A DNA stretch of 64,000 nt from an uncultured Acidobacteriota bacterium (GTDB lineage Bacteria > Acidobacteriota > Thermoanaerobaculia > UBA5066 > DATFVB01): contig OY970224.1 in NCBI GenBank assembly GCA_963714035.1, positions 2,337,996 through 2,401,995 of the forward strand. Reading direction: 5' to 3'. How positions within the stretch are numbered: position 1 is the first letter of the stretch; the number at the start of each line of letters is the position of its first letter. The position numbers were made by a program, and so were the translations under genes. The notes beneath the pieces are model-generated. The model made no database searches and was not told where the DNA came from. It worked only from the letters and a program-made list of their open reading frames with translations. Shown here piece after piece: positions 1-64,000 of this stretch.

Positions 1-12
1 CTTTTCCAGTTC

Positions 13-1935
13 GTGCCCTGGGATACCGAAGCTCGCCAGCAGATTCGAAACGGCGCTTTTCCATGGATCAACCCGTACGCGTCGCAAGGCCGCCCACTCT
101 GGGCGAATCCGCAGACGGCCCTCCTGTCTCCGTTCACGTGGCCGCGGCTGATCTTCGGGCTTCGCGGCTGGGCGCTCGCCGTTCTGCTGAAGCTCCTCGT
201 GGCCGGACTCGGCGCCTACGCTCTCGCCCGGGAGTTGTCCGCGTCGCGCCGACAAGCGCTCGTCTCGGGCGCGGTGTACCTCACCGCGGGGTTCACGATC
301 GTCTGGGCGCTCCATCCCCACACCAACGTCTCGGCGGTGCTTCCGGGATTGCTCGCCGCTCTCATCGCGCTTCGGCGGGAACCCGGCGGCTTGCGGGCGG
401 TCATGGTCGCTGGCCTCGCGGCGCTCGCTGCCGCAGGAGGTCATCCCGAGACTCTCGCGCTCGGGGCGTGCGGTCTCGTCGCGTTCGTCCTCTGGGACGC
501 GGCCGCGCAGCGCTCGCTTCGCCGCGACGCCAGGATCCTCGCCATTTCCCTCGGATGCCTCGCCGCGGGCTTCCTCCTCGTTGCGGTCGAGATCGTGCCC
601 TTTCTCCGGCTGCTGCCGTCAACCGCGATGGCGGCGCACCGGTCGTTGCCGGGGGCCACGCATTTCCGATGGCCGGCGGTCGCGGGACAGATCCTTCCGG
701 GCGCTTTCGGAAGCCCTCTCGCCAAGGAGATCGACCTGACCGGGGCGGTCTCGATGCTCGGCGGCGCGGTCGAGAACTTCAACTGGCGCAATTCCACCTA
801 TGTCGGCGCGCTCGCTCTCGCGGCGATTCTTCTCGCGGGGCGGAATCTCGCGCCGCGGCTCCGCCGCGCCAGTCTCGCGGGGTTTGTCGCGCTCGGCATC
901 GTCTGGAGGCTGCCGATCCTCGCCGCGACGCTCCACCGGGTGCCGCTTCTCGGTCTCGCCGTCCCGGAGTGGTGGGGCGCGGTCGCGGTGATGTTCCTCG
1001 CCGTGGCCGTCGGTCCCGCGATCGCGATCCTCGGATCCGTGAGGCGGCCGCGGACAGCGCTCGCGTTCGCCGCGGCTGGAGCGATCCTCGTCGCCGCGGG
1101 AACCGCGCCGGCCCTGAAGACCTTTGAGCCGGTCCTCCGGCGCGCCGCGCAGCATCGCGTGGCCGCGCTCCAGGCGAGCGGTCTGCTGAAGCTTCCTTCC
1201 AGCGTCTACGACGAGCGGATGAACGGTTATCTCACGCGGGCGCGTTGGACGGCCATTCGGCGGGTCGCTTTCCCGGGCATCGCGTTCATCGTCTTCGCGG
1301 GTGGCCTGACGGCGCGCCGGCGCCGTCGAGAGATCCTCGCCGCCGCCGTGCTCGGAGAGCTTCTCGCGTTCGGACTCGGTTATGCCCCAGCCATTCCGCG
1401 GTCCGCCGTCCCCGCGACGCCCGAGGCGATCGCCTTTCTGCAGGGAAGCCCTCTTCACACGACGAGCTTCGTCGCGGCGGCGCCCGGCATCTATCCGCCG
1501 AATCTCGCAACGCGGGACGGCCTGCGAGACATCCGCTCGTATGACGTTCTCGAATCGCGAGCCGCGATCGAACGGCTGCGCGCCTGCGGTTATTCCGAGA
1601 GCGACAACGCGTTCCCTCCGGACCCGGACGGAGATCAGCAGGCTTGTCTCTCGCGACTCGGCGTCCGTTACTACCTCACCCGAAAAGAGGTCTCGGGCGC
1701 CCACCGCGTCGCGGGAGGCCCGCCGCCGCTAGTCGGCGTCTACGAGCTTTCGGGAGCAGCCACCGTCCCGTTTCCCGCCGACGTCGCGCCCGCCGGCCTG
1801 AAGACCGGTGCGGTGCTCTCGGGCGTCGGACTTCTCCTCGGCCTCGCGATGATCGTGGTCGCCGGGCGTCTTCGTAACGCGCGCCCGGCCACGGTGACAT
1901 TGAGGGATGGCGCCGAAGGGGAATCGTCATCGTAA
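13..1935 (+). CDS. YfhO-like polytopic membrane protein (lipid-linked glycosyl transfer family); the frame is open to the window edge, so the N-terminus is probably truncated
   Basis: Long hydrophobic multi-TM protein with conserved YfhO-like N-terminal motifs (PWINPY..., FTWPRL). GTG at 13 is only the first in-window start; no upstream stop in frame. Confidence 0.6.
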   Translation: MPWDTEARQQIRNGAFPWINPYASQGRPLWANPQTALLSPFTWPRLIFGLRGWALAVLLKLLVAGLGAYALARELSASRRQALVSGAVYLTAGFTIVWALHPHTNVSAVLPGLLAALIALRREPGGLRAVMVAGLAALAAAGGHPETLALGACGLVAFVLWDAAAQRSLRRDARILAISLGCLAAGFLLVAVEIVPFLRLLPSTAMAAHRSLPGATHFRWPAVAGQILPGAFGSPLAKEIDLTGAVSMLGGAVENFNWRNSTYVGALALAAILLAGRNLAPRLRRASLAGFVALGIVWRLPILAATLHRVPLLGLAVPEWWGAVAVMFLAVAVGPAIAILGSVRRPRTALAFAAAGAILVAAGTAPALKTFEPVLRRAAQHRVAALQASGLLKLPSSVYDERMNGYLTRARWTAIRRVAFPGIAFIVFAGGLTARRRRREILAAAVLGELLAFGLGYAPAIPRSAVPATPEAIAFLQGSPLHTTSFVAAAPGIYPPNLATRDGLRDIRSYDVLESRAAIERLRACGYSESDNAFPPDPDGDQQACLSRLGVRYYLTRKEVSGAHRVAGGPPPLVGVYELSGAATVPFPADVAPAGLKTGAVLSGVGLLLGLAMIVVAGRLRNARPATVTLRDGAEGESSS

Positions 1936-2015
1936 TCGTGGGCGGGGAACAGCCGCAGAGGATCAAAAGCCTCGGGCTAGACTTCCCCTGCCGGAGTCGA
2001 AAGAGGAGGCGTTCC

Positions 2016-2492
2016 ATGAAATGCGCCCGCGGCTTCCTGTTTCCCGCTCTGACCCTGGCGCTCGGGTGCCGGACCGCCGCGCCCCCTCGTGCCGCCGCGC
2101 CGGCCGAATACCTCAGCTCGCCCGATGCCAAATCGCTCGCCCTCCCCTTCTCCGAAGCCGTTCGCGCCGGAGACTTCCTTTTCGTGTCCGGCCAGATCGG
2201 GAACGTGCCCGGCAAACGCGAGCTCGTCCCGGGAGGGATCGGCCCGGAGACCGCCCGGGCGCTCGAAAACGTCAAGGCGATCCTCGAGCGCCACGGATCT
2301 TCGATGGACGACGTCGTCAAGTGCACCGTTTTTCTCGCGGACATCGGGGAGTGGCCGGCGTTCAACGAGGTCTATCGCCGCTCCTTCACGAATCACTTTC
2401 CCGCGCGCAGCGCGCTCGCGGCGAGCGGCCTCGCCCTCGGCGCCCGGGTGGAGGTGGAATGCATCGCCCATTCCCCGTCCCCAGCTCACTGA
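2016..2492 (+). CDS. RidA/YjgF/L-PSP family protein with N-terminal lipoprotein-type signal
   Basis: The FLFVSGQIG...VKCTVFLADI...F..ARSAL...EVE motif block is typical of RidA. ATG at 2016 is preceded by AAGAGGAGG (2001-2009). The ORF-track start at 1938 is upstream of this. Confidence 0.8.
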   Translation: MKCARGFLFPALTLALGCRTAAPPRAAAPAEYLSSPDAKSLALPFSEAVRAGDFLFVSGQIGNVPGKRELVPGGIGPETARALENVKAILERHGSSMDDVVKCTVFLADIGEWPAFNEVYRRSFTNHFPARSALAASGLALGARVEVECIAHSPSPAH

Positions 2493-2516
2493 GCGCGGAG
2501 TTCGAAAGGAGCGGCA

Positions 2517-2933
2517 ATGGCGGAGAACAAGACGAAAGCCACGGGAGCGAGCGTCGAGTCCTATCTCGCCGCCATCAAGGACGAATCGCGGCGAGAGGAC
2601 TGTGAGGCGCTCGCGAAGTTGATGGCGAAAGCGACGAAAGAGAAGCCGAAGATGTGGGGACCGAGCATCGTCGGCTTCGGCAGCTACCACTACAAGTACG
2701 ACAGCGGCCGCGAAGGGGACTCGTGCCTGACGGGCTTCTCCTCCCGCAAGGGCGACATCACCGTTTACATCGTCAAGAGCTTCCCGGGCCAGGAGAAGCT
2801 TCTCTCGAAGCTCGGAAAACACAAGACGGGCGGGGGATGCCTGTACATCCGCGCGCTCGCCGACGTCGATCCGAAGGTGCTCGAGCAGATCGTCGCCGCG
2901 GCCGCGGCGGAGAGAAAGCGCGCCCATGCCTAG
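2517..2933 (+). CDS. DUF1801 (YdhG-like) domain protein
   Basis: The pattern ESYLAAIKDE...WGPSIVGFGSYHYKYDSGREGD...GFSSRKGDITVY matches DUF1801 family proteins. Confidence 0.7.
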   Translation: MAENKTKATGASVESYLAAIKDESRREDCEALAKLMAKATKEKPKMWGPSIVGFGSYHYKYDSGREGDSCLTGFSSRKGDITVYIVKSFPGQEKLLSKLGKHKTGGGCLYIRALADVDPKVLEQIVAAAAAERKRAHA

Positions 2934-3005
2934 CCCGCGAGCCGCGACGGCTTGAGCCATTCCTGGACGGCCGCCCGTTCCTCTTCGTAGACCGAAGAGC
3001 TCCCG

Positions 3006-4451
3006 ATGACCGATGACCGGCGGATCCTCGACCGACGAACGCTGCTCGCCCTCGCCGTGATCGCGGCCGCCGTTCGAGTGTGGCGCCTCGGCCACTTCTC
3101 CTACTGGCTCGACGAAATCCTCGAGTCGTTCACGATCCACGACTCCTGGAGCGGAATGTGGCGGTCGCTTCGCACGCAGGGAATTCAGGCGCCGATCGAC
3201 TACATGTTCGGAAAGCTCGTCGGCCTCCTGCACCCGTCGGACGCCGCCCGAAAGCTGCCCGCGGTCCTGTGGGGAACGGCGACCGTGCCCGTCGCTGCGG
3301 CCCTCATGGCGCGCCGATGCGCCCGGATGGCCGGCGTCGTCACCGGCCTCCTGCTCGCCGCCTCGCCGTTCCACGTTCACTATTCGCAGGAGCTCAGGCC
3401 CTACGCGCTCGGCATGTTCCTGCTGTGCGTCGCGCTCCTGGCGCTCGACCGCCTCCTCGAGAAGCCGTCGTTCCGTCGGACGGCGGCTCTCTATCTCGCG
3501 TCGCTCGCGACCGCCTATGTGCTCTACGTCGCCGCGCTCGCGCTGCTGCTGGCGGGCGGTGCGCTCCTGGTCGAGGATGCATTCTCGCGGGACGCCGATC
3601 GCGCGTCGGCCGCCCGCCGGTTTCTCCGCCGGAGTCCCCTTTTCGCCTTCGCCCTCTGGCTCGGGTTCCTGCCGTGGTGGCCGGTCTTCGTGGCGGGAAT
3701 CCGCGCGGCGCCGATGGGGAGCGTGCCGGTTTTCTCGCTCGCCCGGATTCCCCGCTTCTTTTCGTTCTACGGTTTCGGGCACGCCGACTGGCAGCCGCTC
3801 GGATGGCCGGGAGCGCTATTCGTCGCGGGCTGCGCCGCCGGCGGCGTGGTGGCGTGGCGCAAGCCCGGCGCGCGGTTCCTGCTGCCGTGGGCGATCGGCG
3901 GCTTCACGAGCCTCGAGCTCCTGGAGCAGCGCCATCCGATCTTCGACTCGATCTTCCACTACACGCCGATGGGGCTCTCTCTCGTCGCGCTGTTTGCGCT
4001 CGCGATCTCCGCGGCGATCTCGAACGCGCGGACGAAGCCGCTCGGCATCGCGGTGCTCGCGGCCTCGCTCGTTCTCGAGGCCGTTTCGCTCGGCGAGTAC
4101 TTCCGTCACGGCCGGCCCGACTGGCGCCCGCTCGGCGCCTACCTGAGCGCCACACCCGCCGGCGATCGCATCGTCACCGACGACGACTACACGTTCATCT
4201 GCGTCGCCTACTACGCCGCCGGAGCGGACTGGTTTCAGACGCTGCATTTCCCCGGAGCGCGGTCGATCGTGACGGTCCACGACGATCCCACGTCGATGGC
4301 CTGGCTCCGGGAGCCGGGAAAGACGGTATGGCTCGTTCTGCGCGGCGACCGGCCGACGGCACTTCGCCGGTGGGCCGAACCCTATCCGGGGATCGCGTTC
4401 CCGGGCGCGGAGGAAGGCGCCGTCGTCAAGCGGATCGACGGGAGGCGCTGA
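3006..4451 (+). CDS. GT39/ArnT/PMT-like membrane glycosyltransferase
   Basis: Multi-TM N-terminal region with an ArnT/PMT-like DE-containing loop (YWLDEILESF), followed by a C-terminal soluble domain. Confidence 0.65.
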   Translation: MTDDRRILDRRTLLALAVIAAAVRVWRLGHFSYWLDEILESFTIHDSWSGMWRSLRTQGIQAPIDYMFGKLVGLLHPSDAARKLPAVLWGTATVPVAAALMARRCARMAGVVTGLLLAASPFHVHYSQELRPYALGMFLLCVALLALDRLLEKPSFRRTAALYLASLATAYVLYVAALALLLAGGALLVEDAFSRDADRASAARRFLRRSPLFAFALWLGFLPWWPVFVAGIRAAPMGSVPVFSLARIPRFFSFYGFGHADWQPLGWPGALFVAGCAAGGVVAWRKPGARFLLPWAIGGFTSLELLEQRHPIFDSIFHYTPMGLSLVALFALAISAAISNARTKPLGIAVLAASLVLEAVSLGEYFRHGRPDWRPLGAYLSATPAGDRIVTDDDYTFICVAYYAAGADWFQTLHFPGARSIVTVHDDPTSMAWLREPGKTVWLVLRGDRPTALRRWAEPYPGIAFPGAEEGAVVKRIDGRR

Positions 4452-4496
4452 CGGATCCGGGGACGGTCGTTAGAATGCCGTCAGGAGGAGCTGCGA

Positions 4497-4940
4497 ATGC
4501 CGAACACGATCCGACTTCACCGCGTCCTTCGGGCAACGCCCGACCGCGTTTACCGGGCCTTTCTTGACGCCGACGCCATGGCGAAATGGCTTCCGCCGAA
4601 CGGATTCACCGGAAGAGTGCACCATCTCGACGCGAAGGTCGGCGGCGAGCACCGGATGTCGTTCACGAACTTCACGTCGGGCCACAGCCACTCGTTCGGC
4701 GGGAAGTTCCTCGAGCTCGTTCCCGGCGAGCGCATCCGCTACACCGACGCCTTCGACGACCCGAACCTGCCCGGCGAGCTCCAGGTCACGGTGACGCTGA
4801 AGAAGACGTCGTTCGGAACGGACCTCTCGATCGTTCAGGAAGGCGTCCCGGACGTGATTCCCGCGGAAGCCTGTTACCTCGGATGGCAGGAATCACTCAC
4901 GCTCCTCGCGAAGCTCGTCGAAGCGGAAATCCCCGGGTAG
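4497..4940 (+). CDS. SRPBCC / AHSA1-like (Activator of Hsp90 ATPase homolog) domain protein
   Basis: ~147 aa with the pattern RVYRAFLDADAMAKWLPP...G...GG.....F typical of AHSA1/SRPBCC proteins. RBS AGGAGGAG at 4482-4489. Confidence 0.7.
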   Translation: MPNTIRLHRVLRATPDRVYRAFLDADAMAKWLPPNGFTGRVHHLDAKVGGEHRMSFTNFTSGHSHSFGGKFLELVPGERIRYTDAFDDPNLPGELQVTVTLKKTSFGTDLSIVQEGVPDVIPAEACYLGWQESLTLLAKLVEAEIPG

Positions 4941-4957
4941 GCGCCGCGCCCGTCGTC

Positions 4958-6837
4958 TCAGGCGGGCTGCGTCTTCCAGTAAACGGCGTATCGCTCGTCG
5001 AAGACCGCGTGGAGCGGGGCGAGCGGCATCTCGCGGCCGTCGGCCGACGCGGCGCGGAATTCGAGTGACCGTGAGGCCGCCGCCAGCGACCCGTCTCTGA
5101 GCGCCGGCGCGGGCACCGCATCGAGCTTGTACTCGGGCACCGTCCTCGGCTTCGTCGGCTCGGCCCGGAGCGTTGCCGGCGTCAGCCCGTCGCGCCCGAG
5201 CCTTCCGGCGAGGACGATCGGACCGAGCATCGCCGCCTGGGTCGAGGGATCGTCCGGAGTCGGCTCGAACCGCAGACGCATCGGGAGCGTGAGCGTCACG
5301 CGGTCGCCATCTCGCCACACGCGGTCGAGCGCCCACTCGCTTCCCGGCGCGGCAAACCCCTCGACGGGACGCCCGTTCAACGCACCCGCCGCCTTTCCCT
5401 CTGTCCACGCGGGAACGCGGAAGCGGATCTCGGCGCGGACCGGCTCGGCGGCGCGGACGACGATGGCCGTCTCGGCGACCTCCGGGAACCGTGTCTCCTG
5501 CAGGAGCCGAAGCTTCTTCTCCTTCCAGTCGAGCTCGGAAGCGATGAACTGCTCGACGACGGCGGCATCGCCCGCGCGCGACCAGATTTGCTCTCCGACC
5601 TTCGCGAACGACTCGCTTCCCGTGCCGGTGCAGCACCAGAAGTCGTGCAGAGGCGTGCCGAAGAGCTTCCAGTATCCGGAAGCGAGAGGCACGTAGTAGA
5701 GCTTCGATCCGTCCGCGGGATGCTGCGTCCCGAGGATGCCGTTCCAGATCGCGCGCTCGGCGTACTCCGCGTGAGATGTGTCCGAGCTCCATCCCGCGAC
5801 GTGCCGCGTGAGCTTCAGCATGTTGTAGGTCGGACAGCATTCCTCCGTGTACCCGGAGAGCTCCGCCGCGATCACGCCCGGCGCGGCATTCCAGCTCTCT
5901 CCGTTGCTCGTGCCTCCGGTGCAGTAGGAACGACGCGACGTGACCTCGCGCCAGAAGTACTCGGCCGCGTCGCGATATCGACGTTCGCCGGTCAGCTCGT
6001 AGCGCCGCGCCGCGCCGATGATCTTCGGGATCGTCGTGTTGACGTGGAGTCCCTTCAGCTCGTCGCGCCCCTCGGCGAGCGGCCCGAAGATCCGCTCGTG
6101 GTCGAAACGCCGTGCGACTTCGCGCAGATTCTCGTCGCCGGTCAAGGCCGAGAGGTTGTACAGCGCCTCGTTCATTCCGCCGTACTCGCGCTCGAGAATC
6201 CTCGCCATCGCGGCGTCGCCGAGCGGCTGCGTCCATCGCGCCGTCCAGCTCGCGATGCCCCTGGCGACGTCGAGCGCCTGCGCGTTGCCGGTCAGTGTCG
6301 CCGTATCGATCATGCCGGCGAGGATCTTGTGGAGCGTGTAGAACGGCGCCCAGACGCGCTCGTCGCGACGCAGCCGGTCGAAGAGCTCTTCGGGAAAAGC
6401 CGAGAGGTAGCCGTTGCCGTGGGCCTTCTGGCAGCGGGACAGCGCCTCGACCATCGAGGCGCCCCTCGCCTTCGCATCCTCGTCCCCGAAGGCCGCCCAG
6501 CGCATCGCGAGCGCGGAAAGGTAATGACCCGTGTAGTGCCCGCGAAGCTCGTTGTCCGGCGCCTCCCAGCCGCCGAGCGGCGCGGCGGACGACGGAATCC
6601 CGGCCGTCACGCGAAACATGTGGAGCAGCCGGTCGGGATCGAGATTCATCAGGAAGCGGCGATTGACTTCGGCGGCATCGAGAAACGGCCCCGGAAGGAG
6701 CCGCACGCGGGCGAGGTCGAAGGCAACGATGCCCGACGCCGCACGAGGCGTTTCCGCCGGGAAGGCGAAACGCGCGAACGGCAGCGCCGCGGCGGCGGCC
6801 GCTGACCCGGCGAGGAAGCGACGTCGCGTGACCGGCA
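4958..6837 (-). CDS. Glycoside hydrolase family 127 (beta-L-arabinofuranosidase-like, DUF1680) with Tat signal peptide
   Basis: The start is MPVTRRRFLAGSAAAAAALPF (twin-arginine motif). Conserved GH127 blocks are present (HYTGHYLSA, CCTGTG, Cys-rich Zn site). The ORF-track 1024-aa version continues upstream as antisense of the P450 gene and is rejected. Confidence 0.85.
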
Positions 6838-6886
6838 TGACGTCGAGTGTAGCGCCGCCTCGCCCACGCGACCATACAATCGCGGG

Positions 6887-8074
6887 ATGCTCCCGGACAT
6901 CGCGAGCCCCGCGTTCAAGGCCGACCCCTTCCCGTTCTTCGCGCGGCTCCGCCGCGACGATCCCGTCTGCGCCATTCCGGTGCCCGGCTGGAAGGAGGCC
7001 TGGCTCGTCACCCGATACGACGACGTCGTGGCGGTCCTCAAGGACGAGCGGTTCGGCAAGGACCCGCTTCGCGCGGCGGCGCGGAAGCAGCCGTGGATCC
7101 CCCCGTTCTTTCGGCCGCTGACCCGGAACATGCTCGACCTGGATGCTCCCGACCACACCCGGCTTCGCGCCCTCGTCCAGAAGGCATTCACGCCGCGCCT
7201 CGTCGAAGCGCTCGAGCCTCGAATCGCCGCCCTCACGGAAGAGCTCCTCGATCAGGCGCCGAAGAAGATGGACCTGATCGCGGACTACGCGCTTCCGCTC
7301 CCAGCGACGGTGATCGCGGAAATGCTCGGCATCCCGGCGGCGGACCGGCACCGGTTCCACCGCTGGTCGCGGCGGATCGTTTCGCTCTCTCCCACGGGCG
7401 CCGGGCTGCTCGCCGGCACACCGGCCGCCATCGCATTCATGCGGTACATCCGCCGGCTCGTCGCCGACCGCCGATCGACCCCGACGGACGACCTGCTCGG
7501 CGGGCTCGTCGCGGCCGAAGAAGCGGGCGACCGTCTCTCCGCCGACGAGCTCGTGGCGATGGTCTTCCTCCTGCTCGTCGCCGGCCACGAGACGACGGTC
7601 AACCTGATCGGCAACGGCGTTCTCGCCCTGCTTCGTCAACGGGACGAATGGGACCGCCTTTGCGCCGATCCCAGCCTCCTTCCGTCCGCCATCGAGGAGC
7701 TGCTCCGATTCGGGGCTCCACTCCTGACCGCGACGGAAAGATACGCGCGCCAGGATGTCGCCGTGGCCGGAAAGACGATCCCGCAGGGGTCGATCGTCTA
7801 CGCGGCGCTCGCCTCCGCCAACCGGGACGAGCGCCAGTTCCCGAGCGCGGACGTGCTCGACGTGGCTCGCGCTCCGAACCGACATCTCGCTTTCGGGCTC
7901 GGCGTGCACTATTGCCTCGGCGCACCGCTCGCCCGGCTGGAAGGTCGGATCGCGATCGACAGACTGGTCCGTCGGCGTCCCGGCCTCGCCCTCGCCGTCG
8001 ATCTCGCGAGGCTCCGCTGGAGACGGGGACACGTCCTGAGGGGTCTCGAAGCGCTCCCCGTCACGAACGGGTAA
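6887..8074 (+). CDS. Cytochrome P450
   Basis: Heme-binding loop FGLGVHYCLGAPLARLE, I-helix AGHETT and ExxR (EELLRF) motifs are all present. Confidence 0.9.
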   Translation: MLPDIASPAFKADPFPFFARLRRDDPVCAIPVPGWKEAWLVTRYDDVVAVLKDERFGKDPLRAAARKQPWIPPFFRPLTRNMLDLDAPDHTRLRALVQKAFTPRLVEALEPRIAALTEELLDQAPKKMDLIADYALPLPATVIAEMLGIPAADRHRFHRWSRRIVSLSPTGAGLLAGTPAAIAFMRYIRRLVADRRSTPTDDLLGGLVAAEEAGDRLSADELVAMVFLLLVAGHETTVNLIGNGVLALLRQRDEWDRLCADPSLLPSAIEELLRFGAPLLTATERYARQDVAVAGKTIPQGSIVYAALASANRDERQFPSADVLDVARAPNRHLAFGLGVHYCLGAPLARLEGRIAIDRLVRRRPGLALAVDLARLRWRRGHVLRGLEALPVTNG

Positions 8075-8077
8075 GTC

Positions 8078-8968
8078 CTAGTTCGCCGGCAGCGTCTCCC
8101 AGATCGTCCGGACGAACGCCTCCGGCTTGACGAAACCCTTCGCCCACTTCTCGTCGAGCCCCGCCGTCGGTTTCGCGGCCTGCGTTTCTTCGAGACTTTT
8201 CCCCGCGCTCTTCAAGGCCGCGACCGCCGCCCGCGCCTGCTTCAGCATCGCGCCGAATTCCGCGAGCTGCGCGCGGTCCCCGAGCGGGCCGTGTCCCGGA
8301 ACGATCTTCGTGGCGGGTCCGGCGAGCGAGAGCCCCTTCTCCACCGCCGCGATGTAGCCGTCGATCGTGCCCCCGGTGCCCGTGTCGATGATCGGATACT
8401 GGCCGTTGAAGAAGCAGTCGCCCATGTGGAGCACGTCGGCGCCCGGGAACTGCACGAGGACGTCGCCGTCCGTGTGGGCATCGGCGACGTGGACGAGATG
8501 GATCTCGTCGCCGTTCAAGTGGAGTGTGGCCTGGTCGTTGAACGTGACGACCGGAAGGGCGCCCTTCGGCGAGGCCGGGACCGTGCGGTTCAGGTGCTTG
8601 ATGAACTGCGACGAGCTCATGCGCTTGTAGACGTTGTCCTGCGCGACGACGACCGCGCCGTCGCCCGCGAACTTCTCGTTGCCGCCCGTGTGGTCGCCGT
8701 GCCAGTGCGTGTTGATGACGAACCGCACCGGGCGGTCGGACATCTTCGCAAGGGCCTCCTTGATCTTCGGATGCAGCTCGGCGAATTCGTCGTCCACGAT
8801 GAAGACGCCGTCCTCGCCGGCCGACGCGACCATGTTCCCGCCGGCGCCGGCGAGCATCGCGAGGCCGTGGCCGAGCGGCGTCGTCTTCACCTCGATCTTC
8901 GAGAAGTCGGTCTGGGCGAAGGCCACGGCGGCCAGAAAGACGGCGGAAACGGCGATGGCACTCTTCAT
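8078..8968 (-). CDS. Secreted MBL-fold metallo-hydrolase
   Basis: HWHGDHTGG (HxHxDH) metal-binding motif. Signal peptide MKSAIAVSAVFLAAVAFA. Internal start chosen at 8968 rather than the ORF-track 9094. Confidence 0.8.
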   Translation of the reverse strand: MKSAIAVSAVFLAAVAFAQTDFSKIEVKTTPLGHGLAMLAGAGGNMVASAGEDGVFIVDDEFAELHPKIKEALAKMSDRPVRFVINTHWHGDHTGGNEKFAGDGAVVVAQDNVYKRMSSSQFIKHLNRTVPASPKGALPVVTFNDQATLHLNGDEIHLVHVADAHTDGDVLVQFPGADVLHMGDCFFNGQYPIIDTGTGGTIDGYIAAVEKGLSLAGPATKIVPGHGPLGDRAQLAEFGAMLKQARAAVAALKSAGKSLEETQAAKPTAGLDEKWAKGFVKPEAFVRTIWETLPAN

Positions 8969-9014
8969 CCGGAATCCTTTCCCGGGCCGGCGGCCCGGCC
9001 AGATCGTCCGCGCC

Positions 9015-11120
<2,106 letters not shown>

Positions 11121-11238
11121 TGAGCGCCCTCCGTGAGCGGATTCTAGCTTGGAATCCGCGGGCGATTCGCCGTTCGGACGCGGCGCGCCGCTCCGGGCGC
11201 GAGGCCTGGCCCGACCCTTGCTCCTGCGCACTTCCCGA

Positions 11239-11511
11239 ATGAGCGGCTCCCGAAAGTCCGGCGATTCCGAACGGCTGGACGCTTCGCGCGTCTGGCTGGA
11301 GCTCGCCGTCTATTCGGCGCTGATCGTCGGCTACCTGTTTCTGGTGCTGAAGACGCTCGACCGGCCCCTCGCGGCCATGTTCGAGCATCACCGCGTGACC
11401 TACGCGTTCACGGCGATCCTCCTCATCCTCCTGCAGGGAGTCGTGCTGGAGCTCCTGACGAAAGTCCTCGTCGGGCTCTTCCGGCGGGACGCCAACGGCC
11501 GCCGGCGATGA
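11239..11511 (+). CDS. Small membrane protein (2 TM), hypothetical
   Basis: ~90 aa with two hydrophobic helices. Overlaps the start of the downstream TauE gene, so an operon is likely. Confidence 0.4.
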
Positions 11512-12431
11512 CGTTCCTGATCTCGCACGTCACGATCGCCACACCGTGGCTGATCGCGGTCGGATTCGTCGTCGGCATCCTCGGCGGATTTTTCGGCGTC
11601 GGCGGGTCCTTCCTCGCCGGCCCGGCGCTCTACGCGCTCGGCCTGCCGATGAACTACGTCGTCGGGACCGACATCGCCCACATCGTCGGGAAGTCGGTCG
11701 TCGCGGCGAAGAAACACCGCGCCCTCGGAAACGTCGACGTCAAGCTCGGGCTCGTCATGGCGCTCGGCACGATCCCGGGCGTCGAGCTCGGCGCGCGGCT
11801 GGTCCAGGTCCTGAAACGGACGAAGCATGCCGACGTGGCGCTCGGCCTCTCCTTCTCGGTCGTGCTTCTCGTGATCTCCGCCTTCATCACCTGGGAATCG
11901 ATCGGCGCGCTGCGCCGGAGCCGGGCGAGCCGCACCGGAAAGATCAAGACCAGGACCGCGCCGAAAAAGGACCGCCTCCACTTCAACTCGCTCTGGCAGT
12001 GGATCCACGGCATCCGGATCCGTCCGATGATCCGGCTGCCGGTCTCCGGCATCCGCGTCTCGTTCTGGGCGGTCCTCGCGGTGTCGCTCGTCGGCGGGTT
12101 CTTCTCCGGTTTCCTCGGCGGCGGGGCCGGGTACATCCGGATGCCGATGCTCGTGTACGTGCTCGGAGTCCCCACGCACGTCGCGATCGGGACCGACCTC
12201 TTCGAGATCATCCTCTCCGCCGGCTACGGCACGTTCTCCCACGCGCTGAAGGGGAACGTCGACATCCTGATCGCGCTCGTCATGCACACGGGCGCGGCCA
12301 TCGGCGCCCAGATCGGCGCCCAGGCGACCGAAAAGTTCCATGGGCCGGGAATTCGCCTCGCCTTCGCGCCGCTTCCGATCCTCGGTGCGGCGACCCTCCT
12401 CTACGAGCTGCACCATCGAGGACTGCTGTGA
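11508..12431 (+). CDS. TauE/SafE family sulfite/anion exporter
   Basis: Two-repeat 4+4 TM architecture with Gly-rich GGFFGVGGSFL and GGFFSGFLGGGAG motifs typical of TauE/SafE. Confidence 0.8.
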   Translation: MTFLISHVTIATPWLIAVGFVVGILGGFFGVGGSFLAGPALYALGLPMNYVVGTDIAHIVGKSVVAAKKHRALGNVDVKLGLVMALGTIPGVELGARLVQVLKRTKHADVALGLSFSVVLLVISAFITWESIGALRRSRASRTGKIKTRTAPKKDRLHFNSLWQWIHGIRIRPMIRLPVSGIRVSFWAVLAVSLVGGFFSGFLGGGAGYIRMPMLVYVLGVPTHVAIGTDLFEIILSAGYGTFSHALKGNVDILIALVMHTGAAIGAQIGAQATEKFHGPGIRLAFAPLPILGAATLLYELHHRGLL

Positions 12432-13315
12432 GCGACAAGACGATCGCGAAGGTTCTGCTCCTGGTCGCCGACTCGGAATCGGCGAAGACGGCGACCCGGT
12501 TCGCCGGAGTTCTGGCCGCCCGATGCGGCGCCGCGGTGACCGCGTTCTCGGTCGCGCGCCCGGGCGCGGTCCGCACCGACCTCGAGCACGCGCTCTCCGA
12601 GGCGACGACGACGCTCGGGAAATCTTCCGTCGCGGTCGAAACGGCGATCGTCGAAGGGGACCTGATCCCCGAAGCGGCGAAGAAGGCGAAGGACGGCTAC
12701 GACCTGACGATCTTCGGCGCGTCTTCGAGGACGGGACGCGAGGGCCGCCGTCTCTCGCTCGGCGTCTGGCAGCTCGCCAAGAGCGTCGAGACACCCGTGC
12801 TCCTCATCCCGCGCGAGGCGAAGCCGTCCGTCGAGCGAATCCTCGTCTGTACCGGCGGGGAGCGTTACATCGAGAAGGGCGTGCGGTTCGTCTCGATTTT
12901 GGCGGGCTGCCTCGGCGCGCAGGTCTCGCTCCTCCACATCCTTCCGGTCGCGCCGGAGATGTACCGCGCCTGGGCGCCGGAGCCGCGGGTCCCGGACCGG
13001 CTGCTCGCCGGAGAGAGCCGGCGCGCGCGCGTCCTGCGGGACCAGATCGCGATCTTCCAGAAGGAAGGCGTCGCCGCGAGCCTCGTCCTGGAGGAGAGCG
13101 ACTCGATCGAACGCACGATCTTCGACGTCTGCCGCCGGATCGACGCCCAGCTCCTCGTCGTCGGCTCGTCGCCCATCCGCGGGCGGCTGCGGACATCGAT
13201 GCTGGGAAGCGTCACGCGCGACGTGATCGTCCGCGCGAACGTGCCGGTCCTGATCGTCCGATCGAACCCGGCGGGGCTGCTGCGGGACCTCTGGAAGATT
13301 CTGAGGGAAGGGTGA
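12428..13315 (+). CDS. Tandem universal stress protein (UspA) domain protein
   Basis: Two Usp domains, each ending in an LVVGS...G...GSV-like ATP-binding motif. GTG start at 12428 overlaps the TauE stop (GTGA). Confidence 0.75.
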   Translation: MSDKTIAKVLLLVADSESAKTATRFAGVLAARCGAAVTAFSVARPGAVRTDLEHALSEATTTLGKSSVAVETAIVEGDLIPEAAKKAKDGYDLTIFGASSRTGREGRRLSLGVWQLAKSVETPVLLIPREAKPSVERILVCTGGERYIEKGVRFVSILAGCLGAQVSLLHILPVAPEMYRAWAPEPRVPDRLLAGESRRARVLRDQIAIFQKEGVAASLVLEESDSIERTIFDVCRRIDAQLLVVGSSPIRGRLRTSMLGSVTRDVIVRANVPVLIVRSNPAGLLRDLWKILREG

Positions 13316-13324
13316 GGGGAAGAA

Positions 13325-13493
13325 AACCCGAAGCACGAAATCCGAAATCCGAAACAAATCGAAAATCCGAATTCTCGAAGTAACAAAAAAGGGCGCGCCG
13401 GGGGCCATCCGGTCGATGAAATTCCCGATTCGGGTTTCGAAGCCTGGGGAATTTGAGTCTGTTTCGGATTTCGCGCTTCGAATTTCGAATTTC
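13325..13493. repeat. AT-rich palindromic MITE-like element (CGAAATCCGAAA ... TTTCGGATTTCG family), copy 1, immediately upstream of the kinase gene
   Basis: The left arm cgaagcacgaaatccgaaatccgaaacaaatcgaaaatccgaattc is the inverse of the right arm gaatttgagtctgtttcggatttcgcgcttcgaatttcgaatttcc. Related copies occur at 45880-46100 and 61217-61372. Confidence 0.7.
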
Positions 13494-13594
13494 CGCCGCC
13501 GCGCCGCGGCGGCGCGCCGCTCGTCCTCGCCGAATCGGCAGCGCTTCGTCCCGAACCGGCTCGTCGACGCCTTGCGATAGGATCGCGCAATCCC

Positions 13595-16500
13595 ATGATC
13601 GGAACTCGTCTGGCGAATCGATACGAGATCCTCGCGGAGCTCGGGAGAGGCGGCATGGGCGTCGTGTATCGCGCGAAGGATCCCGTGCTCTCCCGCGAGG
13701 TCGCGGTGAAGCTGATCCCTCCCACGACCCTGACTCCGGAAATGGAGGAGCGCTTCCAGCGCGAAGCGCAGACCGTCGCGCAGCTGGACCATCCGGCGAT
13801 CGTCTCCATCCACGATTTCGGGAACCACGAGGGATCGCTCTTCTTCGTGATGCCGGTCGTGGGTGGCACCAATCTCCGCCGGCTCCTCTGGGAAAAATCG
13901 CTCGTGCTCGGGGACGTCCTGGAGATCGGGATCCAGGTGGCGGAGGCCCTCGACTACAGTCATGCCCGCAGCGTCGTCCACCGCGACATCAAGCCGGAGA
14001 ACATCATGGTCGCGCGCGAGGAAGGCGGGACGCTGCGCGTGCGCGTCATGGACTTCGGGCTCGCGCGGGCGGCCTCCGAGAACCGGCTCACAAAAACCGG
14101 CGCGCTCGTCGGGACGGTCTCCTACTTCAGCCCGGAGCAGATCACGTCCCATTCCTTCGACGGCCGTTCGGACATCTATTCCCTGGGAACGGTGCTCTAC
14201 GAGTGCGTGACCGGAGAACCGCCGTTTTCCGGCGAGATGCAGTCGATCCTCTACCGCATCGTTCACCAGATCCCGCAGCCTCCCCGCGCGGTGGGCGCCA
14301 ACATCCGCGAGGAACTCGAGGAGATCATCCTCCGCTGCCTCGAGAAGGATCCGGCCAGGCGTCCCCAGAAAGCCGGCCTGATCGCGGAGGCGATCAAGCT
14401 CCACCGGGCCAAGCTCCAGGCCGACGAGTCCCGCCGGTCCGTCGTTCTCACCCCGAGCCGCCTGATCCCCCGCCCCGTTCTCGCCCCGTTCATCGGCCGC
14501 CAGAAAGAGTTCGCGGAGCTGCAGCGCCGGCTCAACTCGGCGATTGCCGGCGAGTGCCAGTTCGTCGTCGTCGCGGGCGAGCCCGGCATCGGCAAGACGC
14601 GTCTTCTCGACGAGCTCGCCCGGCTCGCCGAAGCGCTGAACGTCCGCGTCCTGCGCGGGCGCTTCATCGAGCAGGACCGCGCGTTCGCCCACCAGGGGTT
14701 CTGCGAGCTGATCCAGGACTACTTTCGCTCGAAAGAGGCGTCCACGGCCTCCGGCGAGCGGCGCGACTTCTCGGACCTGGCGCCCGAGCTCCTCGCGCTT
14801 TTCCCGGTCCTCGGCGAGATCCCCGAGCTCCGTTCGGCAGCGGCCAGCGACTCGAAGCTTTCCGCCGCGGCGGAAAACCGACGCCTCGAAGACAAGACGG
14901 CGATCTTCGAGCTCCTCGCGCGGACCCTGACCCGGATGGCGGGCGGGAAGCCGCTCCTCCTGGTCCTCGAGAATCTCCACGGGGCGGAGGCTTCGATCGA
15001 GGCGCTCCAGTACGTCGTCCGGCGACTCGGTCCCACGCCGACGTGCATCGTCGCCAGCTACCGCCAGACGGAAGTCGACAAGCGGCATCCGCTCTCCCGG
15101 ATGCTCGACGGCTTCCAGGACGACCCTCGCTTCGCCTCCATGACGCTCGGGTCTTTCTCGCCCTCCGAGCACCGCGCGCTCGTCGAATCGGTGGCCGGCG
15201 GGGCGAAGATCGCCGATTCCCTGGCGCAGCGGCTGCTGGACGCGACGGAGGGAAATCCGTTCTTCACGAAGGAGCTCGTCCGCTCGATGATCGACACGGG
15301 CGGCATGGCGAAGGACCGGACGGGCGAGTGGAATTTCTCCGGAGGGACCGCGATCTCCTCCGAGAATCTCCCCGCCACGATCCAGCAGGCGATCGAAAAG
15401 CGCATCCAGCGACTTCCCGAAGAGCTCCGCGAGGTCCTGTCGGTCGCCTCGGTCCTCGGCAAGAGCTTCGAATTCCGGGACCTCGAGACGATCCTCGAGG
15501 GATCCAGGGACGCCGAGGACCTCGTCGAACGGCTCGTGCGCGAGGGCATCCTGGAGGAGGACCGGGAGTCGCGAGGCGACCGGCTGGCGTTTGCGAGCGG
15601 AATCGTCCGCGACGTGCTCTATTCCGAGCTCTCGCGGCGAAAGCGCCGCTCGCTCCACCGGAAGCTGGCCGAGATCCTCGAGAAGCGGCACGCGGGACGG
15701 CTGGAACGGATCTATCCCGAGCTCGTCCACCACTTCTCCGAAGGGGACGTCCCCGAAAAGACCGTCGACTACGGGCTGAAGCTCGCGCGGCGCTCGCTGG
15801 ACTCCTTCAGCGCCGACGAGGCGATCCGCGCGGTGAAGACGACGCTCGAGTACCTCGAGGACGAGGAGTGGCCGGGAGACCGCGCTCTCGAAGGGGATGC
15901 GCGGATGCTGCTGGCGCGGGCGCACCGCCTGGCGGGCAACGTGGAGGGAGCGCTCGACGAGTCGGAGGCGGCCGTCCGGGTGTTCGATCGCGAAAAGCAT
16001 CCCGACCGGAGCGCGGCCGCCCTGCTCTTCGCCGCGGAGAGCGCCTGGCAGGAGCGCCGCATCGACGAGGCGCGCCGGCTGGTCGAGCGCGGAATCGAAG
16101 CCGCGCGCTCGCGGGAAAAATCCGAGACGCTGTGGAAGCTCCTCTCGCTGGCCGCGACGGTCGCCAATCTCCGCGGGGAGTACCAGAGGGCATCCTCGTA
16201 TCTCGCCGAGATCGAACGTTTCGCGCCGAAGGAAAAGACAGAGGAGCAGGCGATTTCTCCGGGAGGCCGGCTCGCGGTCGGCATGCCCAACCCCGTCGCC
16301 GCGACCGAACCGTCGCTCGTGCAGACGATCGAGGAGGCCGAAGTCCTTCGGAACGTCTTCGAGACCCTGCTCACCACCGACGCGCGCGGCAATCTCGCTC
16401 CCCTGCTCGCCGAGAGCTGGGAAGTTTCCGGGGACGGAATGAAGGTCCGGCTGAAGCTGCGGCCGGACGTGCGCTTCTCCGACGGCTCGCCGCTCGACGC

Positions 16501-19258
16501 CGTGTCCGTCAAGGCCTGCGTCGAACGCAACGTCCGATTGCGCGGCGCGGAGACGCCCGCGGCCTTCGGAGCGATTCTCGGAGTTCGCGAGTTCCTCGAG
16601 AGCGGCGCCGATGCCGTCGCCGGAATCCGGGCGGGCTCCGATGGCGAGCTCCTGATCGAGCTCTCGGAATCCCTGCCGATCTATCCCGCGCTGCTGACCG
16701 ATCCGCAGACGGGCATCAGCCGGGAAAAGGACGGCCGATTCTTCGGCACCGGTCCGTTCCAGACGGCAGAATGGAGTAAGGATCGGATCGTCCTGGAACG
16801 CCATCCGCTCTGGTGGAAGGCGCCGCCGGCCCTGCTCGACAGCATCGAATTCCGAACGTCGTTGTCCGCGGCGGCGATCGCCTCGGGGCTGCGGTCGGGC
16901 GAGATCGACCTCGCGCGAGATCTCCTGCCGCAGGACGTCGAAGAGATCTCCCGCGACCCGCGGTTCCGCCCCGGCTTCGTCGAAACGCCGAAGAAGGACA
17001 CCTATTTCATCCTTTTCCAGACCTCGAGCACCGTCGGCTCGAATCCGGCGATGCGCCGGGCCCTGGCGGGCGTCGTCCGGGCCCAGGATCTGGTCTGGAG
17101 CACGCTCGGGCGATTCGCCCTGCCGGCAACCGGGCTCCTTCCCCCCGGAATTCTCGGTCACGATCCCGGCCGCCGCCGGCCGCATCTGGCCCGCGAGAAG
17201 GCCGCCGAGATGGCGGCATCCTCGGGCCTCACCCTTCCGCTGCGACTCAAGGCGTCCGTCCATCCGATATTCCAGGATCGCTGCCGCGCGCTGACGGCCC
17301 GGATCTTTTCCGCCTGGCGCGACCTCGGCGTGGAGGTCGACGTCGAAACGCCGACGATGGCGGAGTTCCTGGAATCGTGGGGGAAGCCGGGAAACGTCGG
17401 TCTGATGCTCGGCCGATGGAACGCCGACTACGACGACCCGGACAACTTCACCTATTCGCTCTTCCACTCCGGCAACGGGCTCTTGAAGGCGTACTTTTCG
17501 AGCCCGGAGAGCGACCGGCTCCTCGAGGAGGCTCGCTCCGAGAGCCGCCCCGCCGCGCGGGAGGCGCTCTACCGGAAATTCGAGAACGCCCTTCTCGACT
17601 CGGACGTCATCGTTCCGCTCCTCCACGACGTCGACTACCGGGTGGCCAGCCCGGCCGTCCGGGGGCTCGAGCTCCGCAGCAGCGCCCCGTTCGTCAACTA
17701 CGCCGAAATCGGAAAAGTCGCCTCGGTTCCCGAGCCGGCCGAGGCGCCGCTCCGCGCCTGGACCGAAGGAATCGTGCACGTGCCGATCGCGGGCGACTTC
17801 AAGGAGCTCGATCCGGTCTATGCCGATACCGCGCAACAGGTCGAGACGCTTCCGAGCATCTTCGAGGCGCTGACCCGGGACGTCCGGGGAGGGCAGATCG
17901 TCCCGTGGCTCGTCTCCGAATTCGTGGCGGAGGAGGGGGGTCGGAGATTCCGCTTCCGCCTGCGGCCCGGCGTGCGCTTCCACGACGGCCGACGACTCAC
18001 CTCCCGGGACGTTCGAGCGAGCTTCGAACGTTTGCTCCAGACGCCGAAGAGCCAGACGCGATTCCTGCTTTCCTCGGTCCGGGGCGCGGATCGGATCATC
18101 GCGGGGCAGGCGACCGAGCTCGAGGGCTTCCGCATCCTCTCGCCATCGGAATTCCTGATCGATCTCGAGCAGCCGATCGCGTTCTTTCCCGCTCTGCTTT
18201 CCTACCCGGCCCTGGCGATCCTGCCGGAAGGAACGGGCAAGGTGGGTGTCGCATGGCGCGAAGGCTGCGTCGGCACGGGGCCTTTCCGCGTCGTGAGCTT
18301 CGAGCCGGGCCGCCGGCTCGAAACGGAGCGAAACCCGCTGTACTGGCGGGAAGGCCTTCCGAAGAGCGAGGGACTCGTTTTTCACTTCGCCGTGACCCCC
18401 GAGACGATTCGCAACGAGTTCCTCGCGGGACGATATTCGCTCGCCTCCGACCTGCTCCCCGTCGACGCGGAAGCGTTCCGCCAGAACCCGCTGTACGCGC
18501 CGAACTACCGGGAAGTCCCCAGACTCACGACCTATTACGTCGCCTTCAATTCTCACAGGGGTTTCTTCGCGGACCCCGAGCGCCGGCGCGGCATGGCCGC
18601 GGCGTTCAGCGCTCCCGAAATCGTCCGGCGCACCCTCGGCCGCATCGCCGTGCCCGCGACGGGGCTCATCCCGCCCGGACTGCTGGGCGCGGACGCCGCT
18701 TCCGCGGTGAAAGACGCTCGGGCGGCCCGCCCCGAAACTGCGTCCGGCGAGCACACCGTCTCGCGGGAGACGACCGAAATCTCCCTCGTCCTGCACCCGG
18801 TCTTCCTCGGGGAGTTCTCGGCGTTCTACACCGAGCTCCGGCAGATCCTGCGCGAAGCGGGATTCGTGCTTCGACCGGTCAACGGAGACTCGATGCCCGA
18901 GTTCGTCGAGGCCACCGGCCGGGGCGATGCCGACCTGTTCATCGGGCGTTGGAACGCCGACTATCCCGATGCCGACACGTTCGTCCACGGCGTCCTTCAT
19001 TCGCTGGCGGGCAACAATCGAAATTTCTGCTCGAGCCCCGAAATCGACCGGCTGGTCGAACAGGGGCGCACCGAGCTCGACCCGCGCGCGCGCCATTCGA
19101 TCTACCGGAAGGTCGAAGAGTTGATCGCCCGGGAGGTCCTGATCGTCCCGCTCTTCCACGAGCGCCTCTATCGCTTCGCGCGGCCCGAGATCGAAGGGCT
19201 GAACGTCGGTTTCGGCGTGACGGCGGTGCCTTACGAGGAGCTGCGGATCCGACACTGA
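13595..19258 (+). CDS. Giant multidomain protein: Ser/Thr protein kinase, STAND/AAA_16 ATPase, TPR-like region, then two SBP_bac_5 (OppA/DppA-type) solute-binding domains
   Basis: Kinase motifs GRGGMGVVY, VAVK, HRDIKPENI and DFGLA are present. The P-loop is VVAGEPGIGKTRLL. Two ~480-aa family-5 SBP domains follow (LAESWEVSGDG...RFSDGSP and LVSEFVAEEGGRRFRFRLRPGVRFHDG). No TM segment or signal peptide was detected. Confidence 0.85.
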   Translation: MIGTRLANRYEILAELGRGGMGVVYRAKDPVLSREVAVKLIPPTTLTPEMEERFQREAQTVAQLDHPAIVSIHDFGNHEGSLFFVMPVVGGTNLRRLLWEKSLVLGDVLEIGIQVAEALDYSHARSVVHRDIKPENIMVAREEGGTLRVRVMDFGLARAASENRLTKTGALVGTVSYFSPEQITSHSFDGRSDIYSLGTVLYECVTGEPPFSGEMQSILYRIVHQIPQPPRAVGANIREELEEIILRCLEKDPARRPQKAGLIAEAIKLHRAKLQADESRRSVVLTPSRLIPRPVLAPFIGRQKEFAELQRRLNSAIAGECQFVVVAGEPGIGKTRLLDELARLAEALNVRVLRGRFIEQDRAFAHQGFCELIQDYFRSKEASTASGERRDFSDLAPELLALFPVLGEIPELRSAAASDSKLSAAAENRRLEDKTAIFELLARTLTRMAGGKPLLLVLENLHGAEASIEALQYVVRRLGPTPTCIVASYRQTEVDKRHPLSRMLDGFQDDPRFASMTLGSFSPSEHRALVESVAGGAKIADSLAQRLLDATEGNPFFTKELVRSMIDTGGMAKDRTGEWNFSGGTAISSENLPATIQQAIEKRIQRLPEELREVLSVASVLGKSFEFRDLETILEGSRDAEDLVERLVREGILEEDRESRGDRLAFASGIVRDVLYSELSRRKRRSLHRKLAEILEKRHAGRLERIYPELVHHFSEGDVPEKTVDYGLKLARRSLDSFSADEAIRAVKTTLEYLEDEEWPGDRALEGDARMLLARAHRLAGNVEGALDESEAAVRVFDREKHPDRSAAALLFAAESAWQERRIDEARRLVERGIEAARSREKSETLWKLLSLAATVANLRGEYQRASSYLAEIERFAPKEKTEEQAISPGGRLAVGMPNPVAATEPSLVQTIEEAEVLRNVFETLLTTDARGNLAPLLAESWEVSGDGMKVRLKLRPDVRFSDGSPLDAVSVKACVERNVRLRGAETPAAFGAILGVREFLESGADAVAGIRAGSDGELLIELSESLPIYPALLTDPQTGISREKDGRFFGTGPFQTAEWSKDRIVLERHPLWWKAPPALLDSIEFRTSLSAAAIASGLRSGEIDLARDLLPQDVEEISRDPRFRPGFVETPKKDTYFILFQTSSTVGSNPAMRRALAGVVRAQDLVWSTLGRFALPATGLLPPGILGHDPGRRRPHLAREKAAEMAASSGLTLPLRLKASVHPIFQDRCRALTARIFSAWRDLGVEVDVETPTMAEFLESWGKPGNVGLMLGRWNADYDDPDNFTYSLFHSGNGLLKAYFSSPESDRLLEEARSESRPAAREALYRKFENALLDSDVIVPLLHDVDYRVASPAVRGLELRSSAPFVNYAEIGKVASVPEPAEAPLRAWTEGIVHVPIAGDFKELDPVYADTAQQVETLPSIFEALTRDVRGGQIVPWLVSEFVAEEGGRRFRFRLRPGVRFHDGRRLTSRDVRASFERLLQTPKSQTRFLLSSVRGADRIIAGQATELEGFRILSPSEFLIDLEQPIAFFPALLSYPALAILPEGTGKVGVAWREGCVGTGPFRVVSFEPGRRLETERNPLYWREGLPKSEGLVFHFAVTPETIRNEFLAGRYSLASDLLPVDAEAFRQNPLYAPNYREVPRLTTYYVAFNSHRGFFADPERRRGMAAAFSAPEIVRRTLGRIAVPATGLIPPGLLGADAASAVKDARAARPETASGEHTVSRETTEISLVLHPVFLGEFSAFYTELRQILREAGFVLRPVNGDSMPEFVEATGRGDADLFIGRWNADYPDADTFVHGVLHSLAGNNRNFCSSPEIDRLVEQGRTELDPRARHSIYRKVEELIAREVLIVPLFHERLYRFARPEIEGLNVGFGVTAVPYEELRIRH

Positions 19259-19295
19259 GCGGCGCGGGAAAACGTCCCTCCCGTCAGCCCGAGTC

Positions 19296-19597
19296 GAGGC
19301 GATCTGTCATCCCGAGCGAAGCGGCCTGCCGCGCCGACTCGTCCCGCCGAGGCTTCAGCGAAGGAGGAAGCCCTGGCGAAGGCGGGAAGGATCTTCGCCG
19401 GCAGGCGAGTTGCGGGTTGCGAGTGAAGAGTGCGAGACCGGGGCAGATCCTTCGTCGCTTCCGCCTTCGCTCTCCGAGCTACGGCGGACAAGTCGCTCCT
19501 CAGGATGACAAGGTGGGGAATGTCATCCTGAGCGTAGCGAAGGATCTGCTCCGTCGGTTTTCCGCAACTCGCCAACTCGGAACTCGCCAACTCGTAA
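19296..19597. repeat. Composite block of two dispersed repeat families (GTCATCC[TC]GAGCGAAGCG..AAGGATCTG and GGCGAGTTGCGAGTTGCGAGT) between convergent genes
   Basis: Contains gtcatcccgagcgaagcggcctgc, cagatccttcgtcgcttccgcc, ctcctcaggatgacaaggtggggaatgtcatcctgagcgtagcgaaggatctg, plus ggcgagttgcgggttgcgagtg and its inverse gcaactcgccaactcggaactcgccaactcg. Confidence 0.75.
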
Positions 19598-20173
19598 CTA
19601 GTGTTTCAGCGCCGTCTCCAGCTTCCCGGTGTTCGCGTCCACGATCACCGACAGTCCGCCGCTCTTCGACTGGTCCTTCGTGAAATTCAGGTACCAGAAG
19701 GCGCGTCGCGTCTGCGGCTCGGCATCCGATCCGAGCATGACGGCGTAGCCCTGCGCGATCAGGCTGCCGCCGTGCTCCTTCGCCATCGCGTAGAGCTTCG
19801 CGCCGTCCCGGAAGAAGCCGGGCTTGAGATCCGGAATCCGGCCGGACGGGTTCGGCATCGCGAAGCACGTGAGGTATCCGGCGTTGGTCGAAACGAAGAC
19901 GCTCTGCTTCGCGCTCTCCGACCAGAACTGGAGGTTCCAGGCGACCGACGTTCCGTCGGGTTGCAGCGGGCCGAGCACGGTGTTCTCGATCTTCGCCGGG
20001 ACGGCGTCCTTCTTCCACGCCTTCGCGAAACCTTCCGCTTTACCGTACATGTCGGCGAGTGTCAGCGCCGGCTTCGGCAGGGCGACGGTCTTGCACGCCT
20101 CCTGAGCATCTGCCGTCCAAAAAGCAAAGAGCGCGACCGCGGCAAACAATACACGAAACAGGCCGTTCTTCAC
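19598..20173 (-). CDS. Secreted hypothetical protein
   Basis: Signal peptide MKNGLFRVLFAAVALFAFWTADA. No recognised domain. GTG start. Confidence 0.5.
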   Translation of the reverse strand: MKNGLFRVLFAAVALFAFWTADAQEACKTVALPKPALTLADMYGKAEGFAKAWKKDAVPAKIENTVLGPLQPDGTSVAWNLQFWSESAKQSVFVSTNAGYLTCFAMPNPSGRIPDLKPGFFRDGAKLYAMAKEHGGSLIAQGYAVMLGSDAEPQTRRAFWYLNFTKDQSKSGGLSVIVDANTGKLETALKH

Positions 20174-20229
20174 GAAGTCTCCTCCCGCTGTTTTCGCGGA
20201 AGGGTATCACCGGCGAAGCCAGTGGCGAG

Positions 20230-20314
20230 TTGCGAGTTGCGAGTTGCGAGTGACAAACGCCATGACCCGCCACCCGTAACTCGCAAACGCGAAACTCGCC
20301 ACTGCGGCCGCCCC
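20230..20314. repeat. Hairpin repeat of the GGCGAGTTGCGAGTTGCGAGT family
   Basis: cagtggcgagttgcgagttgcgagttgcgagtgacaaacgccatgacccgccacccgtaactcgcaaacgcgaaactcgccactg is an almost perfect inverted repeat. Related copy at 50075-50184. Confidence 0.75.
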
Positions 20315-20360
20315 GCGCGCGTTCGCGCCGCGCACAGGGTTCGACCGGGCTTTCCGCCGA

Positions 20361-21428
20361 TCAGCTTTCCGAGCGCTCCTTGAGCCAGGCGAGAATCGTC
20401 TCGAGCGCGTCGGCCGCGAACGGCCCGCTGCCCATCTGCGTCATTCCCTCGGCCGCGGAAGCGTGCCGCCCGAACACGTGGTCCATGCCGGGAACCTCGA
20501 TGACCCGCGCCGTGCCCGGCCGCCGGGCGTTCACGATCGCCGCGATCCGTTCGTGATCCTCGCGGCTCATGATGAAGTCGAACTCGCCGTGCATCGAGAG
20601 CACCGGCGAGTCGACCCGCTCCCACGCGGCTTCGAGGTTCAATTTCTGGAGCTGCCGGTAGAACGCGAGCGGCCTTCCATATTGATGCTCGGGCTCGGCC
20701 GACCAGATCCCGGCGAGGTCCGGACGCACCTTCGCGATCGCCGCGGGGGTCATTCCACGATTGAGGTAGAGGTCGTAGAACTGCGCCGTCTTCCGCATCC
20801 CGTCATTGACGTCCGCCGGTGCCTTGCCGGAAAGCGTCATCCGGCGGCGCTCGATCTCCATCATGTGTTCGAACCACGTCTTTACCCATCCTCCCGCGAC
20901 GACGTAGCCCGCGACCGGGGCGCCTTCGGCGATGAGCGGAGCGAAGCCTCCGCCGTTGCTCCACCCGAAGACGAAGATCCGGCCCGGATCGACGTCGCCC
21001 CGCGACCGGAGTTGCCGGAATGCGGCCCGGTAGCCGGCGAGCTCCGCGTCGAAATCGGTTGCGCCGCAGACCCCCTCGCTGTCGCCGACACCCGCCTTGT
21101 CGACCCGGTAGAAGAGCATTCCCGAGCGCGCGGCGAGCCCGCGGATCATGGCGGCCGTCGAATCGGTCGCGCCATCCGGCGCTTCCACGGAATCGCACGA
21201 GAGCCAGCCGGCGAGAAAAAGCGCCGGCAGCTTCCCGGAGGCCGAGACGGGCTTCGTCACGATCGTCCGCAGCCTGGTTCCGCCGGGCACGGCGACGCTT
21301 CCGTACTCGACCGTGATGCCCGGATAGGTCTCGTTCCGAGCGCTCTTCCGCGGCAGCTCGCCGGCGAAGGCTCTCGCGGCACCGAAGGCGATGAGCAAAG
21401 CGGCTATCCGCGCCTTCGAGAGTCGCAT
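20361..21428 (-). CDS. Secreted alpha/beta hydrolase (dienelactone hydrolase / S9 peptidase-like)
   Basis: Nucleophile elbow GWSNGG, downstream Asp and His (MDHVF), and an N-terminal signal peptide. Confidence 0.75.
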   Translation of the reverse strand: MRLSKARIAALLIAFGAARAFAGELPRKSARNETYPGITVEYGSVAVPGGTRLRTIVTKPVSASGKLPALFLAGWLSCDSVEAPDGATDSTAAMIRGLAARSGMLFYRVDKAGVGDSEGVCGATDFDAELAGYRAAFRQLRSRGDVDPGRIFVFGWSNGGGFAPLIAEGAPVAGYVVAGGWVKTWFEHMMEIERRRMTLSGKAPADVNDGMRKTAQFYDLYLNRGMTPAAIAKVRPDLAGIWSAEPEHQYGRPLAFYRQLQKLNLEAAWERVDSPVLSMHGEFDFIMSREDHERIAAIVNARRPGTARVIEVPGMDHVFGRHASAAEGMTQMGSGPFAADALETILAWLKERSES

Positions 21429-21449
21429 CTCACGCTTTCTGACTAAGCA

Positions 21450-21573
21450 AACCTCAAGGCGCGGTCAGACGTGCCGGAAGATGCGCGCGGGCGACCGGGC
21501 CGGCGGGCAAGGCGTACCGTGGCGTACGTCGCGCCCGCCGGGCGGTCGCCCGCGTCCCGTATAACGGCGCGTA
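21450..21573. repeat. ~125-bp dispersed element, GCGCGGTCAGACG...CGTACGT...CGTATCACCGCGCC family, copy A
   Basis: Shares termini and an internal ACGTAC core with copies at 37749-37975, 43916-44040 (inverted), 47914-48096, 62883-63010 (inverted) and 63488-63609. Confidence 0.7.
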
Positions 21574-21585
21574 TCACCGCGCCTT

Positions 21586-22641
21586 TTACCGCTCCGCGCC
21601 GGCGGCGTTGATCGAGTCCTGCACCTCGACCTTCTCCGCCATGTCGTGCGCGAACGACATCGCCTTCTCCCACGCCTGGCGCGCGTGCGCAAGATCGTGC
21701 TTCCCGGCGTAGGCGTCGCCGATCGTCGCGTAGATCCCGTAGAGCTGCCGGCTCTGCGGATGTTTCGCCGCGTAGTCGGAGAGCCATGCGATCGCCTCGT
21801 CGTATTTCTTGTGCTCGAGAAGAGGATTCACCGCGAGATTGATCGATTGGCCTTCGTTCGCCCTTCCCCTGGCCTGCTCGCGCAGCTCGGCGGCGCCCTT
21901 CGCATCGCCTTTCTTCTCGAGGATGGCCGCCTTCGTGCGGAGAGCGCCGAACGTCGCGTTGAGAGAAATCGCGTGATCGATGTCGGCGAGCGCCGCATCG
22001 ACGTCGCCGTGGGCCATCTCCCATCGGGCCGCCTGGGCCCACGCCTCGGCATTCCAGTGCTTGCCGCCCCGGAGCTCGTCCCGGATCGACGCGCGCACCG
22101 TCGCCGGAACGTCGACGCTGATCCGGATCGGGACCCGGAGCCGCTCCCAGCGGAGCGAGAGCGTCGCCGCATCGTCGCCGAGATCGTCGAACGTGTAGAC
22201 GAGCCGCTCCTGCGGTTCCGCAAGCGGCTGCGGGGAGATCTCGACGCGCGCGGCGTCCTCCGACGGCTCGTAGCTGTACGTCCCCCAACCGCCGGGAAAG
22301 CGGCTCAGCGCGACGGTCCAGCGGGACGCGCCGGGGATCATGAAGAGCCCGTACGTTCCCGCGTCGACCGGTTTTCCCTCGACCGTCACCGGCGTCGAGA
22401 AGGAGATGACGGTTCCCTCGTTGGCGCCCGCACGCCAGACGACTCCGTAGGGCACGAGACCGTCCCAGATCTTCCGCTTGTTCACCGCCGGCCGGTGATA
22501 CCGGACTTCGATGTCGGTGATCCCGATCGTCTGCATGGCGGAGGCCGCCGGGCTCGTCTCCGGCAGGTCGAGAAGGGATTGCCCGCGAGCGATTCCCGCC
22601 GCGAGAAGGATTCCGGCCGCGACAATGAGGTTTCTTTTCAT
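21586..22641 (-). CDS. Secreted DUF2911-like domain plus TPR-repeat protein
   Basis: Signal peptide MKRNLIVAAGILLAAGIA. The N-terminal RYHRP...WRAGANE-type region and C-terminal TPR-like helices match DUF2911-TPR proteins. Confidence 0.6.
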   Translation of the reverse strand: MKRNLIVAAGILLAAGIARGQSLLDLPETSPAASAMQTIGITDIEVRYHRPAVNKRKIWDGLVPYGVVWRAGANEGTVISFSTPVTVEGKPVDAGTYGLFMIPGASRWTVALSRFPGGWGTYSYEPSEDAARVEISPQPLAEPQERLVYTFDDLGDDAATLSLRWERLRVPIRISVDVPATVRASIRDELRGGKHWNAEAWAQAARWEMAHGDVDAALADIDHAISLNATFGALRTKAAILEKKGDAKGAAELREQARGRANEGQSINLAVNPLLEHKKYDEAIAWLSDYAAKHPQSRQLYGIYATIGDAYAGKHDLAHARQAWEKAMSFAHDMAEKVEVQDSINAAGAER

Positions 22642-22819
22642 CGTTTCTCTCCGTTCCGGTCGGTACGAACCGGCGCCGGGAAAGTTTAGCCGCGAACGCC
22701 GAGGCGAAGCGAGCTTCTCGCGGCCGTGCGTCATTCCGCCTTGAAGGCCCGCCCGTTCCACGGGCGGGTGGGATAATCGCCCCATCGTCGCCCACGGCTC
22801 GACGTTCTCGGGAGAAATC

Positions 22820-23587
22820 ATGCGATACCGAACCGGACCGATCGTCGTCCTCGTCTTGTTCCTATCGTCGATATCGAGAGCGGCGGCCCCGTGGACGCCG
22901 GGCGCGGCTCCCGATCCCCGCCGGATCCTCGAGGAAGCCCAGACCGACACGGCCGCGGGCCGCTACGAAGACGCGCTCGCGAAATTCGTGTGGTTCCACG
23001 AGCACGCCCTCGAGGTCCAGCCGGCGATGTCCGGCGTGCGGGTCTCTTTCGCGCTCACCTACTGGGCAGAGCTCGGCGCGGTGTACCCGCCGGCGATCGC
23101 GAAGCTCCGCTCCGAGCGCGACCGCGCGGGCGACGACGCCCGGTCGGCGGCCGATCCGGTCCGCGCGTTCGGCGATTTCGCGGCGATCAACAAGACGCTC
23201 AATGAAGACGGGAAGACGGCGGACCTGTTCGCGGAGTACGACGCGAACGCGCCCGAAAAGGCCGCGAGGGTCTACGTCTCCGCGGAGCCGGCGCTCGTCC
23301 GGGCGAAGCGGTACGCGCTCTGCGGGAAGTACCTCGACGCGGACCGGAGTTTCGCGCGGTACGTTCAGCTCCGAGATGCGCTCGCCGGAATGCAGATGAC
23401 CCCCGGCTTCAAGGAGAAATCGCTCTCGACGAACATGGCAACACTCGTCGGCCTGCTCGCCGTCAACGGCCGCAAGGAGGACGCGGCGAGGATCGCGGAG
23501 AAAGCGCGCGCCCTTTCGGAGGACGCGGAGTACCGGAAGGCCCTCGACGCCGCCCTGAAAGGCGAGATACCGCCCCCCTGGCCGTGA
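22820..23587 (+). CDS. Secreted hypothetical protein
   Basis: Signal peptide, and an intact 255-aa frame with typical codon bias. No recognised domain. Confidence 0.5.
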   Translation: MRYRTGPIVVLVLFLSSISRAAAPWTPGAAPDPRRILEEAQTDTAAGRYEDALAKFVWFHEHALEVQPAMSGVRVSFALTYWAELGAVYPPAIAKLRSERDRAGDDARSAADPVRAFGDFAAINKTLNEDGKTADLFAEYDANAPEKAARVYVSAEPALVRAKRYALCGKYLDADRSFARYVQLRDALAGMQMTPGFKEKSLSTNMATLVGLLAVNGRKEDAARIAEKARALSEDAEYRKALDAALKGEIPPPWP

Positions 23588-23607
23588 AGTGAAGGCCCCT
23601 TCTGACC

Positions 23608-23882
23608 AGTGTCCCGTAACGAAAATAGCTGTGGCGTCGTTCGGAGCGCCGCGGGGCGGGCTGCAAGGCGGCGCGACACAGGCGATACCCGAGTATCGTC
23701 GAGGAGCGCCAACGCCGCAGAACGCTCCGCGCCGCCCGAACCCTTCGGGCGCCCGCACATTGCGGACGATCCCTGCGTTGCTCGTCGGGTCCGATCGCTT
23801 CGGCATCTGTCCCCTCCTCGCGCCTTGACCTCGTCCGCAAGCCGCGGGCGCGACGCTAAAGCTATTTCCGTTACGGGACACT
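23608..23882. repeat. MITE-like element with 32-bp imperfect terminal inverted repeats (28/32 match)
   Basis: The left end AGTGTCCCGTAACGAAAATAGCTGTGGCGTCG (23608-23639) is the reverse complement (4 mismatches) of the right end CGACGCTAAAGCTATTTCCGTTACGGGACACT (23851-23882). They flank a 211-bp non-coding core. Confidence 0.7.
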
Positions 23883-23900
23883 AGAATCGCCCGCGCGGAG

Positions 23901-24308
23901 GTGGGAAAAGTGAAAAAGACGGCGAACGCGCGATTCGCGATCGAGAACTGGGACGAAAAGCCCTACGGAGAAGGCGAGGGTCTGCCGAAGCTGACCCGGG
24001 CGACCGTCGCGAAGACCTTCACCGGCGACATCGAAGGGGAAGGGCACGTCGAATATCTGATGATGTACCGCAGCGAGAGCTCGGCCACGTTCGTCGGTCT
24101 CGAACGGGTCGTCGGGAGCGTCGCGGGCAAAACGGGCAGTTTCGTGTTGCAGCGAACCGGAGTGTTCGAGAACGGTCTCGCGAAGGAGTCGTATTCCGTC
24201 GTCTCCGGCTCCGGGACGGACGAGCTTCGGAATCTGCGCGGCGAGGGGGAGACGTCGGTCGGGCACGGGATGGAGCATGCGATGACGCTGCGCTATGAGC
24301 TCGACTGA
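23901..24308 (+). CDS. DUF3224 domain protein
   Basis: The core G.G.....G....SG.F.L....G and the ~135-aa size fit DUF3224. A paralogue lies at 34122-34520. The start may instead be GTG at 23910. Confidence 0.6.
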   Translation: MGKVKKTANARFAIENWDEKPYGEGEGLPKLTRATVAKTFTGDIEGEGHVEYLMMYRSESSATFVGLERVVGSVAGKTGSFVLQRTGVFENGLAKESYSVVSGSGTDELRNLRGEGETSVGHGMEHAMTLRYELD

Positions 24309-24417
24309 AGGCGAGGCGCCGGGAAAGATCACCCTCACCCGACTCGCTCCGCTCGCCGGCTCGCGCCGCCGCTGAAGCCGTGGCGGACAGGTCTCCCGTC
24401 GAGCGAGAGACGAAGGG

Positions 24418-24900
24418 TTATTTCTGCGTGCCGGAGAGGACTTCGCGCAGGCTCCATTTCGACGACGGCGACCGGATGTTCGAGATTCGCCAGCCCTCCG
24501 GGGTCCGCTTCATTTCATAGATCAACTTTCTCTCGCCGAGATTGCGAAGAGTCACCTCGAACGATCCGGCAGGTTTCACCTCCCGGATCCGCGGATTCGG
24601 CTCCGAATCGTCGAAATCCTGCGCGTCATAGAAAGGATCCCAGTCCAGATTGCAGACTTCCTGCCGCTTCTTCCCGCATTCGCAATCCTTCACGAACAAA
24701 TCGGTGAGCGCCGGGTCGCAGTACCTCGACACGCCGGCCCTGTCGCAGAGATCGATCTCCCGATTCTTGCCCGGTTGGTGGTGAGCGTACAAAGACGCGA
24801 TCACTTCCTGAGGAGTGTTCGCGGCGTGGTCCGCCGCTGACGTCCGCGACGGCACGACGAGAGTCACTACCAGGAAGATCGAAGACGCCGTCCACTTCAT
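24418..24900 (-). CDS. Secreted Cys-rich hypothetical protein
   Basis: Signal peptide MKWTASSIFLVVTLVVPSRTSA. Several Cys residues (CDRAGVSRYCDP, CECGKKRQEVC). Confidence 0.5.
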   Translation of the reverse strand: MKWTASSIFLVVTLVVPSRTSAADHAANTPQEVIASLYAHHQPGKNREIDLCDRAGVSRYCDPALTDLFVKDCECGKKRQEVCNLDWDPFYDAQDFDDSEPNPRIREVKPAGSFEVTLRNLGERKLIYEMKRTPEGWRISNIRSPSSKWSLREVLSGTQK

Positions 24901-24911
24901 GCCGCCCCCGA

Positions 24912-25298
24912 TCATCGGGACGCGTTCAGCTTCACGGCCGCGCGAATCAGGGCCTTCAACGCCTTCTCGTCGATCTTCTCCCCCTCGTGGAAGTCGATCG
25001 CTCGCCGGGTGTTGCCCTCGAGGCTGGAGTTGAAGAGGCCGGTCGGGTCCGCGAGCGCGGCTCCCCTCGCAAAAGTCGTCTTCACGACCTTCTTGTACGT
25101 CTCGCCGGTACAGATCAATCCGTCGTGAGACCAGACGGGAATCCCCCACTTCCACTCTTCGGCGATTTCGGGATCGGCCTGCCGGATCAACTTACGGATG
25201 CGGGCGAGGGTCTTGCCCCGCCAGTCGTCGAGCTCCTCGATCCTCCCGTCGATCATCTGCGAGGGAGACTTCCCTTTCGGCAATCCGCTCTTTTTCAT
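24912..25298 (-). CDS. DUF1801 (YdhG-like) domain protein, second copy
   Basis: IEELDDWRGKTLARIR...WKWGIPVWSHDG...KTTFA pattern. Paralogue of the 2517-2933 gene. Confidence 0.7.
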   Translation of the reverse strand: MKKSGLPKGKSPSQMIDGRIEELDDWRGKTLARIRKLIRQADPEIAEEWKWGIPVWSHDGLICTGETYKKVVKTTFARGAALADPTGLFNSSLEGNTRRAIDFHEGEKIDEKALKALIRAAVKLNASR

Positions 25299-25348
25299 GA
25301 CGTTTCTTCTTTCCGTGCGTCGGGTATCCCGCGGTTCACCCGCCGATT

Positions 25349-26008
25349 CTAGCGGGAGCCGCGGCGAATCGTCCCGCGGCGGCGCGCCGGCGGGGGCGAC
25401 GCGGAGAGCCCTGCGGCGGCGAGCGCCGCCGCGGCCGCGAGCTTGTGATTCGCCTGCCAGGGCGGCCCGATCGATCGGCCCATCGCGGCGAGGAACGCGT
25501 CGATCTCCTCGCGGCCGAGAGCGGCGGCCGCGTCTCCGAACACGCGCTCGCGGTCGTACCCGAGGACGGCCCAGCCGCGCGCCTCCGCGGCGGCGGCGAG
25601 GGCCTCGCGATACATGACCGAATCGGCGAACGTCTGCGCCCGGTTGTCGGCGATCCGCTCCTCGATCGTCGGCGGAAGCTTCGGGCACGCGCGGATCGCG
25701 ATGCGCGCGATCGGCACGGGCACGTCCGCCGCCAGAGCCTCGAGACCCTCGCGCGCGCCGCGCGCGGCGGCCTCTCGCACGCGTTCGACGAGCGCCACGG
25801 CCTCGGCAAGCGAAACGGGCCGCGCCCAGGGACTGTTCGAATAGCGCCCCATCGCCCACGAGCCTTCGTGATGGTGCGGGTGCGTCGGCAGGCCGCGAGT
25901 GAGAGCAATGCTTCGGCGATCGAGAAATGCGCCGCCGGGACCGAGCGTGACGAGCACCGCCGTGTTCGAGGATTCCGCGACGCCGACGGTCGCCGTCGCT
26001 GCTTTCAT
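25349..26008 (-). CDS. Hypothetical protein (no family recognised)
   Basis: 219-aa frame with the MKAATATVGV start confirmed on the sequence. Ala-rich; domain unknown. Confidence 0.4.
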   Translation of the reverse strand: MKAATATVGVAESSNTAVLVTLGPGGAFLDRRSIALTRGLPTHPHHHEGSWAMGRYSNSPWARPVSLAEAVALVERVREAAARGAREGLEALAADVPVPIARIAIRACPKLPPTIEERIADNRAQTFADSVMYREALAAAAEARGWAVLGYDRERVFGDAAAALGREEIDAFLAAMGRSIGPPWQANHKLAAAAALAAAGLSASPPPARRRGTIRRGSR

Positions 26009-26046
26009 CCTCTCGCCGGACTTTCCCCGCCCGGCCATGGCCGCCG

Positions 26047-26784
26047 TCATCTCTCCCCGTTCGGAACGAGGCTCACCGCCTGGCCCACGTGGATCGTCCC
26101 GGGGCGCACCGCCGTTCCATAAACCCCCGCGTTGTTCCCGTTCAACTGCACCACCGCCTTCATCGGGCGCCCGTCCTGCTTCCCCGTGTCGGGGTCCAGA
26201 TTGATCATCATGCATCGTTCGTCGCGCAGGGTGACGCTCACGGCCGGCATCGGCTCGCGTTCCCCGAACACGAGCGTCCCGCCGATCCACGCGTCCTCGG
26301 CAAACGGCCCGGGGTCGTCCGCATCGAGCACGATGTTGGCCCGGAAACGCCGGCGATCGAGCTCCATCCCGGCCGCCCGCCCGATGCCCGCGATGGTCTG
26401 CCGGGTGATCACCGAGATCGGCGCCTCGTCGAAGATCCCGTGCTTGAGCTTCATCAGCTCCACCTCCACGCCGCACTTCGCCGCGATTTCGCTCCGGAGC
26501 TCCTCGCCGCGCAGCTCGAGCTCGGCTCCGGCCGGCGTGCGAACGTGCGTCGGCAGCGGCTCGGCCGAAGACTCGTCGAGACCGAACGGGCGGTAGAGGA
26601 TGAGCCCCGGAAGGCGGCTCGCGGAGAGCCACGGGAAGCCGTTTTCCTCTCCCGGCCGACGGAATGCGAAGCGTCGATCCCCGTCGAGCCCGTGCCAGCC
26701 GAGCACGGCCGACTCCGCCGCGGCGCCCGCCATCGACTTGACGGGATACCGCACCAGCTCGCGAACTCGCCCGAGGGGAATCAT
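26047..26784 (-). CDS. MOSC domain-containing protein
   Basis: N-terminal beta-barrel followed by a MOSC core with the conserved Cys (RFRANIVLD...DERCMMINLD). Confidence 0.75.
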   Translation of the reverse strand: MIPLGRVRELVRYPVKSMAGAAAESAVLGWHGLDGDRRFAFRRPGEENGFPWLSASRLPGLILYRPFGLDESSAEPLPTHVRTPAGAELELRGEELRSEIAAKCGVEVELMKLKHGIFDEAPISVITRQTIAGIGRAAGMELDRRRFRANIVLDADDPGPFAEDAWIGGTLVFGEREPMPAVSVTLRDERCMMINLDPDTGKQDGRPMKAVVQLNGNNAGVYGTAVRPGTIHVGQAVSLVPNGER

Positions 26785-27230
26785 GGCGCGGAGGGGATCC
26801 CGCGGCTCCGCCGCCGATGCCACGCGAGCGCGACGAAAAACAGGACGACGGCGGCGTCCACGCACGCGACGATTTCCCGCAGCGAGCCGCGGCACTCCGC
26901 TTCGCTCGGATACCGTCGGAGGATCGGAACGCCGAAGAGGGATGCCGTCTGAACGCAGGGGACGCGAGCGAGGAAGAACGCGACCCAATTCGCGATCGCC
27001 AGAAAGCAGATCATGATGGCTTTCAGCATGGCGCCGGAGAGACGCGACCAACCCAAACCCTGGGCAACCAGGTGGAGCCCACAGAGCGTGAACGCGGCCA
27101 GCGCGAATAGCGCCATTCCGAGCGGCCACGACGGATTGAGGCCCTGCGGATGCGAGATCATCAGCCAGCCGGTCCCCAGCCCGAGGATCAGGAAGACGAC
27201 TCCGAGAAGAAGAGCGGCCCTGACGGTCAT
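26781..27230 (-). CDS. Membrane protein (4 TM), hypothetical; start overlaps the MOSC gene (ATGA)
   Basis: Four hydrophobic helices. Translational coupling with the downstream MOSC gene. Confidence 0.5.
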   Translation of the reverse strand: MTVRAALLLGVVFLILGLGTGWLMISHPQGLNPSWPLGMALFALAAFTLCGLHLVAQGLGWSRLSGAMLKAIMICFLAIANWVAFFLARVPCVQTASLFGVPILRRYPSEAECRGSLREIVACVDAAVVLFFVALAWHRRRSRGIPSAP

Positions 27231-27367
27231 TTCATGCCAACGGCCGTCTCACGACGCGCCCGGCGGCAGTGCTCAGGCCGCGCAGGATCGTGGGTGTCGC
27301 TTCGAGCAGATCGAGGCACGGCAGGCCCTCGTTCACGACGACTATCCCCCGCGACGTCTAACGGCCT

Positions 27368-27805
27368 TTACTCGCCTTCCAGGGTCAAATGCACGCTCTT
27401 GAGCTCCTTGATTTCGGAGATCACGATTGCACGCGTCCCGTTGCGCTCAAATATGGTCCCGCTGGCCTGCACGTATTTACCCACGAAGGGCATCAACTTT
27501 TCCAACTCACCGGCGTCAGGCATTTTGTCGGAGATAGGGAGATACAGATCACCCTCCCGGGTCAGAATAACGAGCGGCGAACCACCCTTCACGCAATCCC
27601 GCACGCACTTCGTGCTCAAGGCGGTCGCATTCGAATCGAGGTTTTGAATGGGACACGCAAGGTCCCGAAGCAAGCCCTCGATCGTCGCCTGCGACGCGTG
27701 TGCCCGGGAACCCGGCATCGACGTCTTCTGTTGAAGTTGAGACGCAGCCAGGATCGACGCGATACCGCAGGCAGCCAGCAGGCACAGACGCAGAAGTGGC
27801 TTCAC
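27368..27805 (-). CDS. Secreted hypothetical protein (first gene of the lower-GC island)
   Basis: Signal peptide MKPLLRLCLLAACGIASILAA. Local GC drops to ~52%. Confidence 0.5.
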   Translation of the reverse strand: MKPLLRLCLLAACGIASILAASQLQQKTSMPGSRAHASQATIEGLLRDLACPIQNLDSNATALSTKCVRDCVKGGSPLVILTREGDLYLPISDKMPDAGELEKLMPFVGKYVQASGTIFERNGTRAIVISEIKELKSVHLTLEGE

Positions 27806-27870
27806 GGGTTCTCCTTTTCGCTAATGCCGCGACAATCGTTCACTTCGAGCAGCCTCTGGCGAAGGCTGGA

Positions 27871-28407
27871 TCAGGCAGGAACATACGCCAGCCTGATCAC
27901 GTTCTCGCCGATCCGATCACCAGAGATAAGCCGGAGCGGCGGCGGTGGCTCTGCGAAATAGGGCTTGCCGCGACTCAGCACGACGGGATGGAGGTAGATT
28001 CTGTATTCATCGATCAGGCCCAGCTCGGTGAGGCCTTGCGCGAGGGTCGGTCCGGCAACTTCGATCTCCCCGTCACGCTCGGCCTTCAGCTCGCGGATCG
28101 CGCCCTCGAGATCATTCTCGACGAGGCTGGCATTCGGTCCGACCGACTTCAGGGAACGCGAGACGACCCATTTCGGCTGTTTCCGCCATATCGCCGCGAA
28201 AGCGTTTTCCTCTTCGCCCCAGTCAGGCTGATCGTCGTCCCAGTAGCGCATGACCTCATATATTCGGCGGCCGTACACACTGCCCGCCTGCCCCCGAGCC
28301 TCCTCGATGAAGTGGCGGAAGAGCGCGGGGCTTGGCGCAAACGATGCATGATCGACGTAGCCGTCCAGGGACTGGTTCATTGCGAACACGAGCCTCGCCA
28401 TACCCAC
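27871..28407 (-). CDS. Dihydrofolate reductase-like (RibD C-terminal domain) family protein
   Basis: MARLVFAMNQSLDGY...GR.Y...............................P..VVS......NA......L.... matches the YwjB/RibD_C family. Confidence 0.7.
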   Translation of the reverse strand: MGMARLVFAMNQSLDGYVDHASFAPSPALFRHFIEEARGQAGSVYGRRIYEVMRYWDDDQPDWGEEENAFAAIWRKQPKWVVSRSLKSVGPNASLVENDLEGAIRELKAERDGEIEVAGPTLAQGLTELGLIDEYRIYLHPVVLSRGKPYFAEPPPPLRLISGDRIGENVIRLAYVPA

Positions 28408-28494
28408 TTCCTTTCCGTGCGCGGCAGATCCGCGCGGATGAGCCGACCGAGCGCCTCGACGTCTTCGGCGTTGAGGGCGGTCACCGTGCGGCCT

Positions 28495-28548
28495 GACGAC
28501 ACGAGCTCAGCGGCAAGCCCGCAGGGCGCGGTCCGATGCAAGCGCATG
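28495..28548. repeat. Degenerate copy of the island REP-like element
   Basis: gagctcagcggcaagcccgcagggcgcggtccgatgcaagcgcatg resembles the consensus GGCTTCAGCGGCGGCAAGCCGCAGGCGCGCCGTCCGCTGCAAGCCGATG. Confidence 0.5.
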
Positions 28549-28669
28549 CCAGGCGGCGCCGATGCGGCCGTGCGTGCATGTGGCCTTCCTGCTCGTGGCG
28601 CCAGCCACGGCTTGACGCGCCGACCCGGGCATCGCGAAAGGAAGTAGCTCACGCCGCCAAGCCGTTTCT

Positions 28670-29047
28670 TCAGGAAGCACTCCGCCGAGCTCGCAACGCC
28701 TGGACCGCCAGGATGATCGAGAACGCCCCGTTGACTCCGAGAACATAGAGCGTCCAGATGAACAGCAGGGCGCCGCCCTTCTCGAGAAACTCCGGGCGCA
28801 ATCCATGCCGCATGTGCAGTGGCAGCATCAAGACGGCTATCACGCCGCCAAGTAGCATGATCACCTTGCCCACTGCCCGTTCTCGCAGCAGCACGGCGCC
28901 GCAGACAATCACGAGCAGACTCCCGACGCCGACAAGATGATTGAGCCCAGCGCGGTCGAACCCGAAGACAATGTCTTGCGAGATATGCAGGGCAAGCAGA
29001 AGCACGGAGAGTATCGAGGTCAGACTCAAGAGATCGTTCTGCTTCAT
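28670..29047 (-). CDS. Membrane protein (4 TM), hypothetical
   Basis: 125 aa with four hydrophobic helices. GC ~55%. Confidence 0.5.
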   Translation of the reverse strand: MKQNDLLSLTSILSVLLLALHISQDIVFGFDRAGLNHLVGVGSLLVIVCGAVLLRERAVGKVIMLLGGVIAVLMLPLHMRHGLRPEFLEKGGALLFIWTLYVLGVNGAFSIILAVQALRARRSAS

Positions 29048-29103
29048 GGAGGGCGCTCCTTTTCAGTCTGTGTGACCTGCGTTAACTGCCTAACCACCCG
29101 GGT

Positions 29104-29460
29104 TCAGCGGCGGCACGGCGCGCCTGAGGCGTCCCGAACCGTGATCGCTAGGAAATCGGCGTCGGTTGAAACCATCTCAGGCTGAATGTTCTTGGGAAGT
29201 GCACAGAACTCTTGACGCCGGACTTCGCCGGATAAACTCTTCAGCTGCTCGGCGGATAAGTGGATGAGCCGTGACGAGACCCCAGGATGAACACACGTAT
29301 CTTCGCTCCGTCGGTGAGCGAAACCCGACGCATAGATTGCCGTGTACCATCCTGCACCGCACCATACCGTTCGCTCGACCTCGATGATCGGCTTCTCCTC
29401 AGCGCCAAAGGCCACTGATGCAATCAGCACGATCATTCCGCCAACGGTGACTAGCCGCAT
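29104..29460 (-). CDS. Secreted hypothetical protein
   Basis: Signal peptide MRLVTVGGMIVLIASVAFGA. Confidence 0.45.
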   Translation of the reverse strand: MRLVTVGGMIVLIASVAFGAEEKPIIEVERTVWCGAGWYTAIYASGFAHRRSEDTCVHPGVSSRLIHLSAEQLKSLSGEVRRQEFCALPKNIQPEMVSTDADFLAITVRDASGAPCRR

Positions 29461-29513
29461 AACGACCCGGCTTCAGCGGCAAGGCCGAAGTCCGCTGCAA
29501 GCCGATGTTCGGG
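29461..29513. repeat. Island REP-like hairpin element, copy 1
   Basis: aacgacccggcttcagcggcaaggccgaagtccgctgcaagccgatgttcgg, with paired CAGCGG/CCGCTG and CGAAC/GTTCG arms. Confidence 0.75.
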
Positions 29514-29520
29514 GTGCGCA

Positions 29521-30140
29521 TCATTTGGGCGCCTTTCGCGCACCCGTGTCAACAACGAACTCATGCTGCTTCCGGCTCCACCGATATCGCCTGTCCCCAC
29601 TACTTTGGGTCAGTTGGGCGTTGTTGTACACGCCGACTCGAAAACCGTTCTCGGTGGGCCAGATGCCGATAGAGCTGGATATACCACCGAACCTATCGCC
29701 AGCGATCGGGAGAGCGCTTATGCGACCGCTGGGAGCGATGGTGAGCACGTGGTAGCCAGAGAAACCCATGCAGCTCGGCTGCTCGATTGTGAAATCCGGG
29801 TCGCCGTCGTCGTTGTAATCGTCAAATTCCAGCTGAGTCTCACCGTTTCTCAAGAATGTGAGGTCGGGTTCGCCGGTCACCTCGTTCAAATCGGTAGTGA
29901 CTTGTGTTCCAGTGTCGAGCGTGGCGATTGCTTTAAACTGGCCAACCCACACGTCAGCCGCAGGCCCAGCGCAGCTCTTGGCTTCCGGCCTCGCGTTGCC
30001 GACTTCGATTCGTACGGCCGCCACTTTCATACTCAGATCCGCCCGGACGATGGAGTTTACGACTACGGCTGGCTTTTCGGCCGCCACGGCGGAAACCGTC
30101 ATCGTTAGCCCCGCAAGTATTGCCAAAGTGCTCGAGAACC
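29521..30140 (-). CDS. Secreted hypothetical protein; the start is approximate because the annotated N-terminus runs into REP copy 2
   Basis: Signal-like segment TLAILAGLTMTVSAVAA. The ORF-track start at 30228 would translate the REP element (IGFQRTARLRLAAAEA). Confidence 0.45.
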
Positions 30141-30149
30141 ATCGCGCCC

Positions 30150-30212
30150 CGAACGACCAGGCTTCAGCGGCGGCAAGCCGCAGGCGCGCCGTCCGCTGAA
30201 AGCCGATGTTCG
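30150..30212. repeat. Island REP-like hairpin element, copy 2
   Basis: cgaacgaccaggcttcagcggcggcaagccgcaggcgcgccgtccgctgaaagccgatgttcg. Confidence 0.8.
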
Positions 30213-30224
30213 CCCGCCCGCCGA

Positions 30225-30770
30225 TCATCGTGAACCGACCAGTATCTGCGCCGGCGCAGCCTCAAGCCTCGTGTCGTAGCAGCCATAAACGTCGCAATCA
30301 GAGCCGTACACGATTGATTGCGACACGCTGACTCGGGCGGGCCCTTCGCCGACATCTGGAATTCGTACAGAATCGGTCCAGGTAAACGTTGCCTTGGGAT
30401 CGACGTGGAACGTTGACTTGCAGTACGGGTGGCCTACACGCGTCGAGAGCCCTCTGCTCCGCGCGCTGCCATCGAATCTGATGTCCCGACTCGAGCCAAT
30501 GCAGCCCTCAATGGTCTGATCGCCGCTGTTCGTTACGCCGAGCCGGACGATTACTTCCTGGTTGGCGGTGACATGGTCGGCGGAGAGGCTGATCGATAGG
30601 GCAAGATTCTCGCGGTAGCGGGCGAGCTGAGCGGTGATTCGTGTCCATGCCTCGGGCGAAGCCCGTTGGGGTAGCGTCTGTCCAGACCGTTGCGGAGAAT
30701 GGTTCTGGTTTTGCGCTGCGCAAGAGAACCCGAGGGCAGCTACGATGCCGATGACCACCACACCACTCGC
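30225..30770 (-). CDS. Secreted hypothetical protein; start approximate for the same reason
   Basis: Hydrophobic segment VVVIGIVAALGFSCAA. The upstream part of the ORF translates REP copy 3. Confidence 0.4.
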   Translation of the reverse strand, partial: ASGVVVIGIVAALGFSCAAQNQNHSPQRSGQTLPQRASPEAWTRITAQLARYRENLALSISLSADHVTANQEVIVRLGVTNSGDQTIEGCIGSSRDIRFDGSARSRGLSTRVGHPYCKSTFHVDPKATFTWTDSVRIPDVGEGPARVSVSQSIVYGSDCDVYGCYDTRLEAAPAQILVGSR

Positions 30771-30808
30771 CTTACACCTGCTCAACGGTAAGCCTCGCTC
30801 GGGGCGGG

Positions 30809-30873
30809 CGAACGACCCGAGTTCAGCGGTGGCGAGCCGCAGGCGAGCCGTCCGCTGCAAGCCGATGTTCGGG
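30809..30873. repeat. Island REP-like hairpin element, copy 3
   Basis: cgaacgacccgagttcagcggtggcgagccgcaggcgagccgtccgctgcaagccgatgttcggg. Confidence 0.8.
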
Positions 30874-30886
30874 AACGTCAGATTAC

Positions 30887-31624
30887 TCATTCAGCGGGCC
30901 ATGTGAACCGAAATTGTACGTGAGTACCAGCCGGCACCCCATCGAGAACGTCGCTTCCGTCCGGTCTCGTCACGGCAAATCCCAGACCAGGAGGACGCCG
31001 AAGGGTCTCAGCAGCCAAATTATCCGGCGGCGTGATCGCGAAGAGGGTCTCGACCGCAAAAGCCCGCGACACGATACCGTTGAGCTCACCCGCTTTGGTC
31101 CAATGGAAGTCGAGTTGAAATCTTGCATCCTCAGGTCTTGTCGTGAAGGTGCCGGGCGTGACGTACATTGCCCACTCTTTCGGCCAAGGACTCTTTCCGA
31201 AGAGGCCCTGAACCCAAGCTGGGGGAATGACGGAGACTCCAGGTATCGATTTGGCGCTAATCGCGCCACAGATCAATTTCATAAACCATTTTTCGAGACC
31301 ACGCCCGTCGAGGTTAGCGGCGATGTCTGACGCTCGGCCACGGACCCCGGTGCTCAAATGGTTCTGCCCTGCGACCAGCATCAGATTTCGGAAGTAGTCT
31401 CGCGCGTTACCGTCTAGACCGTCCAAGTCGTCGTGATGCTTTGCGCAGACGACATATCCGTGACCGTACGAGCCCGGCGCCATCGCTTTTGAGGAGCCCG
31501 CCTGCCACGCGAAGCCAGCGACCGTTACGGAACCCAGCATCACCTGCAGACTCCGTGAAATGAAGTGCTCGTCCTCAATGGCGCCAGAACAGTCGCCGAG
31601 AACCTCTGCGTAGCATTTCGCCAT
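30887..31624 (-). CDS. Cytoplasmic hypothetical protein with a possible His-Me finger / HNH-like motif
   Basis: 245 aa with no signal peptide. A C..C...H then CAKHHDDLDGLDGN......N.......NH arrangement is reminiscent of HNH, but the match is weak. Confidence 0.35.
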   Translation of the reverse strand: MAKCYAEVLGDCSGAIEDEHFISRSLQVMLGSVTVAGFAWQAGSSKAMAPGSYGHGYVVCAKHHDDLDGLDGNARDYFRNLMLVAGQNHLSTGVRGRASDIAANLDGRGLEKWFMKLICGAISAKSIPGVSVIPPAWVQGLFGKSPWPKEWAMYVTPGTFTTRPEDARFQLDFHWTKAGELNGIVSRAFAVETLFAITPPDNLAAETLRRPPGLGFAVTRPDGSDVLDGVPAGTHVQFRFTWPAE

Positions 31625-31664
31625 TTCTCAGGCCTTGTCGATTACCCGATACTGCTTACGTTCC

Positions 31665-31728
31665 CGAACGACCTGGCTTCAGCGGCGGCAAGCCGCAGGC
31701 GCGCCGTCCGCTGCAAGCCAATGTTCGG
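31665..31728. repeat. Island REP-like hairpin element, copy 4
   Basis: ccgaacgacctggcttcagcggcggcaagccgcaggcgcgccgtccgctgcaagccaatgttcgg. Confidence 0.8.
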
Positions 31729-31736
31729 CGTCTTCG

Positions 31737-32276
31737 TCATGACCGCGATGACCTGAGTACCATTGCCAGCGTGACCAGGAGACTCGCTAATATGCCAAGA
31801 ACGAGAATTCCAAGTGGGCGTTGATACCACGGAAGTATTGGGTGATCAGCCTCTAAGGCACGCCGTACCTCTGGACGAAGAGTTTCTGAAATTGCCTTCA
31901 TCTTATTCCTGAGGTTCGGTGCTAGGGCAGGCAGCCCGATTCCCGCCGCGACCGCGGACAGCCGCGATTCGTATCCGGCCGCGATCGTGTCGATCTCGGA
32001 GAGTGCGGCGCGTGACAGCCGGGCCGCCGCACGTTCCCTCAGCCAGCCAACCCTGGGTTTGGGAAGAAGGGCGATTCGCGTGAGACACAGTTGTTTCGCC
32101 TCCTCCAGCGCGTCGCAATAGATTTGGGAGTAGCCAGCCAGCAGGGCGCTTGAACGTGCCCGCCCGGCGCTAGCCTGCGAATTCGCCTCGCGTTCTAGGC
32201 GCTCCGTGACCCGCGCGTTGTGGTCCCGCCACGCTGCCTGACACTCTGCCAGGAGCCGTGACACATCGTTACTCAT
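31737..32276 (-). CDS. Hypothetical protein with a C-terminal TM anchor
   Basis: 179 aa. The helical N-terminal region is cytoplasmic-looking; a hydrophobic helix sits at the C-terminus (LGILVLGILASLLVTLAMVL). Confidence 0.4.
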   Translation of the reverse strand: MSNDVSRLLAECQAAWRDHNARVTERLEREANSQASAGRARSSALLAGYSQIYCDALEEAKQLCLTRIALLPKPRVGWLRERAAARLSRAALSEIDTIAAGYESRLSAVAAGIGLPALAPNLRNKMKAISETLRPEVRRALEADHPILPWYQRPLGILVLGILASLLVTLAMVLRSSRS

Positions 32277-32297
32277 GCACGAGCCAACGCGTCTTGG

Positions 32298-32540
32298 TCA
32301 TTGGCGTAATCCCCGGATCACCCGAAACATGCCTACCAGCAGGAAAAACACCGCGGCGTAGACCGCAAAAGCGGCCGCTGAACATGCCCCGAGGAAGACG
32401 AGTGAACCGTGCATCAAAGCCCAGCCCGTGAAGAACCCAGATAATGGACGCTCCGTGAAGAATGGGACCGCGACACTCGGTAGCGTCGCTGCTGCGACGA
32501 CTGCGGTCAGGATTCCAGCCTTGCTCTTATCGGAACGCAT
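32298..32540 (-). CDS. Small membrane protein (2-3 TM), hypothetical
   Basis: 80 aa, strongly hydrophobic. Confidence 0.4.
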   Translation of the reverse strand: MRSDKSKAGILTAVVAAATLPSVAVPFFTERPLSGFFTGWALMHGSLVFLGACSAAAFAVYAAVFFLLVGMFRVIRGLRQ

Positions 32541-32874
32541 CTTCAGACGCCGAACATGTAATTAGACGTCCTCAGTGTTTTCGACAAACGCGGCGAGAAA
32601 CGGTCAAAAAGGCGCATCGGCACCTCGCAGGTCAAATTGTAGCCCCTTCATCAGGCCCATCGTCATCGACGACTCTCCCTCGCCAGCCGGTCGATTTTCA
32701 GCCGCCTAACACCGGCGAACACCGGATCTGGTAATGCCAAAAAGGCGGGGTTTCTGGCTTCCACTCGAGCTCTCCATCCATCCTCTTCATCGCGTGGTCG
32801 TGCGGATGGGGACATGGCCAGAGATCCGAGAGGGCGAGCATGGTGGAACGGGGTGCGATAATCGCGGCCACCCT

Positions 32875-32951
32875 TCGGGGCGTAGCGCAGCCCGGTAGCG
32901 CTCCTGCTTTGGGAGCAGGAGGTCGTCGGTTCAAATCCGACCGCCCCGACC
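32875..32951 (+). tRNA. tRNA-Pro (anticodon TGG)
   Basis: Acceptor stem CGGGGCG/CGCCCCG, D-stem GCGC/GCGC, anticodon arm CCTGC-TTTGGGA-GCAGG, T-arm GTCGG-TTCAAAT-CCGAC, discriminator A, and CCA encoded. Folded by hand. Confidence 0.85.
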
Positions 32952-32958
32952 ATGATTT

Positions 32959-33327
32959 TCAAAAGCTTACGATCGGCGAAGCGAGGCGGCGCCGCTCCCT
33001 CGGCCGCCACCGGTACTCCGCGAGCGAGAGCCGCCCCTCGCCGTCGAAGCGGACGCCCTCCCGCTCGAGCATCCTCCTCTGCAGGTCGTCATGGCCCGAA
33101 CCGCTGCGGCGGCGAGAGACCATCCCCTTCGCGTTGACGACACGGTGCCACGGGAGTGCGGCGCCTTCCGGCAGCGCGTGCAGCGCGTACCCGACGAGCC
33201 GCGCCTGGCTTTCGAAACCCGCGAGCCGGGCGACCTGTCCGTATGTCGCGACGCGGCCGCGCGGGATCTTCGCGACGACCCGGTAGATCGCCAGATACGC
33301 CGGCGACAGGCGCGCCGTGTCCGTCAT
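32959..33327 (-). CDS. MGMT-family DNA-binding domain protein (methylated-DNA-protein-cysteine methyltransferase C-terminal-like)
   Basis: YLAIYRVVAKIPRGRVATYGQVARLAG....AR.VG.AL......LPWHRVVNAKG is the classic MGMT helix-turn-helix / PWHRV region. The stop lies 8 bp from the tRNA 3' end. Confidence 0.7.
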   Translation of the reverse strand: MTDTARLSPAYLAIYRVVAKIPRGRVATYGQVARLAGFESQARLVGYALHALPEGAALPWHRVVNAKGMVSRRRSGSGHDDLQRRMLEREGVRFDGEGRLSLAEYRWRPRERRRLASPIVSF

Positions 33328-33343
33328 TCGGCGCGAGGTCGCG

Positions 33344-33754
33344 TCAGCCTTCCTTCTCGCAGTTGACCATCCAGGGAATCCCGAAGCGGTCGATGCACAT
33401 GCCGAAGCCCGCCGCCCAGAACGTCTTCGCAAACGGCATCTTCACCTCGCCGCCCTCGGAGAGTGCTTTGAAGATCCGCTCGCCCTCGGACGTCTTCGTC
33501 ACGCCGATCGACACGGAGAAGCCCTGCGGCTTCGTGAAGTAGTGCGGCGGTGCGTCGGAGCCCATCACGACCGCGCCTCCGGCCAGCTCGAGGCGCGCGT
33601 GCATGATCCGGCCGCGCTGGTCGGGCGGCGTCTGGTCCGCCACCGGCGAATCGCCGTTGGTCATCAGGTCGAGCTTGCCGCCCAGGATCTTCTCGTAGGT
33701 CCGGAAGGCCTCGGCGCACGTTCCATCGAATGCGAGGTACGGATTCGCGTTCAC
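33344..33754 (-). CDS. VOC (glyoxalase/bleomycin-resistance) superfamily protein, PhnB-like
   Basis: 136 aa with the YL.F.G.C.EAF..Y..........H..L...G..VM motif pattern. Confidence 0.65.
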   Translation of the reverse strand: MNANPYLAFDGTCAEAFRTYEKILGGKLDLMTNGDSPVADQTPPDQRGRIMHARLELAGGAVVMGSDAPPHYFTKPQGFSVSIGVTKTSEGERIFKALSEGGEVKMPFAKTFWAAGFGMCIDRFGIPWMVNCEKEG

Positions 33755-33918
33755 GGTTCCCTCCTTCTTGAAGCCCTCGCAAATCTACAACGCGCCGCCG
33801 TGCCCGGGCCTGGTGTCGAGAACGTCCCGAGTCGGAAATCCATTCGAAAAATGCGAAAGGGTCGTGGAAATGCCGAAAAAGACGGGGAATGGCGCGCCAC
33901 TTCCGGACGCGGGCGGAA

Positions 33919-34125
33919 CTAGGCCCGCCGCCGCCCGCGCGCGACACCGACGAGGAAGGCGAGGAGCGCCGCGGCCGGCCCGCAGAAGAACGCGCCGGTC
34001 ATCGCCGCCTCGACCGATCGGTCGTGAACGTTCGAGGAGAGATGCATGACGAGGAAATATCCGACGAGGGCTCCGACGCCGTATCCCGCGATCGCCCAGA
34101 GGAGGCCAATCGCGAAGCGCTTCAC
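33919..34125 (-). CDS. Small membrane protein, hypothetical
   Basis: 68 aa with two hydrophobic helices. Overlaps the DUF3224 gene stop. Confidence 0.35.
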
Positions 34126-34520
34126 GCGCTCTTTTCGGCCGGGAGCGCGTACTCGAAATCGTAGAAATGCGCGCCGCCCTCGCGGATGTCGATCGCCAGC
34201 TTTCCCGAGAGGCCGGCGAGCTCTTCCGTTCCCGAGTCCGGAACGACGGTGATCGAGAGAGACGGTTCCCCGCGATTCATCGTCCCGGTGTGCTGAAGGA
34301 CGAAGCTCCCGCGCCGGCCTCCGAGCGTTCCGCTCACGCGCTCGATCGCGACGTAGCCGGCCGAGCCCGCGACGTTCGTCCCCGCCGAAAGCATCTCTCC
34401 GCGCGCCTGCGCGTCGAGGTCGCCGCGGTACCGCTTCTCGAGCGCCATTCGCGCGAGCGGCGGCTCGAGGCCGGGCTGCGGCGTCATCTTCACTTCGAAC
34501 GGTCCTCGTGCTTGCGTCAT
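34122..34520 (-). CDS. DUF3224 domain protein, second copy
   Basis: Similar to the 23901-24308 product, including the [11 protein letters not shown] block. Confidence 0.6.
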
Positions 34521-34815
34521 CGGCGCCTCACCGCTCGATTCTATGCCGTCGACCGCGTGACCGGCCGCACGCGAGAGCCCAGTCCGCGAACGAGTGCGGC
34601 CCGCAGCAGCGCGGGCAGACGAATTTCAAGGGCCGGCCTTCGCCAGCGTCACTGTCCCGTCGGTTCGGCGGCCGAAGCGGCGGTGAAGACGGTGGCGGCG
34701 AAGGGCGCGGCGATCCTGTTCATGGGTTCCTCCTTGTCGGGTCGAGCGGACCGAATTATCTCGCCGGCCTGGGAAAGCTTTCAATCGGCCAGCTGAACGA
34801 AGCTACGATCGCCGA

Positions 34816-36078
34816 ATGACCAAGCCGCGCGCTTCCCTCGTTCGGCGGTTCTGGGCGGCGCTCGGCCCGGGACTCATCACGGGCGCGGCCGACGACGATC
34901 CGTCGGGGATCGCGACGTACTCGATCGCCGGGGCGCAGCTCGGGACGAGCCTCCTCTGGACCGCGCTCCTGACCTGGCCGCTGATGGCGTTCGTCCAGAT
35001 GAGCTGCGCGAGGATCGGGATGGTGACCGGCCGCGGCCTCGCCGGGGCGCTCCGGAAGAAGTTCCCGAAGCCGCTCCTCGTCGCGGCGGCCATCGCCCTG
35101 TTCGCGGCGAACGCGCTCAACATCGGCGCGGATCTCTCGGGAATGGCGGATGCCGCCGAGATGCTCACCGGGGGCAACTCGCACGTCTTCGTGATCGTCT
35201 TCGGCGTCGGGATCACCGTCGCGGCGGTGCGGCTGCGGTATTTCCAAATCGCGGCCGTGCTCAAGTGGCTGGCGCTCGCGCTCGGGGCGTACGTCATCGC
35301 GGCGTTCTTCGCGCATCCCCGCTGGGGAACCGTCGTGCACGACACGCTGATCCCTTCCCTTCCCCACGGGAAGACGGCCTGGGCGATGCTCGTCGCGATT
35401 CTCGGCACGACGATCAGCCCGTACCTGTTCTTCTGGCAGGCGTCGCAGGAAGTCGAGGAGGAGAAAGCGATGGGGCGGCGGATGCTGGTGAGCCGCAAGG
35501 GCGCGACCTCGCGCGAGATCACCGACCGGAGGATGGACGTCGGCGCCGGGACCTTCGCCTCCAACCTGGTGATGTTTTTCATCATCCTGACGACCGCGAT
35601 GACGCTCCACAGCCACGGCATCACGAACATCGAGACGTCGAAGCAGGCGGCGCAGGCGCTGGCTCCCCTCGCCGGAAAATTCGCCGCGGCCCTCTTCACG
35701 GTCGGTCTGATCGGCGTGGGGCTTCTCGCGATCCCGACGCTCGCGGGCTCCTCGGCCTATGCCTTCGCCGAGACCTTCGGCTGGAAGCAGGGGCTCGACC
35801 GGAAGCTCCAGAACGCCGGCCGCTTCTACATGGTTCTCGGAACGGCCGTCGTCGTCGGCATCGCCATGGACTTCGCCGGCATCAATCCCGTTCGCGCTCT
35901 TTTCTGGTCGGCGGTCGTCAACGGCCTCCTCGCCCCGTTTCTGCTCGTCGGCGTTTTCGTCGTCGCGGGCGACCGGAAGCTCATGGAAGGCCAGCCGAGC
36001 CCGACGGCGAGCCGGGTGGTCGTGGGAATCACCTGCCTGCTGATGTTCGGCGCCGCCATCGGCATGTTCGTGTTCTAA
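34816..36078 (+). CDS. mntH: NRAMP-family divalent metal (Mn2+/Fe2+) transporter
   Basis: GPG(L/F)...DDP.GIAT.S..GA consensus at the N-terminus. 11 TM segments and conserved NRAMP TM1/TM6 motifs. Confidence 0.85.
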   Translation: MTKPRASLVRRFWAALGPGLITGAADDDPSGIATYSIAGAQLGTSLLWTALLTWPLMAFVQMSCARIGMVTGRGLAGALRKKFPKPLLVAAAIALFAANALNIGADLSGMADAAEMLTGGNSHVFVIVFGVGITVAAVRLRYFQIAAVLKWLALALGAYVIAAFFAHPRWGTVVHDTLIPSLPHGKTAWAMLVAILGTTISPYLFFWQASQEVEEEKAMGRRMLVSRKGATSREITDRRMDVGAGTFASNLVMFFIILTTAMTLHSHGITNIETSKQAAQALAPLAGKFAAALFTVGLIGVGLLAIPTLAGSSAYAFAETFGWKQGLDRKLQNAGRFYMVLGTAVVVGIAMDFAGINPVRALFWSAVVNGLLAPFLLVGVFVVAGDRKLMEGQPSPTASRVVVGITCLLMFGAAIGMFVF

Positions 36079-36112
36079 CGGGCACGCCGGCCCGTCGCCG
36101 AATACACGCGAG

Positions 36113-36230
36113 CAGATCCTTCGTCGCTGTGCTCCTCAGGATGACAGTGACGGAGGGGCGTGATGCTGAACGCTGTCCCCCGTCATCCTGAGCGTTCCCC
36201 CCGTCATCCTGAGCGAAGCGAAGGATCTGC
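36113..36230. repeat. GTCATCCTGAGCGAAGCGAAGGATCTG-family inverted-repeat cluster, left flank of the GIY-YIG gene
   Basis: cagatccttcgtcgctgtgctcctcaggatgac ... ccgtcatcctgagcgttcccccc gtcatcctgagcgaagcgaaggatctg. Confidence 0.8.
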
Positions 36231-36277
36231 CCTCGGCGGGGTTTTCGATCCGACTCGTGCCGAAATAGTCTGTACCG

Positions 36278-36553
36278 GTGAACAGCTACTTCGTCTACAT
36301 CGTGACGAACGCGGGACGCGTCCTCTACATCGGCGTCACAAACGATCTCGCTCGTCGGATCGCCGAACATCGGTCGGGCCTGATCCCGGGCTTCAGTCGG
36401 AAGTATCACCTCTTCAAGCTCGTTCACTTCGAAGAGACGCCGGACGTGAAGGCGGCGATTGCGCGGGAAAAGCAGATCAAGGGGTGGACGAGAGCTCGCA
36501 AGATCGTCCTGATCGAGTCGACGAATCCTGAATGGAAGGACCTCGCGTCCTGA
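36278..36553 (+). CDS. GIY-YIG nuclease family protein (small, standalone)
   Basis: YFVYIVTN..GRVLYIGVTNDLARRIAEHR...........KLV..E matches GIY-YIG cd10448-like proteins. 91 aa. Confidence 0.85.
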   Translation: MNSYFVYIVTNAGRVLYIGVTNDLARRIAEHRSGLIPGFSRKYHLFKLVHFEETPDVKAAIAREKQIKGWTRARKIVLIESTNPEWKDLAS

Positions 36554-36568
36554 ACCGAGGACCGATGG

Positions 36569-36634
36569 CAGATCCTTCGCTCCGCTCAGGATGACAGAGA
36601 AAGGGTGCCACGTCGCTGTGCTCCTCAGGATGAC
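36569..36634. repeat. Same repeat family, right flank of the GIY-YIG gene
   Basis: cagatccttcgctccgctcaggatgac ... cgtcgctgtgctcctcaggatgac. Confidence 0.8.
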
Positions 36635-36706
36635 ATGGTCCGCAGGTCCGCGATCTGGGAGGCCGCAGCGTTCCAGCCGCAAAGCGGCGCGCGCGAGGCC
36701 GACGGA

Positions 36707-37486
36707 TCAGCCGAGGCGGACCGTGAGCATCGAAATCGACCCTCCATCCACGCCCTCGACCGGAAACGTCACCTTCTCGCCAGGCCGCCGGGCGCCGAGC
36801 ACGTAGAGGAGCGGCAGGTAGTGCTCGGGAGTCGGGATCGAGAGCATCGCATCGGCGCCGAGGGATTCGTAGTCGACGAGCGGCGCGTCGTTCCCTTCCT
36901 CGAGAAGCCGGCGCGCGCGTTCCTCGAACCGCACCGCCCAGTCGAACGGAGCGACGGGATGGCGTCCCCACGCATAGGCGTGCAGGTTGTGGACGAGATT
37001 GCCGCTCCCGACGACGAGCACCCCCTCGTCGCGCAGCGGCCCGAGGAGCTTGCCGATCTCGTAATGGAATCGCGGCGGCCGCGTCTCGTCGATCGAGAGC
37101 TGGACGACCGGCACGTCCGCGCCGGGATAGACGCGGCAGAGAACCGACCAGGCGCCGTGATCCAGCCCCCAGCGCCGGTCCCGCGCGACGGGCAGGGGCG
37201 CGAGAAGGTCCGCGACGCGCTCGGCGAGCGCGGGGCTTCCCGGCGCCGGATACTCGACCGCGAAGAGCTCCCTCGGGAAGCCGCCAAAATCATGTATTGT
37301 TCGCGGGGTCTCCATCGCCGTGACCGCCGTTCCCGGAACGAACCAGTGCGCGGAAATCGCGAGGACCGCGGACGGGCGCGGGATTTCGGCTCCGATCGCA
37401 GCCCAGGCTCGGGTCCACGGGTTGTCCTCGATCGCGTTCATCGGGTTCCCATGGCCGAAGAAAAGAGTGGGCATCGTGGTCGGCAT
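36707..37486 (-). CDS. Extradiol ring-cleavage dioxygenase class III subunit B (4,5-DOPA dioxygenase / YgiD-like)
   Basis: LFFGHGNPMNA ... ISAHW ... DHGAWSVL ... VVGSGNLVHNL motifs. The start is M14 or M18 of the ORF-track product. Confidence 0.8.
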   Translation of the reverse strand: MPTTMPTLFFGHGNPMNAIEDNPWTRAWAAIGAEIPRPSAVLAISAHWFVPGTAVTAMETPRTIHDFGGFPRELFAVEYPAPGSPALAERVADLLAPLPVARDRRWGLDHGAWSVLCRVYPGADVPVVQLSIDETRPPRFHYEIGKLLGPLRDEGVLVVGSGNLVHNLHAYAWGRHPVAPFDWAVRFEERARRLLEEGNDAPLVDYESLGADAMLSIPTPEHYLPLLYVLGARRPGEKVTFPVEGVDGGSISMLTVRLG

Positions 37487-37574
37487 GAACGAATGGTTTC
37501 GCCGGGGCGGCGCCGTGTCAATCAAGAACGTGGTGCGCCGCCGAGTTGAAGCGACGGCGGTCGCTTAACTCGGC

Positions 37575-37740
37575 GCGAAATGCCGGCAGCCGCAGACGAG
37601 GGCGAGAGCCCTTCCCGTCATTGCGAGCCGAAGGCCGAAGCAATCTCCGAGTCTGGAAATCGCTTCGCTGCGCTCGCGATGACGCGACCGAGATCCCTCG
37701 TCGCATTCGCTCCTCGGGATGACAGGACTCACCCGCCGAC
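37575..37740. repeat. Hairpin repeat, a variant of the GTCAT(T/C)-GAGCGAAG family
   Basis: cgtcattgcgagccgaaggccgaagcaatctc ... gaaatcgcttcgctgcgctcgcgatgacg is an inverted repeat, followed by cattcgctcctcgggatgacagg. Confidence 0.65.
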
Positions 37741-37748
37741 GACATCAG

Positions 37749-37975
37749 AGCGCGGCAAGACGTGCCGGAAGGTGCGCCCGGGCGGCGCCCTGGTCCGACC
37801 TTGCGTGAGGAATGACCGCCCTCGATTCGGACTCCGATGAGGCGCGGCCAGGCGCGAGCCCGGCGGGATGCGGGCGCCCGAGCCCGCGGCCGAGGCATAC
37901 CGGGGCGTATGTTGAGGCCGCGGGTCGTCGCGCACGCGCCCGCCCGGCTCGATGCATCGCCGCGCACACGATAGG
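37749..37975. repeat. ~125-bp GCGCGG...CCGCGC family, copy B (two degenerate tandem units)
   Basis: gcgcggcaagacgtgccggaaggtgcgc... and gcgcgagcccggcgggatgcggg...ggcataccggggcgtatgttgagg...gatgcatcgccgcgc. Confidence 0.7.
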
Positions 37976-37986
37976 ATGCGCGCCGC

Positions 37987-39123
37987 ATGACACCCGATCT
38001 ATTGACCGCCTGCGTCTTCTGCGGCATGTCGCTCCTCCGCACCGGGCTTCCCTCGCCCTCCGGCCTCTTCGGCGAGTTCGCGGCGTCGTACGCGACGCTC
38101 GAGCGCCGCGACGCCAGCGGCACGATCTACGCGAACGACGGTTCCGACGTGACGCCGAAATTCCTGCTCGTGGGGACGGGCAACGCGAAGGACGCCGATC
38201 CCGGGCTCGGCGCCGGAACGCCGGCGCGCGAGTGGTTCGCGCGTCTGGCGATCGCCAACTCCCACGACGAGCAGAGCCAGACGTTCCGGATCCCCGACGC
38301 CGTCGTCGCGACGGGCAGCGGCCGCTATGAGAATTTCGAAGCCGGCGGACGCCTCGATCTCGGCGCGCGGGACTCGGTCGAGGCGGCCGTCGCCCAGCGG
38401 GTCCACAAGATCGTCGACCTCATCAACCTCGGCGGATCGAAATTCCAGTTCTCCGAGGAGCGCAACCTCTTCGCCCAGCGCGTCGACGTCTCGGTCGGCT
38501 GGCGCCACCGGTTCCGGGACGCGGAGGTCGCCGCCGCCGTCCGCGGCGTCCGCCCGGAGGGGACGTACAACACGGCCGCCGTCTATCGGGAGGGGAGGGC
38601 ATGGATGCCCGGTGGGGAGATCGAGGGCCGCTGGCGGCACGGGACCCTGTCGCTGGGAGCTTCGGGAGAAGCGGCGGCGGCCGACATGTCGCTCGACGAG
38701 CAGCGGGCTCCCGATTTCGCGCACGTGTCCTACACCGAGCACGCCTCCGTGGCCTCGGCTTCGCTCTTCGTCGAAAAGACGTGGGGGCCGACGAACATGT
38801 ACTTCTCGATCGGCGCGGACCGGTCGCGGCTCCCCTTCGTCGCCATGGCGATCCTCGGCCGCGAGACCAGCTATTTCGACGAAGGGTACCGGCCGGACTC
38901 GCGGACGAAGGAAATCGTCTGGGACCTCGAGGCGCGCCACCGGGTTTCGCCCGGCGTCCACCTCCGCGCCTACGTCCGCGTGATCCAGGGAAACGAGACC
39001 GTGGCGCTCAATGATCCCGCCGGCGCGCTCGCGCCGGTCGACCTGTCCGTGCGGCGCGGAGGGCACTGGCCGATCACGCAGTTCATGCTCGGCGGCGGAG
39101 CGGATTTTTCGATCGGGAAGTGA
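37987..39123 (+). CDS. Hypothetical protein (possibly exported)
   Basis: 378 aa with a weakly hydrophobic N-terminus. No family recognised. Confidence 0.45.
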   Translation: MTPDLLTACVFCGMSLLRTGLPSPSGLFGEFAASYATLERRDASGTIYANDGSDVTPKFLLVGTGNAKDADPGLGAGTPAREWFARLAIANSHDEQSQTFRIPDAVVATGSGRYENFEAGGRLDLGARDSVEAAVAQRVHKIVDLINLGGSKFQFSEERNLFAQRVDVSVGWRHRFRDAEVAAAVRGVRPEGTYNTAAVYREGRAWMPGGEIEGRWRHGTLSLGASGEAAAADMSLDEQRAPDFAHVSYTEHASVASASLFVEKTWGPTNMYFSIGADRSRLPFVAMAILGRETSYFDEGYRPDSRTKEIVWDLEARHRVSPGVHLRAYVRVIQGNETVALNDPAGALAPVDLSVRRGGHWPITQFMLGGGADFSIGK

Positions 39124-39313
39124 GTCTTCCGCGCTCACCGCCGTGAGCGCGGAAGACTCATCACGCCGAAGCTCCGGCAGGAGCGAAGGCGGATGAGCGC
39201 GCGCGGATGGGCCCCGAAGCTCTGCAATCGAAATCGCCGAGGCCAGATCCTTCGCGCAGTTCACCTCCGCGAAAGCGGGGGCTCAGGATGACAGCGAGAG
39301 GGTCAAACTTGAA

Positions 39314-40345
39314 TCAGTCGAGAAAGTCGGCGAAGAGCGCCTCGAACCCGGCCGAATCGTCCGGAAGGACGCCGACGGCGCGGATGCGGCGCTCGAGACC
39401 CGCGATCCCACGGAACGCCGCCGGCTCCCGGAACGCGATCGCGTAGAGCGGCTCGTCGAGCATCGAGAAGCGAAGCGTCTCCCGCGTCTTCGGGAAGGCG
39501 CCGGGAGACAGCCGCGTGACGGAGAGAATGTTCGAGGCGTCGATCCGGGCCGACCATCGCATCCCGAACCGGAGGCGGAGGACCTCTCCGTCGAACGTCG
39601 CGGGCCGCAGCCGGAGCGCCTGGAAATCGCCGAGCAGCCAGAGCACGGAATACAGGTCGAGCGCCGTGAACGTCCAGGCCGCGCGGACGCTCCACTTCGA
39701 CAGAAGCACGTGCGCGCCGAAACCCTCTCCGGCGATCAGCAGGAAGACGACCGCGAGCACCGTGGGCCACCCGCTCGCGCGATAGAACGTGACGCTTTCG
39801 CCCGGACTCCGGCGCTCGCTTTCGGGCGACGATCCGCGGCGCCACGAAAACAACGCGAACCAGAGAATCGCGATCTCGGCGGAGAGAAAACCCGCGAGGC
39901 GGCCGGGGCCGAAGATCCCTTCGCAGGCGAGGCGGATCTTCTCGACGGGGTCGGCCGAATCCGCCGCCCGGAGGACGCGCGAGACCCGGCGGGCGCGCGC
40001 GAGGACGACGCCGAGAAGCACGATCTCCAGCGCCGACGCGAGCGGGACGAGCGCGTGCAGAAATTCCTGATGCCCGCGCGGGACCAGGAACCTCGCGAGA
40101 ATCATCCCCGCGCCGAAGACCGGGATGAGCGTCGCCGGATGAGCGCCGCGCCGGACGACGAGGAGCCAGTAGAGGGCCGGAATCGTCACGCACAGGTCGA
40201 ACGTCACCCCGAAAGCGCCCATGTCGGGAGCGCGGTCGAATAGCGGCGTCCGGACGATCGCCGCGCAGACGGCCGCGACGAGACCGGCCGAAACCCAGAA
40301 GGCGGCCGGAAACGGGCGGCGGACGGCGGCCCGGGTGTGCGGCAT
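39314..40345 (-). CDS. Membrane protein with C-terminal soluble domain, hypothetical
   Basis: Start MPHTRAAV at 40343-40345 was verified on the sequence. ~6 TM helices, then a ~120-aa soluble tail. Confidence 0.5.
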   Translation of the reverse strand: MPHTRAAVRRPFPAAFWVSAGLVAAVCAAIVRTPLFDRAPDMGAFGVTFDLCVTIPALYWLLVVRRGAHPATLIPVFGAGMILARFLVPRGHQEFLHALVPLASALEIVLLGVVLARARRVSRVLRAADSADPVEKIRLACEGIFGPGRLAGFLSAEIAILWFALFSWRRGSSPESERRSPGESVTFYRASGWPTVLAVVFLLIAGEGFGAHVLLSKWSVRAAWTFTALDLYSVLWLLGDFQALRLRPATFDGEVLRLRFGMRWSARIDASNILSVTRLSPGAFPKTRETLRFSMLDEPLYAIAFREPAAFRGIAGLERRIRAVGVLPDDSAGFEALFADFLD

Positions 40346-40529
40346 CGTCCTGATCTTACGCGACCGGGAGCGGAGAGTTTCGCGCCGCAACTCGTTGCGC
40401 GAGCGGGCGGGCGCGGCTTCGAAGGGGCGGGTTAGTATTGCGGGATGATCGGAAGATTCGACCTCGCGGGGAGCGCGGTCGCCGGATAGCCTCGTCGCGG
40501 CCGCCCGGCAGAGCCCGGAGCTCGCGGAA

Positions 40530-43500
40530 GTGGCGGAAGCCCTCCGGCGCGCGGGGGTGCGCGCACAAACCGACCGCGCGGGGGTACCCGCGAAGACTGA
40601 GGGCGCGGAAGTGCGCGCCCAGACTGAACGCCCGGGGGTGCGGGCGCAGACAGAAGGCGCAGGCCGCCGTCGTCTCGTCGTCTCCGGCGCCGTCGGCGCT
40701 CTTCCGGGCGCGATCGCCGCGCTCCTTTCCGAATCGGCACCGGTGCTCGTCATCGCCGCCGACGAAAGCTCCGCCGAAACCGTCGCATCGGACGCCGCGG
40801 CGTTCGGCGGCGGAGGGATCTGCGTCGCCCCCGAACCGTCGCTCACTCCCTACCAGCGCGTCGCGCCGTCGCTGAAGTACCGGCGCTCGGAGTTCGCTCT
40901 CCTCACGGCTCTCGCGGAGAACGGCTGCCGGATCGCGGCCGTCCCGGCGCGGTTCCTGTTCGCCCGCCTGCCCTCCCCCGAGGGCTTCACCGAGCGGCGG
41001 TTCCCCGTCTCGCGCGGCGGGACGGCCGAACGCGGGGCGCTTCTGGCGTTCCTCGCGCGGGAGGGGTATGCCGCGACCGACCTCGTGACCGAAACCGGCG
41101 ACTTCGCCGCCCGCGGCGGAATCGTGGACGTGTTCCCGCCCGACCGCGACCGCCCGATCCGCATCGAGCTCGACGGCGACGAGGTCGCCTCGATCCGCAC
41201 GTTCGACCCGGACACGCAGCGCTCGGACGCCGTGCTCGAACGCGTCGTCGTGGGCCCCCTCGCCGCGGTCTCCGAGTCGGAGGAGGCCGAGGCGCTCCTC
41301 GAAGAGACGCTCGGCCGCGTCCCGTCCTCCGCCGAGAAGACGCTCTTCCTCCCGGCCGTCGCGGGCAACGCCGCGACGATCTTCGATTTCGCTCCCGGAG
41401 CGCAGGTCGTCGTGCTCGAGCCCGCCGCGGTCGAGGAGGCTCTCGCGCGGTGGAGCGACCGGGTCGCCGCGGACTACGAGCCCGAACGCGACGCGATCGC
41501 GCCCGAAGCGCTCCTCCACCCGGTCGCCGCGATCCGCGACGCGCTCGCCTCCCGGACCGGCGTGGCGCTCGACCGGCTCGGGCTCGCCGCCGGCTCTCCC
41601 GTCGCGCTCGCGGCCGAGGAGGTCACGGCGTTCGACGGACGCGTGCGCGAGGCTGCCGACGAGCTCCGCGCGGCGGCGGCGCGCGGCGAGAGCGTACTGG
41701 TGGCGGTGCATCCGAAGGGAGGCGCCGAGAAGCTCCGGCGGTTCGCCCGGGAATTCGACGTCGCGGCGACCGCGATTCCGGGACCGATCTCCGCCGGGTT
41801 CCGGCTGCGCGACGACGCGCTTTCGGTCTGGGCCGAGGAGCAGATCTTCGGCGCGGAACGGACCACCCCGGCGCCGCGGCGGCGCGCCTCCGAAGCCTTC
41901 CTCTCCGATCTGCGGGACCTGAAGCCCGGCGACTTCGTGGTCCACGCCGATTACGGGGTCGGCCGATTCCGGGCATTGAAACGCATCCCGGTCGAAGGGA
42001 GCGAGCACGAGTTCGTCGAGATCGGCTACGTCGACGACAAGACGCTCCTGCTTCCCGTCGAGCGTCTCGATCTCGTCCAGAAGTACTCGGGCGCGGAAGG
42101 GGGCGAGCCGAAGATCGACCGGCTCGGCAGCGCGTCGTGGGGGCGCAAGAAGGACGCGGCGCGCAAGGCCGTCAAGGACCTCTCCGAAGACCTGATCCGG
42201 ATCTACGCGCGGCGCGCGCAGGCGCAGGGTTTCGCGTTCTCGAAGGACTCTCCCTGGCAGAAGGAGTTCGAGGACGCGTTCGAGCACGTCGAGACTCCCG
42301 ACCAGGCGCAGGCGATCGCCGACGTCAAGCGCGACATGGAGCGCCCGTCGCCGATGGACCGGCTCCTCTGCGGCGACGTCGGATACGGAAAGACCGAGGT
42401 CGCGATGCGCGCCGCTTTCAAGGCGGTGCTCGACGGCAAGCAGGTCGCGGTGCTCGCGCCGACGACGATCCTCGCGGACCAGCACTACCGGACGTTCACG
42501 CGCCGATTCGCCGCGTTTCCCGTGACGATCGACCTCCTGTCGCGGTTCCGCGACCGCGCCGAGCAGAAGCGGATCGCCGCGAAAACCGCCGAAGGCGGCG
42601 TGGACATCCTGATCGCGACCCACCGCCTGCTCTCGAAGGACATCCGGTTCCGCGATCTCGGGCTCCTCGTCGTCGACGAGGAACAGCGGTTCGGCGTCGC
42701 GCAGAAGGAGCGGATCAAGGAATGGAAGGCGTCGGTCGACGTGCTCTCGATGTCGGCGACGCCGATCCCGCGTTCGCTGAACCTCTCGCTCTCGGGGCTG
42801 CGCGATCTCTCGATCATCGAGACGCCGCCGCGCAACCGCCTGGCGATCGAGACGCAGATCATCCCGAAGCACGGAGACCTCGTGCGCGAGGCGGTCGCGT
42901 TCGAGCTCGAGCGCGGAGGCCAGGTCTTCTACGTCCACAACCGCGTCGAGTCGATCCTCGCCGAGAAGACGTTCCTCTCGGAGCTCCTCCCGAACGCGCG
43001 CATCGTCGTGGGCCACGGCCAGATGAGCGAGGGAGGGCTCGAGCGCACGATGCTCGACTTCGTCGCCCGCAAGTACGACATCCTCCTCGCGACGACGATC
43101 ATCGAGAACGGCATCGACATCCCGTCGGTCAACACGATCGTCATCGACCGCGCCGACACTTTCGGGCTGTCGCAGCTCTACCAGCTCCGCGGCCGCGTCG
43201 GCCGGAGCGACAAGGCCGCGTACTGCTTCCTCGTGATCGAGCCGGACGCGGCGCTGACGGAGACGGCGCGGCAGCGCCTCGCGACGATCCGCGAGTTCTG
43301 CGACCTCGGGGCGGGCTTCCGGATCGCGGCGAAGGACCTCGAGATCCGCGGCGCCGGGAACTTCCTCGGCGCCGAGCAGTCGGGCCACATCGCCGCGGTC
43401 GGCCTCGAGATGTACCTCGACCTGCTCGACGAAGCGATGCGCCAGATCAAGGGAGAGGAGATCCTGCCGGAGCGGACGGTCACGATTTCGCTCGGAAGCG

Positions 43501-43898
43501 ACCTGTCGATCCCGGCGGCCTACCTGCCGGAAGAGAGCCTGCGGCTGGCGCTCTACAAGCGGATCGCCCGGGCGCGCGACGATGCCGAGATCCGGGAGAT
43601 CGCGAAGGAGACGGAAGACCGCTTCGGGCCTCAGCCTCCCGCCGTTGCGAACCTGATCGAATACGGACGCCTCCGCCGGCGCGCGGAGCGTCTCGCGATC
43701 AAGTCGATCGAGCGGCGGCGCGCGGGATACCGGCTCGTCTTCGACGCGGAGTCCCGGGCGCAGCCGGGAAGGGTCGTCGCTCTCCTGCGCGGGAAGGAAG
43801 GCGCGTCGGTTTCGCCGACGGGCGTCGTCTCGCTTCCGGGCGACTGGAACGTCGAGAAGGTGATGGCGTTCTTGGACGCGCTTCTGGAGGCCGCATGA
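40530..43898 (+). CDS. mfd: Transcription-repair coupling factor Mfd (the start may lie inside the tandem repeat, e.g. GTG at ~40638)
   Basis: UvrB-homology N-terminal domains, the RNAP-interaction/TRG region, superfamily-2 helicase motifs (GDVGYGKTEVA, DEEQRFG), and the C-terminal TRCF domain. Confidence 0.9.
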   Translation: MAEALRRAGVRAQTDRAGVPAKTEGAEVRAQTERPGVRAQTEGAGRRRLVVSGAVGALPGAIAALLSESAPVLVIAADESSAETVASDAAAFGGGGICVAPEPSLTPYQRVAPSLKYRRSEFALLTALAENGCRIAAVPARFLFARLPSPEGFTERRFPVSRGGTAERGALLAFLAREGYAATDLVTETGDFAARGGIVDVFPPDRDRPIRIELDGDEVASIRTFDPDTQRSDAVLERVVVGPLAAVSESEEAEALLEETLGRVPSSAEKTLFLPAVAGNAATIFDFAPGAQVVVLEPAAVEEALARWSDRVAADYEPERDAIAPEALLHPVAAIRDALASRTGVALDRLGLAAGSPVALAAEEVTAFDGRVREAADELRAAAARGESVLVAVHPKGGAEKLRRFAREFDVAATAIPGPISAGFRLRDDALSVWAEEQIFGAERTTPAPRRRASEAFLSDLRDLKPGDFVVHADYGVGRFRALKRIPVEGSEHEFVEIGYVDDKTLLLPVERLDLVQKYSGAEGGEPKIDRLGSASWGRKKDAARKAVKDLSEDLIRIYARRAQAQGFAFSKDSPWQKEFEDAFEHVETPDQAQAIADVKRDMERPSPMDRLLCGDVGYGKTEVAMRAAFKAVLDGKQVAVLAPTTILADQHYRTFTRRFAAFPVTIDLLSRFRDRAEQKRIAAKTAEGGVDILIATHRLLSKDIRFRDLGLLVVDEEQRFGVAQKERIKEWKASVDVLSMSATPIPRSLNLSLSGLRDLSIIETPPRNRLAIETQIIPKHGDLVREAVAFELERGGQVFYVHNRVESILAEKTFLSELLPNARIVVGHGQMSEGGLERTMLDFVARKYDILLATTIIENGIDIPSVNTIVIDRADTFGLSQLYQLRGRVGRSDKAAYCFLVIEPDAALTETARQRLATIREFCDLGAGFRIAAKDLEIRGAGNFLGAEQSGHIAAVGLEMYLDLLDEAMRQIKGEEILPERTVTISLGSDLSIPAAYLPEESLRLALYKRIARARDDAEIREIAKETEDRFGPQPPAVANLIEYGRLRRRAERLAIKSIERRRAGYRLVFDAESRAQPGRVVALLRGKEGASVSPTGVVSLPGDWNVEKVMAFLDALLEAA
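40551..40658 (+). repeat. Tandem 27-bp direct repeat x4, in frame with the mfd ORF (9-aa units GVRAQT[DE][RG]A)
   Basis: The units are gcgggggtgcgcgcacaaaccgaccgc, gcgggggtacccgcgaagactgagggc, gcggaagtgcgcgcccagactgaacgc and ccgggggtgcgggcgcagacagaaggc. Confidence 0.8.
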
Positions 43899-44905
43899 AC
43901 GTCGCGATGGGTCTGGCGCGACGATGCATCGAGCCGGGCGGGCGCGTGCCGCCCGCCCGCAGCGCTCATCGTACGCCCCGGTACGACTCGGCCGCGGGCC
44001 GGACGACCCGCATCCCGCCGGGCTCGCGCCTCGCCGCGCCTCATCGGACTCGCAAAGGATTTCTCGACCGTGGAATTTCGACGCTGGTCTTCCTCGCCGC
44101 TCTCGCCGCCGGAGCGTGCGCGCGGCGCCCGGCCCCGCCGATCGACATGATCGCCGAGATCGACGGTCGGCCCGTCATGCTCCGGTCGTTCCGGGCGTTC
44201 TTCGAAGCGAACGCCGGCCGTCCGATCGCGGAGTCGCAGCCCGCCGTCGTCTCCGGCCTCTTCGACGAATTCCTGCGGGAAGAGACCTGGCGGCGCGAGG
44301 CCCGGCTCGACACGGGCGACGACAACGTCGACCGCCGGCAGGCCCCGGGTGCGCTCGTCGCGCGGGGCGGCGACGCCCTCCGGCCGTCCGACGCGGAGGT
44401 CGCGGAGGAATATGATCGCCACCCGGAACGGTGGCGCCGGCCGGAAGAAGCCCGGGTGGCGCGGATCTTCGCCCGCGCCCGTCCCGAGGCGGAGCGAGCG
44501 CGGGCCCGCGCGGCCTCGGGGGCGGACTTCGGCGAGCTCGCGCGGACGGTCTCGAAGGCGCCGGACGCGGCGAGAGGCGGCGCGCTCGGATGGGTCCAGC
44601 GCGGCGACCTTCCGTCGGAATTCGAGGCGGCGATCTTTCGTTTGAAACCCGGAGAGGTTTCGCCGGTGATCGCCGCGGAGGAGGGTTTCCTGGTATTCAA
44701 GATGATCGACCGCCATCCCGAGCGGACACTCTCGCGGGACGAGGCCGCGCCGGAGATCCGGAGCCGCCTCGCGCGCGAGAAGGCCGACCGATATCTCCGC
44801 GGGATCGTCGACGCGGCGCGGCGCGGAGGACGCCTCCGCGTGTATTTCGACCGCCTCCCCTTCGTGTACACGGGAAGCTTTCTTCCCGGAGGAAAGGAAT
44901 CATGA
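43895..44905 (+). CDS. Parvulin-type peptidyl-prolyl isomerase (SurA/PrsA-like lipoprotein); the 5' end contains repeat copy C and the true start is uncertain
   Basis: The C-terminal PpiC domain is GADFGELA...GG.LGWV.RG.L...FE.A.F.L..GEVS.VI....GF.VFK. The only in-frame start codons lie upstream of the repeat, ~50 codons before the signal-like segment ISTLVFLAALAAGACA. Confidence 0.65.
   Translation: MNVAMGLARRCIEPGGRVPPARSAHRTPRYDSAAGRTTRIPPGSRLAAPHRTRKGFLDRGISTLVFLAALAAGACARRPAPPIDMIAEIDGRPVMLRSFRAFFEANAGRPIAESQPAVVSGLFDEFLREETWRREARLDTGDDNVDRRQAPGALVARGGDALRPSDAEVAEEYDRHPERWRRPEEARVARIFARARPEAERARARAASGADFGELARTVSKAPDAARGGALGWVQRGDLPSEFEAAIFRLKPGEVSPVIAAEEGFLVFKMIDRHPERTLSRDEAAPEIRSRLAREKADRYLRGIVDAARRGGRLRVYFDRLPFVYTGSFLPGGKES
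43916..44040. repeat. ~125-bp GCGCGG...CCGCGC family, copy C (inverted), inside the 5' region of the PPIase ORF
   Basis: ggcgcgacgatgcatcgagccgggcgggcgcgtgccgcccgcccgcagcgctcatcgtacgccccggtacgactcggccgcgggccggacgacccgcatcccgccgggctcgcgcctcgccgcgcc. Confidence 0.7.
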
Positions 44906-45876
44906 GGAAGCTCATCGCCCTCCTGGCGTTCGGCGCGCTCGTCCCGGGGGCAGGGGCCGCCGATCTCGTCGAACGGGTCGTCGCGCGGGTCGACGACGCG
45001 ATCATCACGCAAAGCGAGCTCGACATCCGCGTGGAACGGGCACGCAAGGACCCGCAGGCGCCGGCGGACGTCAACAAGATCCGCATCACCCTTCTCGAGC
45101 AGATGATCCGGACCAAGCTCGTCGAGGCGAAGGCGGCCCACCTCGAGATCACCGCGGATCCGAGCGAGATCGACGAGGCGATGGAGCGGGTGAAGACGCA
45201 GTACGGGATCACCTCGGACCAGGACTTCGACCGCGCGCTCGCCACCAACGGAATGGACCGCGACGCGCTCCGGGAGCAGCTCCGCGACTCGCTGCTGACC
45301 AACAAGGTGCTCGCCCGCGAAGTGCCGATCAACCTCAACGACGACGCTCTCCGGACGGAATACGAGAAGGTGAAGGAGGAGAAGTACGGCGTCCCCGAGA
45401 AGGCGCACGTGTCCGAGATCCTCGTCCGCTTCGACCCGAACGACGCCGCCGCGAAAGAGGCGGCGAAGGCGAAGGTCGACGCCGCCCGGTCGCAGATCGC
45501 GGCGGGAACGCCGTTCGCCGACGTCGCGCGCCAGATCACCGAGGGCCCGGCGCGCGATCGGGGCGGCGATCTCGGCGTCGTCGCGCACGGCGATCTGACG
45601 CCGGCCCTCGACGAGGCGATCTTCGGACATACCGACGCGCTCGCCGGGCCCGTGGAGCTCAAGGACGGCTGGTCGCTCCTGTCGATCACGGAGCGGGAGA
45701 AGGCGGGTTATCGACCCTTCGACGACGTCAAGGAAGAGATCCGGAAGAAGATGTCGGAAGACATCTACGACAAGAAGTTCGCGGACTACCTCGCCGAGCT
45801 GCGGAAGAACGCGATCGTCAAGATCTTCGACAAGGACCTCGCGGCCGAGGACGTGGAGACCCAGAAGAAGAGCTGA
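44902..45876 (+). CDS. Secreted SurA-N-domain plus PpiC parvulin peptidyl-prolyl isomerase
   Basis: Signal peptide MRKLIALLAFGALVPGAGA, then the SurA_N chaperone region and a PpiC domain (H.SEILV...A..G..F..VA...........GGDLG). RBS GGAAAGG. ATGA overlap with the upstream gene. Confidence 0.8.
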   Translation: MRKLIALLAFGALVPGAGAADLVERVVARVDDAIITQSELDIRVERARKDPQAPADVNKIRITLLEQMIRTKLVEAKAAHLEITADPSEIDEAMERVKTQYGITSDQDFDRALATNGMDRDALREQLRDSLLTNKVLAREVPINLNDDALRTEYEKVKEEKYGVPEKAHVSEILVRFDPNDAAAKEAAKAKVDAARSQIAAGTPFADVARQITEGPARDRGGDLGVVAHGDLTPALDEAIFGHTDALAGPVELKDGWSLLSITEREKAGYRPFDDVKEEIRKKMSEDIYDKKFADYLAELRKNAIVKIFDKDLAAEDVETQKKS

Positions 45877-45879
45877 TGG

Positions 45880-46100
45880 AGAGGACGAAGTTCCAAATTC
45901 CAAGCGCGAAATTCCAATGAAGCGCGAATTTCGAATTCTCCAAACGAACCGGGCGCTCCTGGAGGGGCGGTATTGTCTGGAATCTGGAGATCGGTACTCG
46001 GAGCGCTTTACCGAGCCGGGACCGTTTGGGATTCCGTACCGGGAATTTCCTGGAATTTGATGCTTGGAACTTATTGGAATTTGATGCTTGGAGCTTGGAG
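45880..46100. repeat. AT-rich element related to the 13325/61217 family, including a 24-bp tandem duplication (GGAATTTGATGCTTGGARCTT x2, 46052-46099)
   Basis: Contains gcgcgaaattccaa/gcgcgaatttcgaattc, and the tandem ggaatttgatgcttggaacttatt ggaatttgatgcttggagcttgga. Confidence 0.65.
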
Positions 46101-46114
46101 TTTCCCCCGCTGAC

Positions 46115-46435
46115 ATGCTTCATCCCGTCCCGACCTCCATCCAGCAGATCGGCCGCGAGCTCGTCGCCGTCTGGGGCGACGGCCGCGAAGACTACTTTCC
46201 GCTCGAGACGCTCCGGCGCGAGTGCCCCTGCGCGATGTGCCGGGGGGAAGGCGATCTTCTCGGAAACGTCTACCGCGCCCCGCAGCGGCCGTACGGGCTC
46301 GGCGCGTTCCTCATGCACGGCTGGAAGAAGATCGGCGGCTACGCGATCCAGATCTTCTGGCAGGACGGCCACAACGACGGCATCTATTCGTACGAGATGC
46401 TGAGGAAGCTCGGGGAAAAGACCGAAACCGCCTAG
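46115..46435 (+). CDS. DUF971 domain protein (gamma-butyrobetaine hydroxylase-like N-terminal Zn-ribbon domain)
   Basis: The pattern ...L.V.W.DG......L..LR..CPCA.C...... is typical of DUF971. The start is set at ATG 46115, downstream of the ORF-track start. Confidence 0.7.
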   Translation: MLHPVPTSIQQIGRELVAVWGDGREDYFPLETLRRECPCAMCRGEGDLLGNVYRAPQRPYGLGAFLMHGWKKIGGYAIQIFWQDGHNDGIYSYEMLRKLGEKTETA

Positions 46436-46499
46436 CTCGACGGCCCGCGTTGCGCCGTATACTCCGCGCCAACGATTTCGAGGAGGGAGCTTGGCAGAA

Positions 46500-47786
46500 A
46501 TGACGTTCTCGCCCGCGGACTCCGCCCGCGCCCGCCATCCGAAGGGGCTCCCGGTGCTCTTCCTGACCGAGATGTGGGAGCGCTTCTCGTTCTACACGAT
46601 GAGCTCGCTCCTCGCGCTCTACATGGACGAGAAACTGCGCTTCTCGCACGACGCGCTCCGGCACGTGCAGGGCTCGTACAAACTTTTCGTGTATTTTCTG
46701 CCCTTCTTCGGGGGACTGCTGGCGGACCGGAAGCTCGGGCTGCACCGCGCCGTGATCTTCGGCGGCATCCTGATGATGCTCGGCCACCTGACGCTCGCGA
46801 TTGAGTCCCTCCCCTTCTTCTTCACCGCTCTCCTCCTCCTGGTTCTCGGAAGCGGCCTCCTGAAGCCGAACGTCTCGACCATCCTGGGCGAGCTCTACCG
46901 CGACCGGCCCCAGCTCCGGGACTCCGGCTACAACCTCTTCTACATGGGGATCAACGCCGGCGCCTTCCTGGGGCCCCTCTCGGCCGGCTACCTGCAGCAC
47001 CACGCTTCCTGGAGCATCGCCTTCGCGTCCGCCGGGGTCGGAATGCTCGTGTCGCTCATCGTCTTCGTGGTGGGGCTTCCCCTGACGGGATACCGGAAGG
47101 GGGGAACGGCCGAACGCGTCCGGCCGCCGGCCGAAACCGGAGCGACGCTCGCCCCGGGCGAAACGCAGCGCCGCGTCGTCGCGCTCTCGGTCGTGTTCCT
47201 CATCGCGATCATCTTCTGGATGGCGTTCTACCAGTACGATTTTTCGATGACCTTCTGGTTCCGCGACAACATCCGCACGACGGTTCCGGCGGAATGGTCG
47301 CAGTCGATCGAGCCGCTCTGCGTGATCGCCTTTTCGCCGCTCGTCGTCTGGCTCTGGGGAACGCTGCGCGCGCGGCGAGCCGAGCCGCGCAGCCCGGCCA
47401 AGATGATGTTCGGCATGTTCCTCATGACGGCGGCATTCCTGCTCGCGTTCGTCGCCGGGCGGATGGGAGGCGACACCGGGCGGGTCTCGATCGTGTGGAT
47501 CGTCGGCATCTACGTCCTCATCGCCCTGGGAGAGATCTTCGTGTCCGCCATGGGACTTTCCCTCGTGTCCCGCGTGGCTCCGCCGAAGATGCAGGGCATG
47601 ATGATGGGCGCGTGGTTCGTCGCGACGGGTATCGGCGGCTACCTCTCCAATGGCATCGGGTTCCTCTGGTACAAGCTCCCGCATTCGACGTATTTCGCGA
47701 TCATGGCGGCGTTCCTCGCATTCGGAGGTCTCCTTCTCGTCGTCCTCGCCCGGCCGCTGAACCGCGTGATCGACCAGACGACCTGA
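46500..47786 (+). CDS. POT/PTR2 family proton-dependent oligopeptide transporter (DtpT-like)
   Basis: The ExxERFxYY-like motif MWERFSFYTM, the PTR2 signature region, and 12-14 TM segments. RBS AGGAGGGAG. ATG at 46500. Confidence 0.85.
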   Translation: MTFSPADSARARHPKGLPVLFLTEMWERFSFYTMSSLLALYMDEKLRFSHDALRHVQGSYKLFVYFLPFFGGLLADRKLGLHRAVIFGGILMMLGHLTLAIESLPFFFTALLLLVLGSGLLKPNVSTILGELYRDRPQLRDSGYNLFYMGINAGAFLGPLSAGYLQHHASWSIAFASAGVGMLVSLIVFVVGLPLTGYRKGGTAERVRPPAETGATLAPGETQRRVVALSVVFLIAIIFWMAFYQYDFSMTFWFRDNIRTTVPAEWSQSIEPLCVIAFSPLVVWLWGTLRARRAEPRSPAKMMFGMFLMTAAFLLAFVAGRMGGDTGRVSIVWIVGIYVLIALGEIFVSAMGLSLVSRVAPPKMQGMMMGAWFVATGIGGYLSNGIGFLWYKLPHSTYFAIMAAFLAFGGLLLVVLARPLNRVIDQTT

Positions 47787-47913
47787 TTCGGCGGCGCGGC
47801 GTCATTTCCCGCGCGTTCCGCTTCGAGAGGTTTGGGCGGCCGGCGTCCCGGAGGTCGCGGTGGGAACGTCAAGGCGAGGGCAACATTTTCGATCGGACCT
47901 GAAAGCGCGTCGA

Positions 47914-48096
47914 AGCGCGAGCCCGGCGGGATGCGGGTGGGCCGCGTCTCGCCCCCATTGCGACCACGGCGAAGCGCGGAGAGACGTGCGGGAAGGCGGG
48001 TTCGGGCGGCCTGCCGACGCCTAAGGCGTACTGAAAACGTACGTCGTGGCGGCGGCAGGCCGCACGGGCCCGCATAACCGCGCGTATGTCCGCGCT
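47914..48096. repeat. ~125-bp GCGCGG...CCGCGC family, copy D
   Basis: gcgcgagcccggcgggatgcgggtgggccgcg... then cgcggagagacgtgcgggaaggcggg...aaggcgtactgaaaacgtacgtcgtgg...cataaccgcgcgtatgtccgcgc. The 3' end overlaps the stop codon of the 48095 gene. Confidence 0.7.
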
Positions 48097-49018
48097 AGCG
48101 TTTTGGAGCCAATACGCGCAGGCGTTGTTCGGCCACCCTGCACACGACCGGCGTCTCCAGCACGCAATCACCGTCGACCTGGGCCTCGACGGCGTACGCC
48201 TCGAGCGAGGTGATCCGCACGGCGCGTCCCCGCACGATCCGCGCGAGGCCGCGCTCGAGGTGCTCGCCGCGCCCCCCTTTCATGCCGACGAAGAGGCGGA
48301 ACAGGTCGCGCCGTCGGCGGGAGTCGAAGATGAGGACCTCGAGGCTGTCCGATTCGGCGGAGGCGTCGGGCGCGACGATCCAGTCGCCCGCGTAGTGCCG
48401 GGAGTTCGCGACGACCGCGAAAGTCGCGGCGTGATGCTGCCCGTCCACCTCGACGTCGAGGCGCGGGAACTCGTACTTGACGAACTCGGCGAGCGCGGTG
48501 ACGAAGATCCCGGCGCGCCCGAACCAGCGCTTGAGGCGGAGGCTCATCTTCCCCATCACCCGCGCATCGAGTCCGACGCCCGCCATCAACAGGAAAGGAC
48601 GGTCATTGGCGACCGCCGCGCGCACGGTCCGGACCTCGCCTTCGAGCATCAGGCGGCAGGCGCGGCCGACGTCGAACGGGATCCCGAGCTCGACGGCGAG
48701 CACGTTGGAGGTGCCTCCGGGCAGGATCGCGAGGGGCACGTCGGTCCCGAGGAGCGCCGCCGCCGCCTCAGACACGGTGCCGTCGCCGCCCCAGACCGCC
48801 ACGACGTCCGGCTTCTCCGGAAGATGTTCCCGGACGATTCGCGTCGCGTGGCCCGGTCCCCGCGTCGGCGCGTTCGCGAGCTCGATTCCCTCCGCCCGCA
48901 TCCGGTCGATCAGCGCATGCGTCGCGGATCGCTTGTCGCGCTGCCCCGCGGTCGGGTTGTAGATCAGGACGCCGCGGCGCGGCGCGCGGGACGGCGCCGG
49001 TTCCGCGGGGGAGCTCAA
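48095..49018 (-). CDS. Diacylglycerol kinase catalytic-domain family lipid kinase (YegS/BmrU-like)
   Basis: NP.AG ... GGDGT..E ... LPGGTSNV motifs. Apparent TTG start overlapping the ruvB stop. Confidence 0.8.
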
Positions 49019-50035
49019 AAGAGCCCTCCGGCGGCTCCGGGCGAGACTCCCAGCCGTTTGTACGCGCGCGCCGTCGCGACGCGGCCCCGCGGCGTGCGCT
49101 GGATGAAGCCGGCCTGGAGGAGAAAGGGCTCGTACAGGTCTTCGAGCGTCCCGCGGTCTTCGCCGAGCGACGCGGCGAGCGACGAGACCCCGGCGGGGCC
49201 GCCGCCGAACTTGTCGACGAGGGTGGAGAGGATCCGGATGTCGAGCTCGTCCAGGCCGAACTCGTCGACCTCGAGCTTCTCGAGCGCTTCGCGGGCGGCC
49301 GCGCGATCGACGGACTTCTTCTCGCCGACCTGCGCGAAATCGCGGACGCGGCGGAGCAGGCGATTGGCGATCCTCGGCGTTCCCCGGCTCCGGCGGGCGA
49401 TCTCGCGCGCCGCATCGCCCTCGATCGGCACGCCGAGGATGCGGGCGGATCGCTCGATGATCGTCGCGAGCGACTCCGGATCGTAGAAGTCCAGGCGGTG
49501 ATGGATCCCGAACCGGGCGTGGAGCGGCTGCGACAGGAGGCCCGGCCGCGTCGTCGCGCCGACGAGCGTGAACGGCTTCAGGTCGATTCGGTGGGTGCGC
49601 GCCGAGGGCCCCTCGCCGATCACGACGTCGAGGACGAAGTCCTCCATCGCCGAATAGAGGACCTCCTCGACGGAGGCCGGCAGGCGGTGGATCTCGTCGA
49701 TGAACAGGACGTCGCGGGGCTGGAGGTTCGTCAGGATCGCCGCGAGGTCTCCGGAGCGCGCGATCATCGGCCCGGCGGTGAGGCGGAGCCCCACCCCCAG
49801 CTCGTGCGCGACGATGTGCGCGAGGGTCGTCTTCCCGAGCCCGGGAGGTCCCGTGAGCAGGACATGATCGAGCGCCTCGCCGCGCGCCTTTGCCGCCTTC
49901 AGGAAGACGTCGAGATTTTCCCGGACTTTCGTCTGCCCGATGTACTCGGCGAGCTTCCAGGGCCGGAGCTTCGGCTCGACGGCCGCTTCGTCCTCGAGCG
50001 CGGACGGAGACAGGACGGATTTGCGCTCTTCGTTC
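49015..50035 (-). CDS. ruvB: Holliday junction branch migration ATPase RuvB
   Basis: Walker [12 protein letters not shown], Walker [10 protein letters not shown], sensor motifs, and the RuvB C-terminal winged helix (RTPRGR). GTG start at 50033-50035 was chosen by alignment to canonical RuvB N-termini; the ORF-track start at 50157 would translate a repeat. Confidence 0.9.
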
Positions 50036-50074
50036 ACCGCGCGATTATCGCATCGCCGCGGCGTCGCCGCCGGC

Positions 50075-50184
50075 GCAGTGGCGAGTTCCGAGTTGCGAGT
50101 CAAAAGTCGAAGATGAAGAGCCTCCCCGCGCCCCGGATGCCCATTCCCGACTCTCAACTCGCAACTGAACGACTCGCCACTGCG
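50075..50184. repeat. Hairpin repeat of the GGCGAGTTGCGAGT family
   Basis: gcagtggcgagttccgagttgcgagtcaaaag...ctctcaactcgcaactgaacgactcgccactgcggc is an inverted repeat located between ruvA and ruvB. Confidence 0.75.
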
Positions 50185-50201
50185 GCGCGCCGCCGCGCGG
50201 G

Positions 50202-50786
50202 CTAGCCGCCGGAGAGCGCCGCCAGGGCTTCCTTCAGAAACTCCGCGAACGACGGCGGCGCGCCGCGCCGCGTGAGCTGGTCCACGGCGCGCTCCGCGTC
50301 CGACTTCCGGTAGCCGAAGTTGACGAGCGCGGAGACGACGTCCTGCGCCTCGATGCCGGGACCGCCCGCGGGCGGCACGAAGAGCTTCTCCGCTTTCTCC
50401 TTCAGCTCGAGCGTCAGCCGCTCGGCCGTCTTCTTCCCGATGCCCGGGATCGAGACGAGCCGCCGAGCGTCTCCCCGCGCGAGCGCCCCGAGGAGGTCGT
50501 CGGCGGGGATTCCCGAGAGCAGCGTGAGCGCGAGCTTCGGCCCGACGCCCGACACGGAGATCAGCATCTCGAAGAGCTTCTTCTCCCGGTCCGACGCGAA
50601 ACCGAAGAGCGCGAGCGTGTCCTCGCGCACGTGCGTGTGAACGAGGAGGGCCACGGAGCCTCCCGCGTCGGGAAGCTCCTGGTACGTCTGGAACGAGATC
50701 GCGATCGCGTAGCCGACGCCGCCGACGTCGAGGACGACCCGGTCGGGCAGCTTCTCGAAGAGGATCCCGGAGAGCCGGGCGATCAT
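50202..50786 (-). CDS. ruvA: Holliday junction DNA helicase subunit RuvA
   Basis: MIARLSGIL...VLDVGGVGY start (OB domain), the HhH pair ([20 protein letters not shown]), and C-terminal domain III. Confidence 0.9.
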
Positions 50787-52105
50787 CCGCGGCCGGCGCC
50801 GGCGGTTTCCCGCGCGTCGAGCGTCGGGCGCGCGGCCGCCTCGAGCGCCGATTCGAGATCCGCGACGAGATCGCGGACGTCCTCGGCGCCGACGGAGAGA
50901 CGGATCGTCGATTCGCGGATGCCGAGCGCTTCCCGGCGCTCCGGGGCGAGCATCGCGGGGGAGTGCGACGTGATCGCCGGAAGGTCCGCCGTCGTCTCGA
51001 CGGAGCCGAGAGACGTCGCGAGGCGGACGAGCCGAAGCGCCTCGACCGTGCGCCGGGCCGCGGCGCCTCCCCCCTTCACGTCGAAGGCGAGCATGGCGCC
51101 GAACGCCCCGTCCATCTGCCGCGTCGCGGCGGCATGCCCGGGATGATCGGTGAGCCCGGGATAGTGGACTCGCTCGACCGCCGGATGCGCCGCGAGCCGC
51201 CGCGCGATCGTCATCGCGCTCCCGGACTGCGCGCGCACGCGCAGGGCCACCGTCTTCATGCCCCGGGTCAGGAGCCACGCGGCATGGGGGTCGAGCACGG
51301 TCCCGGACATCTTGCGCGCCGTGCGGAGCCGGGCGGCGAGCGCCGGGGAAGCGCATGCGAAGCCCGCCGTCACGTCGGCGTGGCCGTTCAGGTATTTCGT
51401 CGCCGAATGGAGGACCAGATCGAATCCCGCCGCGGCGGGCCGCTGGAGCACGGGCGTCCCGAACGTCGCGTCGACGGCGCACAGCAAACCCCGCCTCTTC
51501 GCGACACCCGCGGTGAAGGCCAGGTCGACGATCTTGACGAGAGGGTTGGTCGGCGTCTCGACGTAGAGGAGCCGGGTCTCGGGCCGGATCGCGGATTCGA
51601 AATCGGGCTCCGACGCGGTTCGCACGAACGACACGGAGATCCCCGCGGCGGAGAGCACGTCGCGAAACAGCGCGAGAGTCCCGCCGTAGAGGTCTTCGGT
51701 CGCGACGACGTGGTCGCCCGGCGAAAGCGCCGCGCGGAGCGCGACGCCGATCGCCGAGAGACCGGACGAGAAGAGGACCGCGTCTTCGGTCCCCTCGAGC
51801 GCGGCCATTTTCTTCTCCGCCGCGGTGATCGTCGGGTTGCCGTAGCGCGAATAGAAGAGGTCGGGCCTTTCCCCGCGCGCCGCGCGTTCGAGCTCCCCGA
51901 CGTCCCGGAACCAGAACGGCGCCGTCTGCCAGATCGGATCGACGAGGGCGCCGGATGTGTCGCCCTCGCCGGCGCGCACCGCCGCCGTCGCCAGCTCGCG
52001 ATACGGGCGGTCAGCCGACTCCGGCCGGCCCGCCGTCGGGATGCTTTTTTCGCCCGGCGGCACGCCGTCCGAATCCGTCTTGCCGCCCGTCTCGCCGCGC
52101 TTCAT
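50783..52105 (-). CDS. PLP-dependent trans-sulfuration enzyme (cystathionine gamma-synthase / beta-lyase family)
   Basis: Cys/Met metabolism PLP-dependent family with the lysine motif region [13 protein letters not shown]. Overlaps the ruvA start. Confidence 0.8.
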
Positions 52106-52160
52106 CCGTTCACCCGCCGATATCCGTCGGGGCCGCCGGTCCGTCGGTTCCGGTTCGCCA

Positions 52161-54104
52161 TCAACCCTGGGTGTAGCGCTTGAGCAGGTCGTCGTTGATG
52201 ACGACTTTTTCCTGCGCGCGCCGGCGGGCGAGCTCCGCCTGGATGAGCTTCTGCGCTTCCTGCTGCCGGGCCGTGTCGGCGAGCTTCGCCTTCTGCGCCG
52301 AAAACGCCGCGGGGTCGAAATCGGTCTTCGTGAGGACGTGGAAGATCACGACGCCCTTGCCCGGGAGCGCGACCGGGTCGCCGTACTGGCCGGCCGGCGT
52401 CTTGAACACGGCGTCCGAGAGCGCCGGGGAGCTCCCCAGGGTTCCGACCGGGGCGCCCTTTCCGAACTCCGCGGGAGTCTGGACGTCGGTCTCGAATTTC
52501 TTCGCGACGGCGGCGAGCGCGGCTCCTCCGCGGAGCTCGGCGACCGCCGGGGCCGCCTTCGCGAGCTCCTCCTGATCGGTCTTCCGGCGCGCGAGCTCGG
52601 CCGCCACTTTCGCGCGCGCCTCGGAGAATTCCGCGATTCCGGGCGGCGCGATGTCCGAGACCTTGACGATCGCCGGGCCCCTCGGAGTCGGGATCGGCTG
52701 CGTCGAGACTTCTCCCTTCTTCAGGGCGAAGGCCGCCTTCAGGAACCCGGGCGCGTAGCCGATCCCGGGAACCTGGCCCTGCGCCGCGACCCAGTCCGTC
52801 GCGTCGAACGAGACGACGTCGTCGGCGAGCTTCCGGAGCTCTTCGTCGCTCGCGTTCCTGCCCGCCGACTTCGCGAGCGAATCCGCCTTGCGCTCGGCCG
52901 CGTCCTTGACCTGGGTCTGCGTGAGGAGCGACGTGATCCGCGGCGTCGCTTCGGCAAGCGTCTGCTTGCCCGCCGGGAGCTTCGCCAGGAGCTTGATCAC
53001 GTGGTATCCGAAATCGGACTTGACCGGCCCGCGGACCTCGCCGGGAGCCATCGAGAACGCCGCCTGCTCGAATGGCGGGACCATCTGGCCCCGGCCGAAC
53101 GGCGGCAGGTCGCCACCCTGATCCTTCGAGCCCGGGTCTTCCGAGTTTTTCCGGGCGAGCTCGCCGAAGTCCTCCCCCTTCTTCGCCCGCGCGACGAGGT
53201 CCTCCGCCTTCTTGCGCGCCGCCGCGTCCTGCGCGGGGGCGGCGTCCTTGGCGACCTTGACGAGGATGTGCGCCGCGTGCACCCGCTCGGGGACGGGGAA
53301 TTCGTCGGCGTGGGCGTCGTAATACGCCTGGATCTCGGCGGGCGAGGGCTTCAGCTTCTCGCGAAGCTTCGCCTGCTCGACGAGGAGGTACTTGAGCTTC
53401 CTCCGCTCCGGCTCGCGGAAGAGCTCCCGGTTCTGCTCGTAGAACGCCTTGAGCTCCGCTTCGGACGGCGCGGCGGCCGCCGACGACGCGAGCTTCGCCG
53501 AGGGAATCAGGACGTATTCGATCCTGGCCTTCTCGCTCTGCGACTCGAACTGAGACTTCAGCCGCTCGTCGGGAACGACGAGGCTCGCCGCGACGAGAGC
53601 GTTGAACTTCTCGATCAGCATGTCCTCGCGGTACCCGTGCTCGAATTGCTCGACCGTCAGCCCGTAGGAGGCGAGCACGTTGGTGTATTCCGCGGCGCCG
53701 ATGAACTGGCCGTTGCGCTGGAAGGCCGGCATCGACTGGATCTTCTCGGCGAGCTCGTCGTCGGAGACGCGCAGGCCGCTCCGCTGGGCGGACTCGAGGA
53801 GCAGCCGGCGCTCGATCATGCCGTTCAAGACCTGGTTCGGGAGGTCCATCGCGCGGGCGAGGGCCGGGGACCAGTTCCCCTTGTACATCTGCCGGTACCG
53901 GTCCTCCGTCTGCTTGTACTGCCGGTCGAATTCGACGGCCGTGATCGGCTCCCCGTGGATGCTCGCGATCTCGCCGCTCGGGGTCCCGTCGCTGCGCACG
54001 CGCCCCATTCCCCAGTCGACGAAGATGAACGCGACGAACACGATGACGACGAACCACAGAATCCACTTGAGGTGCTGGAAGCTCCGGCGCATGACTTTGA
54101 GCAT
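52161..54104 (-). CDS. Periplasmic chaperone PpiD-like (SurA-N domain plus parvulin domain) with N-terminal TM anchor
   Basis: N-terminal TM helix WILWFVVIVFVAFIFV, a long SurA_N-like helical region, and a PpiC domain near residues 330-430 (HAAHILV...GGDLP.F..GQMV). Confidence 0.75.
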   Translation of the reverse strand: MLKVMRRSFQHLKWILWFVVIVFVAFIFVDWGMGRVRSDGTPSGEIASIHGEPITAVEFDRQYKQTEDRYRQMYKGNWSPALARAMDLPNQVLNGMIERRLLLESAQRSGLRVSDDELAEKIQSMPAFQRNGQFIGAAEYTNVLASYGLTVEQFEHGYREDMLIEKFNALVAASLVVPDERLKSQFESQSEKARIEYVLIPSAKLASSAAAAPSEAELKAFYEQNRELFREPERRKLKYLLVEQAKLREKLKPSPAEIQAYYDAHADEFPVPERVHAAHILVKVAKDAAPAQDAAARKKAEDLVARAKKGEDFGELARKNSEDPGSKDQGGDLPPFGRGQMVPPFEQAAFSMAPGEVRGPVKSDFGYHVIKLLAKLPAGKQTLAEATPRITSLLTQTQVKDAAERKADSLAKSAGRNASDEELRKLADDVVSFDATDWVAAQGQVPGIGYAPGFLKAAFALKKGEVSTQPIPTPRGPAIVKVSDIAPPGIAEFSEARAKVAAELARRKTDQEELAKAAPAVAELRGGAALAAVAKKFETDVQTPAEFGKGAPVGTLGSSPALSDAVFKTPAGQYGDPVALPGKGVVIFHVLTKTDFDPAAFSAQKAKLADTARQQEAQKLIQAELARRRAQEKVVINDDLLKRYTQG

Positions 54105-54253
54105 TGGACTGACGTTCTCCCTTCCCGAGTCGTTCGAGCGAACTTGATATATTAACAATGCGGGTCGCACTCGGCAAAGCCGGCTTCGTGCGCCCCGGGC
54201 CGGGGGCTATGGTATAAGGCGGTCGGCGGCAAGTACCGCTCATTCCACAAGTT

Positions 54254-55699
54254 ATGGCGCAAGCAGCGAACAAGAGGGCGGCTCGGGGAGACCTCGAATG
54301 GATCGTCTTCTCCTATTCGACGGTCCGCCGCTGGATCGTGATCCTTCTCCTCGCGGGCGCGGCGGCCACGTGGGGCGTGTACGTCTATCGCCACGATCAC
54401 GTGTCCCCCGAGGTGCGCGCGCAGCGCCAGATCGACCAGGCGGAGAAGACCTACCAGAGCGCGGAGGCGAGCCCGGAAGCCGCGCGGTTCTCGGCGACGC
54501 TCGGCCAGGCGAAGGAGCGGCTCGCCGACGCGCGGAGCGCCCTCGAGAACGCGAAGAACATCGAGGCGTACAACCTCGCGGTCGAGTCGGAATCGCTCTC
54601 CCGCCGGGCGCTGGGCCGCGTCGGCCATTCCGACATTGGCGACGCGACCTTCGTCGCGCTCGACGGCGAAGTCACGCTCCAGCGCGCGGGCCGGGGAACG
54701 TGGGAAGAATGCCGCCTGCGGCAGTCGCTCTACGACGGCGACTTCATCAAGACGGCGTCCTCCGGCTCCGCCGAGATCATGTTCTTCGATGGCACCCTGT
54801 ACCAGCTGCACCCCGACTCGCTGTTCGAGGTCAAGAGCGGGCAGCGGCCCGATCGCGAGAAGTCGAGCGCGGTCGACATGGTCTCGGGCTCGATCCAGGT
54901 CTACACGTCGAACTCCCCCTCGCAGATCAACACGAAGGCGGTGTCAGCCGAGGTGCAGCGCGATTCGGAAGTCGGCGTGTCGGTCGACGAGAAGCGCGAC
55001 ACGGAGATCTCGAGCTACCGCGGCCAGGCCGTGCTCCGCACCGGGCGCGACAGCGTCGTGCTTTCGGAACGCGAGCGCGTCCGGGCCGACGCCACGTCCC
55101 AGCGGCTCGGGAGCAAGACGGCGCTTCCCGAGTCCCCGGCCCCGATCGATCCCGCCGACAATCGCATCTTCGACCTGAAGAACGCGTCCGACGTCCTGCT
55201 CCGCTGGACGCCGGTGAAGGAGGCGACGCGCTACCGCCTGCAGGTTTCGCGCTCGCGGCTCTTCATTCCCGACGCGACGCCGCTCGACCTCTCGGACCGG
55301 CGGGGCCTCTCGGCGGCGATCCGGCCCCACGAGGAGGGGTCCTACTACTGGCGAGTCGCCGCGATCGGCCCGAAGGGCGTCTCCTCCGACTGGAGCCCCT
55401 ACCGCCGCTTCCGGGTGGTCGCCGACGCCGCCCGGGCCGGCGCCCCCGCGGGCGCTCCTCCGCCGCTGCTGCTCGAAACGCCCCAGCAGATGGGAAACCT
55501 CTTCCTGATCTTCGGACACACCGATCCGTCCGCATCGGTCTCGGTCGCGGGAAAACGCGCCGACGTCGAGCCGGACGGCTCGTTCAAGACGACCGTTTCG
55601 GTGGACGCCGAGGGAGAATCGCAGATCGTCGTCAAGGCCGCCGATGCCGCGGGACGCGAGACCGTCAAACGCATTCGCGTGTTCGTGGAATTATTCTGA
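54254..55699 (+). CDS. FecR-domain protein with N-terminal TM anchor
   Basis: Single TM near the N-terminus, then a FecR-like beta region ([28 protein letters not shown]), then Ig-like repeats. Confidence 0.6.
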
Positions 55700-55727
55700 C
55701 CGGGTAGTTTGCGCACGAAGGAGATCC

Positions 55728-56753
55728 ATGGGCTGGAAATCTCTTTTTTCCCTTTTTTCCTCCGATCTCGCGATCGACCTCGGGACCGCGAACACGCTCG
55801 TCTTCGCCCTGAACCGCGGCATCATCGTGCGGGAGCCGTCGATCGTGGCGATCAACAAGCTCACCAACCGCGTCGAGGCGGTCGGCAAGGAAGCCAAGGA
55901 AATGCTCGGCCGGACGCCGGGCAACATCGTGGCCATTCGTCCGATGAAGGACGGCGTGATCGCCGACTTCGAGGTCACGGAGAAGATGCTCGACTACTTC
56001 ATCAAGAAGGCGCACGGACGGTCGCTCTTCGTGCGGCCGCGGATCGTCATCTCGGTGCCCTCGGACATCACCCAGGTCGAGAAGCGCGCGGTGCAGGACT
56101 CGGCGATGCGGGCCGGCGCCTCGGAGGTCTACATCATCGAGCAGGCGATGGCCGCCGCGATCGGCTCGGGACTGCCGATCACGGAGCCCGCGGGAAACAT
56201 GATCGTGGACATCGGCGGGGGGACCACCGACGTCGCCGTGATCTCGCTCGCGGGAATCGTGTATTCCCGCTCGGTGCGGATCGCGTCCAACGAGATGGAC
56301 GAGGCGATCGTCCAGTACATCAAGCGGAAGTACAACCTTCTCGTCGGCGAGCGGACGGCCGAGCAGATCAAGATCGAGATCGGCTCCGCGCACCCGCTCG
56401 ACGAGCCGATGACGATGGAGGTGAAGGGGCGCGACCTCGTCGAGGGCGTGCCGAAGACGCTGCTGCTCTCCGACGAGGAAATCCGGGAAGCGCTCTCGGA
56501 GGTCGTCGCCGCGATCGTGGAAACCGTCCGCGTCGCCCTCGAGCGGACACCGCCGGAGCTCTCGGCCGACATCATGGACCGCGGGATCGTCATCACCGGG
56601 GGCGGCTCGCTGCTGAAGAACCTGGACCGCCGTCTGCGCGAGGAAACGGGCCTTCCGATCTCGTACGCCGAGGACCCGCTCGCGTCGGTCGCGCTCGGGA
56701 CCGGCGCGATGCTCACGGACTTCGGCCTCCTGAAAAAGATCTCGATTGCCTGA
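55728..56753 (+). CDS. mreB: Rod shape-determining protein MreB
   Basis: [10 protein letters not shown], actin-fold phosphate motifs, and [20 protein letters not shown] sits 7 nt upstream of the ATG. Confidence 0.95.
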
Positions 56754-57612
56754 TCCCCGGCTCCCCTCGCCCGCCGCCGCGGCCCGGCACGCGCGGATCG
56801 TCCTCGCCGGAACCCTGGGGGGCTGCCTCCTCCTGATGTCCGCGCAGGCGAGGCAGAAGGGGATGGGGCCGTCGCTCCTCGAGCGGACCGGCCTGCTGGT
56901 GCTCGGCCCCGTCGTCTCCGGCAGCCACCAGGCCGCGCGGGCGGAGCAGTCCTTCGTCGGCTCCGTCGGCTCTTACTTCGGCGCGCGGAGCGAGAACGAG
57001 AGGCTTCACCGCCGGATCGACGCGCTCGAGAAGCAGCTCTTCGCGCTTCGGGCCGGCGCCGAGGACGCGGAGCACCTCCGCGCGCTCCTGAAGCTCTCCC
57101 CGTTCCTTCCGGGGGTTCGCGCCGCCGCGCCGGTGCTCTCCATCGAGGAGCGCGGGTCGTACCGCCGGGCCCTGATCGGCGCCGGCGCCGCGCAGGGCGT
57201 CCTCGCCGGCTCGCCGCTCGTCGTCCCTTCCGGCCTCGTCGGACGCGTCACGACCGTGTCGACCCGCCTCGCGAAGGCGATCCTCCTGACGGACGCCGAC
57301 TCCGCCGTCGGCGTGAGGATCGTCCGGACGGCGGAACAGGGGGTCGTCCGCGGGGACGGCGGCGCGCTGCGCATCGACTACCTTTCGGCGATCGCCGACG
57401 TCCGGCCGGGCGACGCGATCGAAACGGCCGGGATCGACGGCATCTTTCCGCGCGGCGTGCCGGTCGGGACCGTCATCGCGGTGACGCGGGGAAAGGCGCT
57501 CTTCCTCGCGGTTCGCGTCGCGCCCGCGGCGCCGCTCCACCGCCTCGACGACGTGCTCGTCCTCGATCCCGCCCCTTCCGCGGAATCCGGGCGGAGCCCC
57601 TCCGGGCAATGA
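56746..57612 (+). CDS. mreC: Rod shape-determining protein MreC
   Basis: N-terminal TM, a coiled-coil ([16 protein letters not shown]), and the C-terminal beta-rich MreC domain. Apparent TTG start overlapping the mreB stop. Confidence 0.8.
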
Positions 57613-57650
57613 GAAGGGCCGCGAAACCCGGTCCGCGGGGCCGCTGATCC

Positions 57651-58151
57651 GTGAAAGCGCTCCGCGTCGCGATCTCGATCCTCGCGGCCGCCGGCGCGAC
57701 GGTGCTCTTCGGGTCGCTCCGCGCGCCGGTGCTCTCCGCGATCGACTGGTTCCTGCTCGCCGTCGCCTACCAGGCGGCGTCCTCGAGCTTCGTTCCGGCG
57801 ACGATCGGAGGCGCGATCGCCGGGCTCGTCGAAGATCTGCTCCTCCATCCGCTCAAGGGAGCCCACGCGTTCTCGAAGGCCTTTCTCGGATACGCGCTCA
57901 CCCTCGTCGCGGTGCGGGTCGTGTTCGGGGGGATGCTCGTGATCGCGGCGACGCTCGCGGTCGCGGAGCTCGCCGACAGCGCGATCGTCTCCGTTCTCGG
58001 GAGGCTGCTGCTCGGCACGCCGTTCGCGGTGACGCCGGCGGACGTCGGCGGGAGTGTCGCGACCGGGTGCGCGGGCGGGCTCCTCTACGGGGCGTGGCGT
58101 TTTCCCTGGAGAGAAGAATGGCGGCGGCGACAGCGACGCCGCCTGCGGTAG
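57651..58151 (+). CDS. mreD: Rod shape-determining protein MreD
   Basis: 166-aa polytopic membrane protein in the canonical position between mreC and mrdA. Confidence 0.7.
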   Translation: MKALRVAISILAAAGATVLFGSLRAPVLSAIDWFLLAVAYQAASSSFVPATIGGAIAGLVEDLLLHPLKGAHAFSKAFLGYALTLVAVRVVFGGMLVIAATLAVAELADSAIVSVLGRLLLGTPFAVTPADVGGSVATGCAGGLLYGAWRFPWREEWRRRQRRRLR

Positions 58152-58154
58152 GCC

Positions 58155-60113
58155 ATGCCGAGATCCACTGAGGACCGCGAATCGTTCCAGAGGATGATCG
58201 AGGTCGCGTTCATCGCGGCCGCCTTCGCCTTTGCCGCGATGGCGACGGCGTACTGGTACACGCAGATCGTCCGGGGCGACTACTATTTCCGGCTCTCGGA
58301 GAACAACCGTCTGCGATCGGTCGCCGTGACGGCCGCGCGGGGCGTGATCTACGACCGGAAGGGCGTCGCGCTCGCCGAGAACGAGCCCTCCTACACGCTC
58401 TATCTGTACCGTCGTGAGACGAAGAACCTCGCGGCCTCGATCGACACGGCCGTCGCGCTGCTGGGGCTTCCGCGCGAGGACGTCGAACGGCGCGTCGCCC
58501 GCTACCGGACGTACTTCGACTTCGTTCCGATCGCGCTCGCCGAGAACCTGACGATCGGCGAGGTGGCGGCGATCGAGGCGCGCGGGGCCGAGCATCCCGA
58601 GTTCGCCGTCGGCGTCGGGCAGAGGAGGCTGTACACGAAGACGTCCTCGGCGGCGCAGACGCTCGGCTACCTCTCCGAGGCGACCCCGAACCAGATCGCC
58701 GCGCAGCCGGACCGCTACCGGCCCGGAGTCGCGATCGGGCAGCGCGGCGTCGAAAGCGCTTACCAGGACCTCCTCGCCGGACGCGACGGCGAGCGGCGCA
58801 TCATCGTGGATTCCTTCGGCCACGAAACGGCGGAAGAGAGCCGGGTCGATCCGGTCCCGGGCCGCAACCTCACGCTCACGATCGACCAGCGGGTCCAGGA
58901 CGTCGCCGAGCGGTACTTCCGCGACCGGGTCGGCTCCGCGGTCGCGATGGACCCGAAGACCGGCCAGATTCTCGCGCTCGTCTCGGCGCCGTCTTACGAC
59001 CCGAACCTCTTCTCGCGGCGGATGACCGGCGCCGAATGGGCGACGCTCGTCGACAACCCGTTCCACCCGCTCCAGAACCGTGCGATCCAGAACGTCTATT
59101 CGCCGGGCTCCGCCTTCAAGGTGTTCCTCGCCGTCGAAGGGCTCGCGGGGGGCTACATCACGCCCGACACGAAGGTCTACTGCCCGGGCTATGCGACGTT
59201 CTACGGCCGCGCGTTCAAGTGCCACAAGAAGGAGGGGCACGGCTGGGTCAACCTGCGCGAGGCGATCCGCGGCTCCTGCGACGTCTACTTCTACACGCTC
59301 GGGAAGAAGATGGGCATCGAGAAGATCGCGGAGGCCGCGCGCGCCTTCGGGTTCGGCCAGCCGACCGGGCTCGACCTCCCGAACGAGAAGAGCGGGCTCG
59401 TCCCGTCGGAAGAGTGGAGCGCGAAGGTGCGCAAGGCGCACTGGTATCCCTCGGAGACGATCTCGGTCGCGATCGGGCAGGGCCCGCTCCTCGTCTCCTC
59501 CGTCCAGCTCGCGCGCGGGCTCGCGGGACTCGTCAACGGCGGACGGTTTCCGAGGCCGCACCTCTTCCTGTCGGCGCAGGATCCGCAGAGCGGCTCCCGC
59601 TTCGAGTACGTCGACGAGGTCGAGCCGCGCATGAAGATCGCGCCGTCGATCGTCGAGGAGGTGGAGGACGCGATGTGGGCGGTCGTCAACGAGCCCGGCG
59701 GCACGGCCTACCTCTCGAAGCTCCCCGGCGTCGAGCTCTGCGGCAAGACGGGATCCGTGCAGGTCGTCGCCCAGAAGGACACGAAGAAAGAGTCCTCGCT
59801 TCCCTTCGAGAAGCGCGATCACGCCTGGTTCATCGGCTTCGCGCCGAAGCGCGATCCGAAGATCGTCGTCGCGGTCTTCATCGAGCACGGCCAGCACGGC
59901 GCCTCGGCGGCCGCCCCGCTCGCCCGCGATCTCGTCGCCGCCTATTTCGGCGTTCCCAATCCGCACCCGGCGGAACCGGGGGACGCCCCGCCTTCGCCGC
60001 CCGGGGAATCGGTCGCGTCGGCTCCCGCCGCTTCCCCGCTTCGCCGGGTGGCGGCGATCCCGGCGGCGGCCGCGCCCGCGCACGGAGATCCGCGGATGCC
60101 GGAGCGCCGGTGA
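58155..60113 (+). CDS. mrdA: Penicillin-binding protein 2 (elongasome transpeptidase)
   Basis: The PBP dimerisation domain plus transpeptidase motifs SxxK (SAFK), SxN (SCD) and KTG (KTGS). Confidence 0.9.
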   Translation: MPRSTEDRESFQRMIEVAFIAAAFAFAAMATAYWYTQIVRGDYYFRLSENNRLRSVAVTAARGVIYDRKGVALAENEPSYTLYLYRRETKNLAASIDTAVALLGLPREDVERRVARYRTYFDFVPIALAENLTIGEVAAIEARGAEHPEFAVGVGQRRLYTKTSSAAQTLGYLSEATPNQIAAQPDRYRPGVAIGQRGVESAYQDLLAGRDGERRIIVDSFGHETAEESRVDPVPGRNLTLTIDQRVQDVAERYFRDRVGSAVAMDPKTGQILALVSAPSYDPNLFSRRMTGAEWATLVDNPFHPLQNRAIQNVYSPGSAFKVFLAVEGLAGGYITPDTKVYCPGYATFYGRAFKCHKKEGHGWVNLREAIRGSCDVYFYTLGKKMGIEKIAEAARAFGFGQPTGLDLPNEKSGLVPSEEWSAKVRKAHWYPSETISVAIGQGPLLVSSVQLARGLAGLVNGGRFPRPHLFLSAQDPQSGSRFEYVDEVEPRMKIAPSIVEEVEDAMWAVVNEPGGTAYLSKLPGVELCGKTGSVQVVAQKDTKKESSLPFEKRDHAWFIGFAPKRDPKIVVAVFIEHGQHGASAAAPLARDLVAAYFGVPNPHPAEPGDAPPSPPGESVASAPAASPLRRVAAIPAAAAPAHGDPRMPERR

Positions 60114-61201
60114 GAGGGCTCTTCCGCCGGCGCCGCGTGGACGTCGCGCTCGTCCTTCCGGTCCTCGCGCTCCTCGGGGTCGGCCTCCTGCTCGTCGCGT
60201 CGGCGACGCTCGGGGGCCGCTTCGGCGATCTCGTGGGCCGCCAGGCGCTCTGGATGGCGGTGGGACTGGCGGCGATGCTGGCGCTCCTCGCGATCGACTA
60301 CCGGGTGCTGCTGAAATTCTCGTTCCCGATCTATGCGGCCTCGCTCGTTCCGCTCGTCTATCTCCTCGTGTTCGGGCACCGGATCGCCAACGTCCGGTCG
60401 TGGGTGCGGTTTGGGGCGTTCCAGTTCCAGCCGGCGGAAGTCGCCAAGGTCGCGACGGCGCTCCTCCTCGCCTACCTCTTCGAGAACGAGCAGGATCGGC
60501 GCCTTCGCCCCGCGGCCCTGGTGAAGCTCTTCGCAATGGTGCTCTTCCCCTGTCTCCTCGTCTTTCTGCAGCCGGACCTCGGCCTGGCGCTCACGTTCGT
60601 GCCGCTTCTCCTCGTCGGGATGTACTTCGGCCGGATGCGCCGCCGGTGGTGGGCGGTCCTCGCGATCGGCTTCGCCGTGTGCTGCGCCGTCGGATGGATT
60701 TTCCTGAAGGGGTATCAGAAGCAGCGGATCGCGACGTTCGTCCATCCCGACGCGGACGTCTCGGGCGCGGGATACCAGGTGCGGCAGTCGAAGATCGCGG
60801 TCGGCTCGGGCGAGCTCGTCGGAAAGGGGTACCGCCGCGGGACGCAGAGCCAGCTCCGGTTCCTGCCGGTCCGACACACGGATTTCATCTTCGCCGTCCT
60901 TGCGGAGGAGTTCGGGTTCCTCGGCGTGCTCGTCGTCCTGTCGCTCTACGCCGCCGTCGTCCTCCGGGGGCTGAGGCTCGCCTCGCACGCGCGCGACCGC
61001 GGCGGCGCGTTCCTCGTCCTGGGCCTCACCGGCGGTCTCTTCTTTTCGGTCATGCTCAACACCGGGATGATGATCGGCCTCTTCCCGACGACCGGAATTC
61101 CGCTGCCGCTCCTTTCGTACGGCGGATCCTCCGTCGCGACGACGCTCGCCTCGATCGGCCTGATCCTCTCGGTGGAAGCGAGAAGGTTCGCCAATGCGTG
61201 A
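60110..61201 (+). CDS. rodA: Rod shape-determining protein RodA (SEDS family)
   Basis: FtsW/RodA/SpoVE family 10-TM protein. GTG start overlapping the mrdA stop (GTGA). Confidence 0.9.
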   Translation: MRGLFRRRRVDVALVLPVLALLGVGLLLVASATLGGRFGDLVGRQALWMAVGLAAMLALLAIDYRVLLKFSFPIYAASLVPLVYLLVFGHRIANVRSWVRFGAFQFQPAEVAKVATALLLAYLFENEQDRRLRPAALVKLFAMVLFPCLLVFLQPDLGLALTFVPLLLVGMYFGRMRRRWWAVLAIGFAVCCAVGWIFLKGYQKQRIATFVHPDADVSGAGYQVRQSKIAVGSGELVGKGYRRGTQSQLRFLPVRHTDFIFAVLAEEFGFLGVLVVLSLYAAVVLRGLRLASHARDRGGAFLVLGLTGGLFFSVMLNTGMMIGLFPTTGIPLPLLSYGGSSVATTLASIGLILSVEARRFANA

Positions 61202-61216
61202 CCCGCGCCGTCATGG

Positions 61217-61372
61217 CAAATTTCGAAACACGAAGCACGAATTCCGGAACAGATCGGAAGGACCGAAATCCGAATGACGAAAACGAACCTGAGAAACCGA
61301 GCTCCCGTTTCAAGAATTCGAATTTGGGATTTCGAATTTGTTTCGAGTTTCGATATTCGGATTTCGGATTTC
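61217..61372. repeat. AT-rich palindromic MITE-like element, copy 3, immediately upstream of rng
   Basis: cacgaagcacgaattccggaacagatcggaaggaccgaaatccgaatgacgaaaacgaa ... gaattcgaatttgggatttcgaatttgtttcgagtttcgatattcggatttcggatttc. Confidence 0.7.
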
Positions 61373-61395
61373 TCGCCATCGAGGATTGTGCTCGA

Positions 61396-62880
61396 ATGAA
61401 CGACCTCGTCAAGGAGATCCTGATCGACTGCAGCCCGGTGCAGACGCGGGTCGCGTTGACCGAGAACGGCAAGCCCGCGGAGCTCCTGCTCGAGCGCGCC
61501 CGGCGGTCGGGGACCGTCGGCGACATCTATCTGGGCCGCGTCTCCCGCGTCCTCCCGGGAATGCAGGCGGCATTCGTCGACATCGGTCTCGAGAAGGACG
61601 CGTTCCTCTACGTCGCCGACGTCCGCGACGACTGGGAGGACGAGGAGGACGTCCCCGAGGACGAGCCGCGGCCGCGCCCCGCGATATCGATCGACGACCT
61701 CCTCAAGGAAGGCCAGGACCTCGTCGTCCAGGTCGTGAAGGAGCCGATCGGCGGAAAGGGGGCGCGCGTCTCGACGAACATCTCGCTTCCGGGGAGGCTC
61801 CTCGTGTTCACTCCGTTCTCGCCGCGCGTCGGGATCTCCCGGAGGATCGAGGACGAAGCGGAACGCGAGCGCCTGAAAGCGCTCCTCGACGGCTTCCGCG
61901 GCGAAGGGGGCTTCATCGCGCGAACCGTCTCGGAAGGGCGGGCCGCCGAGGAGTTCGAGAACGACCGGACCTATCTCGCCGCGCTGTGGGAGTCGATCCA
62001 GGCTCGCGCGCGCTCGGCGCGGCCGCCGACCCTGCTTCACCGCGAACAGGACCTCCTGCTCCGATCGATCCGCGATCTGCTCTCCCGCGACGTCGCCGCG
62101 ATCCGCGTCAACGACCACGAGGCATTCGGGCGCGTCGTCGAGTTCGTCAACGCGATGGAGCCCGCGCTCGTTTCCCGGGTGCGCCTCCAGAAACCGAGCC
62201 CGCTCTTCTTCGAGGAGTTCGGGGTCGAGGCGGAAATCGAAAAGGCGATCAAGTCGAAGGTGTGGCTGAAATCCGGGGGCTACATCGTGATCAATCCGAC
62301 CGAGGCGCTCGTCTCGATCGACGTCAACTCCGGCAAGTTCGTCGGCAAGGACAGCCTCGAGGAGACCGTGCTCGCCGTGAACCTCGAAGCGGCGCGCGAG
62401 ATCGTGCGGCAGATCCGCCTGCGCGACCTCGGCGGCATCCTCGTCGTCGACTTCATCGACCTCGAGGACGAAGAGCATCGCCGCCAGCTCTTCGAGGCGT
62501 TCGAAACGGAGATGAAGAAAGATCGCGCGAAATCGAAGATCCTCCAGATTTCCGAATTCGGCCTCGTCCAGATCACCCGGAAGCGCTCCCGCGCTTCGCT
62601 CGAGCGCGCGCTCACGAAGCCGTGCCCCTCCTGCGGCGGCAACGGCCGCGTCAAGAACGACTACACCGTCGGGCTCGAGATCCGCCGCGAGATCATGAAG
62701 CTCGCCCGCTCTTTCACGTCCGGGGAAACGATCCTCGTCCGGGCCTCGGGGGACGTCGTCCGCCTGCTGCGCGAGGAGAAACGGATCCTGGACGACGTCG
62801 AGCGCGAGCTGGAAGTGTCGGTCGTGCTGAGGGAAGACGAGATGCTTCCCCCGGCCCGCTACGAAATCGCCGTCCTATAG
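61396..62880 (+). CDS. rng: Ribonuclease G (RNase E/G family)
   Basis: S1 domain, DNase I-like catalytic region (VSIDVNSGKF), and Zn-link CPSCGGNG. The ATG at 61396 was found on the sequence. Confidence 0.9.
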   Translation: MNDLVKEILIDCSPVQTRVALTENGKPAELLLERARRSGTVGDIYLGRVSRVLPGMQAAFVDIGLEKDAFLYVADVRDDWEDEEDVPEDEPRPRPAISIDDLLKEGQDLVVQVVKEPIGGKGARVSTNISLPGRLLVFTPFSPRVGISRRIEDEAERERLKALLDGFRGEGGFIARTVSEGRAAEEFENDRTYLAALWESIQARARSARPPTLLHREQDLLLRSIRDLLSRDVAAIRVNDHEAFGRVVEFVNAMEPALVSRVRLQKPSPLFFEEFGVEAEIEKAIKSKVWLKSGGYIVINPTEALVSIDVNSGKFVGKDSLEETVLAVNLEAAREIVRQIRLRDLGGILVVDFIDLEDEEHRRQLFEAFETEMKKDRAKSKILQISEFGLVQITRKRSRASLERALTKPCPSCGGNGRVKNDYTVGLEIRREIMKLARSFTSGETILVRASGDVVRLLREEKRILDDVERELEVSVVLREDEMLPPARYEIAVL

Positions 62881-62882
62881 AG

Positions 62883-63010
62883 CGGCGCGGACCATACGCG
62901 CCGTTATACGGACGCGAAGGCCCGCCCCGCGGCGCTCAACGTACGTTCCCAGTACGCCTCGGCCGCGGGACCGGGCCTTCGCGTCCGTCTTCCAGCACGT
63001 CTGGCCGCGC
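62883..63010. repeat. ~125-bp GCGCGG...CCGCGC family, copy E (inverted)
   Basis: The reverse complement reads ggcgcggccagacgtgctggaagacgg...ggcgtactgggaacgtacgttgagcgccgc...cgtataacggcgcgtatggtccgcgcc. Confidence 0.7.
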
Positions 63011-63292
63011 CGCCGGTCGATTACTTGCTTCCACCGGGCGATTCAAGCGACGCGGACCCATTCAAACGCAGGGTCTTCACATCGCCTGATTTTTCGCCCG
63101 CGGCACCGTCACGCAGGCCCGGTACCCGAGCCAGCTCCCCCGACGAACAAAAAGGCCCCGGGGCGATCCCCCAGGGCGGGAAAAGAAGGAGTTCTTTCCC
63201 GCTTCAAAATTCGCGCCAGCACACTTTCCGGAAATAACGAAACCTTCCCCCGGGTTCACCGTAATAACCAGTAACCTTCATAACTCCTCCTC

Positions 63293-63323
63293 GGCCCCGC
63301 ATGAGGCGGGGCCCCCTTTTTTT
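63293..63323 (+). terminator. Rho-independent terminator (GC hairpin plus T7 run)
   Basis: GGCCCCGC-atga-GGCGGGGCC followed by CCCTTTTTTTCC. Confidence 0.75.
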
Positions 63324-63487
63324 CCGTCGCGGAGGCTCGCTCGGGGACCGTAAACATGTGGTGGCTCCGCGGTTCGTCGAACGAGCGACTCCGGCCGAAA
63401 AATCAGGCCATGCGAGGGGAACCGAGAACGGCCCGGGCTTAGCTCTTTGGACGTTCCTCACGGTGATCGTCTGAGGCCGCTTTCGAG

Positions 63488-63609
63488 GCGCGGTCAGACG
63501 CGAGCCCGCCGGGATGCGGGTCGGCCGCGAGATCCCGAGGCGTACCGGCGCGTACGTTGAGGGTGTCGCGGGCGGCACGCGCCCGGCCGGCTCGATGTAT
63601 CACCGCGCC
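63488..63609. repeat. ~125-bp GCGCGG...CCGCGC family, copy F
   Basis: gcgcggtcagacgcgagcccgccgggatgcgggtcggccgcgagatcccgaggcgtaccggcgcgtacgttgagggtgtcgcgggcggcacgcgcccggccggctcgatgtatcaccgcgcc. Confidence 0.7.
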
Positions 63610-63612
63610 TGC

Positions 63613-63972
63613 CTAAAGTCGCCGACGGAAGTCGGCAACGTCGCGCTTCCACACGATATCCCCGCAAAACCGGTCCCCTTCCGGGCACACCGGCCGCACG
63701 CCCGCGGCATGGCGGAGCGAACACGGGGGAAGGAGCCACTTTCCGATCCGGGGATTGATCTCGCGGATCTGGAGCGCTTCCTCGCGCGAGGCCGCCCAGA
63801 TCTCTTCCTGGGCGTTGTAGCAGAGGCGCATCGCCATCTTGTGGTGGAGGTTGAGGAGATCGGCCGACTCCGTGAAACGGACGGGCACGGCGTTGGGCAG
63901 CAGGTAGGCCGCGAACTCGTCGGGCACGCCGCGCGCGCGGAGCGCCGCGATCGCCTCCCACGTCCTCTCCAT
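63613..63972 (-). CDS. Probable FAD-dependent thymidylate synthase ThyX, C-terminal part with a Cys-rich tail (the gene may extend beyond the window)
   Basis: LLPNAVPVRFTESADLLNLHHKMAMRLCYNAQEEIWAASRE resembles the ThyX block L.LP......W.....L.NL.HF..LRLD.HAQ.EIR. The tail is CSLRHAAGVRPVCPEGDRFCGD. Confidence 0.45.
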   Translation of the reverse strand: MERTWEAIAALRARGVPDEFAAYLLPNAVPVRFTESADLLNLHHKMAMRLCYNAQEEIWAASREEALQIREINPRIGKWLLPPCSLRHAAGVRPVCPEGDRFCGDIVWKRDVADFRRRL

Positions 63973-64000
63973 CGCCTCGCGGTAGAGGCGCTCCGCTTCG

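Follow-up and report, generated by a model that had tools for sequence, protein, structure and literature searches.

Three AT-rich elements with heptad-periodic inverted arms in a Thermoanaerobaculia genome belong to a cross-phylum family of small, mobile-looking repeats close to stop codons

The window analysed here is a stretch of 64,000 nt from an uncultured member of the Thermoanaerobaculia (Acidobacteriota). Its GC content is 67.5%, and it contains three AT-rich islands, termed E1, E2 and E3, all of which lie in spacers of co-directional gene pairs. Gene context was derived from a custom GC3-trained ORF caller together with Pfam and homolog names. The ORFs that cross the elements are spurious low-complexity readings only. 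The elements and the features around E1 are:

12428-13315, plus strand: UspA-family gene (PF00582) upstream of E1, stop codon at 13313..13315, 7 nt before E1
13323-13493, no strand assigned: E1, 171 nt, 48% GC, canonical family member with boundaries set by the arm HMM; left arm 13323-13381, GC-richer centre 13382-13438, right arm 13439-13493
13494..13519, no strand assigned: GC-rich palindrome CGCCGCCGCGCCGCGGCGGCGCGCCG directly after E1, found by inverted-repeat search and spacer comparison
13595..19258, plus strand: Ser/Thr kinase-AAA gene downstream of E1 (Pfam PF00069), ATG at 13595
~45880-46110, no strand assigned: E2, 231 nt, 52% GC, divergent variant with CCAAATT/GGAATTT modules; left arm ~45885-45943, right arm ~46042-46110
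61218-61372, no strand assigned: E3, 155 nt, 43% GC, canonical, boundaries set by the arm HMM; left arm 61218-61281, right arm 61309-61372

E1 ends 101 nt before the kinase start codon. E2 fills the spacer between a SurA-like PPIase gene, whose stop codon ends at 45876, and a DUF971 gene with its ATG at 46116, leaving ~3-9 nt on the stop side and ~5-15 nt on the start side. E3 lies between rodA (stop codon 61199-61201) and rng (ATG at 61396), at distances of 16 and 23 nt, respectively. An earlier sequence-only reading had placed the elements 25-100 bp before a start codon on the same strand. A same-strand start indeed follows in all three cases, at distances of 101, ~5-15 and 23 nt, and the preceding stop codon is nearer each time. 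No functional theme is shared by the flanking genes (Usp/kinase, surA/DUF971, rodA/rng).

The description of the islands as three related AT-rich elements with inverted arms was borne out. They lie at the positions given in the sequence-only reading, have 43-52% GC against 67.5% in the window, and in each of them an inverted-repeat search detected two complementary arms, A-rich on the left and T-rich on the right. The degenerate 17-mer GAAATYCGAAATYCGAA, with up to three mismatches, matched the window 13 times and every match fell within E1, E2 or E3; shuffled sequence gave an expectation of 0.79, and 13 matches were reached in 0/100 shuffles. The matches were split by strand, those on the plus strand always lying in a left arm and those on the minus strand always in a right arm. 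The three copies within this 64-kb window are strongly diverged from one another. E1 and E3 matched the family arm HMM strongly, with E values of 1e-9 to 1e-13 (E1: 13324-13381, plus, E 2e-10, and 13492-13439, minus, E 1e-9; E3: 61222-61281, plus, and 61372-61309, minus, E 1e-13). The match of E2 was weak (left arm 11.5 bits, right arm 2.2 bits), and its modules read CCAAATT where the canonical ones read CGAAATC. The CCAA modules and the GGAGTTTC end of E2 recur in two of the loci fetched for comparison, L141 and L144, and CTAA modules are found in L047. As its CCAA modules and its end recur in other members, we regard E2 as a divergent member of the same family.

The architecture of the family was drawn from an arm HMM trained on 41 arms and a gap-free alignment that took in 27 copies. 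Among 33 non-redundant two-arm copies there is a single arm consensus with a sharp outer boundary, AAATCCGAAATTCGAAnnnCGAAATCCGAAACAAATCCGAATGACC, which forms a terminal inverted repeat of ~60 nt. The arm is built of 7-nt modules in which CGAA (TTCG in the other arm) is invariant and the remaining triplet varies (e.g. ATC, ATT, GCA or TAT). Four of them are followed by an 11-nt landmark, CGAAACAAATC, and then by two or three weaker modules. Conservation across phyla amounts to 90-100% in the CGAA/TTCG columns, in contrast to the variable triplets that separate them. At both ends the HMM consensus begins sharply at (N)AAATYCGAA, so that the element ends read AAATYCG...CGRATTT. The centre is variable and often GC-richer. 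The family copies measured are 109-225 bp long, and E2 has 231 nt. Two classes of two-armed copies were distinguished. In class I, to which E1, E2 and E3 correspond, an A-arm precedes a T-arm and the full consensus is (N)AAATCCGAAATTCGAA-nnn-CGAAATCCGAAACAAATCCGAATGACCRAAA followed by its mirror image; in class II a T-arm precedes an A-arm and the arms are plain (GATTTCG)n ... (CGAAATC)n arrays. Most copies look decayed, with ~30% of arm positions mismatched. Arm identity between elements (0.724) equals that between both arms of one element (0.725), and hence each arm looks like an independent, ~15%-diverged copy of one master, whatever the host.

A scan of species-representative genomes (one per species) with the 17-mer located at least 120 loci. 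The 17-mer has two two-fold positions and ~280 chance matches are expected in 596 Gb, so single matches prove nothing; many of the loci, however, have multi-unit runs or two inverted arms. According to the labels of the records, class I hosts include Planctomycetota/Gemmataceae/Pirellulales, Syntrophobacteria (Desulfobacterota), Parcubacteria (Patescibacteria), Binatia, Thermoanaerobaculia and others, host taxonomy being taken from MAG record titles. Loci from Verrucomicrobiota have heptamer runs or simpler two-armed forms. Host GC content spans 33-72%. The landmark 18-mer matched 32 IMG/VR contigs, many of which have complete two-arm copies, and a stretch of 32 nt is identical between E1 and a copy in a Planctomycetota MAG. 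In an Rfam search of the whole window only tRNA reached the gathering threshold, and at a permissive threshold the best match of E1 had 14.5 bits (E = 0.77) and pointed to no family. In the literature, exact 13-14-mers matched only unrelated primers, and topic searches yielded analogues (heptamer repeats, REP tags) and not this family. The arm consensus had no BLAST match among plasmid and phage records, in a search whose low-complexity filter possibly masked the query. The object is of a known type, a dispersed palindromic intergenic repeat. This particular family of small, mobile-looking elements, with its heptad-periodic arms, cross-phylum spread and stop-codon-proximal position, is apparently undescribed in Rfam 15 or in the searched literature. 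For the same 60-nt consensus to occur across phyla, horizontal transfer would have to be very wide, or else a binding partner would have to be conserved.

Orthologous sites in relatives were compared for all three elements. At the E3 site the rodA-rng spacer has 30 nt and no element in L122 and L125, whose Rng proteins are 93-94% identical; in L124 (Rng 75%) rodA and rng overlap, and in L123 (86%) an unrelated GC-rich stretch takes the place of E3. By this comparison E3 is a lineage-specific insertion of ~155-175 nt. The spacer between surA and the DUF971 gene has 26 nt in L136 and L137 (77% DUF971 identity) and harbours canonical, very different class I copies in L130 and L131 (82%) and in L132-L135 (85%). 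L127-L129, the closest relatives (92%), have another palindromic element at this site, which is GC-rich. E1 was found in L170 and L171 (93% Usp identity), where it is 97.1% identical, and is absent from L176-L178 (89-90%), L172 and L173 (83%), L174 (75%) and L175 (70%). In L172, without E1, a related GC-rich palindrome lies directly after the Usp stop codon, which indicates that E1 was inserted between stop codon and hairpin. Because some close relatives are without the element at each site, E1, E2 and E3 are lineage-specific insertions, and their gain and loss take place over times comparable to species-level divergence.

One detail of the "empty" rodA-rng junction of L122 (2950-3000) was recorded separately: the 14-nt 3' end of rodA including its stop codon, TCGCGAATGCCTGA, occurs twice, 10 nt apart. 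This duplication may have been left behind by an excised element, or it may be coincidental. The idea of a 13-14-nt target-site duplication or excision footprint derived from the rodA 3' end was dropped, as a family-wide alignment of flanks gave it no support.

The position of the family relative to genes was evaluated for HMM-defined copies whose neighbours could be called with the same custom ORF caller, on which the following figures depend. Gene pairs were co-directional in 22/25 cases, convergent in two and divergent in one. At the same loci co-directional pairs make up 75% of gene pairs (p = 0.10) and 64% of intergenic bases (p = 0.008). Copies began a median of 13 nt after the upstream stop codon; the next start codon followed at a median of 23 nt, with a tail reaching 889 nt, and the element was closer to the stop than to the start in 16/22 cases. 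In long spacers, too, the element stays beside the stop, for example at 4/474, 19/889 and 7/101 nt (stop/start). Residual spacers of 60 nt or less, calculated without the element, accounted for 11/22 copies; such spacers comprise 2.7% of intergenic bases (p = 3e-12) and 38% of spacers. This excess indicates that insertion or survival acts once per gene end and not once per intergenic base. The location upstream of gene starts is thus a by-product of insertion into short spacers of co-directional genes. Across genomes the copies track the upstream stop codon, and their distance to the next start is looser.

We further looked for transcription signals and RNA structure. No sigma-70 -35/-10 pair was found on the gene strand inside E1, E2 or E3, and the sole sigma-70-like site in the vicinity of E3 falls beyond its boundaries and on the other strand. 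A search for intrinsic terminators gave one weak candidate in the centre of E2 (45954-45969), which is at shuffle level, and none in E1 or E3. Terminator-like centres with a GC hairpin and a T-run do occur in a few members, e.g. L022 and L110, and are not a family trait. RNA-folding z-scores were -1.1 for E1, -3.6 for E2 and -1.6 for E3; the hairpins are imperfect and E2 alone clearly beats its shuffles. Covariation was not detected between the arms: 76.1% of cells pair as compared with 76.9% with shuffled partners (461/500 shuffles were at least as high), in a fixed-column test of the kind that is blurred by shifts of 7-nt modules. When register shifts were allowed, hairpins formed by an element's own arms did not exceed chimeric hairpins in stability (-44.35 versus -44.33 kcal/mol; Wilcoxon p = 0.61). 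Arm matching is widely spread, L130, L036 and L141 being much better than expected and E1 and E3 worse. The variable triplets are mostly unpaired in the mirror structure. Mispairs on the sense strand comprised 104 G·U and 103 A·C, without a bias towards G·U, and therefore RNA-level selection on the transcribed strand is not visible.

Further readings were considered and discarded. Apparent compensatory G:C-to-C:G changes in E2 were set aside because the CCAA/CTAA modules are also present in L141 and L047 and there is no family-wide covariation. An integron attC site does not fit ends that are without RYYYAAC/GTTRRRY cores, conservation of sequence and not of structure, and neighbours that are housekeeping genes and not cassettes. 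Assignment to the REP/REPIN group fails on arms of ~60 nt, elements of more than 100 bp and ends reading AAATYCG...CGRATTT, with no GTAG/CGTC head.

Taken together, we consider E1, E2 and E3 to be probably (at a rough probability of 0.6) copies of a non-autonomous, MITE/ERIC-like interspersed mobile element of ~110-230 bp. This reading is based on discrete ends, long inverted repeats, varying presence, one consensus across hosts and viral contigs, and the lack of covariation. It agrees with the suggestion of a MITE-like family in the sequence-only reading, which is upheld by the discreteness of the elements, their ~60-nt terminal inverted repeats and sharp ends, varying presence at 3/3 sites and many copies elsewhere. 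A transposase or recombinase that recognises the heptad-periodic ends would move the elements in trans. They would land, or survive best, at gene 3' ends, where the operon transcript would include them as an imperfect AU-rich hairpin; the host would usually be little affected, and the elements would not act as promoters. Among ~170 fetched loci, the search for an autonomous partner revealed neither arm pairs 0.5-6 kb apart nor a transposase beside solo arms. Target-site duplication was assessed by flank alignment, for which the overall score was no higher than for controls (p = 0.10). A weak direct-repeat signal came from short words shared at the ends: 4-mers in 13/31 cases versus 22% in controls (p = 0.009) and 5-mers in 4/31 versus 4% (p = 0.03). 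No clear duplication is present at the E3 site, the sole clean empty/filled pair.

The rate of change of E1 also bears on its nature. In comparison with its ortholog in L170, E1 has five substitutions and one indel in 171 nt (97.1% identity), none of the changes being compensatory. Four-fold sites nearby are 71% (TauE), 75% (Usp) and 86% (kinase) identical between the window and L170, the leader adjoining E1 is 90% identical, and over the first 1.2 kb of the kinase gene third codon positions are 90-93% identical. Under the most conservative local rate the conservation of E1 has a probability of ~0.001. That E1 evolves more slowly than flanking sites suggests constraint, or recent exchange of the segment between lineages, rather than free decay. 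For E2 the comparison with L001 gave 2/231 versus 3/1083 differences, counts that are too few for power.

Slow evolution of this kind is among the points that speak for a cis-acting platform, the main alternative, which we regard as possible though unlikely. Here, the CGAA-NNN array, as part of a 3' UTR, of intercistronic RNA or of single-stranded DNA, would bind an oligomeric nucleic-acid-binding protein and would tune mRNA stability, processing or translational coupling. In our view, a 7-nt period is easier to reconcile with recognition of a single strand than with a protein reading one face of duplex DNA. The near-invariance of the CGAA/TTCG columns across phyla with varying triplets, the location of copies inside transcription units just past stop codons, and the evolution of E1 at a rate 2-7 times slower than that of neighbouring synonymous sites point in the same direction. 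Binding has been proposed for arrays of the heptamer TAACTGA beside start codons, with S1, Csp or CsrA as the proteins (MacGregor, 2015; PMC4679880), and in L090 and L013 the same heptamers as in our family bracket genes for PF05635 four-helix-bundle proteins. These points have to be weighed against varying presence at housekeeping junctions among close relatives, the missing functional theme among flanking genes and the decayed appearance of most copies. A bolder version, which is speculative and distinctly doubtful, would combine both functions: (CGAA+NNN)n would be the platform of a conserved oligomeric nucleic-acid-binding protein, with PF05635 (Avd/"23S IVS") as the candidate, in a cross-phylum, gene-3'-end-targeted system that is mobile and also acts on operon mRNA. 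If true, this would explain the cross-phylum 60-nt consensus, the placement at stop codons and the slow change of E1. Local slippage and expansion of a heptamer microsatellite followed by inverted duplication, i.e. a non-mobile, STRR-like origin, would account for variation in module order among copies, since 7-nt units would come and go, and for the (GATTTCG)n/(CGAAATC)n runs of 3-8 units that occur widely among the fetched loci, either singly or paired in inverted T-then-A order. Other heptamer arrays, (CGCAACT)n and (AGTTGCG)n, exist in the window itself. We nevertheless hold such an origin to be improbable, because the A-then-T class has a complex, non-periodic consensus (the GCA/TAT module, CGAAACAAATC and GAATGACC) with sharp ends in several phyla, which independent expansions would not reproduce, and because E1 shares its 32-nt identity with the Planctomycetota copy.

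Two readings that assign the elements to the downstream genes fared worst. Supply or modulation of a promoter by an UP-element or curved DNA, as envisaged in the sequence-only reading, could draw on the AT-richness of the elements in a GC-rich genome and on their location 5-101 nt upstream of a same-strand start codon in 3/3 cases. Yet the sigma-70-type hexamer pair is absent from the gene strand of all three (promoters of this phylum being poorly known), the copies keep to the upstream stop codon, and some have convergent genes on either side. Moreover, the surA-DUF971 and rodA-rng junctions have 26-30 nt or overlap in relatives, which indicates co-transcription with no need for an added promoter, and A-tracts spaced at 7 bp are out of helix phase, from which we would expect no intrinsic bend. 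The conserved leader of the kinase gene likewise lies outside E1 and is unchanged whether or not the element is present. A promoter function is therefore not supported and in our judgement very unlikely. No more credit can be given to an operator by which one transcription factor would co-regulate the three downstream genes. A binding site for a common regulator had been suggested in the sequence-only reading; inverted-repeat symmetry and recurrence before three genes speak for it and are outweighed by the occurrence of the same sequence beside unrelated genes in unrelated phyla, by arms of ~60 nt that lie 50-110 nt apart, unlike an operator, and by gain and loss of the sites among close relatives.

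The leader in question comprises ~80 nt (13515-13594; ...cgcttcgtcccgaacc...ttgcgataggatcgc...) and is kept in relatives with and without E1 (L170 and L172). It is more likely than E1 to be the site of the kinase gene's own promoter or regulation.

Several observations on heptamer arrays stand beside the family. The PF05635 genes lie at 2671-3133 in L090 and ~3440-3900 in L013, with (GATTTCG)n upstream and (CGAAATC)n downstream, i.e. in T-then-A order, opposite to that of the window elements; L090 has a second PF05635 gene at 833-1147. In the window, inverted arrays of (CGCAACT)n / (AGTTGCG)n are found at 19563-19599, 20221-20251 and ~19404-19432. They bracket a gene for a secreted protein (19598-20173, minus strand; no Pfam match), with a further array beyond, and the heptamer CGCAACT is close to the CGCAATC variant of class II arrays elsewhere. 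Different heptamer arrays directly adjoin family members from other phyla in L016 (3880-3980), L082 (5100-5210 and 6380-6530) and L154 (380-540); they comprise (CATCGGA)n, which runs into (GATTTCG)n, as well as (TCTGGTA)n, (TTACGCA)n and (CACTCCG)n. This suggests that a process generating heptamer arrays is general in these lineages.

The probable mobile element described here can be compared with established small repeats. ERIC/IRU sequences of enterobacteria are imperfect palindromes of ~127 bp. The family resembles them in size class, in the long imperfect palindrome, in its transcribed intergenic location including operons, in varying presence, in a consensus kept across fairly distant hosts and in being without a known transposase. 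It differs in its unrelated sequence, which is heptad-periodic (CGAA+NNN) and AT-rich in GC-rich hosts, in spanning phyla and in its position near the upstream stop codon. Bacterial MITEs include Correia/NEMIS of Neisseria, RUP of Streptococcus pneumoniae and Chunjie of Geobacter uraniireducens. With these, the family shares a non-coding nature, a length below 300 bp, terminal inverted repeats and dispersed copies. Chunjie reportedly inserts between co-directional genes and leaves the operon intact, as our family does, and co-transcribed hairpins, probable for the window elements, are a feature of Correia. Unlike Correia and RUP with their clear TA duplication, the family has a weakly indicated target-site duplication, and in contrast to all these MITEs its inverted repeats stand out by their length (~60 nt) and internal repetition, with no cognate IS in ~170 loci. 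REP/BIME and REPIN sequences are associated with RAYT transposases (Di Nocera et al., 2013, PMC3733652; Bertels and Rainey, 2011, PMC3116915). REPs are 20-40 bp long, have a GTAG or CGTC head, are linked to RAYT and are species-specific (PMC3733652). As in REP/BIME, which are thought to act on mRNA 3' ends, our elements are extragenic palindromes just past stop codons and within operons, but they have 110-230 bp, are without those heads and have one consensus across phyla. Heptamer repeats are known as cyanobacterial STRR and as TAACTGA repeats of Beggiatoaceae, Cyanobacteria and Bacteroidetes (MacGregor, 2015; PMC4679880). These are likewise 7-nt periodic, intergenic and near gene ends, with patchy cross-phylum spread and no known mechanism of transfer. 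They are simple direct arrays located mostly just upstream of starts, whereas our family consists of bounded inverted-repeat units past stops. Its arms, though heptad-periodic, have mixed triplets, the 11-nt landmark and an inverted architecture; simple arrays of the same heptamer exist in other loci.

The window contains further features apart from the family. A second, GC-rich palindromic family is present at ~19443-19550 (gatccttcgctacgctcaggatgaca ... tgtcatcctgagg ... cgaaggatc); a related copy (L127, 1150-1270) is what replaces E2 in the surA-DUF971 spacer of the closest relatives, and fragments follow the Usp gene in L176-L178 (L176, 2780-2815). A stretch of ~3.9 kb at 29048-32958, with a GC content of ~60% and without the genome's GC3 coding signal, adjoins a tRNA (32876-32949). 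It contains adjacent paralogous ORFs (29521-30228 and 30225-30890, minus strand) with the common N-terminus NIG(F/L)QRTARLRLA and looks like a horizontally acquired islet at the tRNA. Finally, a 27/54-nt tandem repeat with ~4 copies and 72-77% matches (40548-40660) lies at the 5' end of ORF 40530-43898, a Mfd/TRCF-like gene as judged from synteny with L130.

In model bacteria, REP, ERIC and Correia palindromes shape operon expression and genome plasticity. To our knowledge, almost nothing has been reported on small palindromic repeats in those uncultured phyla by which soils and sediments are dominated. The family presented here gives such lineages a defined consensus and an HMM. Its copies cause spurious "hypothetical protein" calls, such as a 67-aa gene inside the L130 copy, and they mark recent insertions and deletions between close strains. 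They also raise the questions of how one 60-nt sequence persists across phyla and how the elements come to land within ~15 nt of stop codons.

Follow-up and report, generated by a model that had tools for sequence, protein, structure and literature searches.

Can solute-binding modules of the kind that normally capture peptides outside the cell serve as sensors within it? A reading frame of 1887 codons raises this question; it lies in a 64,000-nt stretch of DNA (the window analysed here) from an uncultured Acidobacteriota bacterium. Reviews describe solute-binding proteins (SBPs) as extracytosolic, and the one characterised SBP-controlled Ser/Thr kinase works in a three-protein trans-membrane relay, GlnH/GlnX/PknG (PMC8050422). 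Here, two full OppA-like modules are predicted to be intracellular and share their chain with a kinase and a STAND module, in hundreds of Acidobacteriota lineages.

The gene and its surroundings

The gene runs exactly as the first-pass annotation had it. The features are as follows.

13324–13485, no strand: upstream intergenic repeat with CGAAATCCGAAA-type units and 24-nt inverted arms; outside the system
13595–19258, plus strand: kinase–STAND–SBP gene, ATG start, 1887 aa
13595–14434, plus strand: Hanks-type (PknB-like) Ser/Thr kinase of the RD type, aa 1-280 (Pfam Pkinase)
14435–14485, plus strand: linker between kinase and NTPase, aa 281-297, poorly conserved and predicted disordered (pLDDT <50 at aa 285-296)
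14486–15598, plus strand: putative STAND-type NOD, aa 298-668, with NBD (AAA_16), helical domain and winged-helix domain (Pfam, TIGR03903, motifs, AF2)
15599–16216, plus strand: short TPR-like helical repeat, aa 669-874, ten helices predicted by AF2 (an arm and about two extra hairpins)
16217–16276, plus strand: linker between TPR arm and SBP1, aa 875-894, predicted disordered (pLDDT <50 at aa 879-886)
16277–17725, plus strand: SBP module 1, complete cluster-C (OppA/MppA/DppA-type) fold, aa 895-1377 (Pfam, phmmer, AF2, Foldseek)
17726–17764, plus strand: linker between SBP1 and SBP2, aa 1378-1390 (pLDDT <50, model residues 483-496)
17765–19258, plus strand: SBP module 2, second complete cluster-C fold, aa 1391-1887 and stop codon (phmmer)
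19296–19597, no strand: downstream intergenic repeat with GTCATCCTGAGCG[AT]AGCGAAGG cores, in the convergent gap before a minus-strand gene (19598-20173); outside the system

The ATG at 13595 is the earliest start codon past an upstream in-frame stop; thus a hidden N-terminal extension is impossible. The codon-position GC of the frame (0.70/0.47/0.86) is a coding signature in a genome of 68% GC. An antisense ORF of 2284 aa was rejected as a shadow, its codon-position GC mirroring that of the sense gene. Scanned for promoters, terminators and Rfam families, the gene with its flanking DNA gave nothing above chance.

Performing a Kyte-Doolittle scan of the whole protein with a 19-residue window, we find a maximum mean of 1.38, where about 1.6 is expected of a TM helix. 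The protein opens straight into the kinase Gly-rich loop. Thus, as first noted, the protein has no signal peptide and no TM segment; the 1887 residues also showed no lipobox and no internal hydrophobic stretch of TM type in the scan. With two ATP-dependent domains on the same chain, this places the product in the cytoplasm, and we predict an intact, soluble signalling protein.

Neither the window nor nine other loci revealed a conserved neighbour or operon partner. Opp/Dpp-type permease or ATPase genes were absent within about 7-10 kb in the window and at five further loci (L081-L085), and the sole ABC genes at the examined loci are of the Peripla_BP_2/FecCD type, beside one member (P0002). 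The six annotated loci (the window and five others) have housekeeping surroundings throughout (E1 dehydrogenase, Usp, RuvC, AccD, FolC, PolA, LpxC, TamAB etc.), and no recognisable defence gene was found in this small sample. At paralogue loci, other Ser/Thr kinases are often close by. With no conserved neighbour and no adjacent Opp-type permease, the gene is stand-alone by its context and appears to act without a cognate ABC transporter or a conserved partner. This agrees with the self-contained system that had been suspected.

The same annotation had the gene bracketed by two different repeats. Both repeats exist, and the bracket did not hold up. The inverted arms of the upstream repeat (13324-13347 and 13462-13485) are 88% complementary, and its motif occurs again at 61264-61373 (7 matches versus 0.02 expected by chance). 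The downstream cores lie at 19306 and 19522 and again at 36203 (plus), 36574 (minus; region 36568-36596) and 37662 (minus), which makes 5 matches versus 0.01 expected; this repeat had no Rfam match. Since the cores recur at other intergenic sites in the window, we regard both as dispersed intergenic repeats unlinked to the gene, and rejected them as a functional bracket or mobile-element boundary.

Domains of the 1887-residue protein

Pfam Pkinase (PF00069) matched aa 10-258 with 175 bits against a cutoff of 31.7. All the kinase motifs were found (GRGGMG17, K39, E57, HRDIKPEN129-136, DFG153 and SPE179), together with an activation loop at aa 153-181 that carries conserved Thr166 and Thr174. 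The N-terminal model has the bilobal kinase fold, and kinases were the sole matches in fold searches with it. The catalytic residues are invariant among 26-40 homologues. Mean identity to homologues falls to 0.15 in the linker behind the kinase, versus 0.42-0.55 in the domains (kinase 0.55, NOD 0.48, SBP1 0.44, SBP2 0.43).

The next module matched Pfam AAA_16 at aa 298-486 (68.9 bits, cutoff 32.6). Its Walker A motif (GEPGIGKT328-335) has invariant G328, G331 and G333 and keeps K334 in 25 of 26 homologues; E459 of Walker B (LLLVLEN455-460) is kept in 23 of the 26, and G553, N554 and F557 of the GxP region (EGNPFF552-557) are invariant. Because the kinase catalytic residues, Walker A/B and the GxP motif are invariant or nearly so, both the kinase and the NTPase are likely active. 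In the AF2 secondary structure, five parallel strands lead into a helical bundle and then a winged helix, which fits an NBD-HD-WHD-helical repeat order. TIGR03903 aligned over aa 296-870 (model positions 480-1039 of 1267; whole-protein E 1e-82). The STAND assignment is thus a predicted one; its grounds are the motifs, the matches to Pfam AAA_16 and TIGR03903 and the secondary structure of the model.

The first-pass annotation had likened the switch to MalT, for which we found no sequence basis. The alignment of the NOD with E. coli MalT by hhalign reached probabilities of 7% (A3) and 19% (A4) and covered the Walker motifs only, and a sequence-profile search of the PDB with the NOD-arm retrieved no solved STAND proteins. 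As the PDB and MalT searches of the NOD-arm gave weak TPR or P-loop matches only, filing the protein in the MalT clade was rejected. The helices at aa 669-874 are modelled at pLDDT 85-96. Their Pfam TPR scores stayed below cutoff (TPR_MalT 20.7 bits, cutoff 45; TPR_12 17.7 bits), and the PDB profile search of the helical repeat returned weak TPR matches only (E ~1e-3). Of the "TPR region" read earlier, the TPR-like helices remain; with only about ten of them, its size is roughly that of an arm. Beyond the arm, the pLDDT of the N-terminal model stays low up to aa 905.

The C-terminal half holds the two SBP modules. Pfam SBP_bac_5 scored 358 bits in two stretches, and in SBP1 the match at aa 934-1294 spans model positions 2-365 of 368. 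By phmmer, SBP1 matched OppA (9rd1/3tcf) at E 8e-36 over chain residues 23-498, and SBP2 matched 8upi at E 6e-35 and OppA 1b05 at E 3e-28 over chain residues 23-497; both modules align over their whole length, covering residues ~23-498 of the 517 aa of mature OppA. The AlphaFold model of aa 895-1887 (993 aa) has a pLDDT of 89.3 and a pTM of 0.84, and Foldseek aligned it to solved cluster-C SBPs with TM scores of 0.73-0.87. The modules share 33% identity with each other over 483 aa (blastp, E 4e-77). Two complete SBP_bac_5 copies had been claimed; the Pfam score, the OppA alignments and the highest TM score of 0.87 uphold this, and Pfam and AF2 likewise support the order of kinase, STAND, TPR and two SBPs.

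Each module carries a WNADY motif, at aa 1275-1279 in SBP1 (Asp1278) and at aa 1786-1790 in SBP2 (Asp1789). Both Asp residues align with D419 of OppA and the corresponding Asp of DppA, which in those proteins binds the alpha-amino group of the peptide; the position is Pro in NikA and Asn in SgrR. Among 26 homologues, D1278 is kept in 20 and replaced by Glu in 2, while D1789 is kept in 21, again with 2 Glu; D1281 and D1792 are invariant. In the alignment, the OppA ligand contacts E32, Y109, K307, H371, R413 and W397 are not conserved in the SBP modules; these residues differ between OppA and DppA too.

The family and what the SBP modules may do

The first-pass annotation named no described protein with this architecture. 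It is not rare: at least 290 protein clusters (90% identity) carry it along their whole length and with an unchanged Pfam set. Most belong to Thermoanaerobaculia, Blastocatellia/Pyrinomonadaceae and Vicinamibacteria, and a few are labelled as Planctomycetota MAGs. Full-length identity across Acidobacteriota classes is 55-63%, and dozens of 50%-identity cluster representatives measure 1830-1950 aa, with identity down to 31%. Variants have one SBP, tandem kinases or an added SIR2 domain; a distant one (P0165) begins with a SIR2_2 domain, typical of defence effectors. A scan of genome contigs was dominated by the generic kinase pattern DIKPENIM, and about 10 of 80 loci had the full architecture. 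Matches of ~6 kb in Bacteroidota/Ignavibacteria proved to be tandem kinase gene arrays and were not counted as members. NCBI and JGI label most members "ABC transporter substrate-binding protein". The family is thus widespread in Acidobacteriota, already present in public databases and misannotated as an ABC-transporter component, and hundreds of entries so misnamed would inflate peptide-uptake counts in metagenomes. A published description of the kinase–STAND–tandem-SBP architecture was not found in the open-access papers searched, which is no proof of absence.

As a whole, we explain the protein as a soluble cytoplasmic kinase–STAND protein with the tandem SBP modules as its sensor and the kinase as its effector, and put the probability of this reading at roughly 0.55. 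We infer that, compared with a PknK-type kinase-STAND protein, the SBP modules stand in for the distal TPR sensor and respond to a ligand in the cytoplasm, which may be a peptide. They are predicted to occupy the STAND sensor position, where the TPR region of related kinase-STAND proteins extends further, since the helical repeat has just ten helices and the TIGR03903 model runs ~230 residues past the SBP start. The OppA/DppA-type Asp kept in both modules favours a free-amine ligand; a peptide or another free-amine compound would be the candidate, for example an oligopeptide taken up by the cell, a product of proteolysis or a muropeptide. STAND proteins are activated by the inducer-driven release of NOD-arm-sensor autoinhibition (PMC6468293, PMC4381067). 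Following ligand sensing by the tandem modules, the ATP-bound NODs would multimerise, the clustered kinase domains would trans-phosphorylate Thr166/Thr174 of the activation loop, and the activated kinase would then phosphorylate substrates whose genes lie in other parts of the genome. The earlier proposal of intracellular SBP sensors fits all of this evidence: kinase-level conservation of the modules, the OppA/DppA Asp and the STAND sensor position.

A wider claim is tentative, and we would sooner doubt than assert it: that this is the first STAND switch to sense through a periplasmic-binding-protein fold, passing intracellular peptides on to NOD oligomerisation and kinase activation, and forms an Acidobacteriota-wide single-polypeptide hub for nutrient or cell-wall-turnover responses. 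If the SBP modules do bind ligands, the repertoire of STAND sensor domains would grow, a rare bacterial Ser/Thr kinase with a tractable small-molecule input would be at hand, and a physiological signal would become accessible in an abundant, poorly cultured soil phylum.

The modules might instead bind no free ligand and act as docking or autoinhibitory scaffolds, for example by clamping the kinase or NOD or by holding a peptide segment of their own chain, while the signal is sensed elsewhere (by the TPR arm or by other kinases). The majority of the OppA pocket residues are indeed not conserved, the model predicts a fixed packing of one module against the other (pTM 0.84), autoinhibitory contacts between sensor and NBD are known from STAND proteins (PMC6468293), and Ser/Thr kinases are frequent near the paralogue loci. 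However, pocket residues vary among genuine ligand-binding SBPs too, and both modules keep the two-lobe fold, are as conserved as the catalytic domains and, in about 80-88% of diverse members, retain the Asp for the ligand amine. We consider the scaffold role unlikely, while taking it seriously. Less probable still is an antiviral (Avs-like) STAND sensor whose SBPs would detect a peptide or protein of a phage and whose kinase would be a defence effector, as Stk2 or PD-T4-6. The PADLOC kinase models PD-T4-6 and mad6 match the kinase domain strongly, the SIR2_2 domain added in P0165 recalls Avs5 (PMC11897194), and STAND clades with and without a defence role are intermingled (PMC13581612). The PADLOC matches, however, are confined to aa 1-300, a generic Hanks kinase, with none over the STAND or sensor parts. 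Genes of defence systems are expected to be patchy in distribution, unlike this conserved family, with its cross-class identity and near-constant length in hundreds of clusters; the housekeeping character of the six annotated loci, without a recognisable defence gene, also argues against defence.

Two further readings carry very little weight. Taken at their public names, most members would be exported receptors delivering peptides to an Opp/Dpp-type permease, and OppA, MppA and DppA are indeed the closest relatives of the SBP modules; this is very improbable for a protein without export signals or membrane segments, whose first ~890 residues form a kinase and an NTPase in need of cytoplasmic ATP, and which has no adjacent Opp-type permease or ATPase gene at any examined locus. 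We found nothing in favour of an assembly or frameshift artefact joining a kinase-STAND gene to one or two SBP genes, and it is hardly credible. The first-pass annotation had named a splitting frameshift as a point to check, and there is none: the gene is one unbroken frame with a uniform coding GC3 signature and homologues of the same length, the same ~1885-aa protein comes from hundreds of independent assemblies, and an identical protein is recorded on a 3.84-Mb contig (P0001). By these signs, and by its recurrence in the family with all domains similarly conserved, the kinase–STAND–SBP architecture is no fusion artefact; it is genuine and under selection.

Comparison with known systems

Among kinases, the M. 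tuberculosis PknK, a STAND-class Ser/Thr kinase, is a proposed integrator of metabolic and starvation signals (PMC9045387). Like the 1887-aa protein with its putative STAND module, it is soluble and begins with a Ser/Thr kinase, behind which come a P-loop STAND module and helical repeats, a likeness of architecture only. No solute-binding modules are known in PknK, whose sensor, to our knowledge, is built of helices. The best NCBIfam match to the NOD-arm core is TIGR03903, a TOMM kinase/cyclase fusion (kinase - cyclase - AAA_16 - TPR). Its score of 278.6 bits is far under the cutoff of 705.75, the last ~230 residues of the model are unmatched where the SBPs begin, and a cyclase domain (Guanylate_cyc, Pfam) is absent from our protein. 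MalT and PH0952 share the layout predicted here of effector, NBD-HD-WHD, arm and C-terminal sensor, and provide the template in which an inducer releases autoinhibition and ATP-dependent multimerisation follows (PMC6468293, PMC4381067). They differ in a DNA-binding effector and a TPR/SUPR sensor, and show no significant sequence relation to the NOD.

For cytoplasmic SBP_bac_5 sensors fused to an output domain, SgrR and DsvR are the precedent (PMC13060122). In contrast to our protein, their output is an HTH and their SBP is single, and SgrR is without the OppA-type Asp. In NCBIfam, the SBP modules score 183.9 bits against OppA and 44.9 bits against SgrR (NF010149, cutoff 476, partial stretch 1421-1568), and Pfam finds no HTH. 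As the modules are closer to OppA than to SgrR and keep an Asp that SgrR lacks, we read them as recruited independently of SgrR. OppA, MppA and DppA themselves share with each module the full cluster-C fold, E values down to 8e-36 and the W-x-A-D motif; they are exported and have ABC-permease partners, whereas the modules here are tandem, fused to signalling domains and have neither export nor permease. In GlnH-GlnX-PknG and in eukaryotic Venus-flytrap receptor kinases, a protein kinase is controlled by a periplasmic-binding-protein fold that captures the ligand, and PknG also uses a TPR scaffold (PMC8050422, PMC8546545, PMC2680970). There, the ligand is bound outside the cytosol and the signal has to pass a membrane, whereas here binding modules and kinase would share a single soluble chain, separated by a STAND NTPase.

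Coding frame, domains and cellular location

The GC content is 65-73% across most of the window, and the proposed ORF at 13595..19258 (+) proved intact, with an ATG start, 1887 codons and an unbroken translation. By codon position (1/2/3), its GC is 0.70/0.47/0.86. An overlapping antisense ORF of 2284 aa mirrors this pattern; thus, the plus frame is the coding one. Since each listed ORF begins at the first start codon past the preceding stop, no in-frame upstream extension can hide a signal peptide. A frameshift splitting the kinase-ATPase part from an SBP gene was sought and ruled out by the single frame and the full-length homologues.

Performing Pfam and NCBIfam searches, OppA/MppA alignments and AlphaFold modelling, we recovered the kinase, the P-loop NTPase and the two complete SBP_bac_5 modules of the first-pass annotation.

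Pfam matches in the 1887-aa protein
aa 10-258: Pkinase, 175 bits
aa 298-486: AAA_16, 68.9 bits against a cutoff of 32.6
aa 770-889: TPR_MalT and TPR_12, sub-threshold
two stretches: SBP_bac_5, 358 bits

In NCBIfam, the kinase domain is of the PknB/Stk1 type, and aa 296-870 align to the AAA_16-TPR core of the TIGR03903 kinase/cyclase family, under the family cutoff. The C-terminal halves match the OppA, NikA, GsiB and Opp4A models, each under its equivalog cutoff, and the SgrR model weakly and partially. Every hallmark tested for Hanks kinases, and for the SBP_bac_5 fold, was present. SBP1 (aa 895-1377) and SBP2 (aa 1391-1887) each span nearly all of mature OppA/MppA (chain residues ~23-498 of 517). 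They are 33% identical across 483 residues, which suggests an old duplication within the protein.

The AlphaFold model of aa 895-1887, from a 36-sequence alignment, was confident (pLDDT 89.3, pTM 0.84), with disorder limited to the linker between the modules and a single loop of SBP2. It reached TM 0.73-0.87 against solved cluster-C SBPs (5u4o, YliB/GsiB, DppE, MppA, OppA, NikA). The model of aa 1-905 (pLDDT 82.4, pTM 0.48) predicts the kinase, a disordered linker (285-296), a five-stranded NBD, a helical domain, a winged helix, just ten more helices (aa 669-874) and a disordered stretch before SBP1. The supposed TPR region thus survived as a helical repeat formed by these ten helices, and its TPR label did not pass Pfam.

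The N-terminus leads directly into the Gly-rich loop of the kinase, and Kyte-Doolittle hydropathy peaks at 1.38 over any 19-residue window of the whole protein. By hydropathy and N-terminus, the full protein showed none of the export signals of transport SBPs, consistent with the signal peptide and TM segment reported as absent. Since the chain lacks such signals and also holds a kinase and an NTPase, its SBP modules must lie in the cytoplasm.

Conservation and ligand clues

We aligned 26 sequences with 33-77% identity to the query. Invariant positions include kinase K39, E57, H129, D131, N136, DFG153-155 and PE180-181, the Walker A glycines, and G553, N554 and F557 of the EGNPFF (GxP-type) motif. 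K334 is present in 25 of 26 and the Walker B Glu459 in 23 of 26; conservation is 90% or higher for R130 (RD kinase) and for Thr166 and Thr174 of the activation loop. Judged from these residues, the RD-type Hanks kinase and the STAND-type NTPase are both apparently active. Mean identity was 0.55 in the kinase, 0.48 in the NOD (nucleotide-binding oligomerisation module, aa 298-668), 0.50 in the arm, 0.42 in the TPR region, 0.44 in SBP1 and 0.43 in SBP2 (kinase-NOD linker, 0.15). As the domains score similarly, the SBP modules and the enzymatic domains are under comparable selection.

HMMER pairs RWNADY of SBP1 with the GWCADY motif of E. coli OppA. Aligning E. coli OppA, DppA, NikA and SgrR with 14 family SBP modules, we compared the position of OppA D419, an Asp that we take to form a salt bridge to the peptide alpha-amino group in OppA and DppA structures. 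At this position, OppA and DppA have Asp, NikA Pro and SgrR Asn; of the 14 modules, 12 carry Asp and one each Asn and Glu. In the 26-sequence alignment, Asp stands in 20 SBP1 and 21 SBP2 modules, with two Glu in each case. The remaining OppA contact residues are unconserved in the family, yet OppA and DppA differ there too. These residues give a hint, no more, of a peptide or amine-bearing compound as candidate ligand. A POT/PTR2 proton-coupled di/tripeptide transporter is encoded at 46491-47786 (+), 27 kb from the kinase gene; it might supply cytoplasmic peptides.

Family spread and genomic surroundings

Searching 5.8 billion proteins, with clusters defined at 90% identity, we retrieved an identical entry on a 3.84-Mb contig and more than 119 other clusters (62-77% identity, ~100% coverage), every one annotated with Pkinase, AAA_16 and SBP_bac_5. 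Entries that bear a name are called 'ABC transporter substrate-binding protein' and come from MAGs of Thermoanaerobaculia or Acidobacteriota. Full-length copies in species-representative genomes (55-63% identity) came from Thermoanaerobaculia, a Chloracidobacterium-labelled MAG, Vicinamibacteria and Pyrinomonadaceae. With aa 290-1400 as query, HMMER was run exhaustively over 1.84 billion representatives clustered at 50% identity and gave dozens of distinct 1830-1950-aa representatives, down to 31% identity, and a second size class of ~1350-1390 aa. When distant members served as new queries, Blastocatellia, Vicinamibacteria and three proteins from Planctomycetota-labelled MAGs joined the set, for a total of at least 290 clusters with the architecture. 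The identical entry and these clusters exclude a fusion artefact. The family is large, unstudied and mislabelled in databases. For the Planctomycetota-labelled full-length members (P0404, P0423, P0433), HGT or mis-binning is possible.

Architectural variants (Pfam)
P0195 group, ~1380 aa: one-SBP form
P0279, ~2150 aa: tandem kinase + AAA_16 + 2xSBP (~30 more clusters match in length; the Pfam scan of this form covered P0279 only)
P0165, 2184 aa, single protein: SIR2_2 + kinase + AAA_16 + 2xSBP, a SIR2 fusion like Avs5-type defence proteins

One 4.46-Mb genome (ERZ25039533 contig_25364) carries two full-length paralogues, P0061 and P0071, ~0.76 Mb apart (loci L082, L083). Their neighbours are unrelated; beside one of the two paralogues lie other Ser/Thr kinases, which carry TonB_C or PD40 domains. 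Bacteroidota/Ignavibacteria MAGs (L015-L040, e.g. L020, L031, L039), matched via the kinase domain only, hold 4-8 tandem Hanks-kinase genes/domains per ~6-8 kb.

Neighbours of the kinase gene
upstream, -: E1 dehydrogenase
upstream, +: TauE exporter
12434-13315, +: tandem universal stress protein (two Usp domains), ending 280 nt upstream of the kinase gene
downstream, convergent: 191-aa protein without Pfam match
downstream, convergent: alpha/beta hydrolase
downstream, convergent: DUF2911-TPR protein

No homologues of these neighbours, tandem Usp included, lie near the orthologues at loci L001, L002, L005 and L009. Five further homologues have mutually different annotated neighbourhoods of housekeeping character (including RuvC, YebC, AccD, FolC, SHMT, PolA, LpxC and TamA/TamB), with no Opp-type permease or evident defence genes. 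Among these neighbourhoods, TamA/TamB genes occur at locus L085, which goes with the Planctomycetota-labelled members. The gene is a stand-alone unit, and the suggested self-contained system holds in that no neighbour is conserved at the compared loci. The permease association typical of transport SBPs was absent at these loci. The database annotation as transport SBP is contradicted by the sequence, with neither export signal nor Opp-type permease nearby.

Farther along, 40530-60113 is an ordinary chromosomal context of cell-envelope, morphogenesis and repair genes. At 28000-32000, GC falls to 0.60-0.61 (0.65-0.73 elsewhere), with several short minus-strand ORFs of weak GC3 bias; the stretch may have a foreign origin or be atypical in another way.

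Genes in the 40530-60113 cluster
40530-43898: Mfd
within 40530-60113: two SurA-like PPIases
55644-56753: MreB
58155-60113: PBP2-type transpeptidase

The 29-nt core GTCATCCTGAGCG[ATG]AGCGAAGGATCT has five intergenic copies in the window, against 0.01 expected by chance.

Copies of the GTCATCCTGAGCG/AGCGAAGGATCT core
19306-19327
19521-19549
36203-36230
36568-36596, -
37662-37683, -, degenerate

A second short motif, GAGTTGCGGGTTGCGAGT-like, occurs at 19404-19426 and again at 20224-20253; it and the core look like a REP/MITE-like element family of the genome. AT-richer CGAAATCCGAAA-type short repeats (seven matches, 0.02 expected) occupy two intergenic regions, 13324-13485, with 24-nt inverted arms, and 61264-61373. 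The flanking repeats matched no Rfam family, and a promoter/terminator scan of the gene and its flanks gave no signal above chance. Repeats do stand on either side of the gene, but they are dispersed intergenic elements with copies at other sites and no specific tie to it, so the bracket is not gene-specific.

Proposed switch and known systems

Behind a short arm, two intact SBP folds take the place that the sensor has in STAND proteins. By analogy with the established STAND model (PMC6468293, PMC4381067), a ligand captured in the SBP modules would relieve NOD-arm-sensor autoinhibition. ADP would be exchanged for ATP and the protein would multimerise. Because RD kinases need activation-loop phosphorylation, clustering would trigger trans-autophosphorylation of the kinase and, in turn, substrate phosphorylation.

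A scaffold or autoinhibitory role of the SBP modules, without free ligand, is less likely, at roughly one chance in five. Still less probable is an Avs-like defence role: the SIR2 variant P0165 and PADLOC matches confined to the kinase domain hint at defence, but high conservation across classes, constant protein length and housekeeping gene contexts argue against it.

Among known systems, the kinase-STAND analogue already described is M. tuberculosis PknK, which has a link to starvation responses (PMC9045387). A MalT-like nature was not borne out by sequence/profile comparison, which fell short of the MalT threshold. The TIGR03903 and SgrR thresholds were not reached either. Sequence searches retrieved no solved STAND structures, and fold searches for STAND relatives were dominated by kinases; the assignment as a putative STAND protein draws on motifs, AAA_16 and the predicted structure. 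SBP_bac_5 folds can act as cytoplasmic sensors in SgrR and DsvR (PMC13060122). The family modules are far more similar to OppA than to SgrR (NCBIfam), and this, with the retained Asp, suggests recruitment from a transport SBP independently of SgrR. In a review of SBP signalling, the GlnH/GlnX/PknG relay is the sole Ser/Thr kinase entry and SBPs are treated as extracytosolic (PMC8050422); in a 2026 survey of prokaryotic STAND sensors, the terms 'solute' and 'substrate-binding' are absent. The architecture, unfamiliar to the first reading, has no describing paper that we could find in the open-access literature, yet it is widespread in databases. The component parts and the switch logic are familiar; the type of sensor and its location are unusual.

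Follow-up and report, generated by a model that had tools for sequence, protein, structure and literature searches.

Within a 64-kb stretch of DNA (the whole stretch analysed, hereafter referred to as the window), an element of about 125 nt recurs in both orientations, which raises the question of what kind of sequence it is. An earlier note on this DNA had considered a structured or cis-regulatory RNA, a REP family, a terminator and an insulator. A degenerate pattern covering the left end together with the termini and the core matched at all six loci named there (6/6, versus 0.00 expected from 100 dinucleotide shuffles). A covariance model was built from the six window copies and two outside copies, and scored the six full window copies at 94-113 bits with E values of 1e-16 to 1e-19. 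Pattern and model thus placed the element at every one of the six loci and on both strands, and all six full copies carry the conserved termini and palindromic core described before, namely GGCGCGG/CCGCGCC ends and a GGCGTAC...CGTACGT core. In total, the window holds six full copies of ~125 nt, two truncated 5' arms and one weak relative; the density amounts to ~1 per 10 kb instead of the ~2 copies per 10 kb estimated earlier. The nearest named homologues of the RNase G encoded in the window belong to Thermoanaerobaculia MAGs (75% identity), so that the host is an uncultured soil member of the Acidobacteriota near Thermoanaerobaculia.

Throughout, the forward strand of a copy is the one whose 5' end reads GGCGCGG..AGRCG. 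Every full window copy folds into a single long, near-perfect hairpin with an RNA MFE of -84 to -108 kcal/mol and a folding z of -5.4 to -11.3, and equally good folding was seen in 0/200 shuffles. The stem comprises ~55 bp. Its base and lower part are conserved and define two subfamilies, A and B; the middle stem is hypervariable in sequence with its complementarity kept. In subfamily A (window copies 21457, 47972 and 62884) the lower-stem blocks are GACGTGCNGGAAG on the left and CCGYATAACSGCGCGTAT on the right, and in subfamily B (37840, 43915 and 63486) they are GCGAGCCCGSCGGGATGCGGG and CGCGCCCGSCCGGCTCGATGYATC. Common to both are the GGCGCGG/CCGCGCC basal stem and an apical GGCGTAC-N5-8-CGTACGT mini-hairpin. 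This conserved apex (GGCGTAC-loop-GTACGT) is followed by a CNGC tail, and the unit ends with CCGCGCC-N-GC. A 5' tail of ~16 nt (positions -16 to -1) is unpaired and weakly conserved, and reads CAGTTGAC..ACGACG in a subset of copies. On inspection of the window copies, the stem extends into the flanks by only 1-3 further pairs.

Five of the six full window copies obey what we call the stop-codon rule, i.e., the 3' end of the forward strand lies next to the stop codon of a gene encoded on the opposite strand, in line with the earlier remark that most copies sit just past stop codons. These five follow a DUF2911 gene, mfd, a YegS-like kinase gene, the RNase G gene and thyX. The index copy, of subfamily A, spans 21457..21583 on the plus strand (97.7 bits; -84.3 kcal/mol, z -5.4), its covariance-model end thus differing from the 21573 given previously. 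A DUF2911/TPR gene (assigned by Pfam) has its TAA stop at 21586-21588 on the minus strand, 2 nt away from the 3' end of this copy, and the copy fills the spacer up to the next minus-strand gene. The second A copy (47972..48096, plus strand; 112.9 bits; -98.6 kcal/mol, z -10.7) has its last 2 nt inside the TAG stop at 48095-48097 (minus strand) of a YegS/DAG-kinase-like gene (Pfam), and is the one rightly said to overlap a stop codon. At this locus, read before as one copy at 47914-48096, the element is indeed present, but the interval resolves into a truncated B-type 5' arm at 47905..47946 (plus strand; direct-repeat family D6, inverted pair I5) located 5' of the full A copy. The third A copy, on the minus strand at 62884..63012 (100.8 bits; -108.2 kcal/mol, z -11.3), ends 3 nt from the TAG stop of the RNase G gene rng (62878-62880, plus strand; Pfam RNase_E_G).

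Among the B copies, the one on the minus strand at 43915..44041 (102.7 bits; -104.1 kcal/mol) follows mfd (Mfd/TRCF domains), whose TGA stop at 43896-43898 on the plus strand is 16 nt away from the 3' end of the copy. The plus-strand copy at 63486..63609 (111.1 bits; -92.5 kcal/mol) follows thyX (Pfam Thy1), with 3 nt between its 3' end and the TAG stop at 63613-63615 on the minus strand. The exception to the stop-codon rule is the plus-strand copy at 37840..37966 (94.2 bits; -97.1 kcal/mol), which lies between two divergent genes, a LigB-like one on the minus and a 378-aa ORF on the plus strand. What had been taken for a tandem pair at 37749-37975 is really a truncated A-type 5' arm followed by this full B copy. 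The arm (37742..37800, plus strand; direct-repeat family D5, 84% identical to 21451-21493) lies immediately 5' of the full copy and shows no folding alone (z 0.07). A weak, divergent relative on the minus strand at 51993..52102 (34.4 bits, E 1.5e-4) has the 5' end AAGCGCGGCGAGACG in common with the full copies and is without the GGCGTAC apex; it occupies the spacer between SurA-like and Cys-Met-PLP genes (Pfam neighbours) in the orientation opposite to the stop-codon rule, and its membership in the family is uncertain.

Outside the window, a metagenome scan with a tight pattern found copies on at least 120 soil or rhizosphere contigs. On the listed contigs, nhmmer and the covariance model together gave about 194 copies at least, 144 of them full-length and 136 distinct. 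Many of these contigs terminate inside a copy. A loose pattern (GCGCGG..GGCGTAC..CGTACG) hit 119 loci in a genome collection, of which 118 were chance matches in high-GC genomes; the sole real locus, in an Acidobacteriota MAG, carries two genuine copies. The pattern search gave no meaningful match in the plasmid collection and zero matches in viral contigs. With Rfam 15, only a tRNA reached the gathering score across the whole window, and in E-value mode two copies returned one chance miRNA match (22.8 bits versus a gathering score of 100). In the literature, no description of such repeats was found for Acidobacteria or Thermoanaerobaculia.

Conservation of the hairpin and the strand that folds

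For pair counts, 117 forward-strand copies among the matches listed were aligned to the covariance model. Watson-Crick or G·U pairs occupied 93.6% of pair cells, and both sides had changed in 32 of the 42 pairs (549 cells). Column shuffling equalled none of five pairing measures in 500 trials (0/500), and in a slid control, with the 3' partners shifted by 1-3 columns, pairing fell to 28-46%. The earlier note had named a lack of covariation and of structure conservation as refuting; both proved very strong instead, in an alignment that was itself fitted to the structure and with a signal that a DNA palindrome would yield just as an RNA does. It shows that the hairpin is maintained and is silent on which molecule folds.

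The two strands differ in this respect. With RNA parameters, the forward strand was more stable than its complement in all 136 distinct copies among the matches listed (136/136), the mean difference being -14 kcal/mol and the G·U pairs numbering 686 versus 80. DNA parameters gave the same direction in 130/136 of the copies listed (-57.4 versus -50.0 kcal/mol). One apical G·U pair is nearly invariant (100/112 copies among the matches listed). In the variable stem alone, G·T outnumbered A·C by 138 to 36 (~4:1, p = 3e-15), and this held in both subfamilies. Forward-strand stability and the excess of G·T together show a constraint on single-strand folding that acts on one strand. Mutation bias was rejected as a source of the G·T excess by reasoning, as a bias of opposite sign would be expected from the deamination asymmetries known for the non-template and the leading strand.

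Position relative to genes and movement between loci

Gene positions on the metagenome loci were taken from a codon-usage gene caller that was trained on these loci and validated only in the window (by Pfam) and in four related loci, L241-L244 (by public calls). In 101/147 distinct copies among the matches listed, an opposite-strand gene had its stop codon no more than 30 nt (mostly 3-10 nt) from the forward 3' end, compared to only 2/147 with a stop within 30 nt of the forward 5' end. The remaining copies are mostly internal to arrays, at contig edges or farther from a converging stop. The adjacent stop codons were TAG in 61 cases, TAA in 21 and TGA in 19, the background counts being 143, 48 and 363, respectively (Fisher p = 1.5e-18; matches listed). 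The dinucleotide TA stood exactly at the junction after CCGCGCCNGC in 25/116 copies among the matches listed (22%), versus 1% for TA genome-wide, and the base preceding TAG was not consistently G. The distance to the stop varies and falls in all three reading frames. Even in a sublineage with 94-98% identity between copies, the spacing ranged over 3-20 nt and all three stop types occurred, which rules out the stop codon as a part of the unit. Since the distance to the stop varies over 0-20 nt within one near-identical sublineage, the target is no fixed sequence, a point that counts against the mobile-element explanation given below.

As the fixed end lies 0-20 nt past the stop codon, the better-folding strand is antisense to the adjoining gene. 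The mRNA of that gene, given the placement after an opposite-strand stop, carries the reverse complement, which is less stable and has C·A mismatches. Both orientations occur in one 64-kb window, each after its own gene, which means that orientation follows the gene and not the strand of replication. Element-bearing 3' ends faced a converging gene in 50/80 cases versus 30% expected (p = 2e-9; matches listed), and the other 30/80 copies among the matches listed occupy co-directional junctions. In view of the enrichment between converging genes, the insulator role mentioned in the earlier note is possible.

The repeats also move. Among the matches listed, ~330 pairs of copies match at 88-98% identity from one end of the unit to the other and have unrelated 60-nt flanks, with flank identity at the random level of 0.5-0.6; similarity within the pairs ends abruptly at AGGCGCGG and at CCGCGCC. 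No target-site duplication was detected, the longest word common to both ends averaging 4.21 nt compared to 4.22 nt in controls. A search for empty sites by flank joining was mostly confounded by arrays, its single yield being a difference in array copy number between the near-identical contigs L191 and L128.

A direct comparison was possible at the syntenic mreBCD-pbp2-rodA-rng / thyX locus, with the RNase G of the window as reference. In the window, rng ends with TAG and is followed by the full A-type copy 62884..63012. The orthologous copy in L241 (RNase G 84% identical) is likewise a full A-type copy behind the rng stop, here TAA. In the remaining three loci rng ends with TGA; L242 (83%) retains a decayed arm only, and L243 (77%) and L244 (73%) have no copy in 21 kb each. 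RNase G terminates at the same residue in all five (5/5). The variable stems of the window and L241 copies are unrelated, and the L241 stem resembles that of window copy 47972. Elements are gained, lost and replaced, and are copied as units.

What the repeats may be

New copies arise by copying, insertion occurs without target-site duplication, and one fixed end nearly always lies 0-20 nt past a stop codon, with TAG and TAA preferred. The explanation towards which we lean, with modest confidence, is that the repeats are lineage-specific, non-autonomous mobile DNA hairpins of the REP/REPIN kind that move via a single-stranded DNA hairpin intermediate. Such an intermediate is suggested by the folding constraint on one DNA strand, where G·T is tolerated and A·C is not. 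The hairpin would be recognised by an enzyme that is specific for its structure and acts in trans, candidates being a HUH Y1 transposase of the RAYT/TIRYT type or a recombinase that recognises hairpins. The uniform orientation could result from an asymmetric, short TA(R)-like target at the junction combined with loss of intragenic insertions, or targeting could be coupled to transcription. On insertion, the host mRNA would gain a very stable 3'-UTR hairpin (~-86 kcal/mol) without a U-tract, which probably blocks 3' exonucleases, stabilises the upstream message and buffers converging transcription.

Against this explanation stands that no transposase or recombinase was linked to the repeats in the loci searched. 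In ~770 kb of element-bearing loci, six-frame ORFs contained no match to a regular expression for the RAYT 'NHxH' motif, and phmmer with an IS200 TnpA query gave no IS200-like ORFs. Clustering of the neighbouring proteins gave no recurrent family other than response regulators, sigma-54 activators and other common families, and no arrangement of left half, gene and right half was present among the partial matches. The RAYT route in particular is opposed by the lack of the GTAG head that defines RAYT-mobilised REPs. In the known IS200/IS605 mechanism, it is the replication fork that determines orientation, not a neighbouring gene. Furthermore, taking the junction TA as the 5' target would make the gene-sense strand the 'top' strand, yet the gene-sense strand folds less well.

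An alternative that we regard as unlikely, though worth serious consideration, is that the repeats are host-selected 3'-UTR elements acting in the sense mRNA, as an exonuclease barrier, a modulator of termination or stalling, or a Rho blocker, with their spread being secondary. The strict placement 3-10 nt after the stop would put the hairpin base at the mRNA channel entry of the terminating ribosome, the stop codons are biased towards those read by RF1 (TAG and TAA), the sense RNA hairpins are themselves very stable at ~-86 kcal/mol, and sequence blocks are conserved among diverged copies. E. coli REPs within ~15 nt of stop codons have been reported to affect translation and mRNA fate, which we count for this alternative as well. 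However, the wobble asymmetry goes the wrong way, since the sense RNA has C·A wherever the antisense strand has G·U, affecting the apical pair (100/112) and the variable stem (138 versus 36). In addition, the distance to the stop varies through all three frames, housekeeping orthologues in relatives are without the element, and near-identical copies at unrelated loci indicate selfish copying.

Similar observations weigh against the structured or cis-regulatory RNA that the earlier note had envisaged: the folding constraint acts on the strand antisense to the adjoining gene, no Rfam family matches, near-identical copies sit in unrelated flanks, and at one and the same locus some relatives have the element and others do not. 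Its combined reading, a REP-like or regulatory RNA element, is thus supported in the REP part and not supported in the structured RNA and terminator parts.

The strand relation might instead reflect an undescribed form of targeting, in which a single-stranded DNA hairpin homes to the first nucleotides past stop codons with gene-defined orientation, the folding strand corresponding to the template of the upstream gene. It would act via a TA(R) target or via terminating transcription or translation, with an enzyme unlike those of IS200/IS605 or RAYT, possibly an attC-like system outside integrons. We judge this decidedly unlikely.

Very improbable, in our view, is a forward-strand RNA that serves as a backstop, halting or processing antisense transcripts that enter the 3' end of the gene and insulating converging units from each other. 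It would fit that the forward strand, which is the one read by antisense-bound polymerases, bears the folding constraint, that a converging gene is faced in 50/80 cases versus 30% expected (p = 2e-9), and that rng and thyX each own a copy, placed such that a polymerase reading through from the partner gene encounters the strong orientation last. However, the forward hairpin is not followed by a U-tract, and the lineage has canonical hairpin-plus-T7 terminators. An antisense terminator with its U-tract hidden in the last codons of the gene was rejected as well, as the last codons of the abutting gene show an enrichment in T, not in A, on the sense strand. For the 30/80 copies between co-directional genes, antisense transcription should be scarce, and both the copying to new loci and the TAG/TAA bias would be left unexplained.

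Scarcely probable, finally, are attC-like sites recombined as folded single strands by a recombinase, instead of transposon-like units: the anatomy parallels the Vibrio cholerae repeats (~125 nt, conserved basal stem, variable distal stem, directly past an ORF stop), internal loops and a bulged A stand at fixed positions, target-site duplications are absent and an attC-like cassette array exists in the same window, but the AAC/GTT core triplets of the R boxes are lacking, the copies are scattered among syntenic housekeeping genes (mfd, rng, thyX, mreBCD-pbp2-rodA neighbourhood) and not arrayed beside an integrase, and no integrase domain was found among the neighbours examined.

Returning to the mobile DNA hairpin of the REP/REPIN kind, the repeats form a previously undescribed family that is related to REP/REPIN elements and does not amount to a new type of RNA gene. 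What is known of REP/REPIN-type repeats comes almost wholly from Proteobacteria, and a family from Acidobacteriota is added here. It is well populated, at ~1 per 10 kb in the window and with well over 150 copies from soil metagenomes. Its clean rules (orientation, the 0-20 nt distance, the TAG/TAA bias, the lack of target-site duplications and the strand constraint) make target choice and the active strand directly testable, and the paradox of orientation and strand could prove mechanistically new. On the practical side, the repeats give rise to false ORFs and peptide motifs, can lead to gene ends being extended or mis-called in high-GC MAGs and probably break assemblies, as many listed contigs end inside a copy. 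The covariance model could serve for masking the repeats or as a lineage marker.

Comparison with known systems

Like intrinsic terminators, the repeats are GC-rich hairpins downstream of genes. In contrast to these, they have no U-tract on either strand, and their hairpin exceeds a terminator stem 5-10 times in length; position profiles of the copies listed showed neither a T-run nor an A-run in either flank. A canonical GC hairpin with a T7 tract, of the ordinary type used by this lineage, is present at 63294-63322 in the rng-thyX spacer. On these grounds, the terminator suggested in the earlier note is not supported.

With ERIC, Correia (NEMIS) and MITE sequences the repeats share the form of imperfect palindromes (~105-155 bp) that are dispersed between genes and co-transcribed with their neighbours. 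In Yersinia, ERIC sequences have orientation-dependent effects on mRNA. Terminal inverted repeats are present, and indeed the whole unit is an inverted repeat. However, MITEs of DDE transposons have target-site duplications (TA for Correia), whereas the present repeats have none and carry TA at one junction only. The lack of target-site duplications argues against a MITE of the DDE type. Moreover, ERIC and Correia sequences have no sequence similarity to the repeats, and matches in the plasmid collection were negligible.

The resemblance to attC sites extends to size (121-129 bp for the Vibrio cholerae repeats), an imperfect hairpin with conserved ends and variable distal stem, and a position right after an ORF stop with the better-folding, recombinogenic strand antisense to the ORF. 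In attC, the bottom strand is the folding strand and is antisense to its ORF; the same relation holds in the present repeats and is counted for the attC-like alternative. They differ in their GGCGCGG/CCGCGCC termini, in having no R''/R' cores (RYYYAAC ... GTTRRRY) and in being without a cassette array or adjacent integrase. The repeats are thus not attC sites in the strict sense, although architecture and strand logic are strikingly similar.

The closest parallels are found with REPs and REPINs. A REPIN is a hairpin unit of ~100 nt with conserved base arms. REPINs and REP elements mobilised by RAYT (Y1 HUH) transposases were reportedly described by Bertels and Rainey in 2011. The present repeats depart from these systems in several features. 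Their unit of ~125 nt has a continuous ~55-bp stem with a conserved apex, compared to 20-40 bp and a stem of ~8-15 bp in a REP, and does not consist of two 20-40-bp REPs plus a spacer as in a REPIN. They have no unpaired GTAG/CGTC end, the gene-proximal end being CCGCGCC-N-GC and the other end CGAYG (reverse complement CRTCG) in a subset only. Unlike REPs and REPINs, they are strictly single-oriented relative to the adjoining gene. No RAYT was found in the ~770 kb of element-bearing loci, with which a single-copy gene elsewhere is compatible. The host, too, is different, being a Thermoanaerobaculia-like member of the Acidobacteriota, where only TIRYTs have been noted; Y1 transposases flanked by TIRs (TIRYTs) are present in Acidobacteria (PMC3733652).

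On the other side, REPs are located no more than 20 bp from the 3' ends of ORFs, with an enrichment at converging and co-directional gene pairs, and in GTAG REPs the TAG stop is often furnished by the termini (Di Nocera 2013, PMC3733652). The REP family named in the earlier note is supported in this sense, the repeats being, like REPs, high-copy, intergenic, palindromic elements at the 3' ends of genes (PMC3733652). As in the REPs and REPINs of Pseudomonas, Enterobacteria and Stenotrophomonas (SMAG), they are non-coding, occur in tandem clusters and fall into several subfamilies per genome. The whole unit of ~100 nt forms one hairpin that is most conserved at its base and more variable in the middle, no target-site duplication is made, and one end is often next to a TAG stop or forms a part of it. 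Finally, the repeats resemble REPs and REPINs in replicating as a unit, as seen from copies with 90-98% identity in unrelated flanks and from gain, loss and replacement at rng-thyX.

Conserved sequence and a hairpin remnant between rng and thyX

A conserved sequence of ~100 nt (window 63205-63325, plus strand; pattern GAAAC-CT..CCGTA..AGTAAC.TC..CTCC) lies between rng and thyX and ends in a canonical terminator composed of a GC hairpin and a T7 run (63294-63322). Its location is syntenic in the window and four relatives (L241-L244), down to an RNase G identity of 73%. Rfam returned no match at gathering score for this sequence, which we regard as a candidate small RNA.

At the same locus in the relative L242, a type-B hairpin copy is represented by one decayed arm (11570-11655; gcgattcatcgcgcccggcgggacgcgg...ggcgtacgg), which directly follows the rng stop codon and is itself followed by an inserted 117-aa ORF. 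The sequence GGCGCGGGCGCTA adjoins thyX in L242 and resembles a footprint of the terminal sequences after deletion of the hairpin.

Hairpin variants, arrays and contig edges in metagenomes

The hairpin family also has other modular variants in soil and rhizosphere metagenome loci, distinguished by a different right arm (..GGCTTCGGCGCGACnAGTCGCCGCGCC), for example at L123 13790-13860, L147 175-250, L206 9354-9430 and L136 5540-5590. Tandem arrays with a period of 170-225 nt were found in L121, L123, L150 and L191; the array copy number of the latter is unequal to that of the near-identical contig L128. In many metagenome loci the contig start or end falls inside a hairpin copy (e.g., L122, L132, L134, L141, L151, L159, L176, L197, L220 and L240), which points to the repeats as a cause of breaks when these genomes are assembled from short reads.

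Further repeats and ORFs in the window

The window also contains two copies, 72% identical, of a second short intergenic repeat, AACTCGCAA..CTCGCCACTGCGGC (20278-20331 and 50156-50209); one copy is in the ruvA-ruvB spacer. The covariance model built from hairpin-family copies gave only weak matches to it, at 15-19 bits.

Several well-scoring window ORFs had no Pfam family, including 37987-39123 (+), 39314-40345 (-) and 25349-26632 (-). One of these genes, which encodes 378 aa, starts 20 nt away from the sole window hairpin copy breaking the rule that the forward 3' end is placed near the stop of a converging gene.

Imperfect palindromes of 65-78 nt (CGAAC...GTTCG), a family separate from the ~125-nt hairpin repeats, occupy the region 29089-31740 (29089-29134, 29475-29524, 30148-30225, 30807-30884 and 31663-31740), where GC falls to 0.60 and which adjoins a tRNA (32876-32949). 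The palindromes each come after the stop codon of an ORF on the minus strand; these ORFs encode 118-245 aa and gave no match in Pfam. Together palindromes and ORFs look like an attC-type cassette array, with no recognisable integrase found beside it.

Follow-up and report, generated by a model that had tools for sequence, protein, structure and literature searches.

Gene content and base composition

The locus carries nine co-directional ORFs on the minus strand (g1–g9; Table 1), with short palindromes in several of the gaps and a tRNA-Pro(UGG) gene at one end, all within the window, as we call the whole 64-kb stretch of DNA analysed. Its host is an uncultured soil Acidobacteriota with a chromosome of ~3.8 Mb (3.84 Mb). 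The nine genes and the tRNA reported by the initial annotation both stand in our feature list, and four of the nine ORFs have matching gene calls on the identical public contigs L001 and L202. The secreted or membrane character it ascribed to most products was likewise upheld: signal-like N-termini occur in g4, g5, g6 and g9 and transmembrane (TM) segments in g1, g2 and g7, and g3 and g8 show neither feature. Its DHFR-like gene is g8.

The GC content is 60.3% at 27300–32875 and 68.2% in the remainder of the window; the region represents the minimum among all 5.6-kb windows (others: minimum 66.1%, mean 68.3%, sd 1.2%). The GC dip described earlier is thus real, although shallower than the ~52–58% then given, since values for 500-nt windows inside the segment lie between 57% and 66%. 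The tetranucleotide profile proposed as a check also deviates, with an L1 distance to the host of 0.452 versus 0.127 ± 0.018 for host chunks, and GC3 is 0.63–0.75 in g1–g9 versus 0.83–0.92 in flanking genes. This deviant composition, together with small genes mostly of unknown function, bears out the proposal of horizontally acquired accessory DNA. On the left, the stop of the 149-aa flank protein overlaps the start of a MOSC gene (assigned by a Pfam match), with a 4-nt overlap in the L202 gene calls. The collections hold no close relatives of the host; the best flank-protein identity is 75–79%, without synteny.

Table 1. Features of the low-GC segment and its borders, in window coordinates (CM, covariance model)
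Feature	Position	Strand	Description
tRNA-Pro(UGG)	32876..32952	+	ARAGORN; Rfam tRNA 68.4 bits; transcribed away from the array
Leader	32556..32875	-	tRNA to first cassette; low GC, 57.8%
Junction X	32549..32555	-	R'-type box GTTCGGC opening cassette 1; predicted crossover after G32555
Cassette 1	31669..32554	-	886 nt; g1 and g2; ends in attC_A
g1	32298-32540	-	80 aa, 2-3 TM segments (TM windows)
g2	31737-32276	-	179 aa, C-terminal TM anchor (TM windows)
attC_A	31663-31729	-	CM 98.4 bits on minus strand vs 23.9 on plus
Cassette 2	30813..31668	-	856 nt; g3; ends in attC_B
g3	30887-31624	-	245 aa, cytoplasmic, conserved Cys/His motif
attC_B	30807-30873	-	CM 87.9 bits
Cassette 3	30154..30812	-	659 nt; g4; ends in attC_C
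g4	30225-30785	-	TTG start, 186 aa, hydrophobic N-terminal segment, signal- or lipoprotein-like
attC_C	30148-30214	-	CM 92.8 bits
Cassette 4	29463..30153	-	691 nt; g5; ends in attC_D
g5	29521-30126 (TTG start) or 30102 (ATG start)	-	~200 aa, signal-like N-terminus
attC_D	29457-29513	-	CM 68.4 bits; 57 nt, shorter loop
Cassette 5	29094..29462	-	369 nt; g6; attC_E at end
g6	29104-29460	-	118 aa, signal-like N-terminus
attC_E	29088-29149	-	decayed; CM R1 only 12.7 bits, E = 0.45; missed by R2
Cassette 6	28497..29093	-	597 nt; g7; ends in attC_F
g7	28670-29047	-	125 aa, 4 TM segments (TM windows)
attC_F	28491-28554	-	decayed; CM R1 28.5 bits, E = 1e-5; CM R2 32 bits, E = 1e-6
g8	27871-28407	-	RibD_C / DHFR-like, RibD_C E = 2e-11; GC3 0.74
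g9	27368-27805	-	secreted protein, 145 aa, signal-like N-terminus; GC3 0.71
Host flank	26781..27230	-	149-aa membrane protein, GC3 0.81; left boundary of the compositional anomaly

attC sites

The palindromes comprise four intact and two decayed attC copies, all on the minus strand and each directly 3' of an ORF, whose stop lies ~10 nt before the site. Each copy is an imperfect palindrome of 57–67 nt with the layout R''(..AAC)-spacer-L''-loop-L'-spacer-R'(GTT..), featuring AAC/GTT R boxes, L boxes, asymmetric spacers, a variable loop and predicted extra-helical bases; this architecture, and an attC type specific to Acidobacteria, have been described (Ghaly et al. 2021, PMC8352920). attC_A, attC_B and attC_C are 86–95% alike, and the hairpin DNA fold reaches -25.1 kcal/mol (z = -4.3). 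In attC_E, direct sequence reading revealed AAC changed to CAC with the L' box and the R' box GTTAGGC retained, the L'-R' half matching at 18/20 positions, and attC_F bears the boxes R'' = GCCTGGC and R' = GTCAGGC. These decayed sites lie far from the presumed insertion end, and the proximal sites are intact.

Across the 64 kb, model R1 found five sites and a weak sixth (E = 0.45), every one of them on the minus strand of the array, where scores greatly exceed those on the complement (98 versus 24 bits, for instance), and the family-wide model R2 found the same five and no others; because the covariance models were built from the array's own copies and the metagenome loci were picked by motif, these array statistics are partly circular. 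The hairpin that the initial annotation saw in every gap is present as the four strong and two decayed copies, but the models detected no attC at g1/g2, g8/g9 or g9/next gene. It had also been called island-specific; the 64-kb window indeed holds no family copies elsewhere, although the repeat family is widespread in metagenomes. The hairpins are integron attC sites and not the REP-like elements first suggested.

Cassettes and their junctions

Six cassettes of 369–886 nt were exactly delimited, from 32554 to 28497 on the minus strand. They are promoterless units with one ORF each, except cassette 1 with two, neither of which matched Pfam, PADLOC or NCBIfam. g6 has its start codon in the attC_D R' box and overlaps attC_E at the 3' end. 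A g3 homolog (P0123, 62% identity) in L206 is flanked on both sides by attCs of the same family and has other neighbours. Such cargo, consisting of small secreted and membrane proteins and orphans of foreign composition, is typical of integrons.

For each site, we took the 12 nt beginning at the R' G and compared them with the reverse-complemented R'' flank of the site that follows. Complementarity was 11/12 for X to A, 12/12 for A to B, 12/12 for B to C and 11/12 for C to D, and 9 or less for all other pairings among the intact sites (X, A–D). Circular permutation of cassettes has this signature, with the bases beyond G|TT of one site matching the R'' flank of its successor. Neither this test nor the association with IntI described below is circular. 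The left half of junction X is not an attC of the array's family, and X may be a chimeric attI/attC junction.

Borders of the array

Neither CM R1 nor CM R2 recognised an attC at g8 or g9. The g9 family is widespread and conserved in acidobacteria (1260 clusters, 68–88% identity) and occurs in a non-array context in L208; the co-location of g9 with L3 in L207 is weak. The two genes could be ancient cassettes whose sites have eroded, or could lie outside the array altogether, so that their membership is uncertain.

At the other end, the array sits 5' of the tRNA-Pro gene, which is its neighbour and not demonstrably part of the element. The intervening leader contains a duplicated CCGGTGTT motif with the R'-like boxes GTTCGCC (32714–32720) and GTTAGGC (32704–32710), and metagenome locus L179 has an attC whose R''-spacer arm matches 29 nt of the leader (32699–32727) at 86%. 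We detected neither an ORF nor an IntI relic (best tblastn E = 0.93) in the leader, and its fold is not significant. It may be the remnant of an attC half-site or, alternatively, an attI/promoter region.

The same site family in metagenomes and beside integrases

An exact-pattern L-box scan gave matches in >120 metagenome contigs, a lower bound. Among the matches listed, the median spacing is 650 bp; in L150, L089 and L160 the copies form arrays of some ten or more, all in one orientation, and L099 and L190 are further multi-copy arrays. Among 107 distinct sites, paired cells make up 91%, versus 24–42% in slid controls, and compensatory changes occur in 12 of the 19 pairs, a count reached by none of 500 shuffles. 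Almost no variation is seen at the AAC/GTT pairs. Of the 107 sites, 25–30 have broken outermost R-box pairs, as expected for chimeric junctions.

The family also occurs next to integron integrases. In L117, the gene at 1684–2757 scored 429 bits on TIGR02249 (cut-off 265) beside sites of this family, and IntI1-like genes with 51–54% identity are encoded in L139, L117, L096 and L101. Loci from other Acidobacteriota and from Verrucomicrobiota, 1.2 Mb in total, contained no copies, apart from an integron in the Acidobacteria MAG locus L028, where a frameshifted intI is followed by three sites.

Identity and proposed origin of the element

Searches with tblastn (IntI1, XerC, IntI_L117) and for catalytic-box motifs found no tyrosine recombinase in the window, confirming for all 64 kb the lack of an integrase noted earlier. 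A recognisable attI is likewise absent from the window, and we saw no sign of recombination activity within it. We conclude, with a probability of roughly 0.9, that the segment is an integron gene-cassette array in an uncultured Acidobacteriota chromosome; since no tyrosine recombinase lies in the window, the element is a CALIN (cluster of attC sites lacking integron-integrase). CALINs are a well-known, already described kind of element, and their definition and chimeric attC sites were given by Cury et al. (2016, PMC4889954).

By analogy with established integron biology, every cassette would formerly have been a circle, and an IntI tyrosine recombinase would have joined the folded attC bottom strand to an attI or attC site, with crossover at G|TT in the R' box and serial insertion at the end now adjoining tRNA-Pro. 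This model fits because the first bases of a cassette are complementary to its own attC R'' flank one cassette-length downstream, because all sites and ORFs share a single direction, and because sites E and F are decayed and the proximal ones intact. The missing enzyme would be IntI, acting on attC and attI sites and not on tRNA. Either the intI gene was lost, or it resides in another part of the 3.8-Mb genome.

The latter possibility defines a variant of the CALIN explanation, not exclusive of it: a working integron whose intI, rearranged away or belonging to a second integron, acts in trans from elsewhere in the 3.84-Mb chromosome. About half of CALINs reside in IntI-encoding replicons, and rearrangements can split integrons (Cury et al. 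2016, PMC4889954). The four intact proximal attC sites and their junctions (11–12/12) suggest recent activity; against this, no intI occurs within 27 kb on one side or 31 kb on the other, and the distal sites are decaying. We consider this variant plausible, if clearly short of even odds. If an integrase is encoded elsewhere, the intact proximal cassettes could still excise and move.

Since tRNA genes are common insertion sites of islands, and a low-GC segment of foreign composition here adjoins tRNA-Pro, the initial annotation had favoured an island inserted at the tRNA. Such an island would have been placed by a since-lost tRNA-targeting integrase of phage or ICE type, with the hairpins as unrelated REP-like repeats. 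This is very improbable: the segment lies 5' of the tRNA, whereas such islands normally lie 3', and the window contains no integrase or integrase relic. Nor did the proposed search for a tRNA-Pro direct repeat near 27.3 kb find one, the longest exact match in the window being 13 nt in unrelated places, at 50.5 and 62 kb. Cassette-by-cassette insertion, with the single gene cassette as the unit of acquisition, accounts fully for the internal structure. More improbable still, the hairpins could be REP/BIME- or MITE-type repeats, or terminator or mRNA-stability hairpins in a native operon, which would suit GC-rich imperfect palindromes in gaps of co-directional genes but conflicts with their absence from the remaining 58 kb of the window and the 1.2 Mb of other loci (bar the L028 integron), their strictly single orientation, the complementarity of each flank to the next copy and not to itself (not a product of transposition or REP spread), their co-occurrence with integron integrases, and the lack of a T-run after the stems, of a terminator-like call and of an Rfam match.

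Comparison with known elements

The array resembles described CALINs in having two or more attC sites on the same strand at distances below 4 kb, with no intI nearby, and in cassettes that lack functional annotation and are unrelated to resistance cassettes. Its size is typical, 83% of CALINs having fewer than six sites, as is the lack of an adjacent intI pseudogene, shared by 95% (Cury et al. 2016, PMC4889954). Nothing essential differs; particular to this array are an uncultured Acidobacteriota host instead of a sequenced isolate, the adjoining tRNA gene and the visible proximal-to-distal decay of sites.

With tRNA-linked genomic islands and integrative elements it shares foreign composition and an adjacent tRNA gene, yet it lies on the wrong side of the tRNA, lacks att direct repeats and an integrase, and contains integron-type internal repeats. 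As in REP/BIME elements, short GC-rich imperfect palindromes stand between genes, but here they are undispersed, singly oriented, chimeric at their junctions and linked to IntI elsewhere. Unlike a mobile class 1 integron, the array has no IntI1, resistance genes, Tn402/IS context or heterogeneous attCs; the cassette logic, the R''-L''-loop-L'-R' architecture and the G|TT crossover are common to both. Sedentary chromosomal integrons, whose attC families are species-specific (for example, Vibrio cholerae repeats, VCRs; the Acidobacteria attC type, PMC8352920), differ in possessing intI, attI and Pc and in carrying tens to hundreds of cassettes, as compared to six delimitable ones here. Common to them and this array are the chromosomal location, orphan, secreted and membrane cargo, highly similar attCs within an array, and an attC family present in many soil and sediment arrays.

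Composition, gene content and flanks of the low-GC region

A sliding GC profile of the window revealed a sustained dip at ~27.2–32.9 kb, which we interpret with high confidence as an array of integron gene cassettes without an integrase, that is, a cluster of attC sites lacking integron-integrase (CALIN). The segment 27300–32875 has a GC content of 60.3%, compared with 68.2% in the remainder of the window, and no other 5.6-kb window has a lower value (non-overlapping windows average 68.3%, with an sd of 1.2% and a minimum of 66.1%). Its tetranucleotide composition is also deviant, with an L1 distance to the host of 0.452 vs. 0.127 ± 0.018 (maximum 0.164) for 32 host chunks of equal size, and GC3 is 0.63–0.75 across its nine ORFs vs. 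0.83–0.92 in the flanking genes. The initial annotation was right about the dip; its figure of 52–58% GC was too low, as 500-nt windows span 57% to 66%. Shorter dips to 0.60–0.64 occur at 24000–25000 (covering a DUF1801 gene), 36000–36750, 45000–47000 and 61000–62000, and none of these four contains attC sites of the family described below.

ORF calling returned nine co-directional minus-strand genes, as had been described (g1 to g9, with g1 nearest to the tRNA-Pro gene); for g3, g4, g8 and g9, the public gene calls agree, as seen on a pair of identical short contigs of the run ERR10755946. The portrayal of most products as small secreted or membrane proteins also held: simple hydropathy analysis indicated signal-like N-termini in g4, g6 and g9, and in g5 as well if it is translated from TTG 30126, together with membrane segments in g1, g2 and g7. 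The reported DHFR-like protein is g8 (RibD_C, E = 2e-11) and the cytoplasmic one is g3, and hydropathy placed signal or membrane segments in neither. Pfam, PADLOC and NCBIfam searches of all ten island proteins yielded RibD_C for g8 only, consistent with the stated lack of recognisable domains in the others.

The flanking genes are ordinary (MOSC, MGMT-like DNA-binding protein, VOC/glyoxalase, DUF3224, NRAMP, DUF1801, LigB), and the closest relatives of their products, at 75–79% identity, are found in MAGs labelled Acidobacteriota or Thermoanaerobaculia. The window itself belongs to a contig of 3.84 Mb. A 149-aa membrane gene was counted as host since it overlaps the MOSC start and has a GC3 of 0.81. 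An NRAMP-anchored contig scan gave 80 loci at 75% identity or less, none of them syntenic with the window, and the top relatives of the MOSC gene (77–79% identity) were again without synteny. Two DUF3224 genes bracket the wider region in opposite orientation; they share only 36% identity and are therefore old paralogs rather than a recent inverted duplication.

Features of the low-GC region and its surroundings (positions in the window; R1, covariance model built from four good attC copies)
Feature	Positions	Strand	Content	R1 score (bits)
DUF3224 gene	23901–24308	+		
149-aa membrane gene	26781–27230			
Inverted repeat	27240–27368		120 nt, imperfect	
g9	27368–27805	−	145-aa secreted protein	
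attC_F	28491–28554	−		28
Cassette 6	29093–28497	−	g7	
attC_E	29088–29149	−		13
Cassette 5	29462–29094	−	g6	
attC_D	29457–29513	−		68
Cassette 4	30153–29463	−	g5	
attC_C	30148–30214	−		93
Cassette 3	30812–30154	−	g4	
attC_B	30807–30873	−		88
Cassette 2	31668–30813	−	g3	
g3	30887–31624	−		
attC_A	31663–31729	−		98
Cassette 1	32554–31669	−	g1 + g2	
Junction X	32549–32555	−	R'-type box GTTCGGC, start of cassette 1	
Leader	32556–32875			
Leader motif	32699–32727	−	tandem duplication	
tRNA-Pro(UGG)	32876–32952	+		
DUF3224 gene	34122–34520	−		

The intergenic hairpins are attC sites

A repeat search identified a 57–67-nt element behind most of the ORFs, with the minus-strand consensus GCCGAAC-AT-CGGCTT-G-CAGCGG-A-[loop]-CCGCTG-AAGCCG-GGTC-GTTCGGG. 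Two inverted repeats are nested in it, the outer one ending in AAC...GTT, with spacers of unequal length, bulges on one arm and a variable loop. Sites of this kind are expected to have a variable central loop and a total length of about 57–141 nt; A–D measure 67, 67, 67 and 57 nt, D being without 10 nt of loop, and family members range over ~53–114 nt. The arrangement corresponds to the integron attC architecture, R''-spacer-L''-loop-L'-spacer-R' (PMC8352920, PMC4889954). The AAC and GTT triplets are invariant in sites A–D and decayed in the last two: E has CAC in place of AAC, and F has GGC in place of AAC and GTC in place of GTT. As DNA, the element folds at −25.1 kcal/mol (z = −4.3 vs. shuffled sequence), and in the predicted folds a G and an A bulge out of the R''-L'' arm, with spacers of 2 nt vs. 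3–4 nt. By these folds, the bulged bases would be extra-helical in the recombining bottom strand.

Scanning the whole window with model R1, with filters off, recovered A–D at 68–98 bits, F at 28.5 bits (E = 1e-5) and E very weakly at 12.7 bits, and nothing further in the 64 kb. A second covariance model (R2), built from 130 family members, returned the same five significant sites (A–D and F) and no others. Minus-strand scores of A, C and D were 98.4, 92.8 and 68.4 bits, whereas their complements reached 23.9, 20.4 and 10.8 bits; with complement scores of only 11–24 bits, the sites are asymmetric and all point in one direction. Rfam searches of the window at gathering and permissive thresholds detected the tRNA only, attC not being among the Rfam families.

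The hairpins had initially been described as REP-like and as present in every intergenic gap. The second point holds in part: each of the six cassettes ends in one of the sites A–F, none lies between g1 and g2, and folding and both covariance models detected none after g8 and g9. REP/BIME elements are spread over a chromosome's intergenic regions in many copies and in both orientations. That reading is rejected here: in the 64 kb covered, out of a 3.8-Mb genome, no copies lie outside 28.5–31.7 kb, and all copies share one orientation. The attC architecture and the junction pattern described next take its place.

Junction complementarity defines the cassette boundaries

Integron crossover splits the R' box at G|TT, so that the bases beyond the G come from the next cassette. 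In the cassette circle, those bases were paired with the R'' flank of the cassette's own attC, which in the array lies one cassette further on. Such a shifted pattern is expected of circularly permuted cassettes, and not of REP elements, MITEs or terminators. For each R' box, we took the 12 nt from its G onwards and matched them to the reverse-complemented 12-nt flank, closing with AAC, of every site in turn. The next-site matches were 12/12 for A to B, 12/12 for B to C and 11/12 for C to D. Junction X (GTTCGGCGTCT, with its G at 32555), located 14 nt ahead of the g1 start codon, matched the flank of A at 11/12. All remaining combinations among X and A–D gave 9 or less, mostly from the common GTTCG.

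This comparison also places the cassette boundaries to the base, and the array resolves into six co-oriented units of 369–886 nt. Integron cassettes are typically compact, with one ORF (at times two or none) closely trailed by its attC and usually no promoter. Each ORF stops about 10 nt ahead of its own site, except g6, whose frame ends inside the decayed attC_E (29104–29149). The g6 start codon is embedded in the attC_D R' box (GTT ATG C, 29457–29463), so cassette 5 is essentially without a 5' leader; the 5' leaders of cassettes 1, 2 and 5 measure 2–44 nt. A promoter and terminator scan found no sigma-70-like promoter matches, an absence that counts as weak evidence in this phylum.

The same site family in metagenomes and its association with integron integrases

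When metagenome contigs were scanned for the exact L-box pattern, GGCTTKCAGCGGAC N8-30 CCGCTGAA, at least 120 of them matched. Among the 120 contigs listed, the strict pattern occurs at 238 sites, 44 of the 120 carry two or more, and neighbouring sites lie a median of 650 bp apart (quartiles 533–1002); three such sites were present in 1.2 Mb made up of unrelated loci from Acidobacteriota and Verrucomicrobiota. Long co-oriented arrays with 10 to 18 model-significant copies are present in four contigs (L150, L089, L099 and L160), and L190 has 10 strict-pattern copies.

Family sites adjoin TIGR02249 integrases in L117, L139, L096, L101 and L028, which gives indirect support to the view that an integron integrase would act on such sites in the form of a folded single strand, the bottom one. 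The integrases are full-length in L139 and L117 (51–54% identical to IntI1) and partial in L096 and L101; in L028, model R1 placed three family sites beside a frameshifted intI. Against TIGR02249 ("integron integrase", cut-off 265), the protein from L117 reached 429 bits. The intI gene is divergent from the cassettes in L117 (1684–8959), and upstream and co-oriented in L160 (1–4895), L096 (773–2306) and L028.

Base pairing within the family was assessed on 107 distinct sites. Paired cells amount to 91%, vs. 24–42% with the partner slid by 1–3 columns, and compensatory changes occur in 12 of 19 pairs, a count reached by 0 of 500 shuffles, figures that are partly circular, with the alignment fitted to the model and the contigs chosen by motif. 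This circularity does not extend to the junction test or to the association with IntI. The triplet pairs are almost invariant (A-U 105, A-U 102 and C-G 104 among the 107 sites). The outermost R-box pairs are broken in 25–30 of the 107, about a quarter, as predicted by chimeric junctions.

In L028, from the Acidobacteria MAG palsa_351, the frameshifted intI is followed by three same-strand attCs (553–3367) at 6.6 kb from an NRAMP homolog, a layout loosely like that of the window (array, gap, NRAMP), with no flank genes in common.

Absence of an integrase from the window and relation to the tRNA gene

The window bears out the earlier report that an integrase is absent. A tblastn search with IntI1, XerC and the integrase from contig L117 gave nothing better than E = 0.3 in 64 kb, and a six-frame translation of the window contained no tyrosine-recombinase catalytic box motifs. 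A search of the leader and flanks for an intI relic, using the same three queries and the L028 region, gave a best E of 0.93. A complete integron has an intI gene with the IntI-specific extra domain adjoining the array, and an attI site and Pc promoter where the array begins proximally; no intI was found within the window. CALINs are defined by at least two clustered attCs on one strand with gaps under 4 kb and by the absence of an intI gene or pseudogene nearby (4–10 kb). Here, five model-significant sites and one relic lie on one strand within 3.3 kb, and intI is absent throughout the 64 kb.

The proximity of tRNA-Pro(UGG), which was found at the end of the region as annotated, had been taken to suggest a horizontally acquired island inserted at the tRNA gene. 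Islands of that kind lie downstream of the tRNA 3' end, next to an integrase gene, and have a direct repeat of a tRNA 3' (or 5') segment at their far end. We reject a tRNA-targeted genomic island: the array lies on the 5' side of the tRNA, upstream of a plus-strand gene, and both a tRNA repeat and an adjacent integrase are absent. The longest exact match to the tRNA is 13 nt, at 50.5 and 62 kb, and the others are chance matches of 8–11 nt.

Junction X and the tRNA are separated by a leader of 320 nt with an array-like GC content of 57.8%. Junction X itself has the R' box, and its left half is not an attC of the array's family. The leader contains a tandemly duplicated CCGGTGTT with GTTCGCC and GTTAGGC boxes, a stretch of 29 nt that is 86% identical to the R''-spacer arm of an attC in contig L179. 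This motif may be a half-site relic or part of an attI/promoter region. To our knowledge, attI sequences are not conserved between integron classes, and an attI cannot be recognised without its integrase.

In the cassette-array reading, IntI would recombine, or would have recombined, single cassettes through attC × attI or attC × attC exchange. An intI may lie elsewhere in the 3.8-Mb genome; about half of CALINs reside in replicons encoding IntI (Cury et al., PMC4889954). Both Acidobacteria-type attCs (PMC8352920) and CALINs (PMC4889954) have already been described. The array leaves existing knowledge of integrons unchanged, and its main value is a correction: an apparent tRNA-linked island with odd REP hairpins becomes a textbook cassette array, with boundaries and mobility unit known to the base and the missing enzyme named. 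It also adds one well-resolved array without an integrase to those of the Acidobacteriota, a soil phylum with poor sampling, and its attC family can be followed through hundreds of contigs from metagenomes.

Extent and age of the array

Site quality declines with distance from the tRNA-proximal end, and GC3 rises slightly, from 0.63–0.68 in cassettes 1–5 to 0.75 in cassette 6. Both trends fit a history in which, we infer, cassettes were inserted at the proximal end and the older ones are distal. With intact sites at the proximal end, eroded ones at the distal end and codon usage that is partly ameliorated there, the array illustrates cassettes turning into fixed chromosomal genes.

Genes g8 and g9 share the orientation of the array and have GC3 values of 0.74 and 0.71; no significant attC relic follows either gene by folding or by the two covariance models, and the imperfect inverted repeat beyond g9 folds no better than shuffles. 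The g9 protein belongs to a very uniform and widespread acidobacterial family (at least 1260 clusters, 68–88% identity) that has no Pfam entry. Its members are nearly all of 145 aa, and their names point to Terriglobales and Ca. Sulfotelmatobacter. The database identity of g9 exceeds that of the host flank genes despite its foreign-looking GC3. One g9 homolog (locus L208) occupies a non-array context, and another (L207) lies in a co-directional run of small genes in which one family attC follows a ParE-like gene and the window flank gene L3 has a weak match. Genes g8 and g9 may thus be old cassettes or mere neighbours.

Cassette cargo

The six cassettes, of unknown function, are material of the type mined for new integron-borne functions, e.g., defence systems, and one of the six encodes a protein whose predicted fold is confident and unmatched. 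The g3 protein family is the most promising loose end. Only eight close homologs of g3 were found among 5.8 billion clusters. One of them (62% identity, locus L206) is bracketed by family attCs in a further array and has different neighbours, which shows that the g3 cassette moves as a unit of its own.

A profile search extended the g3 family to 1971 distant representative clusters, many of which are near 300 aa in length and begin with a weak SEC-C motif; one distant relative is fused to a domain with a weak Shedu SduA_C match, under the cut-off. The conserved motif of g3, C4..C12..IEDEH20..C60xxHHD, is one that we take to resemble HNH / His-Me finger. According to a preprint, defence systems are abundant among integron cassettes (bioRxiv 10.1101/2024.07.02.601686). 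For g3, a part in defence or as a nuclease would be a reasonable guess. We consider it improbable that g3 founds a new, cassette-borne family of nucleases or effectors against phages whose fold is unrecognised. With its proximal attC sites intact, the array itself could remain active in trans.

A second g3 homolog (P0126; JGI 3300071358, 12.8 kb) lies in a co-directional row that encodes a PIN protein with a 70-aa partner, an 802-aa NACHT-like (NNH7/AAA) protein, WD40, CAP12-PCTIR_TIR and DUF1801. Read from gene calls alone, this row looks like a defence-rich cassette array.
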